A DNA stretch of 64,000 nt. Source: Takakia lepidozioides. Its lineage: Eukaryota > Plantae > Bryophyta. The position numbers and the translations under genes are program-made. The stretch covers positions 48,856,001 to 48,920,000 of the forward strand of contig CM060733.1 in the NCBI GenBank assembly GCA_030704615.1. Reading direction: 5' to 3'. The notes beneath the pieces were generated by a model, which saw nothing but the letters and a program-made list of their open reading frames with translations, was not told the origin of the DNA and ran no database searches. Below are positions 1 through 64,000 of this stretch, piece after piece (the stretch's first letter is position 1; each line of letters opens with the position of its first letter).

Positions 1-282
1 AGGGACTGACATATCCAGGTAGTGTTCAATCATCTCCATCAACCAGTGACAGACCTCGGGCTCGCACACAGAGTCCTTCACAAGACTCTCAATGTCAGAA
101 GGGTGCTCGCTCACAAAGGTTTGCTAATCCCAAACAGTAAACCGTGAGGACACGGCTTTTTGAGAGGGGAAGGGGTAATGTTAGAGGACTGCCAGGGACT
201 TAAGGCACTTTTATGAGTTCTGTAGGGTCTGGGACTTAGACATTTTTATGGGTTCCAAACGGTACCCTTATTTTTTACATAG

Positions 283-500
283 ACCAGTCACAGCCCGACA
301 CAGTCGCACAGCCAGTCACAACTTAACACAGCCGACACAGCCCGACACAGTCGCACAACCAGTCACAGCTCGACACAGCCCGACACAGTCCAACACAGCC
401 CGACACAGCCGCCACATCTTCGCACAGCCCTACACAGCCCGACACAGCCAGTCACAGCCTGCCACAGCCTGATACAGCCAGTCACAGCTCGGCACAACTG
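283..500 (+). repeat. Degenerate ACAGC-core minisatellite (~10-11 bp units, e.g. ACAGCCCGAC/ACAGCCAGTC)
   Basis: Repeated CACAGCC/CACAGTC units visible directly; same core as the array at 62372-62778 downstream of a Gypsy integrase. Confidence 0.85.
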
Positions 501-1212
501 GGGAATAGTTACCATTGGCAGGGAACGATTGTGGGGGAACGACATCTGAAAAGGAACGTGTACTACAGAGATAACGGTTAGTTAGGAAAGCGGTTAGAAC
601 GGCTAGTAAAGAGATAAAGCGGGAAGCGGGGACATCTGAGGGGATCACTTCTGGGGGAAGATCACTTCTGGAAGGACTTCGGGGGCTGGGGGGGGGGGGG
701 GGGGGGGGGGGGGGTTCACAACTTGGAAAGGAAGCGGAGAGCGCATCTGCGAGCAGAAAGAGGGAGAGCACGGAGTAGGAGGAGAACGATCTGTTGATAC
801 TTGCTGAATGCAAGAAGTAGAGTTGTAATGTAGAGCATAATAGAGACACCATGGCTTCAGCCTGATACTTGATAGATATTAATCTGATACATACTTCATA
901 CTCACACTGTGTAGAGAGACCTGAGTGAAGCTGTGGAATGAATGGATGGAACTTGATAGATTTATGAAGCAAACTGATACTTAATTACAGATAGTAAGGT
1001 AACTCGCTAACATGAATGCGGGAAGGAGTACAAATAGGAAACACCCCCATGATACATTAGCTGTAGGTCATGACTGATTGTTCTGAGCGGGCTGAGTGCT
1101 TAGAGATTTCCAACTCTTCTATCTTGGAGTTCCCACCTCAGATAGCGAAGGGATGGGTGAGTAAAAGCCGCGCGACACCTTCCAGCAGGAAGGTGGACAC
1201 ATTTATGACACA

Positions 1213-1283
1213 CCAGACGGTGGTTTGAACCCACAACCACATCCAACGTGGTATGTGCCCATTACCACTGGGCTACATGCTGG
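1213..1283 (-). other. tRNA-like / tRNA-derived SINE head (Pol III A and B boxes)
   Basis: Minus strand reads CCAGCATG-TAGCCCAGTGG(A box)...GGTTCAAACC(B box)-ACCGTCTGG; CCAG/CTGG ends can pair; 71 nt; no convincing anticodon arm. Confidence 0.5.
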
Positions 1284-1576
1284 TTGTCTATATTCAGTAT
1301 TAACAATGCACTAGGGCTTCGCGTTGCTCCGCACTACTAGCGACGAATTCTGAGAACTACGTTCAATTTTTCACAAAAAGGGGTGGGTCATCCCCATGGT
1401 ACATCCCATATGTCATTGTTTTCCGGAAGAAGAATGGCGGAGTGTTGCCGAAGCTACCATATTATTTTTATTTTTCAAAGGAAAGAGGGCTGAAATCTTG
1501 CTGGTCCCTCCTCTTCAGCATCCCCAGAGTTTGGAAGCATAAAAAGGGGTGGGTTAACCCCAGAGTGTTACATACA

Positions 1577-1813
1577 TCATGTGTTTCTTTGTTTTTCAAA
1601 AAAATGGTGGATTGTTGCTGAGGCTACCACATCTTGTTTAGCCATTCTGTCAAACGCTGAGAATGCATCCTTCATACTCCCACATTTGGCATACATGTCA
1701 ACTAGAGTAGTCTCCGGAATGATATCTCGGGCAATCCTAGCTTGGGTGATGTCAGCATCGACCTCTTTGCCTTTTTCCAGGGCTACTTGGCTGGCACATG
1801 CACGAGAATACAA
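1577..1813 (-). pseudogene. PLS-class PPR protein fragment
   Basis: ACASQVALEKGKEV..TTLVDMYAKCGSMKDAFSAFDRMAKQDVV, typical L/S PPR motifs; truncated. Confidence 0.85.
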
Positions 1814-2665
1814 ATGAACGGGAGGTTTTGATACAACTGACAGATTTGTATTATGAATGTTCTTTATATGATATTTTTAAATTTTCAATTGGTTTCGACC
1901 ATGGAGCTTGGCCAATGACAGAGACACTCTACTTGAAAAACTGCTATAATCTTGCTTGTTGCATGATTGAACCCTCCTACTCCACAAAGCACTCTGCGTT
2001 TGATCTGTAACTGAAGAGCTATGCTGCTGATTGGAGTGATGTTGCGAGTAGGGGCCCGACCAGTGATCTACACAAGGAAGGGAAATGCTAGTGGAAGGCA
2101 TCGTTGCAAGGTAGAGCTGCCTGGAGACTAAATGCTAATCTTGAACCACAGGTGACTGCATAATGACCCTGTCTGCAGCAAATTAGCATTGGAAACCAAT
2201 TAGACTCAAGTCTGGACACCTTGCATACACTTGGGAGGCACTAACATTTCTCACATGACTGCAAGAGAGAAAAAAATAGATTGAACAACTCCAAAACCCT
2301 AAAGTAGGTCAACTACGTCAACCCCTCACCGACAAAAGGCTGAAAAGTCAGTTGACAGGCGATTCTCCAAGGCATTGTTCAATGCAGGTGCCCACATCTG
2401 CCCTCAACAGTTAGTGCGAGTTGTGGGCAAACCCATGGACCACCGTCACTTACCCTAATTCTATCTGCAAGATTCTATGTGGCTAGCACCATTGTGGAAT
2501 CATGCAGGTGACTTAGGCATAAGCTCAGTCAACAATGCTGCTAGAGAGAGCCCCGACATGATCATATGACAAGAATCAACTTGCTTATCCTACAAGCAGT
2601 TGATTGCTTGACACTGCAGCCTCAAACCCCCCAGCATTGTCATGGAGCAGCGTCTAAATTGGCAT

Positions 2666-3261
2666 CTACTGGTCGAAGAGAATGACACAGGCCTTGAGAA
2701 CACAAATGAACGTAACGTTGTTGGGTGTCACCATTTCCTGTATCATTTGCTCATAGATATCTAAAGCCTCCACATCCTGCGATCGACATTGCGCTGGGAT
2801 TGCGCTCCATGATACCACATCTTGCTCAGTCATGTTGTCAAACACATCCCGTGCATCCTTTAAGCTGCCGCATTTGGCATACCTGTTAAAAAGTGCATTT
2901 TCTATAGAGATATATGAGGCAACTCCATCTTTGATGATGTCAGCATGGACCTCCTCCAGGGCTGTTATGCTGACACATGCATTGAGAATGGAAATGAGCG
3001 TGACCTTGTTGGGCGTTATGCCTTCCCGTATCATCTGCTCATACATCTCAAAAGCCTCCATCATCGCACTCCATGAGACCACATTTTGTTGAGACGTTTT
3101 GTCAAAAACTTGTCTGGCATCGTTCAAGCTCCCATACTTGGCATACATATCGACAAAGGCAGTGTCCAGAATGATGTCAGCTCATGGACCTCGATACTTT
3201 TTTCCAGGGCTCCTAGGCTGGCACAAGCATTGAGAACAGAAATGAATGTAATAATGTTGGG
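2666..3261 (-). pseudogene. PLS-class PPR protein fragment, cut by an LTR at 3262
   Basis: MYAKYGSLNDARQVFD..NVVSWSAM; PNKVTLISILNAC; YAKCGSLKDARDVFDNMTEQDVVSWSA; internal deletions. Confidence 0.9.
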
Positions 3262-3547
3262 TGTCACACCTCATGAGAAGCACATTGCTCTATAGTGTGA
3301 AAAGAAGGGGCGTGAATCCCCTTCTGTGCAAGTCTAGTTGTGCTCCTCCCCAGGTCAATTGGAGGGAAGGAAAGGAGCTCTCCTCTCAGGTGATCCAACC
3401 ATCGTCACTCGGTGTGGGTTTCCCTCAGGTCCTTCATGATCAGAGTTCACACAATCCTCATCCACGCCGCAGCGGAAGAGAAGACATGGATGGGGAGTCT
3501 GTATTGTTTTCACCCGTGGTTCTACTTCTACACGACATCCTCTCCCT
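3262..3547 (-). mobile_element. Putative 3' LTR (3537->3262, TG...CA) preceded by polypurine tract AGGGAGAGGA (3547->3538); decayed internal region probably extends to ~4790
   Basis: Minus strand AGGGAGAGGA-TGTCGTG...GTGACA; the LTR end falls exactly where the PPR reading stops. Confidence 0.55.
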
Positions 3548-6130
3548 GGTACACTGCACCAGCCATGTTACCATGCTGTCTTCAGTGATGCAACCAGCCC
3601 TACGTCAGTGATGACCACTGCCCTTGTGGGCAGCTCCCTTGGTCAGCAACAAGTGGAATCCCCTTTGTAATAAGATCACAATTTGGAAGGAGGCAACTCA
3701 GATCTGCCATGAGTTGCAGGCCCACCAGTTTGGCCCTTCATGGGTTCATGCTTTCTTTATCTTACCGCCCCAATCATCCATTCCTCTCCATCCCCTCTTG
3801 CTGGTCAGCTCTCTCCCTTATGTCCTTTTCTCTCTCCCTCTCTCTTTCTTTCAGGGTGAGTAGGTTCCTCACTCTTTCCACTGTAGCATGTCTATGATGC
3901 AATGCAATGCGCATTCAGCCAAGCATCCAGTGCACCCAGCATTGAAATCAACCTTGGTCACACAAGATATAATCAGCCCTTTTATCAGTCCCTCTCTTGC
4001 CAATGACAGATGCTTCACACTCCACTTTTCCCAGGTGTAGCCATTTGCCCAAGACAGCTCTCAACCCTTCTACAGGTCTCAATTTACACACCCTGACAGC
4101 TCTCTTTTTCCCATCAACTGTGAACCTCAGTGGTTCACATGCTGAGAGCACCCTGAGAATCAGATCCAAACCCAAACAGATGTTGGTTTTTCTGCCCCAT
4201 CCACATCATCCCTTCTTGTTGTTTCCAAACAGTTCTATCTAACTCTCACTGGTTTCCTCTACCTACTAAGCTAGTTCCACATTGACTGCAATGTGTCAAC
4301 ATCCCAGGCTAGATTGTTTGTACAAGCTCATGACGCTGAAACAAGGAACAAGAATACAACAGCAGCAACCATTCTGTCCCAGCAACGAATCAACCCTGTT
4401 TCCATTCATTTTTCCTACTGTACAATGTAACAGCAGGTGCATCCATCTCCAGTCCATCCTGGTTTGAAGTCCAGTGTCTTCATTCCATTTCCAAAGCTCT
4501 TTTTCTTCCTCACATGTCAGTGTCTCTTACTACATACAAGAGACAATCCAAACTTCACAAAGCGATTTCTAAGTCCAAAAAGAGAAGGCCACTCTTCAAA
4601 CTTATCTGTCTTATACTCATTGAAGCGGTGGGTCTGCCTGTCACGAAGGCACCTTGTCCTCTCCCTCGTCAGCCATTTCCGACGTCTCTTCTTATCGTGA
4701 TTCCAGTCCTCATTAAGGCATGACGGCTCTGCTTCAGCTGCTGGCACATCCTTGTGCCTGCCAACCTCTACCCTATCCTTCTACATGTGCATTTCTTCCC
4801 TATGAAGTGATCTGGTCCTACAGCCTTTAAGACAGAGAGCAGATACAAAACTTAATTATAGATAGCTTAAGCGCCATACACACCAGAAGGCGGCACCGCT
4901 TCCTCTTGCACAGAATGCCAAGCCAGATCCCTTAACGTCGCTCTTTAAGGCAAGCTGATTCCCTTACAAAGTGATCTGGTCCTAAAGCTCAAAAACAGAC
5001 AGCAGCTACAAGATTTGATCACAGACAACCTGAGGCGCTATACACACCAGCCTGCATTTCTCATCCCCCAACACCTGCTGAGCCGCTCCATCTCCTCATT
5101 AATGTGCTCATCAAGACAATGGCGACAGCAGTGGTGCACCGCCCTTATCACAAACCTGATCCCTCTGGTTTGATCATTGCTTACGAAGAAGGCGGCACCG
5201 CTTCTTCTTGCACAGAAAGCCAAGCAGGAGCTCTTAACATTTCTCTTAAAAGCAAGCTGATACCCTTTGCGTAGGTGGAACTTTCTCAGATATCCTGTGC
5301 TGCCAACACCACTGCAGCAGCTGCGAAAAGATACACGCACTCTTCCCCTTCGAATTTCACATCCTGCTTCTAGGGTTCAACATCATGGATGAAAATCATT
5401 CATCCTAGGGATGAAAAAGGCGCATGTCATAACTTAGCCATATTTTGTTCTTGGCAGATCAATAGCATAGTCTTTCCATGGAATTACCTCAAGTTATGGA
5501 CAATTCCTCCCCTTCATTAGCACGAAGGGCACTCCCTTTGTAGTAGTGCCGAAACCTGATGCCAAACAAAAACTTGAATTTTTACCCCCTGCACTCACAC
5601 TACAGCTCAGCTTTGCAAGCCAAACAGGTACTTCCCGCAAAATGTCAGTATTCACTGCCCCTGGATCTTCAACACCATTGACAAAAATGCAACATAAAGC
5701 ACTCAATCTGTAGGGAAGCAGATAAAGTTGAGGAGTGGGTTTGAGGAGAAGACCGTGCCCGACTGAGATGTAATAAGAGTCGTCACTTGAGTGTAGCCGA
5801 CGGTGAAGCTCATATGAGAAGAGGAGTAAACACACTGCACAACACCCCACAATCACTCATTTGAAAAATAATACAAAGACAAACACTTGCAGTCCTATTG
5901 GTCATGTACACCTTCATCCCGCACCCATGGAAGTAGCAACAGAGTTTTGGTAGCCTCAGTATGGTGCAGCCTTGCAGCCTCAACCTAAAACACGAGTGAC
6001 AGTACTTCAGGAACAACACCCAGAAAGAAGGCAACCTACTTTTGGAGCTCTCACAGATTTGCGTTAGGCTATACGAATTGCCATAAGATGTTGTCTGCAT
6101 TGTGCCTTTGACCAAGTGTCCTTCATCCAT

Positions 6131-7445
6131 CTACAAGCTTTGCACTGCATCACAAAGAAGTACCTTACAGAAGCAGACCTTCATCCCGCGCCCCTGCTGT
6201 GTATACCCTGCAAGCATCGCGTTCCACGACACCACATCTCGGTCAGCCATAGTGTTGAAAACTCCCTTCACATCCTTAATGCACCCACATTTTGCATCCA
6301 TGTCCACCAGGGCAGTGTTCAGGATCACATCTGGTACAATTCCAGCTTTGACGATGTCACCATGGACCTCTTCCCCCTTTTCCAGAGCTCCTAGGCTTGC
6401 ACACGCATTGCAAACAAACAAATGTGATGTGGTTGGGCTTCACCCCTTCGCATCCTTAATGCACCCACATTTTGCATCCATGTCCACCAAGGCAGGGTTC
6501 AGGATGACATCTGGTACAATTCCAGCTTTGACGATGTCACCATGGACCTCTTTCCCCTTTTCCAGAACTCCCAAGCTTGCACACGCATTGCAAACAAAAA
6601 AAAATGTGATGTGGTTGGGCTTCACCCCTTCGCACATCATTTGCTCATAGGTCTCCAAAGCCTTCATCCAACACCCTTGTTGTGCATATCCTACAATCAT
6701 CGCACTCCATGACACCACATCTTGTTCAGCCAATACTGTCGAGCACTCCCTTTGGATCCTCAATGCACGCACATTTGACATACATTTCCACCAGGGCAGT
6801 GTTCAGAATGACATCGGGTACAATTCCAGATTTGATCGCCATGCACCTCTTCACCCTTTTCCAGAGCTTCCAGGCTTGCATACGCATTGCAAATGCACAG
6901 AAACGTGATGTGGTCGGGCTTCACCCCTTCCCCCATCATTTGATCATAGGTCTCCAAGGCCTCCATACCGCCCTTGCTGTACATACCCTGCAAGCATCGT
7001 GTTCCACATGATCAAAGATGGTTGAGCCCTTCTGTTGAACAGTTGGTGAGCATCCATGATGCTCCTGCACTTAACATACATGTTGACAAGGGTGTTGAGT
7101 AGAAAAACATTTGGCAGGAATCCCACTTTGGATAATGTGAGTGTGCATCTGCTTTCCAGCTTCCAGACCTTCCATCTCGATGCACTTAAGCAAGAGACAG
7201 ACATACGTTCTTAAATGCCTCCTTGGTTTAAAGTCTGTAGAGCCTCTATCAGACTGCATGCCGCAAAAAGCATCTTCACATGCCCATAAGTGCCAGAAGA
7301 GGGATTGTGGACTCCCTCTCTTGATCCTCTTTCAGAAGCTGTTGTCATGCTTGAGGTGCCTGATTTTAGCAAAGGTGCCGCTGCAGCTGCTGCCTTTAGG
7401 TGACCATCTACCCATGCAGGTTTCTTGTAGCTATTGATCCACAAG
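6131..7445 (-). pseudogene. PLS-class PPR pseudogene (N-terminal leader plus several P/L/S repeats, frameshifted)
   Basis: Repeated FVCNACASLGALEKGEEVHGDIVKAGIVPDVILNTALVDMDAKCGCIKD and DVVSWNAMLAGY motifs split over frames. Confidence 0.9.
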
Positions 7446-8442
7446 GAGTCATAGGTAATCTGGAGCTTGAAGTTCTAGGAAACACCCAACTCAACTTATG
7501 AACAGGATGAAATGTGTTGAAGAAGGTGCCTTCATTATCTAACTCTGTGAAAATGCCTCCATGGTTCAAAAATTTCAGAGCCTCTTTCAGTGTGCCTCAT
7601 ATAGTGTCATCACAAGTTCAAAAGCACAAGAAGAAATCTTGAGAACTTCCTCCCAGGGTCCTCTTTTGGAAGTGGAGATCATTGTGGAGATGCTTGATTT
7701 TATCAATTGTGCTGCCACTGCCCCTTCAAGATGACCATCTACCCTTGCAGATTTTTTGTAGCTGTCAATCCTCAGTGGCTCATATGCACTCTGGTGCTTG
7801 AAATCAGGACCTCTCGGATGGATCATGCTTCATCCTTGCTTCTTTCATCTAACCCTGCCTAGGCAATAGTATGGCCCTGCTGCTAAGAGCTGACAATGAT
7901 AACCTAAAATTTATCTAGCAAACACCCCGACCATACTTACCACACACTAGTTCTGGTGCTGCATTGCTGACAATTTGTGAGAAAGTTTTTTCAATGCACC
8001 TATTATCCCATTGGCAGTAACATGTGCAAAAAATCCAAACCACCATAGATTCATCCAACGAGGTAACTTAAAAACACAAAGGGAAAAATTGGGAATGAAT
8101 CTGATAAGAGGACAAAACAAGACTAAATGGTTGAAGAAGAAAGTGCCCACACCAGTTGTCCTTGATCTTGTCTCATGAAAACAGCTAGTTTTTCTTTCAC
8201 CCAAGGAGGATTCAACCTGCCTCATCCAGTTGTCATGCACGTCCAAGAACGTCCACCATGCAGCCAAAGTGCTTTACTGTCGGAGTGACACCATGATCTT
8301 GACTCAGGTAATCGAAGTAGCGTCTTCCTTCATTGAGTAGGCCAGTGTGGCTTCATGCAGAGAGAACACATATAAAGGTGATATTGTCCGGCTTTAAGCC
8401 ATTCTTTTCCATTCCTTCAAATAGTTGCAGGACCTCCATATG

Positions 8443-9760
8443 TCAACCATGATAGGCATATCCCGCGATCATCGCATTCCATGACACCACATTTCGTTCA
8501 GCCATATTGTCAAATACTCCCTTTGTATCCTCAATGCACCCACATTTCGCATACATATCCATCAGGGCAGTGTCCAGAATGACATGTGGTACAATTCCAG
8601 CTTTGATGATTGTCACCATGGACTTCTTTGCCATTTTCCAGGGCTGCCAGGCTTGCACAAGCATTACAAACGCACACAAACATGATGTGGTGGCACTTCA
8701 CCCCTTCCCCCATCATTTGCTCATAGGTTTCCAAGGCCTCTGTCCTGCGCCCCTGCTATGCAGATCCTGCAAGCATCGCGTTCCATGACACCAAATCTCG
8801 TTCAGCCATATTTTAGAACACTCCCACCCCATCCTCAATGCTCCCACATTTGTATGTCCACAAGGGTATTGTTCAGAATCACAACTGGTACAATTCCAGC
8901 TTTGGTGATGCAACCATGCACCTCTTTGCCCTTTTCTTGAGCTGCCAGGCTTGCACACGCATTGCAAATGCACAAAAATGTGATGTGGTCGGGCTTCACC
9001 CCTTCCCCCATCATTTGATCACAGGTCTCCAAAGCCTCCCTGCTGTGGATATGACACCACATCTCGTTCAGCCATAGTGTTCAAAACTCCCTTTGCATCC
9101 TTAATGCACCCACGCTTGGTAAATCCTGCCAACATTATATTCCACGTGATCAAAGATTGTTGAACACTTGGTGAGCATCCATGATGCTCCCGCACTTAAC
9201 ATACATGTTGACAAGGGTGTTGAGTAGAAAAACATTTGGCGTGAATCCACTTTGGATAATGTGAGTGTGCACCTGCTTTCCAGCTTCAAGGCCTTTCATC
9301 TTGATGCACTTATGCAAGAGACAGACATAAGTATCTGCATCTGCTTCAAAATGCTCTGAATCTGCTGAAATGCCTCCTTGGTTTAAAGTCTGTAGAGCCT
9401 CTTTCAGTCTGCCTGCCTCATAAGGCACCTTCACATGCCCAGAAGTGCCAGAAGAGGCATTGTGGACTCCCTCTCTTGATCCTCTTCCAGAGGCTGTGGT
9501 CATGGTTGAGGTGCCTGATTTTATCAACTGTGCCGCTGCAGCTGCTGCCTTTAGTTGACCATCTACGCATGCAGGTTTCTTGTAGCTATTGATCCACAGG
9601 GAATCATACGTAATCTTAGTGCTTGAAATCTGGCCCTCTTGGATGAATCTGGACCCACACTCTATGCCTTCTCCTTCAGCTATCCATGCATATGCACAAA
9701 TCATGCATTCATCTTTTCCCTTGTTGCTAGCAGCTGACAATGACAACCTAGGAAACACCC
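8443..9760 (-). pseudogene. PLS-class PPR pseudogene, paralog of 6131-7445
   Basis: Same leader (AAAAAQLIKSGTSTMTTAS..GSREGVHNASSGTSGHVK) followed by DTYVCLL..KGLEAGKQVHTHIIQSGFTPNVFLLNTLVNMYVKCGS; frameshifts. Confidence 0.9.
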
Positions 9761-10154
9761 AATCACACTAGTTCCTATGCTGAATTGCGTCTGCTAGTCT
9801 CTGTCATCTAACAGGGATTCAACTTTTTGCCTCGGTTGTCCCACCATTGACTGGGGTCAACAAAGTATTCATTCCACACCTTCTCTCTGTTAACTGTTTT
9901 TGGATACTTTCCTGTTATCACATTGGCAGTATCATGTCAAAGTCACTCCAAACCAGATTCACTCAACCAGCTAACTTGCAGAATTCAACATGGAAATTTA
10001 GGGCCGACTCTGACAAGAGGGAAAAACAGGGTGAAATGTGTTGAAGAAGGTGCCTTCATTAGCAATGCCTTGTTCTATCATTTGTGCCGCTGCCGCTGCT
10101 GTTTCCAGTTGACCATCTACCCAACGACCTAACTTACAGAATTCAATATGCATC

Positions 10155-10640
10155 TCAGGGCCGAGTCTGATGAGAGGGCAAAACAGGCTGAAATAGGTCA
10201 AAGAAGAAGGTGCCCTCACCATATTGTCCTTGACCTTGCGGCATGACCCATGCTTGGTAAATTCTGCCCACATTATATTCCACGTGATCAAGATCGTTGA
10301 GGCATTCTATTGAATGCTTGGTGAGCATCCATGATGCTCCCGCCCCGTACATGTTGACAAGGGTGTTGAGTAGAAAAATATTTGGCGTGAATCCACTTTG
10401 GATAATGTGCGGGTGCACCTGCTTTCCAGCTTCCAGACCTTTCATCTTGATGCACTTAGGCAAGAGACAGACATAGGTATCTGAATCTGCTGAAATGCCT
10501 CCTTGGTTTAAAGTCTGTAGAGCCTTTGTCAGTCTGCCTGCCTCACTAAGCATCTTCACATGCGCAGAAGTGCCAGAAGAGGCATTGTGGACTCCCTCTC
10601 TTGATCCTCTTTCAGAAGCTGCGGTCATGGTTGAGGTGAG
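10155..10640 (-). pseudogene. Third truncated copy of the same PPR N-terminal module
   Basis: TSTMTAASERGSREGVHNASSGTSAHVKMLSEAGRL..DTYVCLLPKCIKMKGLEAGKQVH, near-identical to part of 9150-9758. Confidence 0.85.
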
Positions 10641-12739
10641 CATTCCAAAGCTTCTCGTCTTTGTTATCCGTTTTTTTATTCTTTCCTGTTGCCACATTGG
10701 CAGTAACATGTCAAAATCACTCCAAAACCACCATAGATCCACCGACGAGCTAACTTGCAGAGTTCAACATCAAAATTTAGGACGACATTGATAATAGGCA
10801 TCTCAGGGCCGAATCTGATGAGAGGCAAAACAGGCTAAAATCGGTCGAAGAAGAAGGTGCCCTCACCATATTGCGTGAAACCCCTCCGCGCTCGAGCACG
10901 CGGGGGCATCCCTTCCCAGCGCTGCTTTTCGGGCATTTCGGGCAGGTTCCAAAAAAATTGACGACGACGATGACGTGTCTACGATGACCTGTCTATGATG
11001 ACATGGCGACAAAACGTGGCGATGATGACGTGGCACTATGGCACCCTATTCTTGCTCTACGCTAAACTAGCTTCCGACTTTTGGTCGTCGCTAGAATTAA
11101 AGCTTACAATTTTGGATTTTCCCGGATTGGTCCGAAAAGTAGCATCATCCTTTGCAAAATAAATGACAAGCAAGACACCTATGTTGAACTTGAGGAGAAT
11201 CTGATCGCTCGTGAGTATATTCACGGAGGGGAGATCTCTCGTGCACTCGATAGGTAGTCTCTCGCATCTTACGCGAAACAAATCATTCGATTACTACATG
11301 TCAATGGTGAGAGAAGATGAGAGGAGCTTTCCCGTGAAAACGTAACAAATGCATGTCAATATCATATAGGAAACAAAGTAAGAGCTTTAAAACCACAATG
11401 GGTCGTGACTCAAAGTTATTGGTAGAAACATTGGAATAATGTTTTTGAATTATTGAAACTTAAGGAATAGAAAAATCTTTGTCACATTGAGGACAAGAAA
11501 TAACAAACGACATACATTGAACCGACAAATACAAGGTCAGATACCATGTCAAATACAATTTCAAGTACAAAGTCAGTTTGTTGCAGGTGCTTTGAGACCT
11601 CCCCCCACCAGGGGAGATCTCCCGTGCTCAATACGAGAAGCATCAAGCCGTCAAATCAAAAGAAAATAAGATCTAGAAACATTTACATGAACTGGTCATC
11701 CAGAAATTAAAATTGTAAGGTAAGACAACAGTTATTTGTCACCCTCCGAATACCAAATAAGAATCCAGGAAATGCTGAACAGACGTCGAGACATAGAAAG
11801 AGAGACCTCCCGTGCTACAACTGAAATCAATAGCACAATCGCGAAAATACAATTTAGAACGTCGGTGTCATAAGGCGCCACGTTAAAATCGAAGTAGTGA
11901 ACGACATTCCGCAAGGGAAGATATGAAGGTTTTGGACAGACAAAATCCTCGTCATCTTCACAAAATGAAAATATTTGCGAATCCTTACTATATTCGACAA
12001 TGAGCTCTAAGAAAAATATAATAATCATGATCGGAAATAGTCAAGTCATTGTAGCATGGGACAACTCCCGAGCACTATGTGTAAGGGAGAAAACCATCAA
12101 CCACCATGGGAAATCAGCAGTCCGACATACGAAATGCGTGGAACCATCAGACGGAAACAAATAAAAATGTACAACCATTCATATCCATTGGCCATTCAAA
12201 CATTCAAAATTTTGGAGATCAGAACAAAAGCTATTTGTCTGCAGATAAAAAATAAATCCAGTAAATAATATTAAAAAAAACAACGTGACATACCACGGGA
12301 GACCTCCCGTGTTACACCTGAAAATCAGTAACAACATCGCGAGGATACAGTTTACAAAGTCAGATTAAGAAGGGGCCACCGTTGAAATAGACACATAAAA
12401 GTACATTCCGCTAGGTAAGAAAATACAATATTCAGACCAATCATTATCAGATAACGAACCAAATTGGGACTCAACGAGCGCTACATATGGTGAATGAAAA
12501 TCTTAATCATGTCAGTATGCAATACTCAAGAATCTGTAGCACGCGAGATCTCCCGTGCTATGTGCGTAAAATACAATCAACCAGAACTACACTTTCACTG
12601 AGATGCAGGCAGTCAGGGTTCAAATCGCTAGAGATATAGATGTTCAGAAATTGAAAGTTTCAAATGGTCGACATAGAGAATTCAAGGTCAACTTTTGATT
12701 GTCAAAGGAGCTCCCACAAAATCCTGGAAATCACCAGTA

Positions 12740-13523
12740 AGATCAACATTAACACATATTGTCGTCAAATTAGCACGGGAGATCTCTCGTGCACCTCTGT
12801 ACGCTGTGCTTAATCAGACTCACTTTGATCGTTTGCAGCATATAGATTTGCTTTCGCTTTAACTGCTTTGGTCTCTATTCATAGCCTTTGTTGTATGTGT
12901 TCTTTGATCTAGGAGAATGATGTGCTGGAATGAAATGTTAAAGCTGCTTGAAAAAACAACAAGTATAAAGCTAGTCTTAAAGCATTTAATAATCTATTGT
13001 TATTTGACGACGCTAAAAGAGAAGATCCTATGTTTGAAGCTTTGATCTTTGTCACTCCACAGTGACATTTCAAAGCATTCACATACCATAAGACCCATGA
13101 TATTAAACATGTAAGGTTATTAGTGAATGTGGAATGGGAATAAAGATGAAGTGCAAGATCGAAAAAGATACAAGTGAATTAGGTTTGCAGCAGTGGGTGG
13201 TGGAGATTCCATAACCTCTAAGCAATGTGTTCTTTGATCTAGGAGAATGATGTGCTGGAATAAAATGTTAAAGTTGTTTGAAAAAACAACAAGTATAAAG
13301 CTAGTCTTAAACATCCTAATACAATGACAAAGTGGGATGCTCACAGGGTTGAAACGTCAAGAACACATACAACAAAGGCTATGAATAGAGACCGAAGCAG
13401 TTAAAGCGAAAGCAAATCTATATGCTGCAAACGATCAAAGTGAGTCTGATTAAGCACAATGTACAGAGGTGCACGGGAGATCTCTCGTGCTAATTTGACG
13501 ACAATATGTGTTAATGTTGATCT
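12740..13523. repeat. Long inverted repeat (arms 12740-12904 and 13359-13523, ~165 bp) enclosing a ~90 bp direct repeat (~12896-12983 / ~13226-13313)
   Basis: AGATCAACATTAACACATATTGTCGTCAAATTAGCACG...GTATGTGTTCTT is the reverse complement of 13359-13523 with few mismatches. Confidence 0.9.
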
Positions 13524-14072
13524 GGTTGTGACCAACCATCAGGAATCCAAGCTGGATCTCTTCAAAAACACCTCTCACCATCAAGAGTGATAAGAAAGCA
13601 AGCATCCAGCGATTTTTGTTCTCTCTTGAAGAATTGTCCATTTGCAGGTATAGTCGATGGGGTAATGGCTTGGCTCGAATAGGGCCTTGGGACACCCTAG
13701 GCTTCAATATTTTCTCACATCGAGACTTTCCCCTCATTAGAATTTTGAAAAAGGAGTTATGCATTGGATGATCAAAAATTTCTCTTGAGTCTCGACACAT
13801 GGGCTTCTCAAGAGCGCGAAGACAATGAGCCAAGGAGTTGATTGTCAAGTTAGGATCACTTGGCCAGAACTCGTTCGTGAACTGAGCATATAAGCACCGT
13901 CACCATAGCCATGAGTCACCACACCTGTTAGGGATATAGGTAGTTGACCGAGACCAGATGTCATCTTGTTTGTTACGAGGAGCCGGGGCAACGCAGTCTT
14001 CAAGTGATCCATCTTATCGTGTATATACCAAAAGACTGGAACAGACGTACAAATGGAACACATCGAGATCAA
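13524..14072 (-). pseudogene. Sola-like (DUF7869-type) DDE transposase fragment
   Basis: IHDKMDHLKTALPRL; LYLQMDNSSRENKNRWMLAFLSLL..GVFEEIQLGFLMVGH, truncated at the GH motif by the inverted-repeat arm; family name from motif memory. Confidence 0.6.
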
Positions 14073-14254
14073 TGAATGTATTTAGTGTGGGATGAATGGG
14101 TGATGGAAATCTTCTGGGTCACTGAATCATGGATGAATGAAAAAATGGGATGGATGATTGGTGGATGATGGGATGAAAAATCCGGATGAATGGAGGATGA
14201 AAATCTATAATAAGATTGATTGAAGAATAATTAAAAAAAACAAAAACAAAAACC

Positions 14255-14570
14255 CAGAAGTGATGATCGGCCGATCATCACAACAACGACATCTACCCAA
14301 ATCACAAATGCCAGATAGAGAAAAACAAAACAAAACAAAACAAAACAGAAGTAACGATCCGTGCCAATCATCACGACAACGACATCTACCCAAATGCCAA
14401 ATGCATTAAAAAAAATTGAAAAAAGAAGAAGAAGATGATCGGCATTGATCATCACGACAACAACATCTACCCAAATGACAAAAAAATAAAAAATAAAACA
14501 AAACAAAACAGAAGTGATGATCAATGCCGATCATCACGACAACATCTACCCAAATGACAAATGCTTAAAA
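14255..14570. repeat. Tandem repeat, ~4 copies of GATCATCACGACAACGACATCTACCCAAATG separated by A-rich/CAAAA spacers
   Basis: Visible units near 14272, 14367, 14447, 14529. Confidence 0.8.
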
Positions 14571-15347
14571 AAATTATTAAAAAAAAAAATCATGTGAGTA
14601 AGTCTACCCTCGACTTGTGCATCATCTTTGGGTGCCATGTTAACGCACAAACATCATTTTCGGACTAATATCAGGTCTCTGGGTCTCCATTGTAGGGAAA
14701 GCAGTTGTGGGTCCTCAAGAGCCATTCGAACTGCCATTGCGTCCGCATACACAGTAAGCACAAAATTGGGTGGGGGACTGTTGAATACCGAAGCGTCCCA
14801 GAGCATGGAGGCTCCATCCTCGGACCCCAATATGTTTGGGCACGGGTGTAAACATCCCAACTCCGCAGTTCTGAAATATGTAGACTTATATGCAGAGGAT
14901 GTGGGGACATGTGTTGATGGCTCAGAGTCAGACTGGGCAGGACATGACCTATAAACTTTTTCAATCTCATAAAAAAAAAATTGAGTCCTCTCGACATACA
15001 TTTGCATTCTGGGTGCTTCTTCACATGGTCCACAGGAGATAGACAGGGAAAAAATACCAACCATTGTTTGTTCCTAATGTTTTCATTGATCCATCATTCA
15101 TTCATCCACTATTTTTCATCCCTCATTCATCCAGTGCTCATCCATTTGCAACCATATTCGTTGTTTTGAAACTATACAAGGTCAACTTTCTACCACATTA
15201 AGCCCCGCGGTAATAGGTGTACTGGTAGTTTTTCGGCCGCGATAATAGGCCCAAAGACCGTTTTCGAATCCACGGACCGTGAGCGGATTTATGCTCACAT
15301 GAGCCGCTCACGGACTAGCATTCCCCGGTTGACACTCATGTATAGAC

Positions 15348-16076
15348 CAGTGTTGAGCGGGTATATATGTTGACATATATACCCAGCCGGGTAATAATCA
15401 GGGTATCATACTATTGAGACCCACCACCCAAATTTTTGGTGGACCCGGCTTGAGTTAGAACCGGCGATGGTCATCTCGCCACTTACCCGGCCCAAGCTAG
15501 AACCGGCAGGGGCCAACTTGGCTTATTACATGGAACCGGACTTGAACCTTGAAAATCAAACGGGTAGTAACTTTGAACAATACCTTGTGATTTTATTAGA
15601 ACCTGGCTGCATTCATGAGTAGTAATTATGTAGCCACATGGGGTCCGCATTTAAGAGGACTGTTAGTCAAAGGCTGTTGGAAGAAAAACCCTTGTATGGA
15701 GTTGTAGGACTCCTATCTCTTTTCTTTTTTCTTTTTTTCCCTTTTCTAAACCAATTCTGGTCCTCTTAATTGTGATTCTTCATATTTCATTTTGTTTGTT
15801 TTTCTTCTTTCTTTTTGGTCCTCTTAAAATCTTAATGTATCATAACTGAAAATCAGGTTATATTGATAACCGTTGTATGGGACCCGGTGTTCCACTTGGA
15901 TAATGGCATATTGATAACTTGAGATTTTTTTTTGGGGGACACATCTATTGATAACCTCTATCTACCACAATTTCCAAACCCCTACATTATATATAACCGC
16001 CTCCATACCGATTTAAACAAAGATGCCTTACCCGGACCCTTCAATATGCCCAAATTGTCATACCCGCCCAACACTG
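15348..16076. mobile_element. Non-autonomous hAT element / MITE (729 bp)
   Basis: 17-bp TIRs CAGTGTTGAGCGGGTAT and (reverse complement of right end) CAGTGTTGGGCGGGTAT, 16/17 match; 8-bp TSD GTATAGAC / GTGTAGAC, 7/8 match; no ORF. Confidence 0.85.
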
Positions 16077-16354
16077 GTGTAGACAACTAATTGATCATAA
16101 AAAATAATGAATCAAATATCAGCAGAGTATAAGTCAAATAAAGAAATTGAAGAGGCAGTGGAAACACATGTTGAATGAGGACCCAAATTAACCACCAAAT
16201 ATGAAAAAATTAAAGAGCCGAAAAATGACTTTGAAGTACGAGAGACTAAATTCAATGAATGAATTTATTGAAATGAGGATAAGAGAACCCAATGGTGGCT
16301 AAGCCTCAGCTCATGTCCTCCTATCAAATTTCAGATATACCAATACGTGTGCGA

Positions 16355-16700
16355 TCAACATCTCGCTGAAGAAGCATGCAGACCTCGTTGAAGTACAAGG
16401 GTTGGTTGATATATGCAGTAGTCTCTCTTGAAGTCACACAACATCCTTCTTATAAAAATGTAATAAAGGTGTTTTTGTGGGGGACATGTTTGCCGGCTTT
16501 TTTGCCAAGAGCCAGCAACATGGAAGTGAAGTACAGACAAGAGATAATTTCCCACTGTTACGTTATAGATATTTTGTAACATGGAGTCGTCTGAAACCAC
16601 TGTATACACTCTCTCGTATCCTAGTGAAGGGACTTCTGCATATAACGTTATTGCTGATGTTTTCTCAGTTGGTGATCTATTGAATTCTTCTTTGACAAGC
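16355..16700 (-). pseudogene. Remnant of MULE transposase SWIM C-terminus
   Basis: EVPSLGYERVYTV..QKHLYYIFIRRMLCDFKRDYCIYQPTL aligns with EVPDPGYGRVFTI..CKHLYFIFLKRMVCDPKRDNFIHQATM in ORF 35338-36507. Confidence 0.75.
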
Positions 16701-18229
16701 CCATGGAGTATTTCTCTACATCCGCTGGTAGATATTGGATGGTTGTGAGATTCAAAGTGCAAGCACGCTCAGGTCATGGTCTTGGACCGATGCAGTTGAT
16801 TACAACTAACTGCTGCCAGTAATGTAGTTATTTTTTTTTCTATCCCTAACCAACAGACGTCAGGTAAGTGAAATTCTAGTGAAAGTATAGTAAAAACTTT
16901 TACTACTTATTTATCCATGTTAATATATAAATAATAAATACGTTGCAGATACACATGTCATGGTTTAAATAGTTGTGTCAGTCAGTTGATTTAGGTAGTC
17001 AAAGTCTCTCACTACATTTGCAATTATAGCCATGACATAGTGAAAATATTTCACTATCGTGTACTGTGTCGAATATTTTAATATTTTTATTTTTATTATG
17101 GAATGGTTGGAAGAGTAAAAAATAAAAACAGTAAATTTTTTTTAAAAATCAAACTGAAACGTTGAAAAACCTAGGGTGTGTTGTAGTGATTTATGTTTAC
17201 AATGCAAGGATGTACATCTACCCAAATGACAAAAATGATGAGTTGTGGGGATGGTGACGTGAGAGGTAAAGTGTTGATGGGCAGGTCATGTACTAGGAGT
17301 TTGTCCGGGCAAAGCCTAGCTGGGCATGAGCACGGTGATCGGATACATATGCATGGTAGCAGCCATGGTGGTACAGTGTGGTCGGGTGGCCGATCTTGGT
17401 AGGTGCCAGCGTTCATAGTGAGAACCATCGAGTTTCGGCACATTTTTAAAAAAACTTATGGAGGTGTCAAACTGCATGGTTGTGTCTAACTCAATTTTAA
17501 CTAATTCTGGACTTTTGGCTTAAATCCGGACAAAACTTAATATATTTTTACATTTAAATTAAATCAAATAATTACAATATTATGAAGCAATGAATCAAGA
17601 TGTAGTTTTCAAGTGAATGTGCATGACTCCAAATTCCTTAAATGTCGACATCAACGTCGAATGACACACATTAGACAATGCAAATGATATATGCTAATAA
17701 CACAATTTGCATGACTTCAAACTCATTAAACATCGACATCAAAATCGAATGATATACAAATTTAGCCAATGCAAAGGATATATACTAATTAGCACAAGTA
17801 TCCATGAGACATCGTTATCCAGTACATGTTGTCAATTAGTCTGCTATCAATACAAAGGCACTATATATAGTCCACAAACACCCTAGCCCTGAAACTAGAA
17901 CATCTACACATAAGACTGACATTGAGAAGACTGGGTGTGCGTCGCACGAAGATATGTTTTTGCAAATGCCTCCGCGTAGATAGGTAGCTTGTAAAAATGA
18001 AGACTCGAACTTAGACAAAATATTTTGTTTTGTAAAAAAAATGTCGGTCTCGAATCCAAATTGACTCCTGCAAAAGAGTAACCACGGATATAAATTTATG
18101 AATACTAACACATGAATACAAGGTCCGAAGGCGAACTAAAAGATATTCAAAATCAAAACGGTACACCGAAAAAAAAAAATCTTACTCACATGAGAAATCT
18201 GAATCAACATTAATAAAATGTGAAAAAAT

Positions 18230-20380
18230 GTATGGAACCTATGGAACTTCTAGACATTTTTAATCGAAATAATTTCTCCAAACCAATGTATCAATGTACT
18301 CCAAAGCTATGTACATTTTTTTTCAATGACTCGCTTCGGGATATAAGGTTTTGAGGTATTGTAGGGTTTAGGATAAGAAAAAAATATGAAGAGGGGGAAA
18401 AAAGAAACAATAGTGCATCGAACCTATAAGAACTTTCAATCAAATATCTCAACTTTGAATACATTGTACCCCAAAGTAAGAGTGTGCTTTTTTAACGAGC
18501 TTCCAACATAGATATAAGGTTTTAAGAGCATAAAATTTTAGAAAAAATATAAGTATGAATCACACAAAATATGCAGGAAAGTTTATGACATATTAAAACG
18601 TTCAATCAAGTAATATTTTAACCATAATTGTATTATATCCAAAGCTGGAAAAATGATTTGAATGAACTTCAAATATTTGAATGAGGTTTAGGGTATAGGG
18701 GTTTGGAGAAGTAAAAGTGCTATCAAGTACAAAATAAAATTGGACGAGTGTGTAGAACATATAAGAATTTCCAAGCCGATGACTCTATCATACATATAAG
18801 CTAGAATAAAATGAATCAATGAGCTTCAAATGTAGAAACTACGTTTTAGGGTATACTAGGGTTTAGAACAAGTGAAAATGTGAATGATACAAATAATGGG
18901 ATATTGTTTAGGACCAATACAAAATTTCAATTAAATATTCCAACAACTCTTAGTAGTATGCAACCCCAAAGTTAGAAAAGAAATTTTTGAATGAGAGTCA
19001 AACATTACAAAGATATTTTTGGGGTACCGGGCTTAGGCTATTAAGCTAAAGTATAGGTAAGAACAAATATGAAAGAATAGAACTTAGGATCTACAAAAAT
19101 ATCAATTTAAAATCCAGACCACTTTATCTTATTATAAAGTGAGTCAATGGGGGAAAAATAATAATGAGCTTCAAACAATCAAAAAAGATTTTTAGGGTAA
19201 CATACTAGGATTTAGGGTAAGCAAATTTGGTACTATTCAAATGACAAGCAAATTTACAAGAGTAATTAAGACATATAAAATCTCTCAATTAAATATCATA
19301 AAATTCTATAGACTATGTCCCAAAAGCTTAGTACTAGCCAAAAATTAAAAAAACAATCTATTCAATGTAAACAAAGGGTTGAAAAGTGCTTATAAGGAAG
19401 TTCCATACAAAATTGCTACCAAGTAGTACTAAGCAATTATTTTAATGAGCTAAATCAATCTTATACATGTTGGGATTAAAATTTGTTCCGACCACGTCCC
19501 CACTCTATTGTACCCCAAAGCTGAAAAAATTTAGAAATGGGAGGAAAAAAAACAAACAAACAAAAAAAATAAAAACGGGACTTGGGCTTCAAACATGGAT
19601 ATGAGGTGGACAAAAATATCAATGAGAAACTAATATGGAAGAGACAGTTTGAGTACGAGGTCCTATAAAAACTTTCAAAAAACAACAACAGTGTATGGAA
19701 CCTATAAAAACTTTCAATCAAATATCCCAACCTTGAATGCATTGTATTCCAAAGTAGGAATTTGCTTTCTTAAGAAGCTTCAAACATGGATATAAGGTTT
19801 TAGGGGCATAAAGTTTATAAGAAATAAAGTATGAACCACATAAAAATATGCATGAATGTTTAGGACCTATAATTTTTAAAACATTCAACAATCAAGTCAA
19901 TATAATATTCTAACCAGTGTAATTTGTATTATACCCAAAGCTCAAAAATTGATTTGAATGAACTTCAAACATTTGAAGTTTTGCGGTATAGGGTTTCGGA
20001 TAAACAAAAGTACTTCAGTAAAAAAAAACATATGGAAGAGTAAGAATTTCCAAGTAAATATCTCGATGACTTTGTCATATATGTAAGCTGAAAAATGCAA
20101 TTTATTGAGCTTCAAATGTACCAACTGCGTTTTAGGTTATAGGGTTAAGTCTCCGGCAAAAGTATGAATGATAGGGGTGATGAGAGAGTGTTTAGGACCT
20201 ATACAAATTTTCAATTAAATATTCCAATTACTCTAGTATGCACCCTCAAAGTTAGAAAAACAATTACTTCCGAGTGTCAAGCTTCAAACATTACAAAGAT
20301 ATTTTTGTGGTACTTGGCTTAGGCTAAGCTAAAGTATATTAGATAAAAAACAAATATTATGAAAGAGTAACATTTAGGAC
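18230..20380. repeat. AT-rich degenerate tandem array (~180-190 bp monomer) with a higher-order duplication (~18420-19100 vs ~19700-20380)
   Basis: Recurring ACCTATA..TTTCAATCAAATAT..CCAAAGCT..GAGCTTCAAACAT..TTTTAGGG; AACCTATAAGAACTTTCAATCAAATATCTCAAC at 18421 reappears at 19699. Confidence 0.75.
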
Positions 20381-20471
20381 TACACTGCCAGTCATTAAAA
20401 GCCTAGTCGTCACTGTCCGAGAACAAGAAATATGATATTGTGGCCTGATTTGCACTGCCAATACGGAGAGC

Positions 20472-22628
20472 TTACGACCGTGATCTCGTGGTCAATGAGG
20501 GACCCAATGACATGTGATCAATTTTGGCCTGCATCCGCCTACTTCGCGGCGAAAGTTGACTTTCTTCTTCACTCTCACGATGCGGCGGAGGTGGATCGAC
20601 AACAAGTGCTCGGGCTGCATGCAAATCGAAAACGATGTCGTCCACATTCGGCAATAGAGCCCCTGAAACATGATGATAACGGTTTGTCCATAGTCGCCTC
20701 CATTGCTCTACAACTGCCTTGATGGTACTTTTGAAACTTTCCAACTGTCTCTCGCGGGCCCTGTCCCTAATCATTGTGTCGTTTCGACGATAAGCCGCCT
20801 CGTACGCCTCATTCATTCGGCGTTGACATATTATAGCATCTTCCAGTTTGGACAACAACAAATGTCTCCCAATCGGTTCTCGGTCATACAATTCGTTCTC
20901 CTCCGGCACCCATGGAATCTATGGGAGCCGGATAAACCTGGGCTTTCTCTGACTCCGATGCCCTCCCAGATTGCGGCAAAACTGCTTTCTCTCCCACCAA
21001 TCGGGAATGCCTCCCGCACGTATGGTTATCTCCCAGTCAGATGTGACCCATAAATACTGGGGATCTTTGACGTATGCCGGGTTTTCGGCATGTATGCCAT
21101 GCATCTCTTTGTCTGCATCCCATACCAAGTTCTTGCCCCAATGCACACAGTTCAGAAATGTGAATGATAATCCATCCAATGGGAGGTTGTGTCGATTGTA
21201 TTCAAAACCTATGGGCATCCGATCCTCCAAGCCCACCAACTCATAGAAACGGCGATGGATTGGTGTACGGCATTCTAGGCAAGCGCTCATCCGCAATGCT
21301 TGCGAGATAAGACATGTGAGATGGAGCATATATCCACATGATCCAAGCACATGACATCCTTCTGGGCCATATGGATTCCTGTACATCGAACAAACTGTGT
21401 CATCTAATATCTATGACAGCAAAACGCGCCGTGGTATCTCCTCCCTCTGGGCCGGTTTGATGTGGTTAGTCATCCTTGTTGTGCTTTATCTCCAATTCTC
21501 AGTTTATGCTTCTGTTCAACCCCGAAATTTTGTGCTCACATCGATTGAACATAGAATCCACATCTGCCCAGTTGGTATACCCGGCGAACACGCTTGATGC
21601 GATGCGGAGATCGTTATACCTTTGCATGTTGGCATAAATGTTATCCACGCTACGGTTCGACATGCGTGCGACATGTTGCAAGCCTAATAGTACCCGCTCT
21701 ACCCGTGCTTTTCTGGAGGCCAAATAGGTCGTCCATTGTACCCAATTCTCCCAATCGCCATTCAATGGGACCCATACTCCAATGTTTTGGACAATCGTCA
21801 TGCAGTTGTCATGGCAATGTCCCGCTCCTTTGAAATGCGGTCAAAATCTGATATCAGATTCATCTCGGATTGAATGGCAACCCTCGAGCATTCCCTGCTT
21901 TCCAGTACCGATTCTTTTCCTTTCTTCCTTATCTCATCCGCAATTCGCTGTTCCTCAACCATGGTTTCATCGGCCACATGGTCAATGACGTCCGTAATTT
22001 CGTGAATGATGAGATCAATACTGCGATTGGGCATCGCAAATTCCGCATCCATGTCCTCGACGTTTGTTCGATCCTCATTGTGGACAACAGTGCCTTCATT
22101 GTTTGGAGACATGTCTTGCAATCTAGCTTCCAAATCGGCTATGCGCAGTGTTTGTCAGTCTAGTCGGTCATGTAGGGTCCTGATTCGCTGGTCTCTTTCC
22201 GCCGGTTGTTCCTCTAACGTTGCAGCCGGTTGTATTCCAAACGTGTCCGGGATGTACTCCAAATCATATAGCATCCTTGCATTCCTCCTACTAGCAGTTT
22301 GTCAATTCACTGGACACAAGAGTATGACCTCCACGTACAACATGGCTGCCAAGGTGTACGGGATTTGGCCCTTTAAGAGAGGTTGACCCCACAATATGCA
22401 ATGCACCTCATTCGCCCTATGCTGGAAATGCAAGTTCGTGCAAGACCTGGACTCTGCGTAATTGTTTCGGGTTTGTACGTCATGCCTATCTAAAAGCCAC
22501 AATCGATTGATGTTGTACCACTTTACGAATTTTTTGCATTTCGCCATCGGCCACCTGAACTCTTCCGGAACATCCTCCCAGCCCTCTTCTGCTAGTATGC
22601 TAGGGTCACCATATACTTCCCAATTCAA
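20472..22628 (-). pseudogene. Fragmented ORF of unknown function with coiled-coil region and RING-like finger
   Basis: Consecutive minus-strand ORFs; VCSMYRNPYGPEGCHVLGSCGYMLHLTCL..SACLECRTPI resembles a degenerate RING. Confidence 0.55.
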
Positions 22629-22804
22629 GTCTTGCCTTGACCCTTTGATTTTCTTAGGGGGCGGTCAATGTTTATTGGGGTCATCTCTTCCATGACACTC
22701 ATTCTCCTGGCCCTCTCCATTCTGCAAGAATCGGAGCAACACTAAACGAGGTTTACTAATAAGATATAACTCTAAACCATTCACCCTAAACGAATTTGAG
22801 TAGG

Positions 22805-23429
22805 TGTCAGAATAGTTCATAAAAGCTAATTTTGTAGAATAAATTTATTGTCAAGTTATTTTACCACTAATGTGAAGTTAGCTACGAAATAGCTAGCTTT
22901 TATATATTGACATTTGGGATTGACCCAAGTGTCAATCCAGGGGCCAATACATATTTGGGTACCTGGCGTTGTTATCTTCACGGCAGATCGTGGTGGGCTC
23001 ATCTTTCTCGAATTGAGCCTCACCACGTCTAGCTATGGCGCGGTAGTGTAGATACCCCATGGCGTGGGGTGCACTTGGCTCGACTTAATATATAAGTGAT
23101 GTTTTCATGTGCAAGTATGTGAGTTTGAGAGAGCTTGTGTGCTTGTATCATTCCCTTTCTTTATCACTCGAGAAAGATCAGCTCGAGTATGTGAGTGTCA
23201 GGTTCAAGTTATTTTGTAGCACTTGTGTTTTCATGAGAAGCGGTTCAGTCTCGAGTGCAGAGATCCGTGCGTGAGCCTATCCAAAGTGGATAGAGTGCAA
23301 AGGCAAATAGGTTGCAGGTTTGCAATGGATAGAGAGGCGGGTAGCCTATGTTGAAGAGCAGCGTTGCATAGCTCAACGCTATGGCAACGAAGTTTGGGCT
23401 TCTAGTGTGAAGCGGAGGAGATGCTGGCA
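22805..23429 (+). mobile_element. Putative LTR (TGTCAG...CTGGCA) abutting the integrase C-terminal fragment
   Basis: TG..CA ends with imperfect inverted termini; internal TATATAA and patchy similarity to 24400-24560 (TTGAGCCTC, CTTGGCT.GACTTA); no TSD found. Confidence 0.4.
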
Positions 23430-23896
23430 GAGAACCTTGTTATTGCCCAACATCGAGACACATTGAGGTACGCTATATACATGGAGGGGGATATCAGCCA
23501 GGTGTTCGGCGTTTCCATCCTGGGGACTATGTGTATCTGCAGCAGACAGCGCCTACGACCTTGGATGTCACAGTAGGTCGTGTGATTCTAAGGGTCCGGG
23601 AGGTGTTGCCTTCAGGAGTGTTGATTCTGGAGGGTCGAGATGGCATGGTATGGAAGGACCATGTGCGCAATTGTGCGCCATATCACCTTCCACATGTGGA
23701 TGGGAGAATAGATCCCAACCTCGCAGTGGTACCTACAGGGTTGCGTTGCATGCTATGTAGGCATGCTGGTGGTGCCACGACCATGTTGGTGTGTTACAAA
23801 TGCTCAAGGGGGTGGCACATGAGATGTTTGACACCGCCACTTGAGGAGGTTTCTAGTGGGGAATGGTTGTGTCCACGATGCCTTGGACAGAGGTAG
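23430..23896 (+). pseudogene. Ty3/Gypsy integrase C-terminus ending in a PHD finger
   Basis: ENLVIAQHRDTLRYA..RRFHPGDYVYLQQ.. then CMLC..MLVCYKC..WHMRC LTPPL..GEWLCPRC-stop (C4HC3); followed by PPT and LTR. Confidence 0.85.
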
Positions 23897-24142
23897 TGGG
23901 GCATGACAGTGGCGAGGTTGACAAGTGATCCAAGGTCTAGCTAACGGGAGTTCGATGCCATGGACACCCAATTGAAGCCATGGATTGCAGGAAGGCGAGT
24001 AACGATGGGGCTACTTTTTCACCCGGCCTCTTGATCTATTGACTTCAGATAGTGGGACTTGGGCGATTGATGACCAAACGATGATCTTATTGGGATGGAT
24101 ACTTGTCAGCTATCTGGTGTTAGAGGGACCTAATCACCAGCT

Positions 24143-24745
24143 AGGGGGGCGATTGTGGTATAGCTTTCTAAGATTGTGTGTTTAGATTGTGTGGTGGGCA
24201 GCGATGTATGTTGTGGCACGATGCTTAGGTGCATGATAGCTGTCATGGTTTTAGTCATGGTTATCTAGAATTACCTACTTCTAGTTAACTATGACATTTT
24301 AGATATTTATATTTATATTTTGTGTGTTGGGACTTCATTGGGTCTCACATGCCAAGTGAGGTGTCGAGCCTCACTTGGGACATGGGGATAGGTTTTCCCC
24401 TTGTGAGGATGGAGGAGACTCATCTTCTTGTAGTTGAGCCTCCATGAGCTTCTCTCACCTCCATAGCTCTAGGTATTGAGAGGGAGTGTGTTGAGGGCTT
24501 TGTAGGGTGGATTCCCTTAGCAAGGGTGCCCTTGGCTTGACTTAGTTTATGTGATAGAGTGGATCTCACTTGGAAGGAATAGGGCTTGTTCTTAGTGTGA
24601 TTGTTTCATGCTTTGAGAGTTTTCATTGTCTTCCACTTCTCTCATTTCTCATCTCTTATCATTGTGGTATAGCTTTCTAGGATTGTGTGTTTAGATTGTG
24701 TGGTGGGCAGCGATGTATGTTGTGGCACGATGCTTAGGTGCACGA
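24143..24745 (+). mobile_element. Polypurine tract (24143-24152), 3' LTR (24154-24661, TG...CA) and a tandem partial second LTR start (24663-24745)
   Basis: AGGGGGGCGA-T-TGTGGTATAGC; the first ~80 bp are repeated almost identically at 24663 after ...TTATCA-T. Confidence 0.7.
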
Positions 24746-27450
24746 CACACACGACAATCAGCAACCCGCTGCAAATCCTTGCTCGAACCCCACAATGGAG
24801 TGTGAGAACCATGGCAGGCGACTCCGCCATACCATACATGTCATCCTGCTCTCCCGGAGGTGACACATCCTCTGAATGAGTGTTGCCATCCAACAACTTT
24901 CCAGGCAAAGTCACTGCAGCTGTGAATGCTGCCAGTGTTGGCATCTTGCCTCGATGGGCAACCGCAACTCCTCCTATGAATGTCACAGGGAGCTGCACAC
25001 GCCGGCCCTCCCCTGACTGCCATCCAGGCCTATAGGAAGCTGACTCCTCCCAAAAATCCAGGGTGAAGCCCATGGGGTACAACACTGCCCCACCAACAAG
25101 GACATCATACGAGACCGCGTCTGTCACAATGGCCTTTGCTCTTATCACTGAGCCATCTGTAGGATGATCCGACTGTAGTCGGATAGCCAACTCACGCCGT
25201 GTCATGCCCTGAGCCTGCTCTGATCCTCCCAGAGATGTCTGTATCTGGAAAGGGCACGGCTCCATATCCGCCTCTGTGAGGTCCAAGCCTGCAATAGCAG
25301 CTCTGCCCAACATCAATGGCTGAGCTCCCGAGTCCAACAAGACCCGCAGGGCCCGGTACCTCTTGCCTGCCGGTCCACTCAAACAAAAAATGCCATCCTG
25401 GTTGTCTAACATGACAACTCCAGGTGTCACCATGGCGCGCTCAATGGCTAGCCTAGCTGACAGCTCCATCAACCTGGCAGCTGTAGCTTGCCATGGCGCC
25501 ACCGTGGCAGTCTTGACCCTCACATCCGAGGATCCCTCTGGCACTACACCTCCCACTATCTCCGTAGAAGATGAAGTAACCTCCTCACTCTCACAGAGTG
25601 TAGCTGCCAGCCTGAACACCTCAGCTGGTCTTACCCCCGGCGTCGCAATCATGGTAGCCGAGAACAATGGAGCCTGACACATAGCTGTGGCCTGCCCCAG
25701 CAGCACACTAGCTGCCGTTGCCTTGGCAACACTAGATAGTGGTGCTACCCGTGTAGCTATCCCAAATGGCATAGTAACCTCCGCCTCGGTAACACTGTCG
25801 CAGAGACTCCACTTGCACTAGTGGTAGTGCTGAACCCCAACACTAGAGCCCCTCTCATAGTGGTAGTGGTAGTGCTGCCCGGCACTAGTGGTAGTGGTGC
25901 CTCACCCACAGTGGTAGTGGTAGTGGCACCCCTCACTAGTGGTAGTGCTCCCCCTCACATGATCCTATGCCTCCTAAGTCTCTCCTCCCTTAGGCAGGAG
26001 GTTGACCATCCGGCCTTGGAGCCGGTACCACCTGAGCTGTGGCCATGGCAGCGAGCCTCTGCTCTAGCTGCTGAAGCCGGTTGGCCATGCCTTGGTCACC
26101 ACCTTGACCTCCGCGTCCTTGGCCATGTTGAGCTTGCCCTTGGCCTGCACCTCGTGCCTGGCCACCCGGTCTTCTCTGGGCTGCGCTCCACCTCGCCCCC
26201 CGCCCCCGGCCACCATTGTTCCCGTGGAACTGGCCTGGGCGCAACTCATGGATGCAAACCATAGCACTGGGCCTCTCCATGCCGTACTTGCCACAATGCC
26301 CACATTGCACCTGTGCAGGCTTGCCGGTGGCCGCACCATTTTGCCTCCCTCTGGGCAATCCTTCTTGACAATGGGGTCCTCCACGGCACACCCCACATCC
26401 GCCCGTTGTTGGCTTGCAAGTGAAGAGAGAGACCCCTGCATCTGAGGTCCTCTCTGTCCTTCCCTGGGCTTCACCTCATCTCCCTTGTTACCTTGAACGT
26501 TGAGGTAGTGGCTGGCTAGGAGCACCACTACCCCTATACCGCCGTGTTGCCCCTTAGCAAAATCCCACCATGACCACTCGTTCCTCCACCATGTTGAGCT
26601 TTATCCCCGCTCTCGTCCAGCAAAAACACTTTGCTAACGTGGGTTGGGCCGCTTGTAGGAGAGTTTGCATCCCCCAACCCTTCTCCTTAGCTCCTTGTCC
26701 AATATCCCATACTAGAATTGACTGCCTGATCCTCCGTAAACCCCTTGGGTTACATTAATCAAGCACCTCATGCGAGTGAAAGCCTCCTCAAGCTCTCAGT
26801 AGGCTTCTTGAACTCTTGCAAGCTCCTCAACTTCTCTGTCCTCACCCCTTGGTAGTTCCTTCTCAACTCTTCAAAGAAATCCACAAACAGGTTGAAGGCA
26901 GACACCGCCACTGGTGCTGGTGTGCAGCAGTAGCTTGGGGTGGACGTCATAGTTGTTGTACCACTAGTCCCACTACTGTTCGTGAAGCTGCTATTGTAGC
27001 GTTGCACTATGTGCAAAGCTGCCGTGGTGGTTGCTGCCCTGTGCCTCTGTGCCTCTAGTGATGGAGACATAGTCAGGTGACCAGTACATCCTCCACTCTC
27101 TCGATCTCACATCGTGCCCCTGCCTAAACTCATGGTAATCATCCATGGGCGGTCCCTCAAGGTGCTGAAACAGCCCTTCCATGCCATAAAAGGCGTAAAC
27201 ATTGTGGATTGCGCTTTGCTGCAAGTCACACCCCAACTATCAATTTCTTTGACAAAATCATCCATTCAATGGTGGCCACCGCCCCAGAGTACCTACGTGC
27301 CCCTTGGTGGCTCCATACATCTCCTCCATTGTGTCCCACAACAATGGCAAGGAAACAACTTGCAACCGCCGGTGTGAATCCTCCTGATTCACAATCCGAA
27401 TCAGAAACCTTCCTATAAGACACAGGAGGTGAAGGTGGCCTAAACCGCAC
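24746..27450 (-). pseudogene. Second gag-protease copy of the DNMT-Gypsy family, truncated before the DNMT domain
   Basis: Zn-knuckle CGHCGKYG; protease VLLDSGAQPLMLG; long identity in translation to ORFs 33241-34941. Confidence 0.85.
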
Positions 27451-29180
27451 ACTCGTCTCGATACCCGCTAGTATCGGCTAGTGCTGCGTACCGGCACTTT
27501 CCCCCAACAATTAGTGGCACCTCTGTGTTGACAAACTACACTCACCGGTCATGAACCTGTCTCTAACCCCCTCTCCACAAGGTAACCGGGTAGAGAACCT
27601 GATGCGGGCTTATGTTCTGGAATACTAGGTTCCTAACATAGCCTGCACCTGCACCTGCATCCACCACAGTCACTCCTATGGTTGGCTGGTCGTCACCTCC
27701 AACCTCACCACACCCAGGAGAAACAAAGATGGTCGACGGTCATCAACCCAGCTCACCATTGACAGCATGCTCTAGGGTTGGATCGGCGATCAGCCCGAGT
27801 CAACCACACCCACAAAACTAGCATGGCGCACAATCCAGCCATGCAGGTGTGGAGGGGATCCAAACACAGAATAAAACAACAACTCCCCCACACACCCAAA
27901 AACAACTCCACTGTCGCTCCTCCTTCAACCCAGCCCAACCTGGACTGACTCTTGCCTCCACCTACGGAAAGGTCTCGGCCTACAGAGAAGGTGAAAAGCT
28001 ACGAGGAAGGGAAACTAAAGCAATGCCTATCCCAGCACGCTCTCATCCAACACCTCTTTTTTCCTCTCTTCCCTCACTTGCATGACCATGAGAGCATCCT
28101 GTAGCACTCCTCAAACCGCCCTCGCCCGAGCTCATGAAACTTGGCCTCCAAGGCCCCATGTAAGCCTCCACAGGGTCTGCCAGTGCCTCCTTACGTCCCC
28201 CCCATTCCTCAGAATGGAACCACCACCTCAGGAAACCACGCCATTCACTAAGGTTCAAAATGGAGCAAAAAACGAGTGAAAAAAGTTTTTTTTTTTTTTT
28301 TTTTTTTTTTTTGGTCACTCTAACTGTTCTCCGCGGCCTCCGTGGCTCACCGCCACGACTCCTCACGGCCCGCCCTAGGCTCTCGTTTGCCACAGTCTGC
28401 CTCGTGATACCCCGTGGTACCACACCCACGAGCCTTCATGGCCCGCCATCCCCCCGATCTGGTTACCGTGCCCACCTTTTGTTTACGCACCCGACTTCCA
28501 ACGTCACGGTCAACCATCACGACCTGGGCTCGTGGTATCTCGTGATACCACCCCAACGGCCCATCACGGCCACTATTCCTTGCGTTCCCTGGAACTCCCC
28601 AATCCCAACGAGTCCCCATGAGTTCTCGGGGCTTCCCACCGTTCCGGAGCTCTTCCCCGAGCTGGGGTGTGCTCCAGCACCTGCTGCCGCGATCTATGGC
28701 TTCTGCTGCGGAGCCATCAGCCCCCTCGCCCTGCACTCCTGAGCTCTCACCGGGCTACTAGAAGCGCCCCCAACTCACAGAGCAAGCTATAATGCTGCCC
28801 AACAAGCTCCATTTCTTTCATAAAGCTCAAAAAACGAATCTGAAAATACACACAGTTCAAACTTGGTGGACCCTGCACTTCTCATGCATATCCCCTGGCT
28901 CGAGGGCACCTCGTTGCTGCCCCTTCCAGCCCCGCTCTTGCCACTCCAAGAGCCCTTACACTGCTGCATTTTAGTTGAAACTCCAACTCCACTCAGCACA
29001 ATGCTTCACAAGTGCACTGATTTGCACACAAGAGGGACCAGCCCCCTCTCTTCGTTCATACCTCTTCATGAGCTTGGAGCTGAAGCTCCCAACGGGCTGC
29101 AATGCATCCCCTCGGTCAGCTCAACCATTTGGGGCTGCTCCGCATCTACCCGCAACACTAGTTCGAGCAAAAATTATCTA
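27451..29180 (-). mobile_element. Non-coding leader / possible 5' LTR of the second gag copy, starting where the integrase of the main element stops
   Basis: Minus strand begins TGTAGATAAT right after integrase codons R-V; TGGTATCA (PBS-like) near 28545; boundaries uncertain. Confidence 0.4.
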
Positions 29181-30130
29181 CATGACTCTCTTGAACAACT
29201 CTGCCCGTTGGGCACATGCTTGTGTCCACACATCCGGATCATCAAGGTTGAGGACTACTGCAGTCTCCCTGCGAATAGATGCAGACAAATCTGGCTCTCG
29301 GCCAAAAAAAAGGAAATAAGGCGAGAACGAGGCAAGTGATGCTTGCTTGCTAAACCTATAACCCATGGCCAACCAAGGTAGCTGAAGGTCCCAATCTCCT
29401 AAGTGTCTCTTCTGCAAGCCATACTTGCGCAAGCCTCGCTTGACTGTTTGCACAACCATCTCGGCCAAGCCACCAGCTTCGGGATCATCCCGAGAAGTAG
29501 TGCGGTGATCTATCAAGGCTTGCTCACACAAAGCCTGAAACTCCCCCAAGAACTCTCTCTCTTGGTCCGTGAGTACCTCGGCTGGAGCACCAAATTGGCT
29601 AAGCACTCGATCTAAGAATGTATACGCAGCCCCCTCATTTGCCTTGTCAGGCAATGCCACCAGTTCAATCCATTTGGAGAAATTTTCCACCATCACCAGC
29701 ATATACTTGTTATGGCGAATCATTAGTGGCAATGGGCCTGCGAAGTCAAGACTCCAATGATAGCCCAAACCCATAATGGTAAAGGATGCAATTGTGGAGT
29801 AGGTGCATTTAAAGAAGCCCGCACTCTATCACACACCATGCACTTTGCCACTAACTGTTGCACATCCGTGTGCATGCCCCGCCACCAATATTGTCCTTGC
29901 AACAAACTATGGGTACGCCGCACCCCAAAATGTCCCCACTCCAAACCAATCGCTCTCGTTGTGTTGGATGAGGCACAATCCTCACTCGTCCATCTCCCAT
30001 ACTCGGAGTAGGTGGTCCCCCTCCCACTTGAACCTCTTGGCCTCGTTGCTTGGCTCGTTGTAGGATCCGATCTCTCTCCTTAGCAGTCACACCGGCTGTT
30101 GTCTCTCTAGTACAAAGGTAGGCCAACATT
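29178..30130 (-). pseudogene. Integrase (HHCC zinc finger plus DDE core)
   Basis: GHFGVRRT..YWW..CMVC; SLDFAGPL..VLTDQEREF..GLAEMVVQTVK. Confidence 0.92.
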
Positions 30131-30334
30131 GCTGCATCTTCATGTACATCCTTAACCCACCAAGCTCCTCACCGATCTCTGGATCGTCATGCACACTATC
30201 TCTATGACCAATCGCATGGGATGGACCAGCTTGAGCTTCCATTGCTAGAATGCATAAAAATGCAGATGCATGCCCATCCTGGCACCATCTCCTCGTCTGT
30301 CTCACCATGCCAACGAGCTCCTGTATCATCAAAC

Positions 30335-31684
30335 TCACTTGTGCATGGAATTGCGACTCAATCCATCCGCATCTGGTTTGACTATTTCGGCTCGATGCAC
30401 CACCTGGAAGTTGTACTGTTGAAGCATAAGTGCCCACCGTGCAAGCTTCCTTGTAAGCTTGTCTGACTCCATCAACCACTTCAATGGTTGGTGATCTGTG
30501 ACAAGAGTGAAGAGATTGCCATAGAGGTAGCATCTAAAATGTGCCACTGCCCATACTGCAGCTAGACACTCCCTTCATAGGAAACTATACTTCCGCCTCG
30601 GCATCATTTTTCGAGCGGCTAGCATATGCCACTACGAACTCTCTTCCCTCATCATCCACTTGTGTGAGCACTGCTCCAATCCCCAGCATACTCCAATCCG
30701 TATGTAGCTGGAAAGACTGCCCCCGAATAGGCCGCCTCAGAATAGGCGCAGAAGTCAATCGAGCCTTGAGTTCCTCAATGGCTTCCTCCTGCTCCTGCTC
30801 CCACTGCCACTCTTGACCCACCTTGGTCAACTTGGTAAGAGCCTTTGCAATGCTGCTAAATCCCTTGACAAATCGTCGATAGTAGTTTGCCAATCCCATG
30901 AAAGCACGAACTATGCTCACATCCATGGGGCGTGGAATGCATGCAATGGCCTCCACCTTTGTCTTTTGAATACCCAATCCTCCAGGGTATATCATGTGGC
31001 CCAGATACTCAATGTGATTGTGGAAGAACTTGCACTTTCCGGGGTGCAGTTTCAACCCGTGTGCTCTCAAGCGCTCAAACACCATCTGAAGGTGTCTCTC
31101 GTGCTCCTCAATCGTAGCACTAAAGATGATGATGTCATCAATGTAGCACCGGGCGAAGTCTAGCCCCGCGAGAATCCTATCCATGACCCTCTGAAACTCT
31201 GCAGGAGCATCTTCAACCCAAACGGTAAGAACCGCCATTGGTACAAACAATCCTTCCCATGTTAGTCAATCCCCCAGAATGTCGTCTTTTGCTTGTCAGC
31301 CTCTTTGATTGGCAACTGGTGGTAACCGGATCGCAAGTCCAATGTGCTAAACACCTTTGCATGCCCAATGGCATCAAAGATCTCCTCTGGAGTTGGCATG
31401 GTATATGTATCGGACTTAGTCTGACGGTTCACAGGACGATAGTCCCCACACATCCTTCTTTCTATCCAATTGCCAGAGATATCCTTCTTAGCTGGCATCA
31501 CCGTTGCCGAGGCATACTCCCCGCCTGACAACTCCACTAATCCAGCTTCGAACAACTCCATAGTCCGTGACTGGATCAATGACCTCTCCATGTCACTGTA
31601 CCGGTAGGGCCTTCGAAAGATTGGCGTGTCACTTGCCAAATCAATACGAATCTCTTGACCCTTCAAACTCCCCAAATCCTTCAA
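30335..31684 (-). pseudogene. Reverse transcriptase plus RNase H
   Basis: RMCGDYRPVN; LDLRSGYHQ; YIDD; KCKF; FQLHTDWS; LVTDHQPLKWL; DADGLSR. Confidence 0.95.
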
Positions 31685-32211
31685 TCCGAAGTCAAAACAA
31701 TTTCTATAAGCCCTTAGAAATCGCCGAATCCTCCGTCTCTCTCCTCCGGTGACTGTAGGTCCAACATCTGGTTCCCAATTGTCCTCAGTGACTACAACCT
31801 TGGGTACAACAGGCTTGGAGGTAGGAGACGCATCCTTTGGTTGCTAGATAGCAACCTCTTGGGCTTTATCCACCCACCCTGACCGTGGCGTAGCCTCCAC
31901 TTGCTCCGCCATAGCCACCTTGAGAACATCCTTTGGGGAAGAAACATTCTCAACCTCTTCAAAAACATTGGCCACCTTGGCCTCCAACTGATCCTCAGTG
32001 TATGGCTCTCCCCACTCCTCATACTGTTGCTTGAGAGATCCAATGACTCTCTCTTTGCGCATCTCATCCCACATCCATGGGTGTTTGTACCCCGTGATCC
32101 TGTGCTCGCCCCCACTCACTGCCTCCACCGTCCCGGTTGGCAGAGATGGTGCAATATCCAATGGAAGTGCAGAAGTAGCCACTAATGCTTGCAATCTTTG
32201 TTGCTCAGCCA

Positions 32212-33158
32212 TGCACAAGCCAATGACCCATGTCAAGCAATTGAGATCCATTGCCTGACCCAACACCTGGCGTCGTAATGCCTCTGACAGAGCTGGCACA
32301 GCTGTAGTGCACGTGGCAAATCCCATTGCCCGCTCTCGCTCATCGGCATTGGGCTCCACCAATTGCTGTAACACACTGTCCCAAATCAACCCAGGACCAT
32401 TGAGCATGAGACGAGGGAAAGCTCATGAGCGTAGGCAAGGCTGCACGTGGCTGCCCCACTTGGTTTACCACTGCTAGAGGTGAACGGTCATCATGTCGCA
32501 CCCTCTGCCGTTGCCTCCCTTGGTCCAAAATGCCCTCAAGTGTGAGATTGGGTGGCCATTGAATGGAATCATATGCTCTCTTGAGCAGCTCTGGTGGTGC
32601 AAGATTGGTCCACCACAATCGAGGTCGATGCGCTCGTGATCCCACCGCTGCTGCATCCAATAGCACCGCCGATCCAATCCAAGACCGCACCTGATGCACA
32701 CTGGCCATAACCCTGGCCCGAGAGTCCCCCATAAGAGGAACATTCTCCAAGATATAGGCTAGAGGTTGCACTTGCCTCGTCTGCAAGTCACGCAACACTC
32801 TCAACATCTCCCAAAATAAATGCGATCGTGCATCATGCAAGCCATTCCCATGACCTGCGGGAGAGTGTCCTTGGCAAGGCCATCCAGCTATCACCAAGTC
32901 AATGGCACCATGCTGGTCCAAATCATCCACCCCCAGCAAGGTAATGTCTGTTGGCAAGGCCTTTTGGTACCCTTGAATTGCTGAGAGAGGCAACAACTCA
33001 GGATATTGATGTGTGAGCAAGGCAACTTGGCGCATGGAAACACGCTGAGCAATCTCATCCTTCTCCACATACATGTACTTGCGTACTTTGATTCTTGCTT
33101 GCAACACTCCTGCAAACCCAGTGCTCATGCCTCCAAACAGGTCTAGCAAACAAATCCC
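32212..33158 (-). pseudogene. DNMT3-like C5 cytosine DNA methyltransferase domain embedded in Pol (one frameshift near 32400)
   Basis: Motif I LDLFGGMSTG; II YMYVEKD; III DIT; IV DLVIAGWPCQ (Cys codon 32874-32876); V LFWEMLRVL; VI YILENV; VIII DAAAVGSRAHRPRLWWTNL; IX ERERAMGF; X RRQVLGQAMD. Confidence 0.92.
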
Positions 33159-33240
33159 TGAGTCAGATGGTTGTCAGGTAATGGGCATTGTGTCCAAAGG
33201 AGCTAATTGAGGAGGTCCGGGTGATGTCACTGAACTCCCC

Positions 33241-34891
33241 TCACTCATCAATGGAAAGGCCTCTTGTTGTGCTTGGTGCACACTCTCGCCTGCTACTCGC
33301 TGCAAATTCCCAACCGTATCCCCACAGTGGAATATGCACAGGCACATGAGGAAGCAACTCAGCCTTGTATGCCATTTGTTTGTCCTCATCAGATGGTGGT
33401 CTATCATCTGCATGGCTATTGCCCGCCAAGAGCTCACCACCCCAAGCCACCACCCCTGAGAATGCAGCCAATATGGGCATCATATTCCTATGATCCACCG
33501 CTACATTCCCAATAAACCGTACTGGGAGCAGTGCACGTCGGCCATCCCCTGACTGCCACTCCGGCCTATAGGATGTCGTTTCCTCCCAAAAGTCCAGAGT
33601 AAATCCCATTGGGTATAACACAGCCCCACCAACAAGCACATCATAGGACATCGCGTCTGTAACAATGGCTTTAGCTCTCATGACTTAGCCATCCGTAGGA
33701 TGATCCGGCTGCAATCGAATGAAGAGCTCATGGCGTGTAATCCCTCGTGCCTTCTCTGAACCGCCCAAAGATGTTTGAATTTGAAAAGGGCAAGGCTCCA
33801 AATCCGCCTCTGTAAGGCCCAAGCCTGCAATTGCTGCTCTTCCCAACATCAATGGCTGTGCTCCTGAGTCCAACAAGACCCGTAGTGGCCTATACCTCCT
33901 CCCGGCTGGGCCACCCAACTGAAACACACCATCCTGATTGTCCACCAGGACTACCCCAGGAGTCACCATGCTGCGCTCAATGGCTGGCCTAGCTGGCAAC
34001 TCCTGCAACCTTGCAGTTGTCGCTTGCCATGGTGCAGCTGTGGCAGATTTCACCCTCGAATCCAAAACATCCATAGATTGCACCTTATCTGCTATCTCCG
34101 CAGATAATGCCAATGCATCACCACTCTCACAGAGTCTAGCTGCTAGTCTGAATACAGCAGCTGGCCGAATCCCCGGCATTGCAATGGTCATTGCAGAAAA
34201 TAATGGAGCTTGGCAAACCGCCGTACCCGCCCCCAACAATGTACTGGCTGCACCTTGCTTTGCAGCACCACCCACTGGCATTTCCTGAGCCACACCAACT
34301 CTCCCCAATGACACTCGTGGCTCTACCTCTGACACACTTGGGTGAGCGGGTGTCATTGATGGCGTAGGTGGCACTGTCTCAGCCAATGTAAAGGACTGTG
34401 GAAGCCTTGTCTGACGACTTGTTTCCCCCCTTTGTGGATCAAAATCCACATCCGCTCCTCTTGGCTCAGGAGCACGCGTTGCTGCTCGAGTGACAGCAGC
34501 AGCAGAGTCCAATACATGCAATGGCCTTGCAAGTGCGGCTCCACACATGAAGCCCATACCAATCTGAAATTCCCTAGGCATAGGAGGTTGTGCAAGTGGG
34601 GCTTGAACCTCAAGCCTTGGAGCTGGCGCAACATGAGTAGTGGCCATGGCAGCAAGACGTTGCTCTAGCTGGGCAAGTCTATCCACCATGCCTTGGTCAT
34701 GACCTTGACCCTGACCCTGTGCTCCTTGGTTTTGGTTACGACCTCCACCCTGACCTCTGCCTCCTCTACCTCTCTGGACTACATTGCCTCGTCCTCGGCC
34801 ACCATTGTTCCCTTGGAACTGGCCTGGCCGTAGCTCAGGATGCAAGCCATAACAATGGGCCTCCTCATGCCCATACTTTCCACAATGCCCA
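33241..34891 (-). pseudogene. Gag C-terminus (CCHC knuckle, G/Q/R-rich) plus aspartic protease
   Basis: GHCGKYGHEEAHC; VLLDSGAQ; YDVLVGGAVL. Confidence 0.88.
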
Positions 34892-35337
34892 ACGACGCAA
34901 TGGTGTGAGCGTTGCGCATGAGCGCACGAGCGTACGCTCACACAGGAGTGACGTGGCGTGAGCGTGCACCCACGCTAACGTGGTGTGAGCGTCATGTCAG
35001 CATGCTGCTGTGGCAACAAATGATGACGTGACACTGTCCGTCATCTTCCACGTCAGCATTAACATGCGCCGCCTATAACCGAGGATGGTCCTATGACCGT
35101 GGAATTAATGCAGGGAATCTTGCCTAAATAGAATCAAGACTACCATGAGGCCTACAATTGTAGCATCCAACATTATGCAATTATAAATGCTTGTTTCACA
35201 TTTACAATTACGAGGACGAGAAAATATCAGAGCTCACTCAGTATAGTTGGAGGCCATATCATTGCACCGCCGACGAATTGATGTGAATTACACATTTCAA
35301 ATCATGGTCGTCCACATACCACATTGCATAGTTGATG

Positions 35338-38300
35338 CTACCCATGTGTTGTATCCCGCTGCAATAGAGTATCGACCTCGTTGAAACTCATAGTGGCCTG
35401 GTGAATGAAGTTGTCACGTTTGGGATCGCAAACCATCCTCTTCAAAAATATGAAATACAAATGTTTGCAGGGTATGAATTTACCTCTCTTGCCCAAACTG
35501 GTTGATAGCATATTCACAAAATCAGGACATGTGCAATTGGGGAAATTGGAAACCGTGATGTCGTAGGTCCTGTCATGAACAGTAGATGTGGAAGTGATGA
35601 TTGTGAATACCCGACCATATCCTGGATCGGGTACTTCCGTGGTGCTTCCAACACGAGCTTGGAGCATTCTTGCGGACTCCACTTTGCCAAAGTGTTCAGC
35701 GGTTGGAGGGAAACGCCGAACGAGCTTTCCATCTCGTTTGGTTGGCCACAAGTCAGGATTTGCCGGGGGGACCCGGGAGGACGCAGAAGTAGTAGCACAT
35801 GCATGGAGTTGGGGTTGTCTCGCAAGGGAAAAGTCTGCCTCATCCAGCATTTCAATCTCCTGAAATCTGAGATGTGTTCCCACCTTCACGGGCCAAACGG
35901 TTGGAGGAGATGGCTTCATCACTACGGAAGGACGCACAGTTCCATGCACACATCTGGCACAATCATCTGCACAGAACCAAAACTTGTGGTTCTTGGCTTC
36001 TGGTTGACCGTATGGACATATCAAACCCGTGAAAGTCGGAGCAGGAGTTTGGGCACCACCTCTGGATATAGATGAAGTGCACTTCTTGAAATTAGTTGCC
36101 CTGATCGCTGTACATTTCACACAAGACCCTACACTTGTGTGTTCTATGTGCCAAACGTGGTCGGGGCATGCGGACTCAATGTTTCTCTCCTGCACCATTT
36201 CAGTGGCACTGTTTGATGCTGGAGCTTGCCGTCGTGTTGGAGGTTCCTCCACAATGGAGGTTCTGGACATGGAGCTGTCATGTAGGGGAACACGAGGCTT
36301 CGAGAAGTTATCACGGTCTGCCCTGTGTGAATCGGAATCTGAACCAGGTGGAATGTTCAATTTCCTCTCACAGGAGCCGAATCTCTCCTCCCCTTCAAGA
36401 TGTGGAACTCTAGAAAAAGTGGCGTTCCCTGGGCATACATGCTCACCGCCCGTGCTATCTTGATTGGATCCCCAGATCTGTTTGCAGCACGCAACATGAA
36501 CTCCCATTTGTCCGGACCCTTGCCACCAACCCCACCTCGCAAGAAATCAAGGTATCGGGTTTGTTGTTGCAAGGCACGTATCAAATCATCTGTTGTTGCC
36601 ACATACAAATCCCGACCTCGTTTCCCAGACTGCTGCAACCATGCGCTGTGCACAGTTTCTGCCAAATTGCAAGATGGCATGTCCGCCATTTCTTCAATGG
36701 ACATGTTCTGCAAAGTGGAGAACCACACTTCAAAACAGTGAACAGAAAATAACATAAAGAAAGCGAGGAGACAATAAAATGGAAAATAAATGTATGAATA
36801 AAGCAAGAAATATAAGTCTCGTACCACTGCCATGGCTGCTCCCCACTGTCTATACCGGAAGTGCCAAAACGCCAGCCAATCTTCCAATGCTCTCATACTC
36901 TCAAGTGATGCAGCTCCAGAAGAGAACCACCAGGCACGAATTGTCTAGAACGAAGTGTCCGCCTCCTTCATTGTTCTATCATCTTTGTACTCTTTGCACA
37001 ATTTACGGTGCTGAGTCTGCATCTCTGGTTTGATGTCCGACTTTGTATGTTTTTCCAGAGATTGTGTCCAATGGAATAGACATGTACGCTCTCTTCCTCG
37101 CATTGGCACTTTTGGGTCGCCCGATCCGAAGACAATACGAACAGCATTGAAATTTGCTTGAGCACTATCCGCCATGAAACCTGCAAAATTTGGAGATGGC
37201 AGCCCATGGCAGCCCATGACACGTATCAGGGAATTCCACATGAGCTTCTGGGATTCCGTATCCTCGGATTGCATGTCACAAACTGCAATTGTCATAACTC
37301 GTTGGTACACTGGATCGTAGACATGACAAGCCATTGTCGTCCAATCCTTCACTCGTTTTACATGATCAAACATAAGAAAACAGTTCTACAAGTCCCCAGT
37401 CTTCTGCATCCGCTTTACGAGGCTAACCCCACTGCCCTCCCCAACAGTCGACATTTTGAAAAGAAAAACTTTGATGGCACCTTGACCTGGGAGTACATTG
37501 TCCTGGATGTAATCGTACTTGCTCACTCGTTTCAACTCCAAATGTTGTCTATGTAGCCTCTGATACCAGAGCCCATTCTTAATGCATTGATCTGATGCCG
37601 AATATTAGGTGAACTCAAAGTGGAGATATGATCCATGACCAGGTCCAATGCTGCACCGTCAAGTTTAGTCCCCACAGAATCCCCTTCACTCAAAATATGG
37701 CTTTCCAAGAAGGACTTGCTTGCGCCAAGAGCAATTGCGGATGTTGTTGCGGATGGGTTTCTCCCGAACTCATGTTTAATCAACCTCGATATTGTCTCAA
37801 CACTCTCCCTGTAATCCCCCTTCGAGACAGGATGGTTATGGAATCCGAAATGCACACAAGCTCTTGTCATTGTTTTCAAACGGTGGACAACATAGTACAT
37901 TCTTGCTCCGCAGAGCGCCAAGCAGGATGGCACAAGTTTGCAGAATTTGCGGACGAAAATGTTTGCCGGTGGTGGGGCAGTCCCAGGCTGAAATGGATTT
38001 TCCGCCAGACCCTCCCATTCGCTTTGATTATGAACTCCAGACTGAAGAAAGTGTCTACAATTCAAATTATCACACCTAAGGTGTCCATTGCAAACTGTTC
38101 TCCTGAAAACAAGCTTGTCATCATTCTGAATATTGGATGTTTTTGTTCTGCACCACGGGTGCCCGTCGTGTTTCTTGTCCATTCCATGCATCATGATTGT
38201 TACACCTCCAACTCGCGGAGGAGGAGGCAGCTCGAATAGGTTATCGCCATCAAAAGTCTCTGGCAAGAACTTCACAGGCACCTGCTTCAAAGATTCCCAA

Positions 38301-38836
38301 TCAATTCCTCGCAACTCACTTTTGAGTCTAGCCATTCCTCCCATCGCCCGTAGTTTTGGAATGACACTACAAATGTCTTCTTCATCAGCTTCTCCAACCA
38401 CAGTAGGAAGGACTGGATTTGGAATTTCACTTATGTCATCATCGAACGAATCCGAAAGCTCAACGATTGGAGTGGAGGACGTCTGTTCTTTTTTCACCAC
38501 CACCTCCCTCTTGTCTTCAACGACCAAAGCAGCAGTCATGGGCGTCACATATGACCCAAGGGACTTTCGCCGAGGCTCTCCAAGTACTCTCTATCGACCA
38601 GGGCGCACTCTCCACTGGCTGACAGGAGCCGTCTCATCACGGTTTTGGAAAGAGTATTTCAACAACTTCCCTTTCAAATCGTACACCTCTTTCTCCAAAA
38701 AGATGGAGCCATTCTGAAGCTGAAAACGGGTAGCCAAGACATGTTCCAGAACAATTGCAAATCCATTGTCAAGGACTTTCTGGGAGAACCGCACTGGTTT
38801 GTCGTCAGAGAAGAACTCCGCTTCAGAGGAAGCCAT
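35338..38836 (-). pseudogene. MULE/Mutator transposase with N-terminal GCM-like DNA-binding domain and C-terminal SWIM finger (frameshifted; probable intron 36824->36708)
   Basis: WCRTKTSN..CNGHLRC..C..RACVHFGFHNHP (GCM-like); FDHVKRV, FMADSAQA, CLFH, NLAETVH (DDE with CxxH); CTCPDF..PCKH (SWIM); 117-nt T-rich GT..AG segment. Confidence 0.8.
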
Positions 38837-39494
38837 CTTCCTTCCTCGCGTACGTTGATACCTTGCTATCGCAGACCTTCAGTGTAAATCGGTTTACTGA
38901 TGTCTCTAGAACACAGTTGAAGAATGAGCAGAGAATATGGCGGAGGAAGCTCAGACGACAACTGTGCATATTTTGTTATTCCTTCCAGATATGCAGCCGT
39001 CCATTTTAATTACTTTTCTTGTGGGCCCAGTGGTCAGAGTATCCCTAGGAGCAATGTCGGCAGCTGTTAGACCGTTAATTAAAACCTCATCAATAAACAC
39101 AATAACAAGCCGACTTCCTGGAAGCATGCCACAGGATCTGAGGGTGGGATTGCAGATTAAGTAAATGTATCTTTATACTACTACCAATGATCATGCGCAC
39201 CTGGAAAGTTCAAAATGTGAAATGAACGAGGGGTTGGCTAAGAGGTTAGCTATTTCATGAGCATGAGCGGCATGAGCGGCATGAGCGGAGTAGTAAGACA
39301 ATCGGTTTTCATGAGCAGAAGTACAAATTTCGAAAATAAAAAACATTAAAAAAACCAATTAAAAAACATTAATTTAATGCAATGTGTCAGGAAAAACAAA
39401 TATATTATTCGGCCCCTTGAAGGGAAAATTGTAGTTTTGACAGTTGTGCTCATGATATTTCGTCTTCCGCTCATGCCAATTCCCAGCGACATGT

Positions 39495-39930
39495 GCAAAT
39501 ATGGCGCCGAATTTCGCGGTAATAGGGTCCGTAACCTGAAAAAACGGCAACGTATTTCGCGGTAATAGGTCTCTCTGGCGAAAATGGTGCCGAATTCCGC
39601 GGCTATAGGTCCCCTCATGACAGGTAATTCGGCGCCATTTTTCCAGTGCATGTTCGGACTTAGCCAGTTTTCGGCGCAAAATAGGGAAATTCGGCGCCAT
39701 TTTTCCAGACACTGTACCAGTGCATGTTGGGACTTAGCTAGTTTTCGGCCCAAAAAAGAGAATTCGGCGCCATTTTTCCAGACACGGTACTAGTGCATGT
39801 TGGGACTTAGCCAGTTTTCGGCCCAAAAAAAAGAAATTCGGTGCCATTTTCCCATACACATGTACCAGTGCATGTTGGGACTTAGCCAATTTCCGGCCCC
39901 AAAAAGAGAAATTCGGCGCCATTTTTCCAG
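39495..39930. repeat. Repeat block: ~73 bp tandem units (AATTCGGCGCCATTTTTCCAG..TGCATGTTGGGACTTAGCCAG, ~4.3 copies) preceded by inverted core copies and CGCGGTAATAGG motifs
   Basis: Units start near 39626, 39688, 39761, 39835, 39909; probably transposon subterminal repeats. Confidence 0.8.
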
Positions 39931-40085
39931 AAATGGCCCCACAACTGCTTCTGTTGGATCTCAGTTTGAATGGAATATTGCCTCATTCCAGGAGTTTTGG
40001 GGTGCATTTCATTACACTGCAAAAAAAAATCTAATACAGCAAAATGCAATTGAAAATATCCATATGGAGGATTCTCTTTGCCCCA

Positions 40086-41257
40086 TCAATGATTTCTGGA
40101 ATCCCTAAGGAGGAGTTTGTGCAGCTCGTTCACGCTCAATGCCGGTGCATGAATAAAGTCATCAATAGTCACGTTCATCCTCAACCTCTTCAGGTAAATG
40201 TAATACAGATGCTTGCACGGATAATACTTCGAACCCTTCTTTGCTTCCATCAACGAGAAGTCCGTACAATTGCAAGTCGGCTCCACTCCAATCGTAATTG
40301 TGTATACATCGTCGCGTACAGCCGAGCCGGCCGTTGCCATCCGATACACACGCCCAAGGCCCGGGTGGGGGTACGTCCACGGACCTCTGAATAGTGCAAG
40401 CCATCCCAAGAGCATTGGCAATTCGAGTCTCATTCAACTTGTTGGGAGGGTGTCGTATCTTCACTCTTCCGAATTGCATTGTGGGATGTGCAGAATTGTC
40501 CAATCCGTCTCTACTGGACCGAGCAGTCTGCAATGGCTGGGTCTGAGGAACCGGAAATGCGTGGGCCGGGATGTCTGTGCGTTGCACCATTCGAAATCCT
40601 GCTGCAGATAGAGCATCCGCCTCATTCTAAGAGAGGCTGCAACCCGGTACAACAGGCCAGATGCCCGGAGGCTCCGGCATTCCCTGAATCCCGTACTTGG
40701 GCTTGCCAAATACACAGGTCATTATGTCGTGCCTACAGAACCAAAATGTCGTGTGGGTTCCTCCGAATCATCTCACCACAGCGTGCTCTCGTATCCACCC
40801 GGATGGCGCAGCACTTCCCTCGAAATGCCGGCAATGTCCTCGCAATTCTCCACTGTGACTCCGACACTCTTGTCTCCACAATGGGAATGTTGTACTGCTT
40901 TACTACAGGTGGCTCATTATGTTGCCGGGGCACGCGCCCTGTGCTCAAAGGAGATGGCGATCTTGAACGTGCAGGACTTGCGGTGTTCGACTACCTCCTC
41001 GGGCAACATCACCGGACCACGAGGGAGCGTGCAAATATTATTGTCAGCTCGCCATGAATCATCTTCTCCGCCAGGTGCCTCGTCAAGTCTTCGTCTCACT
41101 GGACGGGTATGAACATCTCCTTCCAAATGTTGGCCTCTTTGCAGCAATGGCGTGTCCCGAAGGCCCTCTCGCAAGGCCGCCACCCACTTCCGAGGATTCT
41201 TCGATCTAGAGGCAGTCCGCATCAGCATTTCCTGCTTGTCCGGCCCCAAGCCCCACT
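40086..41257 (-). pseudogene. 3' half of a second GCM-MULE transposase (SWIM end), cut by the CACTA insertion
   Basis: GLGPDKQEMLMRTASRS matches GKGPDKWEFMLRAANRS of the first copy; SWIM CNCTDF..PCKHLYYIY. Confidence 0.8.
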
Positions 41258-42232
41258 CACTAATACAGAAACCGGTTTTTTTAACGGCTCTTCTCACACA
41301 TTTTCGTGTGAAAAGAGCCCAAGTTCACACCCCCCTTGGTGTTAGGTTAACCTAGTCCTTTGCACCACATGTGAACTTTCTTGGTCCTGTGAAAAAAACC
41401 ATCTCACACCAAACTTGCACCTGATGTGGCAGTAGGTTTAGGTGGCTCTTTTTACGGATATTTTGACGGCCGTTTTGACTGGTTAGTTCAACTACTATTT
41501 TGACTAAGTAATCTTAATGGTCTTTCTACGGTACTTATTACACCTCATTGCCACCATGTATGCCACATGTATGTCAAAGGGAATGCCACGTAATAGAGTC
41601 CATCAGAATTATTAAATAAATAATAGATATTAAGGGCTCTTCTTACGGATTCTCTCACACAGATTTAACACCAGGTTCAAGTCGTGGTGTGATCGCAATG
41701 ACACTAGTGTGAATACTGTCATATCCATTGTTTTGTTCCTATTGGACGAAAAATAAACAATTATTATTTGTTGACAAATGCCAAAATGAATAGTCATATT
41801 ATTATTCTTATTATTCTTATTATTCTTATAATAAATGGGATAGCACCCCAAAAGCCATTGGCTGCTTGATTTAATATGTAATATATTATTATTTTAGAAT
41901 TATTATTTGTTTTGTTTCATTTAAACAAAAGCTTATTTAAAACATGGATAATAATTGTATTATTAACCACATTGACCAATAGTAATGTTATTAATATTAA
42001 ATATAGCAAACAACCAGCAAAATACCACATTCATGTCTACACAAGAAAAATTTGGCTTGATGTGGGAAAATGAAGTTGCCCTTGAACAAGGGGATCTTGT
42101 GATCATACATGAGAATAGCAAGAGCATCAATTCAAAAAATACTGTTCATGTGAGAAGAGCTGTTTTGTTCACCTGTCTCAGCAACCCTCAATCCATAAAG
42201 AAAACTAAACTAAACTTGTAGCACCTTCAATA

Positions 42233-45200
42233 TCATGCGTGTTTAAGAAACTTTTCAGACCATAAGGTGGAACTTCCCTGCGTGTCACCCAATGTGGTAT
42301 AATTAGGGGTAACAGAGTAGGATACGATCTTGTAGAAGGTATCAGTAGGGACAATATCTTCAAATTGCAAGATGGGTGCAGAAGCTGCCAATGCACCAAT
42401 TGGTCCGGGTACGGCAACACAACCTCTGAAATCATGACCGATTTCACATGGATACGGTAATAGTTGTCTGACACATTTGCTTTCGGAAATCCAGCAATAT
42501 ATCCCACACCTGCCCTTCTTTTTGGTGCACAAGGATCAAATAATAACACCTTGTCGCCGATCTGAAACTGCAACAAAAACCAGATTCCTATATCAGAAAT
42601 GAACCCTGGAGAACAGAAACTGACAGCTTGACACTCCTGCAAAATGACATTGAAGTTCTTCCAGCAAACACCCCAACCCTACCTATTGCAGTACTTCCAA
42701 TTCCGAATTGCATTTGCTTGTCTCTATACTACATGCTGACATGATCAAAGCTGGAACGGTGCCATACCTAGTTGGTAGCAGGTTATGCATGGTCAACATG
42801 GATGTGGTAGGACGATGTTACAAAACTACCTTCGTAGGTTGTTGGGCCTGCAGCTATGTGGCGATACATAAGAGGTGTATTGATCCAGCATCAGACAAGG
42901 AAACAAAATTGCACAAATGAAGTACTTACACTGTGCGGATTTTGTTGGTCACCCTGTGGTTCAGTTAGATCCACTGTGGTTGTAGTCTGATTGATAGCAC
43001 ATATTGTACTCTCCCTGTCCATTGAACGCTTCACTGGTTTCACCATCTGTATATTGAATGACACAATGATCAAAAAATGAGAATAGCACGAATGACACAC
43101 ATTGTGAAGTAGCATTAACAATACAAATCCACCCACGCGCCCAAGCATTGAAACTTTTGCTCTCACCTTTCTTTGATTATGCTTTGTTGTTGCATCGGGA
43201 GGCAAAGTCGTTGGAACTCTGGCAGCAGGAAGCCCTGGTTCGGATGCCTTTGCAGATTGTTGTGATCCACTACCCATGGCTGCAGTATTGAACAAGTAGT
43301 TGGGCTGCCCATATCTGTATGGGTGCCCTGACACATACTCAGGGATGTGTGCAGCCTTGGATACACCCTCTAACCAAGGCAGTAATTCTTTCATAAGCCT
43401 CTTACAGTTTGGCTGATCCCTCAACTTCCATGGATACGGGAAGATGCAATTATTTGCAGGGTTGGGTAAGCAAGTGAGTGGGGAATCGTCCACCAGCAAA
43501 GTATTGGTTGGATTGTAATGGTTGTAGTCCTTCCAAAACTTACATAAGTTCTTGTACATGACAGTTTTAGAAGGATTGAAAGGGTCCACCATTCCCACAG
43601 GCTGGTCACAATAGTCTTGGTGAAGCACCATCTTTGGTTGCTTCCCACGAAACAAAGCTTTCACAACTGGAAGGACATTACTCAATGACATGGAAGACCA
43701 TACACCTACATCAAAAATCTGAAGGCATCGGTCCAGAAACTCCTGACACCCAGGTCTGGAGGTGACAGTGGGCTCTAGGTATTCCCTTGTTCGTAGTTTG
43801 CTCTCACATAACAATCCATTCAAGTCAAGTATAAAGATGTGTTTCTGCCTCTCAGTTGCCGAAGGGCAATTACCTACAACTTGTACATGATTATCATGTA
43901 CAAAAGACACACCTTTCTGTGGGGCACTCTGCAAATTCATGGAGACCTCACAGGCATATTGAGAGGGTAGTACATATGCCGGCAGTGCTACTGGTGTAGG
44001 GGACAACAAAACTGATGAACACTTTGCAGTTGCCTCAACAATATGGGGGGATGGATTGAGTTCACCTTCAGACCAACCCTCCATGTCATCATCCCCCTCC
44101 ATTTCTGAAAGCCCAAACAATGAGCCTATTGTGTTTGGCTTTGGTGGCGGTGAAGAAACTGCCTTGAACAGGTTGAGTGGTGAGCCCATAACATGAGAAA
44201 TAGTCTCATTTGTTGGATGTGGCGCAAAGGTGGTGCATGGTGGACCTGTAGGCTGTGAATCTGGCACATTCATGCCAAGTTTAGCTGCGAGCGCAATGTT
44301 GAATGCAGCTGCTACCTCCAGTTGGACTTGGACTGCTTCCAAAGCTGCCTTGGAGCTGGCTTCCATCTGCACTTGTTTGTTTTCCATAGCATCGAGGCGA
44401 GCTGCTAGTGAACCAATTCCCTGCCCCATCACATAGAACACCTCCAAAGTAACAATTCACTACACTGACTGATGAACTAGTAAGAAAAGAGAACCAAACG
44501 GCAATTAGCAATGGCATGGAAATCACGAATATGTAATTCACACCAAAATTGGTACTGAGTTCATATATCGTTGTGGCTGCACTGCCTGTACACCCCGACC
44601 CGTAGCCTTTGTCACTCCTGGCGCTACCGGCGATCTCCTGCAAACTTGGTGTACGTCCAGTCTCCTTCTCCTGTGATTGCAACAAACTTGCAAGTGTAAA
44701 TGACTAGCATAGCACACTGCCAACAGTAAAGAATTATCTAGGATAGCGTCAATGACTCCCCCTCAATAAGAGTGCTTAGTTTCTTGCTGGCGCCCAACTC
44801 TGAGAAGGCCCCCAAGTAGTAGCAATGTGTACTAATTCCATCCATATAGGAATAGACTATGAGCTCTATAAAAAAAAACCCAACACATAAAGTTTGTCAA
44901 TGCAAAACAATGTGGGAACTTCCTATGTTGTAAGAGAAGTATACCAGTCGTGCTACAACACCGCTGATTCCACTGCGACCCGATCGAGATGTATTCTTCA
45001 CACATCCCCGCGCCTTGACACCATTTGCCTGGAATTTCTTGAAATCAGTGGAACCCCAACTAACAACTAGTTGTGCCCATGTCTTGTCTGGCACATGATG
45101 GGGTTTGGGCAGCCCCACACTATAGTAATTTTTGAACAGCTTATTTCGTTGGTACTTGAGCTGCCCGCAAATTGTTTTTGTAATAGCCTTTATGTTAAGA

Positions 45201-48093
45201 CCAGGAGGTCCGTATTCCCAATCTGAAGCCAAGATCTCCATGATCTTTTCAATTAAGTGTAATGGTTGATCCTGAGCATACAATGACCAGTCCAACAAAC
45301 GTTGACACTGCCCTCGCAGAGCTGTCATCCACTGGTTCCGAGCAGGACCTTCAGGGTTTCCAAGTTCATCACAAGAAATGAAAAATTTCCTCCTCCCTAC
45401 AGCCACATTCTGAGCAGCCTGGTCTCTCAGATCTTTTGCAAGTGCCCTTCTTTCCCTCCTTAAAGCATTTTTGCGTTCTATAGGAGTCACACCTGATGTC
45501 CCCCCAGGAGTAAGGCTGGAATCCTGCAAGGTTTCAGCAGTACCTTGCATGTTACCACCTTCACTCTGTTGGGGCTGGACTGTTGTCTCCCACCCCACAG
45601 GATGATGCGGAGCAAATGCATCCTCGGTCTGTTTCAGAATGCCTTTCCCTTTCAGGGTATTAGGTGTACCTGGAGATGTTGGATAAAGAGGTGGCCGCGG
45701 TGCAGTGAAGCTCGAAGGTGCCGGCTGTTGTACTCCACTGTAGTTGGATCCTGAAGGTTGGTGGCCACCATACTGGACCTGCCCCTGGTGTGGTCTTGCA
45801 GGGCTGGTAGGATAGAGGGAGGAAGTAGGTTGGTTGTACATAGGCCGAGGAGGATACATACTATGGGGATGCATTCCATAATGGTGGTAAATGGAATACC
45901 CACCTTGACTAGGATCATGCATTGGAGCGCCTGCAGGTGGAGCAAAAGAATTGTAATTCTGGCACTGAGGATCATTGTTTGGAGGTTGATAGTGAGGATA
46001 CGGCATGTGCCCATGCAGATTATACCCTGACATGGCAGGATACTGCGGGTACATAAGCGGATACGAGGGAGGAGCCGATACTGGTGGATACAAGGGAGCT
46101 GGAACGTCAGTCTGTGGAGTGGGCGGGGCTGGTTTTTCGTAAGTTGGAACAACCGCGCCACTCATCACAGCAGTTGGCGCAATAGTTGGTGCACACTTTG
46201 CTGGAGTAAGAGACTTATGCTCGTTCGCATCCTTCCCTGCAATTCCCTTCCTTTTTTTTACTGAACTCTGCACACATTGCTCAACATAAACATGAGAAAC
46301 AATACCACCATACTACTAGGGATGGCAAACCTAGTGGGTAAGCAAAGCCCAAAGGCCTATGCAAGAAGACCCTGTCAGTCAGACCTACCTATAAACAGTG
46401 AGGAGTCTTCTAAAGAATGGAAATGACTGTCTACAATCCAAGACAACCCTGAAAAACTGGAGTGCATCACAAAGGGGTACAACGTGCCCATTAGTTCTTC
46501 TGAGATTGCTGAAGCAATAGAACATCTAAAGGGCTATAAAGTTGGTGTGTCTGATACGATTGTCAAGCCTGGTGTGATCATATGGTAGATGCCCTTGCAC
46601 TCCTCTGGGACCTTATTTGGAAGACTGAAATGATACCCTTTCGCTGGAGAGAGGGTGTCAGTGTCAATCTGAGGTGACAGATGACAGCCTAGGAACTACC
46701 GTAGCATTACACTTCTTACCACAGTTTGCAAGCTGTTCTGTAGGATAATAAGCACCCATCTTGAGGTTGATTTGGAGTCTGGAAGTGTTTTCCATGAAGG
46801 TGAGGCAGGCTTCCTGGGGGCTGTGTCAACCATGTCCCTGAGCTGGCCTATTCAAGGAAGGAAAAAAGAAAGAAACCTCTAAGGAAACCTCTGTCCTAGA
46901 ACGACACCTTCCTTCTACAAAGGTTTCCTTCCTTGACATCTTATGGTGCACGCGCTGACATGCTCTCTTTGAGCACCAAAAGCTGAATGGATTCTAAAGT
47001 TTTAGCATGATTGGAGTTGGCCAACCCACACGGCAGATGTGTACTCCAAGGCCTGATAAGGCCTGATCTCTTCATAAGTGCTGGTATGGCGGCATCACCC
47101 ATCTGTAACCCAAATCTCTTGCTTTCCTAATTTTTAAAGGGCTGATAAACGAAAACATTGAAGAGCAGCGGGGAGAGGGTACAACCTTGAGCTACACCTT
47201 GGTCAATGTCAAAGAAATTAGACTTCTCGCTATTGACCACAACACAAGCTTTGGTGTTCGCATGCAGGTTGTGAACCATCCTCCATATCTTTCCCCTGAC
47301 CCCAGAAGCTGTAGAACAACTGACGTGGCTGCTCAGGGCGAGTTTGGAGTACCAGCCTTGACCTCTCAACATGATGAGTTCAAGGTCAGATGGTACAGTC
47401 AGCTGAATCGCATGCCTCATACCAGCGACCCTATGATAAATACCTGAATATTAGGAAGGAAGAACTCACCCTGCTAGATGAATCTGACGTGGAGGCTGAA
47501 GTGTCTAAGGCCATGTCAAAAGCATGAAGAATGTCCGAACAAAACAATGTTAGGCATAAACTTCCCTGAACTCGTTTCCAGTTTGTGACATGGGTGAGGA
47601 CTTTGAGGATGATCTGAAGGGCAGACCTACCCTTGGCACTAGACTGAAAATTTTACCTCAGGATGGGGAGTCTACCTTTGAACAATAAACAGATGCAGAG
47701 AGGAAAGGGAGATTGTCAATGCTCACTGGTGTGGGTGGCCTGAAGACAATGTCCATTTTCTGATACAAGTCCGGGGTATTCTCATCAGAGAGCGACCCTC
47801 TTCAGGACCATCAAGAACATAGTCCCTGCACCTCTGTTCACCAACTTTCAATATCTCAAGGCTGAGTCTAAAGCGGTGGCCTTGTTGGGGTCTCATTGCT
47901 TGGTAGCCCACATACAACATATTGATGCTTGTGTGAAGGGCTTTCTAAAAGGAATCTGGAAAGCCTGAACTAATGTTTATAACACGGTAAGTCCTACTAC
48001 TGGAGTGAGCCCCTCATGTCTGTTCCCTCTTGTTCTGCTGGGCACGGGCAAGGTCTGTGGCCACAAGGCTATGATAAGCAACTTCTCAGGAGT

Positions 48094-48127
<34 letters not shown>

Positions 48128-50897
48128 AGTCTCGAGGACGAAGGACCTCTTTGTGGGTTGTGTTTACATGCCCACAGAGGGGACGCTCACAAGCTGATGC
48201 AGACAAAGCCTTCGAAGATGTAAAGCTGGACTGTGCTTCGTTCCTTGCCAAAGGTCAGGTGGTGCTATTGGGTGACTTCAATGCCCGGGTGGGCAAAGGG
48301 CTCCATCAGGACGATATCATTGGACCTTTTGGTGAGGACGAACTGAATTCTAATGGCAGACGGTTAATTAACTGTCTAGAAGATCTTCAGCTTTTGACCT
48401 TGAATAACAGGACAAGAGGTGACCAAGTGCAGTGGACTCGTGAGAAATCCCAAACTGGGGAACGTTCCATTGTGGATTATATCATAATGGACAAAAATTT
48501 GTTCCCCCAGTGTGCCAATGTGTTGATCGACAGAACTGATATTGGTACCTCTGACCATTTCCTGGTTTGGAATGAGATCAAAAGGTGTTTTCCCAACACC
48601 AAGAGATATGTGAAACATTCGATTCGGAAGTGGCGCATAGAAAAACTCCATAATGAGGAGGTCAAGGCTGAGTATGTCCAGCCCTTGCAAGAGGGTCTCC
48701 CTCATTTTGTCCAATCGCTCCAAGAACTTCAGTCTCGCTCTGATAACGCAAGAAATGAAGTCGAAAGAGCAGGGGACTCTTGGGAGAGTTTCGTTTCCTC
48801 CGTGGTTGACAAGATCATTGGGATGAAACTAATTGTCTATGGTAGAGCTGTTAATTGGTGGACCAATGAGATTAAACTCAAGATAGCTGAGAGACGAGCC
48901 CTCTATAAAGAGTGCTGCAATTTGGAAACCAACAGAGAATTGTGGGCGAGGTACTACCAGCTCCGTAAAGATATCAAACAGCTTGTTAGGTCTCAGAAGA
49001 ATTATACTGGGACAAGTTATACAGTGAAATAAACTCAAACCACCATGGTGGTAATGACAAGAAATTCTGGTTGGCCCTTCAACATTTGTACAAGCCGAAA
49101 AACGGTCAGCAAGTACAAGCGCTGAAGACTACTAAAGGTGCAGTGGTGACTTCATCGGTTGACATTGTCAAAACCTTTGAAACTCACTACAGTATCCTTG
49201 GCATAACTTCTAGGTCTAACAGTGAGGGGTCTTCTACTGAATGGAGGGACACAGTTGGAAAAACTGTTCCTATGATGCAAAACAGCCCTGATGAACTGGA
49301 GTATATTTCAATGGCTTATAACGCTCCCATTAGTCCTTCTGAGATTGTGGAAGCAATTGAACATTTAAATGGATATAAAGCTGGTGGACCTGATGGTATT
49401 GTCAACGAGCTTATCAAGCACGGTGGCGATCCCATGCGGGTTGTCAACATAAATCAGGCGTTGGCAGAGACGGTTCAATCCATCAACTTCAAGACAGAAT
49501 TCAATCCCTACTTCTCCTCTTTAACCTGATCTAGAAGACTGAAACGATCCCCTTTCGCTGGTGACAGGGCGTCATTGTCAATCTATACAAGAAGGATTTC
49601 TAGAGGATATCTGGAAAACCCGAATTAATTCTATATATGAAGGTAAGTCTTACTACCAACGTCAGCCCCTGACAGAGGTAGGTTCTGTCCCTTTTGTTCC
49701 CGCTCAAACTGGGCGCGGGGTCAATGTCCACAAGGCTACGGCAAACAACGTCTTATGAGTACAATCTCTCTCTCTCTGATGAAAATGAAGTTAGACAAAG
49801 TGGCTTGTCACTACCGTTCATGTTGTTCTTCTTCTTGGTCCATGGATTGGTGAGAGACAATCACCAAATCAAAACCACTATTCTCAGTTTATGGGTTCAA
49901 GATGAAAAAGGAAAAAGAGGCAACATTTATATACCATCATGAAGGAGAGTCAAGCATACCATAAGAGTACCAACACTCACATTGCTGAAAACAAAGGCAC
50001 ATGGTCCACAAGTTGAATTGGCAAAGAGATGTTGGAGGGTTTAGGGGTAAGGACTTCAAGTGCCTCTAGTGCTGCATTGTCTATCTGGCTTTGTTGAAGA
50101 AGAAGTATGACCCCCACAACTGTTGGCCTCATTACAATCCAGACCAAGCCAGAAAGCAGGCAACTGGAGTTGACATTCCAGTGAGCCTTTTCCCACCCAA
50201 ATTCATATGCAAGACTCATGCCCAACAACCTTGCTGCAATTGTTTCTTACCCTCACTGCCTTTTCATATGCATATGGAGACAGAACTTTGGTGCAGATCG
50301 CAAACCTGCTGATGGGTTGGGGAGTTTGCAGGGTGCTTTGCGCGCTTTGTCTTTGTTGGGGCTTCTTTCATCGTTTCCATCTCTGACTCCGAGCTGGTCT
50401 CATTGAAGTCTTCATGTGCGGCATAATCTTGGTCTCGCTGCAATTCTTGCTCTCGTGCCTCCTCTGTGTCTGACTCCGCTTGAACCTGCGCTTCCTCCTC
50501 TTGCTCTACCTCTTTCTCCCTTGTGACATTGCAGAGTGCAGGAGTTGAACTCTGTGACTTCGGCGAGGAGGACCTGTGTGTTTGAGGATTTCCTCAACGA
50601 GGCGTTTAGGGCGACTCAAGCTCTCTTCGACGCTGCAAAGAAGAAGAAAGACAAAGTCAGCAGCTGCAAAACCCTAACATATCCTCTCTGCAGGTTTGGA
50701 GCTTTTAATGCGGTTTCATGGCTAGGGCTAGGTAGGGGATATGAAAAAAACCGAAGTTTGGACCTCTTTGCAATGTCGTAGATCTTCAGTCGTGCGAAGA
50801 ATGCCTTGTTCTCCGCTTGACGCTTTGCTCGTTCTACCTCCCTCGCTGTAGGCTTGCGCCCTGGTGTAACTTCTGGACACTCTATTTGGGTCTCCAT
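42233..50897 (-). CDS. Multi-exon CACTA TnpA-like accessory gene containing an FCP1/NIF phosphatase domain (exon limits approximate; integrity uncertain)
   Basis: Putative exons ~50897-50765 (REVERAKRQAENKAFFARLKI), ~50634-50307 (acidic), ~46270-44945 (P/Q-rich then NTSRSGRSGISGVVARL), ~44680-44590 (ETGRTPSLQEI), 44447-43170, and a C-terminal domain FQIGDKVLL..VVLPYP..STLW. Confidence 0.6.
43315..43845 (-). CDS. FCP1-homology / NIF-family HAD phosphatase domain
   Basis: FILDLNGLL; RPGCQEFL; VGVWSS; YKNLCKFW; TNTLLVDDSP..NP; uninterrupted within ORF 42891-44447. Confidence 0.82.
46330..48124 (+). mobile_element. Decayed 5'-truncated LINE with an internally inverted RT segment (~47127-47305) and (CT)n tail
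   Basis: 46440-46700 resembles 49270-49590; NYRSITLL-type motif near 46695; minus-strand GVAQGCTLSPLLFNVF; (CT)n at ~48095-48123. Confidence 0.75.
48130..49778 (+). mobile_element. LINE fragment: APE endonuclease plus linker, RT deleted, 3' end with (CT)n tail
   Basis: VVLLGDFNARVG, SIVDYII, TSDHFLVW; KAGGPDGIVNELIK; jumps to a 3' end like that of the upstream copy (CCACAAGGCTA..CTCTCT). Confidence 0.85.
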
Positions 50898-50926
50898 TTC
50901 CTGACGAGTCTCACTCACTCGCCAAG

Positions 50927-53900
50927 ATGATCCCTCCTACTGCCCATCGATTGCAAAGGCGGACACAAGCAGAACATGACGATGACAGATTGTGGAAACT
51001 AGAGGAAGCGCGAGCAAGAAGACTGGGTCTTCGGAAAATTCTATGTCCATGCAATGCCTGTCATGGTGGGAACTGGCAAACCATTGGCCGGGCTAAGCGT
51101 CATCTGCTTTTGAACTTGCGAGATCCTAACTTACGAGAACTCCCGGTGCATATCTCTGGATTCTCTTCCCTTTGCAGATGCATACTTTGAAATTATAAGA
51201 AACAGTTCAAATTCCTGGTAGCGGTATTGTTGTAAGGTGTAGAGTATTGTACATGTCCGTTTTCCTATTGCCACGTGCCTGTACAAATGGCACGTTCCAC
51301 ATCCACTATTGCAAATGAAAAAACTCCCCATCTTATAGTGGATTGACATGTGGCGTCTGATATGTACTAAGCAGGAAAACTCTGGAGACGAACATGAGGG
51401 GTTTAGAACGGAAACCAGCCCTGCAGGTGGTCCTGATACCTTGGATCGTAATCTTGACATGCTTAGAATGCTCCGGGAGACATTCGCAACTATAGATAAT
51501 GGGGTGCAAACTGGTGATGCACATGAGGAACCGGGAGATGGAACACAGGGCCAATGGGACACAGATGGAGTGCCAGAGCAGACTGATGGTGGACTGAAGA
51601 GCGATGGTGATCGTGGTGCAGCGAGTGCCTTACGTTTTGAGCACGAGGCATCCAGGGCTTTATATGTAGGGAGTCGATTGTCTGCTACCTTACTGCTGTT
51701 AAATGCTTGTCAAACCCATGGTGTGTCAAACACCTTTGTCGATGAACTCCTTACATTGTTAGGAAGACAACTGTTGCCAGCAGACAATTGCCTGCCAAAG
51801 TCCCACTATGAGGCAAAACAACTCATAATGGAACTCGGGCTTCATTACGAGAGTATACATGCATGTCCGAAAGGCTGTGTGTTGTTCAGAAGGGAGCTTC
51901 AGAATTTGGAGGTTTGTCCAAAATGTCAGGCACGTCGTTATGTGGTGGGTACGAAGACACCAGTACCTCGTAAGGTCCTTCGACATTTCCCTATCATTCC
52001 AAGGCTGCTTCGAATGTATAAAGCCAAATCCATCTCAGAGTTAATGTCATGGCACTTTAAGAATCGAAGTCTGGATGGCTTGGTTAGGCACCCAGCAGAC
52101 AGCAAGGCTTGGGCCCACATTGACCAAAAATGGCCTGAGTTTGCAGCGGACCCCAGAAATCTGCGATTGGGTCTCGCATGGGATGGTGTCAATCCTTACA
52201 GTGATAAATCAAACAAATGGTCAACTTGGCCTGTCATGTTGGTAAACTATAATCTTCCACCCTGGCTGTGTACTAAGCCATTTTTCACGATGTTGGCTTT
52301 ATTGATTCCTGGACCACAATCTGTGGGAAATGACAATGCAGATGTTTATCTGCAGCCCCTTGTGGATGAGCTAAAATTGTTGTGGGAAGTTGGTGTGGAG
52401 GCATTGGATGGAAGTAGCCTAGTGGGGCAACAGTCATTTCGCATGAGGGCCATCTTGATGTGGTCAATCCACGACTTTCCAGCTTATGGGTTGCTAGCAG
52501 GATGCGCACACGGGGGATACAAGGCTTGCCCAGCTTGCGGCCCTAATGTTGATTCCAGGTACTCGAAGGCATGCAAAAAAGTTTTGTATCTTGGTCATAG
52601 GAGATACTTGCCTGCTGTTCATCCCTATAGGAATAACTCGTCCCACTTTAATGGACATGTGGAACATAGAGCAGCTCCTATGGTGGTCACTGCAAGTGAG
52701 CAATTTGACCGGGCTAAAACCAGAGAGTTGTATCTCGCAATGGGAGGGGCTGAGGGGGGAAAACAGGACCCTTCAAAGGAACATGGCATGAAACGGGTCA
52801 CTGTTTTGAACCAATTGCCATACTGGAAAGACTTACTCATCCGATACACACTGGATGTGATGCATTGTGAAAAAAATTTGTGTGAGAATGTGCTGAGAAC
52901 CATTCTTGGGGAGAAGGACACAGCCACATCTAGGAAGGATATGGAACTCAATGTCATTCGTGAACACTTGTGGTTGAGACCCCATCCCTCTCACCCGAAC
53001 AAGTTGGTGAAGCCTTTGGCCCCATATGTTCTTACTGAAGATGAGAAGGTGTTGTTTTTGGAAACATTGGCTGCAGTAAAGGCCCCCACAGGTTATGCTG
53101 CCACATTCCAGAAACATGTGGCTGACAATAAACTGTCTACAATGAAAACCCATGACTACCATGTAATGATGCAGCAGATTTTACCTCTTTGCATTCGAGG
53201 GGTATTGGGAAAGGGTCCACGGATGGCAATTATGAGGCTTTCTCGAGTCTTCCGAAAAGTGTGTGCAAAGATCATTAATCCAACTGAGCTACCGGCCTTA
53301 AAAGAAGATGTTGCAATCACTATGTGTCTGCTGGAGAAAGAATTCCCTCCGTCATTTTTTGATATCATGACTCACTTGCTTGTACACCTTGTGGACGAAT
53401 TGGAGGTGTGTGGTCCCGTGTCTAGCCGTTGGATGTATCCTATGGAACGGTATATGAAGACATTAAAAGGCTATGTAAGGAATATGAGCCGACCTGAAGG
53501 GAGCATGGCGGAAGGGTATGCTTTGGATGAGGCCCTAGGGTTTCTAAGTGAGTATATGGCTGAATTTCATGCTACAAGCCGAAGGGTGTGGGACTCCAAT
53601 GAAGAAGACTCAGTTAGTGGGGAGGTGGTTCAAGGATTGGGAAGTGTACGAGTCCTCACCATTCAAGAACGAGACAGTGCACACGAGTATATTTTGCACA
53701 ACACAGATTGCATGAAACCATTCCTTGAGTAAGTATGTTGCTTATCATATCCTGTGTGTTTCATTTCTGCCAATGGTATAAGCTGTAATCCTAATTTGCA
53801 ATTCTCATTTGGACACGGCCTATGAAGAGGAGATGGCACTCATAGAAGCATCCCGCACTGAGTTCAGAACAGCATTCCTTTGTGGACAAGACCAAGACCA

Positions 53901-54726
53901 CCACAATGGAGAAATTCCATACCCAACAGATATGCGCTTACTGGCTCCATTCCATGAATGGATTGAAGGTGCTGTCCAACGCAAGGTGAGTTCAGGTGAG
54001 TCCTATGATTTGGACATATGCCATTTATGTATACCACCAGCAGTACATCCTTGGGCTTCAAGTCCATGTATGCTTACGGCAATCACTTTCGAGCAATACG
54101 TGATGGGACTGGCGCCACAGACAGGGTGACATTTGATTCTGGAGTTGCTCAAGTATTCCATCAGGAAAGCGAAAATAGAGCAGGTATGTCCAAACGAGTG
54201 TTATCCCAATTGGAATGTGTGGTGTTGTAACAGAAATAATTCAACTGGATTACGGAATTCTTCACCCAATTCTGTTCTTGTGTAGATGGGTGAGGTCACA
54301 CATGGTGGGCGGAATGCCACCATGAAACGAGATGATTATGGCTTTCTCTTGGTTGACTTCAGTCGCATGTTACCTCGGATGGAGCAGCCCTGGACATTCC
54401 CTAGTCAGGTGGAGCAAGTTTTTTTCTCGGATGAAAAAAGTTCACGAGGGAACTGGAAGGTGGTCCTTCACAAGGACCCTCGATCCCGACGAGTGGTTCA
54501 CGATATTACAGAAGTGGCACTGGGTGAGGGAGACACTTATGTAGGCATGGTGCCTCCTGAAATTCCTTATAACATCATGACTGAGCTTGCTGTTTGTGTT
54601 CCTTTGAGTGAGGCAGATGAATTGGCCATTGCCAACTTGAATGCACTTGCAAGGCAGAGGCAAAATGGTAGAAGGCGGAGGCAAGCTCCACATGGGAGGT
54701 ACCAGGCCAGTTGTGCTATGGTCTAG
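50927..54726 (+). CDS. CACTA TnpD/Tnp2 transposase (probable introns ~51146-51374 and from ~53730; frameshifts in the last part)
   Basis: LCPCNAC; IHACPKGCVLF..CPKC; HPADSKAW; LGLAWDGVNPY; IHDFPAYG; LDVMHCEKN; KTHDYH; FFDIMTHLLVHL; RWMYPMER; PEGSMAEGY. Confidence 0.93.
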
Positions 54727-55149
54727 AGTTGGTTTCTACTATTGCATGTATTTTTCCAGGGTTTAGACTTGATACAACATGGTACCTTGCATGGGTGGGA
54801 GTGACTGAGCTGTTGGGGTGGGCAAAATTCTGACAAACACACTTTCATTTGTGACAGTGAACCCTAAACAGTCATGGAGTTGTGGCCTGCATACTTTTCT
54901 GACCCTAGTCAATGGTGGGCCAATTGTGGCAAAAAGGTGAATTCATGTTGGATTATAGAGAGTAGCAGATGCAATTGAGCATAGGAACTAGTGTGAGAAG
55001 TTGAGTTGGGTGTTTCCTAGAACAAATGTAGGCTGTTATTGTCAGTTGCTACCAGCAAGGCAAAGATGTATGCATGATTTGTGAGAGGCATGGATAGCTG
55101 AAGGAGCAGGGATAGAGTGTGGGCCCAGATTCATCCAAGAGGGCCACAT

Positions 55150-56750
55150 TTTTGGAATTGTACCTGAGTGATTTGAACAATGCCCTCGTGGATATGTATG
55201 CCAAATGTGGGAGCATCAAGGGCAAGCCTGCCAGCTCTGGAAAAGGTTCTGATCAGGTCCATGGTTTCATTGTCAAAGCTGGAATTGTACCTGATTGTGA
55301 TTGTGGACAATGCCCTCGTGGACAAGTATGCCAAATGTGCGAGCATCAAGGGCAAGCTTGGCAGCTCTGGAAAGGAGGGAGAGGTCCATGGTTTCATTGT
55401 CAAAGCTGGAATTATACCTGATTGATTCGAGACAATGCCCTCGTGGACATGTATGCCAAATGTTTCAGCATGAAGGGCAAGCCTGGGAGCTCTGGAAAAG
55501 GGAAGATCGGGTCCATGGTTTCATTGTCAAAGCTGGAATTGTACCTGATGTGATTCTGGACAATGCCCTCGTGGACATGTATGCCAAAGTGTTAGCATGA
55601 AGGGCAAGCCTGGCAGCTCTGGAAAAGGGAAGATTAGGTCCATGCTTAGGGATACCAAATGTGGGAGCATCAAGGCAAGCTTGCCAGCTCTGGAAAAGGA
55701 AGATCAAGTCCGTGGTTTCATTGTCTAAGCTGGAATTGTACCTGATTGTGATTCTGGACAATGCCTTGTGGACATGTATGCCAAATGTGGGAGCATGAAG
55801 GGCAAGCCTGCCAGCTCTGGGAGAAAGGAAGATCAGGTCTATGGTTCATTGTCAAAGCTTGCATTGTAGGTGATTGTGATTCTGGACAATGCCCTCGTGG
55901 ACATGTATGCCAAATGTGGGAGCATGAAGGCAAGCCTGCCAGCTCTGGGAAAGGGAAGATCAGGTCTATGGTTTCATTGTCAAAGCTTGCATTGTACGTG
56001 ATTGTGATTCTGGACAATGGCCTCGTGGACATGTATGCCAAACGTGGGAGCATCAAGGGCAAGCCTGCCAGCTCTGGAAAATGGAAGATCAGGTCTATGG
56101 TTTCATTGTCAAAGCTTGCATTGTACGTGATTGTGATTTTGGACAATGCCCTCAGTGGACATGTATGCCAAACATGGGAGCATCAATGGCAAGCCTGCCA
56201 GCTCTGGAAAAGTTCGATCAGGTCCATGGTTTCATTGTCAAAGCTAGAATTGTACCTGACTGTGATTCTGGACAATGCCCTCGGGAAATGTATGCCAATC
56301 GTGGACATGTATGCCAAATGTGGGAGCATCAAGGCAAGCCTGGCAGCTCTGGAAAAGGGAGAGGTCCATGGTTTCATTGTCAAAGCTGGAATTATACCTG
56401 ATGTGATTCTGGACAATGCCCTCGTGGACATGTATGCCAAATGTGTCAGCATGAAGGGCAAGCCTGGCAGCTCTGGAAAAGGAAGAGGTCCATGGTTTCA
56501 TTGGTCAAAGCTGGAATTGTACCTGATGTGATTCTGGAACAATGCCCTCGTGGACATGTACGCCAAATGTGGAGCATCAAGGGCAAGCTTGCCAGCTCTG
56601 GAAAAGGTTCCGATCAGGTCCATGGTTTCATTGTTGAAGCTGGAATTGTACCTGATGTGATTCTGGACAGTGCCCTCGTGGACTTGTATGCCAAATGTGG
56701 GAGCATCAAGATGCGAAGGGCAATTTTCCAACACATGGCTCTTGGATGAT
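55150..56750 (+). repeat. PPR-derived minisatellite, ~13 copies of a ~125 bp unit, inside the CACTA element
   Basis: GGACAATGCCCTCGTGGACATGTATGCCAAATGTGGGAGCATCAAG..GCTCTGGAAAAGG..GTCCATGGTTTCATTGTCAAAGCTGGAATTGTACCTGA repeated; translates to NALVDMYAKCGSIK-ASLAALEKG..VHGFIVKAGIVPDVILD. Confidence 0.9.
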
Positions 56751-57617
56751 TTTGACATGTACGAACTGGTTTCAAGTTGACTGGACGAATGGGATGACAT
56801 TTTTGGTGCTCACAAATCTTGAGACGAATGAGGTAGTTTTATCTATAGCTTCTCAAAGCAATGTTGTACATTGTTGATTATAGTGTGACATTTCTCATAC
56901 GATATGTCGTAGCTGCAATGAGCAGTGCATCTTTGGATTCTGGTTCCCGAAGGGATTATATGTGACAGGACAGAGGGCAAGTTATAGCCCTAGTGCAGGC
57001 AGTGTCAATATTGAAGAGAATTCTATGCCTTTCGGTTTGCGATCTCCTTCTCATTTGCTACTGAGGTTGTCTATTTTGAGAGCTTTGATGTTTGGATGAA
57101 AATGCATTTTGGCATCACTGAAATGGATGGCCTGCACTGGTGGGCATTCAGATTCTAAACGAGCCGCAAAGAAAAACTACAAAGTCCCATAGCCCTCTAC
57201 ATGCAGACCCCATAAACCCTAGTAACATTTTTGAATTGTAAATTCTCTAAACAAAAGTCATGTGTTTATGTCGTCCAAGGCATGTGAATAGAGGTGGAAG
57301 TCATTTATCCACTATCTTCCACCTGGATGGTCAATGTGCCACGCCATAGTTGCCCCAAATTCCTGTAGGAATCTCACACTAACCTCACACTCCATGACTC
57401 ATTCACACTCATGTCAAATGCCCATATGCATTATCTTGGTCAACACCCGTTGACCGTATGGGTGTCAGTCGAGTGTGAAATTTGTAACACATGTGGGTTT
57501 TCTACAATGGTCCAGATCACACCTTGCCTCCTCTCACATGGGTGTAAGAGGAGCTGTTCAAAGTGCCAGGGTGTGAACTATGGGTGTGTTGGAAAACCCG
57601 GTTTTGTTAGTAGAGTG

Positions 57618-59710
57618 ATGTTTCCCTTTCAAGAACTCGTGTAGGGTCCTGCATTGCTATAATGACCTCACAATGTCCTCTGTTGTGGCAGTGAGGATGT
57701 CCACCAGATGCGCCGCAGAGGAGGCACGCTAGGAAGAGTGCACTGATTCGGCATGTTTGTCGTGGGCAGTCGGTGTTGGAGTCGAGACACATTTCCTGCA
57801 CAAGCACATGTTGAGGTTACAAGAAGGTACAAATATGGCCAAGAATAATATTCAACGGGACGGCGAATTCGTTGCACTCACCTCCCGCATATAGTCGCCG
57901 AACTGGAGGGAACCCACGATAATGCAACATGCTAGCCACCTGACATAGCTCCCTCGTCTGATTTCCTTACAGCACCTGACGATTGTCCACCCAGCCCCGT
58001 ATACATGCAAACTGTGTCTCTGATCATCTAGGTGGGAGCACGCTTCCACGAAGGCACATGGGAACGGTGCTCCTCTTTGAAATCTGGCGCCACGAGCCAT
58101 GGTTGTGACTGCGAAAGGCTCTGCAGAAAAATGGAACCCACAAGATCTCTCTGCCTTCCATGGGAACATTGGGGTCTTGCCCGTACCCCTTCGGATGGCA
58201 GCCCAATTTGCTTGTGCGTGTCCGCCATGAAACCACGGAAATGGGAGGGGGCAATCCCGCTGGTTATCTATTTGTTTATTCCCTGCCAAAGAAGAACGCA
58301 TCCGATTGTGTGTCCTCCTCCTTTCATCTCACAAATAGCAATTGTCATTAGCATCCTGCAGGGTGGTGTCGTAGACATGTGCACCCATTGTCACCCACTG
58401 GTGATTTGTAATTCGATTGATATGGTCGAACATGAACCAATGTTTGAAAGTCCCCCATACATCCTGTCGACCAGTTCAACGCCGCTGCCAGGTCCACACG
58501 TGGACATTTTGAATACGAACAACGATCTGCCTCAGTCCCTTGTCTGGAAACCTACTTCATGAAGTAGTCATATCCACATCGTCGCTTCACTCCAGAATGG
58601 AGTGCATATCCGAAGCCACGCCCACTTCGTTTGCATGAGACAATGTGGTTTCGGACATTCGGTGAACATACGTGGGACACGACTCCAGCAATGCCTCCAT
58701 TTCCTTCTCATCGAGAGGAACTCTATCGAGCCGTCTTCCGACATAATTTGGCCAATGCCATCTTATGCGCGCTTGGGCTGTATTGATTGGGTTGGCACCG
58801 GTCTCAACAAACCTCTTCCTGACAGCTGCTTTGCATCGTGGGCAGCCTCCACGAGTTCCCCCTCGCCAATTTGTGACAATGGGGAACCAACGTGTATTGC
58901 AAGCCGGGGAGGTCAGGGAAACAATGCAACAAATAGACACTACTTGGCATTACAAACAGCCATGCAGGTGGTGGTTCTTTGCAATGCGCACACTTAAATG
59001 TGGAGTTCGGAACCTTCTCCTGAGTTCGAAATGGTTGATGAGCTGTGTGATGTCCAATCGGTCTCGTTCCTGTGACCTCTGGATTTAAAGTGGAAGAAGT
59101 TGGGGAGAAACTACCGCAACGCGCCCGCACAAACAACGTAGCGCACCCGCCCACACAATCGAGTCTTCATGCTGGTGGTTTTGGTAACGCAACCAAGGGG
59201 GACCCCCCGTATGTTTTTCTATCCATATCTGTCAACATTCCGGACTGCCCTCGAGTAGGTCCGCCCGCAGGGGGAACTCAAAGAAGATATTAACGTCGAC
59301 GTCGGCGGGAAGGCATGTAACCAATTTAATTGCGAACTTGCTGTAGTCCAGCCCGGCAACTGACGATCGTGTCCCTCCAGGTGAAGCCCTCGCAGAATTT
59401 CAAGAATAGATCGAACTGCGGTGCTCGTGCTGGAATATGACTTCCATGACCTCATCTGAGTCGGACGGTTGTGGAACAACCGGTTCTCGCTCGTTCTTCA
59501 TGGATGGGGTTCGGCCCTGGATTTACTTCGTTGCGGACTTCTCTCTTTGAGGTAGCCCTCTCTGATTCGCGGATTGTTTCGTGGAAGGCGCCAGGATAGA
59601 AGGTGCAGTGGCGGGCAACTGAAGTCCCAAACAGCCTTGTATATGACGTTGTCCGATGGGCTGGTGGAACTCGCCATTCCCTGCCATCGCCGAAATCATC
59701 GTGGAGCACA
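57618..59710 (-). pseudogene. 5' half of the second GCM-MULE transposase (heavily frameshifted)
   Basis: Fragments DGREWR, FKCAHCKEPP, FRGFMAD/AQANWAAIRR, ERSCGFHF, AESVHSS, ATTEDIVRSL, HEFLKGKH match the first MULE copy in order. Confidence 0.72.
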
Positions 59711-60199
59711 CCAATACTCTCGACAACTAAGGCCGTTTGAGTCCTTCCTTTCCTCCTCCAAAAAACCGACCACGGTTCAGGGGTGGTATCGAACGCACAG
59801 ATATTTCTCCATCACCCGGCAGATGTCCCCTCTGCACGGAAATGAAGCTCTATGCTCGTGAGGAGGGCAGGACACGGTAGCGCTCGGTTTCCGCCATGGG
59901 AGATGTGCACACAAGACTGCCAGGATGGCGTGCGGGGAAGCTCCCCTGGTAGAAGGGGATGCAGCGATGGGAAGGAATGCGGTGCCGATTGTCCGAGCGA
60001 CGAAGCATGATCCAAATCCAGGGAGCCAACTATCTCAAAAATCCACAGTCGGTGTTAAAGGAACTTGTCTCCGGAATGCGGCCCTGGTCTTGGCGCAATA
60101 ACTGCCAACGGTATGCAGTCAGAAAGTGGGGGGCCGTCCGGATGATTCGGCTGAAGGGGAGATTGGAGTTCTTGTTTGGCTAGAGCAGGATGGAGTCTG

Positions 60200-62330
60200 G
60201 GCCTGAATCCAGTAGAAGTGTACTTTCGTGTGAACTCAAGGGGGCTTCTGGGGGACACCTGTGGGAGGAAGGGACCCCTTGTGGATCCCAGAAGACAGAG
60301 GCCATTACCACCTTCCACCACCAGTGAATGTTAAAAGTCTAAGGAGATTCCTTGGGGCAAACCAGTTATTACAGAAGATTTGTCAAAAGGTATTGCACAA
60401 ATAGCAGCACCATTGAGCAAACTACTGAAGAAAGATGCAGTGTTTGCCTGGACAACTGAATGTCAACAGGCGTTTGAGGAACTTACATTGTCAGTAACAA
60501 CTACACCTGTGCTGATTAACCCTCACTGGCATGTAGTATTTCATGTTCACTGTGATGCATCAGGAGAAGCATTGGGAGCGGTGTTAGCCCAGAATGTTAC
60601 AGGAAATATAGATTCACCTATGTACTATGCTAGCAGGTTGATGAACAGTGCTGAAAGGAACTATGGCACGACGGAAAGAGAAGCATTGGCAATGATCTAT
60701 GCAGTGAAGAAATTCAGGCATTACCTGTTGGGCAAGAAGTTTATGTTCTATGTGGATCACCAGGCTCTGATATACCTGGTAAACAAACCTCTGATAAGCG
60801 GAAAAATAGCAAGATGGTTGATAATCTTGCACGAGTTTGAGTTCGAGGTTGTTTACAAGCCTGGGAGACTACATCTTGTGGCGGATCACTTGTCACGGTT
60901 ATCAACAGGAGAACCAGCCACAGGAATAGATGATCAATTACCAGATGCGAGTCTCTTTGCAGTGGAGGTGCAGGGAAGTGCAGATGACTGGTTAGATTGG
61001 TAGTGGCCAATCAGATACTACCTTGCTCATGGTCAGTGCCCACCTAGTTATGGTAAGGAGCAGAGGAAGAGAATCGCTATCAAAGCTTTACCTTATACTA
61101 TGGTAGGAAGCAGAATGTATAAGCTAGGACCTGATGGAGTACTAAAACGATGCTTGTACCACCATGAAGTAAATAAAGTTTTGGCGGAAGTTCATAAAGG
61201 AGTGGCTGGAGGTCATTTTGGAGAAGAGACTACCAGTAGGAAAATACTACTCGCAGGTTACTGGTGGCCTATTTTGTTCAAAGATGTACACAAGTATTGT
61301 CAGAAGTGTGATGAATGTCAGAGGCTAGGACCTTTGCAGAGATCTGGAAGGATGGCCTTGCATCCTACAATGCCTACGGAACCATTTCAGAAATGGGGAC
61401 TAGACTTTGTTGGACCGATAAACCCACCAGCCAAGAATACACGGAACAGGTACATAATTATAGCCACTGATTATACTACGAAGTGGGTGGAAGCTAAAGC
61501 TTTGAGGGACAACACAGCCAAGTCCACAGCAAGGTTCCTGTACGAGAACATACTTACACGATTTGGCTGTCCCTTAGAATTTATCAGTGATCAGGGAAGT
61601 CACTTCATGAATGAGACCATTGAGTTGTTGACTAAAGAGTTCATGATTGTACATAGAAAGAGTACAACATATTACCCACAGGGTAATGGGCAGGCAGAGG
61701 CTACCAACAAAATACTATGTACTATCTTGGCTAAGATAGTCAATGCAAACAGAACGGATTGGGATACAAAGCTGCTGACAGCTTTGTGGTCATACAGGAC
61801 TTCTATAAAGTCACCACTAAGTATACACCATTCCAATTAGTTTATGGTATGGAAGCCTTACTTCCAGTGGAATTCCTGTTACCTACCATGAGAACGGAGT
61901 GGGGAAAAAGAATGGAATTGCAAGATTCCATTAAGGTCAGGAAACATGAATTATACCATGTGGAAGAAGTACGTGCTGATGCAGCTGATAATATGACCAG
62001 AATTCAGATGAAGAGGAAGGAACAGTTTGATGAAGGCAAGTTAAAAACTTTTAAGACGGGAGATTTGGTTTTATGGTTGCAGAAAAAGGGAAAGATTAAA
62101 GCTTCTAAGCTTAAATCACCATGGAAAGGACCTTATGTCATACAAAAGATGTATGATAACAACACCGCCATGTTACAAACCATTAACAAAGAAATGCTGG
62201 GAAGAGTCAATGCCAATAAGTTGAAGGGGTACAGTGGTATCCATGACAAACCATTGCAGCATGATTTGCATGTTGAAACGCAAGAGCAGTCACGGGCTGC
62301 ACCAGTGTTACGAACGGAGTATGGAGCACT
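60200..62330 (+). pseudogene. Ty3/Gypsy pol fragment (RT end, RNase H, integrase with GPY motif), a different family from the DNMT element
   Basis: YYRRFV; FHVHCDAS; ERNYGTTEREALA; VADHLSR; GHFG..YWW..CDEC; WGLDFVGP; ISDQGSHF; GNGQAE; WKGPY. Confidence 0.93.
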
Positions 62331-62371
62331 TGTTGCTAGGCCGAGCATATATGACCAGGGCGGGCAAAACA

Positions 62372-62778
62372 AGCGTGACACAGCCTATCACAGCCCATCA
62401 CGACGTGACACAGCCTATCACAGCCAATCACGACGTGACACAGCCTATCACAGCCAATCACAACGTGACACAGCCAATCACAGCTCATCACGACGTGACA
62501 CAGCCTATCACAGCCCATCAAGGCAAAGCACAGCCTATCACAGCCCATCACGACGTGACACAGCCTATCACAGCTTACCACAACGTGTCACAGCCTATCA
62601 CAGCTTACCACAGTGCATCACAGCCTGTCATAGCGTATCACAGTATGACACAGCCTGTCACAGCTAAACACAGCCTGTCATAGCGTATCACAGTATGACA
62701 CAGCCTGTCACAGCTAAACACAGCCTGTCATAGCGTATCACAGTATGACACAGCCTGTCACAGCTCAACACAGCCTAC
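62372..62778 (+). repeat. 30-bp minisatellite (CGTGACACAGCCTATCACAGCCCATCACGA) grading into a ~50-bp variant
   Basis: Translated as repeated RDTAYHSPSR at the end of ORF 61759-62667. Confidence 0.9.
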
Positions 62779-62987
62779 TAGGGTTACACGATCCATAGAA
62801 TCAATGACAGGTGGACGCATAATAACTTCAGGAAAATGGCTGACGGAAGAAAAAACGGAAACTAGTTTAAAAATAGACACGTGGAAGGCAGGGCGCGACA
62901 CACAGCTGAGAAGGAAGTGCAAGAACAGGTGTCATAAAGAAAGAGGACAAGACCGGCCATCAAAAGGGATGAAAGGCGGGCCCATTA

Positions 62988-64000
62988 ATGAATACGGAAA
63001 AAGGGAAACGGAACGAACGGCAAGTACAGAAAAGCGAAAATTCTTGTCACATGTGTGATCCTAGTGGACTATCCAGCAGGGAAAGTCCACTAAAGAAAAT
63101 AAAATCTAAAATCCAGTCACAGCGGATACAGCCAATAGAAAACCAGAGAAATGATCAAGAAAATGGAGGGAAATTGAGCGCAAGAGGCGGCGTCGTTCTG
63201 AGTAACGGGCGTCTCGACAGGACAGACCATCAATGCTATAGCTTGGAAACTATGGAGGAACTAACAGACTATACGCTCGCAATATTACTTACGCAGTGGC
63301 ATAGACACGAAAGAACAGAGCGGAACTTTTCTCTTGAGCGATGCTTGCAAGCCCCGCAGGCTTACAAGAAATTACCCATAGCTTTCTGTGGCAACCATAC
63401 GTTTATGCTTTGTGCACTACAGGCATTTCTGGAGTTGTTACAGCCAAAATATTTCTGGGAAAATAAGGAGAGTGAGAGGAATGGAGGAAATCAGGGTGAA
63501 GAGCACCACAATTCTGCAGAAACAAACGATTGCTACCCCACAGGCGATACATATACTGAAGGAGCTGAGATTGCAAGGATTGCAAAGCATAGATTGGACA
63601 TTACACCATAGACAGTACATGTTACAATTTTTGCAGAACTTTGAGCCAAGGACAGGAACAACAACGGTGAAGGGAGTTGAATTAGCAATTACTCCCCTAT
63701 ACCTCCAGCAATTGTTTCGATTGCCAGCAGGTCAGGTGCATATGGAGGAACACAGGGCAAGACTGCAAATAGGGGACTTATTCCAAGAAGGGAGTTTCTT
63801 TAAAACTCAGGGTTATGCTTGTACCAAGGCTGTGTACCCAGGGCTAAAGGAGGTAGGCCAGGTATTGAACGTTCTGATTGCCATGAAACAGAACCAACAG
63901 TATTTGAGCAGATCCTTCACGGAGGAAATACTCAAAGCCCTGAAGGGACAAGAAGTAGAATGGGCGGACATAATGTACAACGCACTGGTGGAGGAGATGA
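62988..64000 (+). other. Extra ORF region 3' of integrase (retrotransposon accessory ORF, broken, runs off the window)
   Basis: 207-aa ORF followed by a further open stretch ending ..LKGQEVEWADIMYNAL; no recognisable catalytic motif. Confidence 0.35.

Follow-up and report, generated by a model that had tools for sequence, protein, structure and literature searches.

The window analyzed in the current work, i.e. the whole stretch of 64,000 nucleotides of Takakia lepidozioides DNA (contig CM060733.1), carries on its minus strand a decayed Ty3/Gypsy element in which a DNMT3-like cytosine methyltransferase domain (DNMT) is located between the aspartic protease (PR) and the reverse transcriptase (RT; Table 1). 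This single-strand arrangement had been proposed by a sequence-only reading, and every motif named there was recovered on the minus strand. The domain scores 51.7 bits with PF00145, for which the cut-off is 22, and RVT_1, RT_RNaseH, Integrase_H2C2 and rve are matched downstream of it, the Ty3/Gypsy order PR-RT-RNase H (RH)-integrase (IN) being present with a DDE integrase. The proteins scanned contained no match to a tyrosine recombinase and the rve integrase was found instead, which speaks against a DIRS/PAT tyrosine-recombinase element.

Table 1 Features of the element and its surroundings (positions within the window)
Feature	Position	Strand	Evidence
gag 3' part, zinc-knuckle-like CGKYGHEEAHC (34852-34884) and Gly/Arg-rich tract	34600..34911	-	tblastn match to Marchantia P0003 from residue 328 on
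Aspartic protease, LLDSGAQ (33856-33876)	33538..33918	-	Asp_protease_2 E=0.015, under cut-off; tblastn to relatives
PR-DNMT linker, frameshift near 33320, decay stop 33174-33176	33174..33537	-	
DNMT3-like C5 cytosine methyltransferase, ~319 codons, motifs I-X linear, frameshift near 32403	32201..33158	-	PF00145 E=1e-13; PDB best match DNMT3A; fold of relative L001
DNMT motifs LDLFGG; GWPCQ; ENVP; RAHRPRLWWTNL; ERERAMGF; RQVLGQAM	33129-46; 32871-85; 32736-47; 32601-36; 32318-41; 32249-72	-	
In-frame stop TAG (31844-31846), then CAA CCA; ORF1 end, predicted readthrough site	31838..31846	-	
Decayed reverse transcriptase (YIDD 31134-31145) and RNase H	30350..31780	-	RVT_1, RT_RNaseH, RT_RNaseH_2
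Integrase zinc-binding and core domains	29181..29935	-	Integrase_H2C2 E=5e-13, rve E=1e-13
Second copy of the lineage, truncated, with gag and protease (LLDSGAQ 25320-25340)	24825..27306	-	
Polypurine-like tract GGGGGGCG, then split terminal repeats B1-A-B2	24140..24749	+	85-bp direct repeat, 97.6%; relatives share layout
B1; A; B2, ending CGACA	24152-24236; 24237-24660; 24661-24749	+	
Integrase C-terminal part and PHD finger, same lineage	23420..23893	+	PHD E=3e-10
A-like repeat, diverged, located 5' of the PHD piece	22845..23150	+	Local alignment score 84 vs best 39 in 100 shuffles

The main copy lacks the 5' part of gag and the 5' repeat, its PR is broken by a stop near 33685, and its integrase breaks off at 29181, ahead of the C-terminal part. 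The plus-strand integrase/PHD piece begins within ~4 codons of that break, and is either the main copy's own displaced end or a separate deleted copy. Two lesions noted previously are real and represent decay: the frameshift reported near 32400 lies near 32403, in a domain which 33 of 35 relatives hold in one frame, and the TGA at 33174-33176 falls on a codon that is stop-free in 68 of 70 relatives, for which reason a programmed stop was dismissed at this position, though CAA CCA also follows it. The frameshift near 33320, in the protease/linker region, is additional to those noted earlier. The second copy is without a DNMT and shares ~74% identity with the main copy across the protease region. 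A land-plant context, as also proposed before, is indicated by PPR_2 matches in the window, the nearest named relatives being liverworts and Sphagnum. The element has a CpG observed/expected ratio of 0.47 and the rest of the window ranges over 0.31-0.52; as these values overlap, the ratio cannot separate self- from host methylation.

The order gag-PR-DNMT-RT-RH-IN-PHD was observed to recur in dozens of loci and in proteins of Marchantia, Calypogeia, Sphagnum, Closterium and Klebsormidium. In a set of 80 loci, which represent mostly one family and of which several are the same insertion in different samples, PR or gag lies upstream of the DNMT in 59 of the 65 with enough flank, while RT/IN/PHD lies downstream in 51 of 55. 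Many full-length Gag-PR-DNMT frames are annotated in Marchantia polymorpha (e.g. Mp4g09160, Mp8g17980 and Mp5g06330). Abundance in the host is evident from a single DNA run, in which 26,479 contigs fall on the element and cover 30/30 bins, including those of the DNMT; another run, presumed to be RNA, yielded 21 short contigs, which were not counted as expression evidence. A search of IMG/VR returned a single distant match, L081. The PHD finger matches those of CHD4, KMT2D/C, WSTF, KDM5, PHF21A, AIRE and UHRF1, and many such fingers bind unmethylated H3K4.

Trees of the DNMT (element DNMTs alone, with host DNMT3, DRM, CMT and MET1 not among the sequences) and of the RT (a quick tree, with no Klebsormidium RT included) each divide type A from type B. 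The latter corresponds to chlorophyte Gypsy elements (Hariotina, Scenedesmus and many other records) with the order RT-RH-DNMT-IN-PHD; they share with the window family a related DNMT (35-42% identity) and an integrase with PHD, and differ in the place of the DNMT, which lies within pol and is flanked by RNase H and integrase, and in their separate side in both trees. No paper describing type B elements was found, no search having been aimed at them alone. The identical position and spacing of the domain in dozens of loci from several genera refute the idea that a processed host DNMT3 copy was inserted once into a dead Gypsy, and the parting of both types by both trees also speaks against it. 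No supporting point was found for this reading, whose probability is negligible; the domain is integral to the Gypsy family, as had been suggested.

By motif content and predicted fold, this domain resembles DNMT3-type C5 methyltransferases. In a PDB sequence search with the window domain, DNMT3A/3C/3B (E 6e-10 to 1e-6) ranked ahead of DRM2 (4e-5) and also of bacterial enzymes, in accordance with the DNMT3 rather than DRM affinity claimed previously, and the predicted structure of the intact relative L001 (pLDDT 90) has DNMT3A/B as its top Foldseek matches (E 3e-19, TM 0.72-0.73). Motifs I-X are unpermuted and linear, with the catalytic PC, ENV and RxR, and among 52 type-A proteins PC[QN] is present in 45, EN[VTA] in 50 and [AS]HRxR in 47. 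A DRM, CMT or MET1 type was dismissed. An ESM Atlas search retrieved generic C5-methylase clusters only, mostly from phage, and gave no range information.

Between families, long-term constraint on the DNMT is observed, in line with the purifying selection that the earlier reading had looked for: the window compared with 37 main-family copies gave a pN of 0.24 at a saturated pS of 0.75, the corresponding values being 0.28 for PR, 0.17 for RT and 0.16 for IN. Inside the main family the DNMT is less constrained than RT (N/S ratio of common variants 0.62 vs 0.25). Constraint below that of RT could point to a DNA-/RNA-binding or base-flipping module, for example one shielding cDNA from deamination or nucleases, with catalysis being minor. 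In yeast, KnitGypsy-Dnmt3 of Klebsormidium nitens (de Mendoza et al. 2018, PMC5890265) produced no methylation, which would fit such a module, although its authors describe the assay as inconclusive and human DNMT3B failed in it too. The retention of motif IV with its catalytic Cys, ENV and RxR in both type A and type B argues against a binding module, which is considered very unlikely.

The sequence-only reading had placed the DNMT inside Pol and had counted the TAG at 31844-31846 among stops due to decay, neither of which is supported as worded. Anchored on the RT frame, 45 of the 48 distinct sequences from relatives carry a stop here (TAG in 30, TAA in 15) and the next codon is CAA in 43 of these 45, with none of the rest of the 40 codons compared having more than two stops. 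The stop is also present in 41/41 same-frame loci (51 examined), and in four divergent families, namely those of the window, L001, L064 and the Sphagnum-like main family, the L001 frame being open for 438 codons ahead of it and 766 beyond. Decay was therefore dismissed: judged by its lineage-wide conservation, the TAG is a conserved ORF1 stop, so that the DNMT closes ORF1 (Gag-PR-DNMT) and is parted from RT by one in-frame stop. Of the single open gag-pol-DNMT frame envisaged earlier, the in-frame DNMT (33/35) stood and the continuation into RT did not. Among stored proteins with a complete DNMT plus PR before or RT after, 48/61 finish past the DNMT without RT, and Klebsormidium P0456 (a partial model) and its kin P0048, P0450 and P0519 likewise end there; in some relatives from other subclades (P0498/P0259, P0411 and P0432 clusters) DNMT and RT are fused without a stop.

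Considering the frequency of both the stop and the ensuing CAA, RT and IN are likely made by a predicted readthrough of this stop. The type I readthrough motif of plant viruses (tobamoviruses/benyviruses), UAG-CAR-YYA (PMC3542737), is perfect in the window and L001, both with CAA CCA, while most main-family copies have CAA CCC (5/6 letters); unlike in these viruses, the stop is located between a retrotransposon DNMT and RT. A leaky stop between gag and pol is described as very rare in LTR elements (PMC3441728). No RNA structure more stable than in shuffles was found 3' of the stop (z -0.4 to -0.9, 3/3 sequences). The same element and stop could instead yield RT/IN via splicing, reinitiation or a subgenomic RNA. 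An ATG is located two codons past the stop in the main family, where reinitiation is thus possible, and four codons past it in L064, whereas the window and L001 have no nearby in-frame ATG. Splicing has a precedent in Ogre elements, which contain an intron between protease and RT, and the Marchantia/Sphagnum gene models P0001 and P0050, being predictions, join DNMT to RT with part of the linker skipped. These routes are regarded as unlikely in view of the single stop, its two open flanks and the retained CAA.

The preferred reading, at a probability of roughly 0.6, is that the window contains a copy, dead and rearranged, of an abundant Ty3/Gypsy element of streptophytes whose ORF1 (Gag-protease-DNMT3) ends at a conserved UAG-CAA-CC; occasional readthrough of this stop likely produces RT, RNase H, integrase and the PHD finger. 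As the DNMT lies ahead of the stop, synthesis of the methylase would match that of Gag, as for a structural protein and unlike RT; many copies would be packaged per particle, the protease would release them, and the element's own cDNA would be the likely substrate. The PHD finger may steer insertion away from H3K4-methylated chromatin, and integrase would act at the palindromic B|A junction described below. The most likely purpose would be that new copies arrive pre-methylated and resemble host DNA or heterochromatin. The DNMT might alternatively act in trans in the nucleus, on host chromatin or integrated copies, resulting in self-silencing or insertion-site shaping. Such an action is deemed improbable, given that a fusion to Gag would pull the DNMT into the particle (Gag fusions are established as particle-bound) and that the DNMT is without a chromatin reader of its own, the PHD sitting on the integrase. 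In its favour, Gag-level synthesis would supply far more enzyme than one cDNA requires, moss host DNMT3 performs de novo CG/CHH methylation of heterochromatin (PMC6453930), and a brake on transposition is listed as a possibility by de Mendoza et al. 2018 (PMC5890265). Since Marchantia polymorpha is a genetic model, the role of the enzyme is testable within the family; element-derived DNMT3 could confound bryophyte methylome studies.

The ends of the relatives are arranged as A-coding-B-A-B or A-coding-B, with a fixed palindromic B|A junction and a conserved CTCAAAGAA after A1, two identical direct LTRs at the ends not being the layout in the relatives examined. TG...CA ends and a short target-site duplication are present, the 4-bp duplication being perfect in 7 of the 9 loci shown with both ends (L019 retains 3/4 letters and L008 is cut by a contig end). 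The split repeats may explain the absence of the family from LTR catalogues, and the main text of REXdb makes no mention of PHD or methyltransferase (PMC6317226). The split repeats also predict an unusual integration route, and together with the palindromic junction hint that integration could start at an internal att site, possibly of circular cDNA. The plain model in which a two-LTR circle is cut symmetrically was not accepted in this form, because its mirror product A-B-A-coding-B was found in 0/25 loci with a 5' A repeat. It is conceivable, albeit doubtful, that an old green-plant LTR lineage makes DNMT3 at capsid levels by encoding it before a leaky stop, methylates its cDNA inside the particle and uses a circular two-LTR intermediate for integration, opened by the DDE integrase at a palindromic att site within the LTR (CGACA-GC-TGTCA), to generate a permuted A-coding-B-A-B provirus. 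If true, nature would provide an example of the circle-junction model that was given up for retroviruses, and liverwort and moss genomes would hold many overlooked de novo methylase genes, missed by LTR finders.

Transposons bearing the enzyme that usually silences them have been described in a single alga and in dinoflagellates, so that the kind of element is already published. KnitGypsy-Dnmt3, as described, likewise combines Ty3/Gypsy domains, an intronless unpermuted DNMT3 under purifying selection and DIRS-like A-coding-B-A-B repeats (found here in relatives and at 24152-24749 of the window); the present family differs in its land-plant hosts, its high abundance and its conserved stop, the paper giving an ORF shared with RT (PMC5890265). 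Klebsormidium GAQ93235.1 (P0456), which we infer to be KnitGypsy-Dnmt3 itself, has PR followed by DNMT and is placed on the side of type A in the DNMT tree, with a FastTree support of 93 at a place where long branches meet. While KnitGypsy-Dnmt3 was described as having been acquired in the lineage of K. nitens (PMC5890265), its relatives were also seen in Closterium, Coleochaete (RT part), liverworts and Sphagnum, and chlorophytes have a sister architecture; the window family appears to represent this lineage brought into land plants, and a host range from Klebsormidium to Sphagnum plus the chlorophyte sister argues against a Klebsormidium-confined acquisition. Literature searches gave no bryophyte report, in agreement with the earlier remark that such a family was not known to have been described from a land plant.

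REM1 is a PHD-bearing Gypsy element of Chlamydomonas. Gypsy-7a_cRei, from the same alga and compared here by its description, similarly has a PHD accessory domain and LTRs with subparts, and differs in that no DNMT is mentioned in that description (PMC9940879). SymbioDIRS-Dnmt3 of Symbiodinium also couples a retrotransposon-borne DNMT3, for which de novo CG methylation was demonstrated in yeast, to split direct repeats, and differs in its tyrosine recombinase instead of a DDE integrase, its DNMT in the RT frame and its unrelated RT lineage (PMC5890265). EpiLTRs/DAM-LTRs are also LTR elements with DNA methyltransferases, but according to the preprint describing them they have a DNMT that is the sister of DNMT4 and also contain DAM and a chromodomain, streptophyte Gypsy-DNMT3 elements being kept apart from EpiLTRs there (bioRxiv 10.64898/2026.05.21.726589).

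The sequence-only reading had placed a C5 cytosine methyltransferase between the protease and the RT of the minus-strand Ty3/Gypsy element, on the same strand, and this placement was borne out by the domain order (see table) and by the Pfam comparison of Pol which that reading had proposed, in which the methyltransferase matched PF00145 at E=1e-13 and the RT, RNase H and integrase each matched their own families; the protease falls below the Pfam cut-off. The copy had also been regarded as decayed, and indeed its frame is shifted near 33320 and again near 32403 and is interrupted by stops near 33685 and at 33174, with further breaks in its RT and integrase: this copy is dead. The proposed DNMT3 type was likewise upheld. 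The solved sequences closest to the methyltransferase are DNMT3A, 3C and 3B, followed by DRM2 and bacterial enzymes, and the AlphaFold model (pLDDT 90) of the unbroken DNMT domain of L001, a divergent relative, has DNMT3A/B as its best structural match (E 3e-19, TM 0.72-0.73). A plus-strand piece encoding an integrase C-terminus and PHD begins approximately four codons past the point at which the minus-strand integrase breaks off; this piece, with its PPT-B-A-B block (A and B being the parts of the split terminal repeats), may be the displaced end of the same copy, but a diverged A-like repeat sits upstream of it.

Features of the window, with positions and strand
Feature	Position	Strand	Remarks
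gag 3' part, aspartic protease, C5 cytosine methyltransferase, RT, RNase H, integrase	34911 to 29181	minus	in this order
TAG CAA CCA	TAG at 31844-46	minus
Integrase C-terminus and PHD, then PPT-B-A-B block	24140-24749 (block)	plus
GC-rich stretch	28286-29180		between truncated integrase and second copy; ends in a T run of ~26 bases (minus-strand poly-A)
Decayed SWIM-finger (MULE-like) transposon pieces	35338-41324		adjoin the element's truncated 5' end
Second SWIM-like piece	near 16358-16768
PPR_2 matches	2669-3181, 9153-9767
165-bp inverted repeat (97%) and DUF7869 ORF	12740-13899
NIF/FCP1-like phosphatase domain ORF (521 codons) and Pro-rich ORF	42894-46312	minus	phosphatase E=3e-16
LINE endonuclease remnant	48127-49526	plus
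CACTA-type transposase (Transposase_21, DUF4218, DUF4216)	51339-54723	plus	797 codons open
Ordinary unrelated Gypsy RT/RNase H/integrase remnant	60335-62664	plus	no DNMT match

Protein searches retrieved 54 longer relatives and 180 of similar length (120 of the latter listed), and the named relatives among the matches listed, with identities of up to about 70%, belong to Marchantia polymorpha, where there are many loci, and to M. paleacea, Calypogeia fissa and three species of Sphagnum. Together with the PPR_2 matches of the window, these named relatives are consistent with a land-plant host, probably of bryophyte grade. In a metagenome scan 118 relatives were detected, of which the best 80 loci were used; the majority of these represent one family (the main family), with a linker like that of the Sphagnum fallax model P0050, and several are one insertion recovered from different samples. 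Where the flank is long enough, the DNMT is preceded by protease or gag in 59 of 65 loci and followed by RT, integrase or PHD in 51 of 55, with nearly constant spacing between the DNMT and its neighbouring domains. A one-off accidental DNMT insertion, for which the domain was expected to be absent from other copies, is ruled out by this recurrent layout. The element family is clearly abundant in the host species: in one DNA run 26,479 contigs fell on the element and 30 of 30 bins were covered, DNMT included (the summed depth of these contigs does not equal copy number). Several annotated Marchantia Gag-PR-DNMT genes (P0003 cluster, 1278-1281 aa), including some that are linked to the V sex chromosome, such as Mp_Vg00370 and Mp_Vg00540, are labelled as hypothetical or CCHC proteins.

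Selection on the methyltransferase, which the earlier reading had proposed to assess, is evident between families: comparison of the window with 37 main-family copies gave a DNMT pN of 0.24 against a saturated pS of 0.75, a pN value in between those of the protease (0.28) and the RT (0.17). Constraint is less marked inside the main family, where the DNMT N/S ratios are 0.62 for common variants and 1.03 for singletons (RT: 0.25 and 0.49). The catalytic motifs are retained in 45-50 of 52 proteins of type A, in which the DNMT is located after the protease or before the RT.

Of 51 loci, 41 have the DNMT and the RT in a shared frame (the other ten contain indels), and each of these 41 possesses an in-frame stop 16-20 codons before the RT. 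When sequences were anchored on the RT frame, the stop was present in 45 of 48 distinct sequences (TAG in 30, TAA in 15), the three misses being frames shifted by indels, and it was followed by CAA in 43 of the 45; any other position among the 40 codons held at most two stops. The divergent L001 shares the TAG CAA CCA of the window, and is open for 438 codons before the stop and 766 after it. Of 61 relatives with a complete DNMT, a count that includes near-duplicates as well as partial models, 48 are Gag-PR-DNMT proteins which end soon past the methylase. From the conserved stop and its CAA context, the methylase is assigned to ORF1, and readthrough is the likely route to RT and integrase. Of the earlier "inside Pol" assignment, the position between protease and RT thus stands, but the DNMT belongs upstream of the conserved stop. 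In plant viruses, UAG-CAR-YYA is described as the motif for type I readthrough (PMC3542737), and a leaky gag/pol stop in LTR elements has been called very rare (PMC3441728). Against readthrough, the main-family context is CAA CCC with an ATG two codons beyond the stop, RNA folding of three sequences found no stable structure downstream, and in some subclades the DNMT is fused to the RT.

Under the readthrough reading, ORF1 would supply Gag-PR-DNMT in bulk and occasional readthrough would add RT-RH-IN-PHD; the methylase would enter the particle and methylate the cDNA, and the PHD would steer insertion. The types nearest to this PHD are CHD4/KDM5/PHF21A/AIRE, many of which prefer H3K4me0. We assign this scheme, taken jointly, a probability of roughly 0.6.

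The A repeat at the 5' end of relatives is about 340 bp long and begins with TGTCATG, and their 3' end consists of a G-rich tract followed by B, A and B, where B is 113 bp and ends with CGACA. Such B-A-B ends occur in seven distinct insertions (one more is cut after B-A), and single-B ends, which may derive from B-by-B recombination or assembly collapse, in about eleven (tallied from locus tables). Perfect 4-bp target duplications flank seven of the nine loci shown with both ends; one of the others matches at three of four letters and one is cut by a contig end. The B/A junction is invariant and palindromic (CGACA-GC-TGTCA) and the A/B junction is variable, the extra letters in L033 and L035/L037 matching sequence before the first B or after the first A, a pattern expected of the junction in a ligated two-LTR circle. 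On the simplest reading of these junctions, the true LTR would be B+A, with integrase acting at the internal B/A site; this would be unusual, considering that retroviral research gave up the circle-junction model (PMC11054761). The mirror product A-B-A-coding-B was found in none of the 25 loci with a 5' A. In two loci the 5' A repeat is replaced, ~1.4 kb upstream of gag, by a B repeat in inverted orientation (L010:6206-6318 and L030:6216-6328).

Gypsy elements with DNMT3 are an already published kind. KnitGypsy-Dnmt3 of Klebsormidium nitens is described as combining Gypsy domains, an intronless DNMT3 and DIRS-like repeats, with Ka/Ks below 0.2 and an inconclusive absence of activity in yeast, and is regarded by its authors as having been acquired within the lineage of K. 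nitens (PMC5890265). According to the review file of that paper its DNMT shares an ORF with the RT, whereas in the window lineage a conserved stop separates the two. Later papers refer to "streptophytes", with no land plants named in the statements concerned (PMC12344493; bioRxiv 10.64898/2026.05.21.726589). A search by title and abstract, with subscription papers and Repbase outside its scope, retrieved neither a bryophyte report of the family nor literature on its split repeats, readthrough or circle integration.

A profile search yielded 567 clusters at E < 1e-30, and of the best 150 the long ones are mostly type B, RT-RH-DNMT-IN(-PHD), complete with PHD in 39 representatives; 12 are type A. 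These RT-RH-DNMT-IN-PHD Gypsy proteins (P0033-P0052, P0358-P0497) form a large, diverse set. The type-B records that carry a name come from the chlorophytes Hariotina and Scenedesmus, and the literature search above retrieved no description of this DNMT3-bearing chlorophyte lineage; named type-A records include Closterium and K. nitens GAQ93235.1; a Coleochaete RT-IN-PHD protein groups among type-A RTs. Types A and B lie on separate sides of a quick RT tree (67 rows, 30 of them B; the A side has support 84 and the B side 99) and likewise of a DNMT FastTree (106 rows, among them 45 of the 107 B rows; the split has support 93, at a point where long branches meet), both built from element sequences. 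A single capture of the DNMT for the A and B lineages is tentatively suggested. The P0247 cluster comprises 226 RT-IN-PHD proteins of the DNMT3-Gypsy lineage, and one of its records, labelled "uncultured Synechococcales cyanobacterium", is probably a eukaryotic contig in a bin.

Elsewhere in the window, the NIF/FCP1-like and Pro-rich ORFs, which run on the strand opposite to that of the CACTA-type gene, may represent cargo carried by a transposon. Decayed fragments of PPR repeats are numerous in the regions 1600-10800 and 55150-56750, where they occur in either orientation and cross-match one another.
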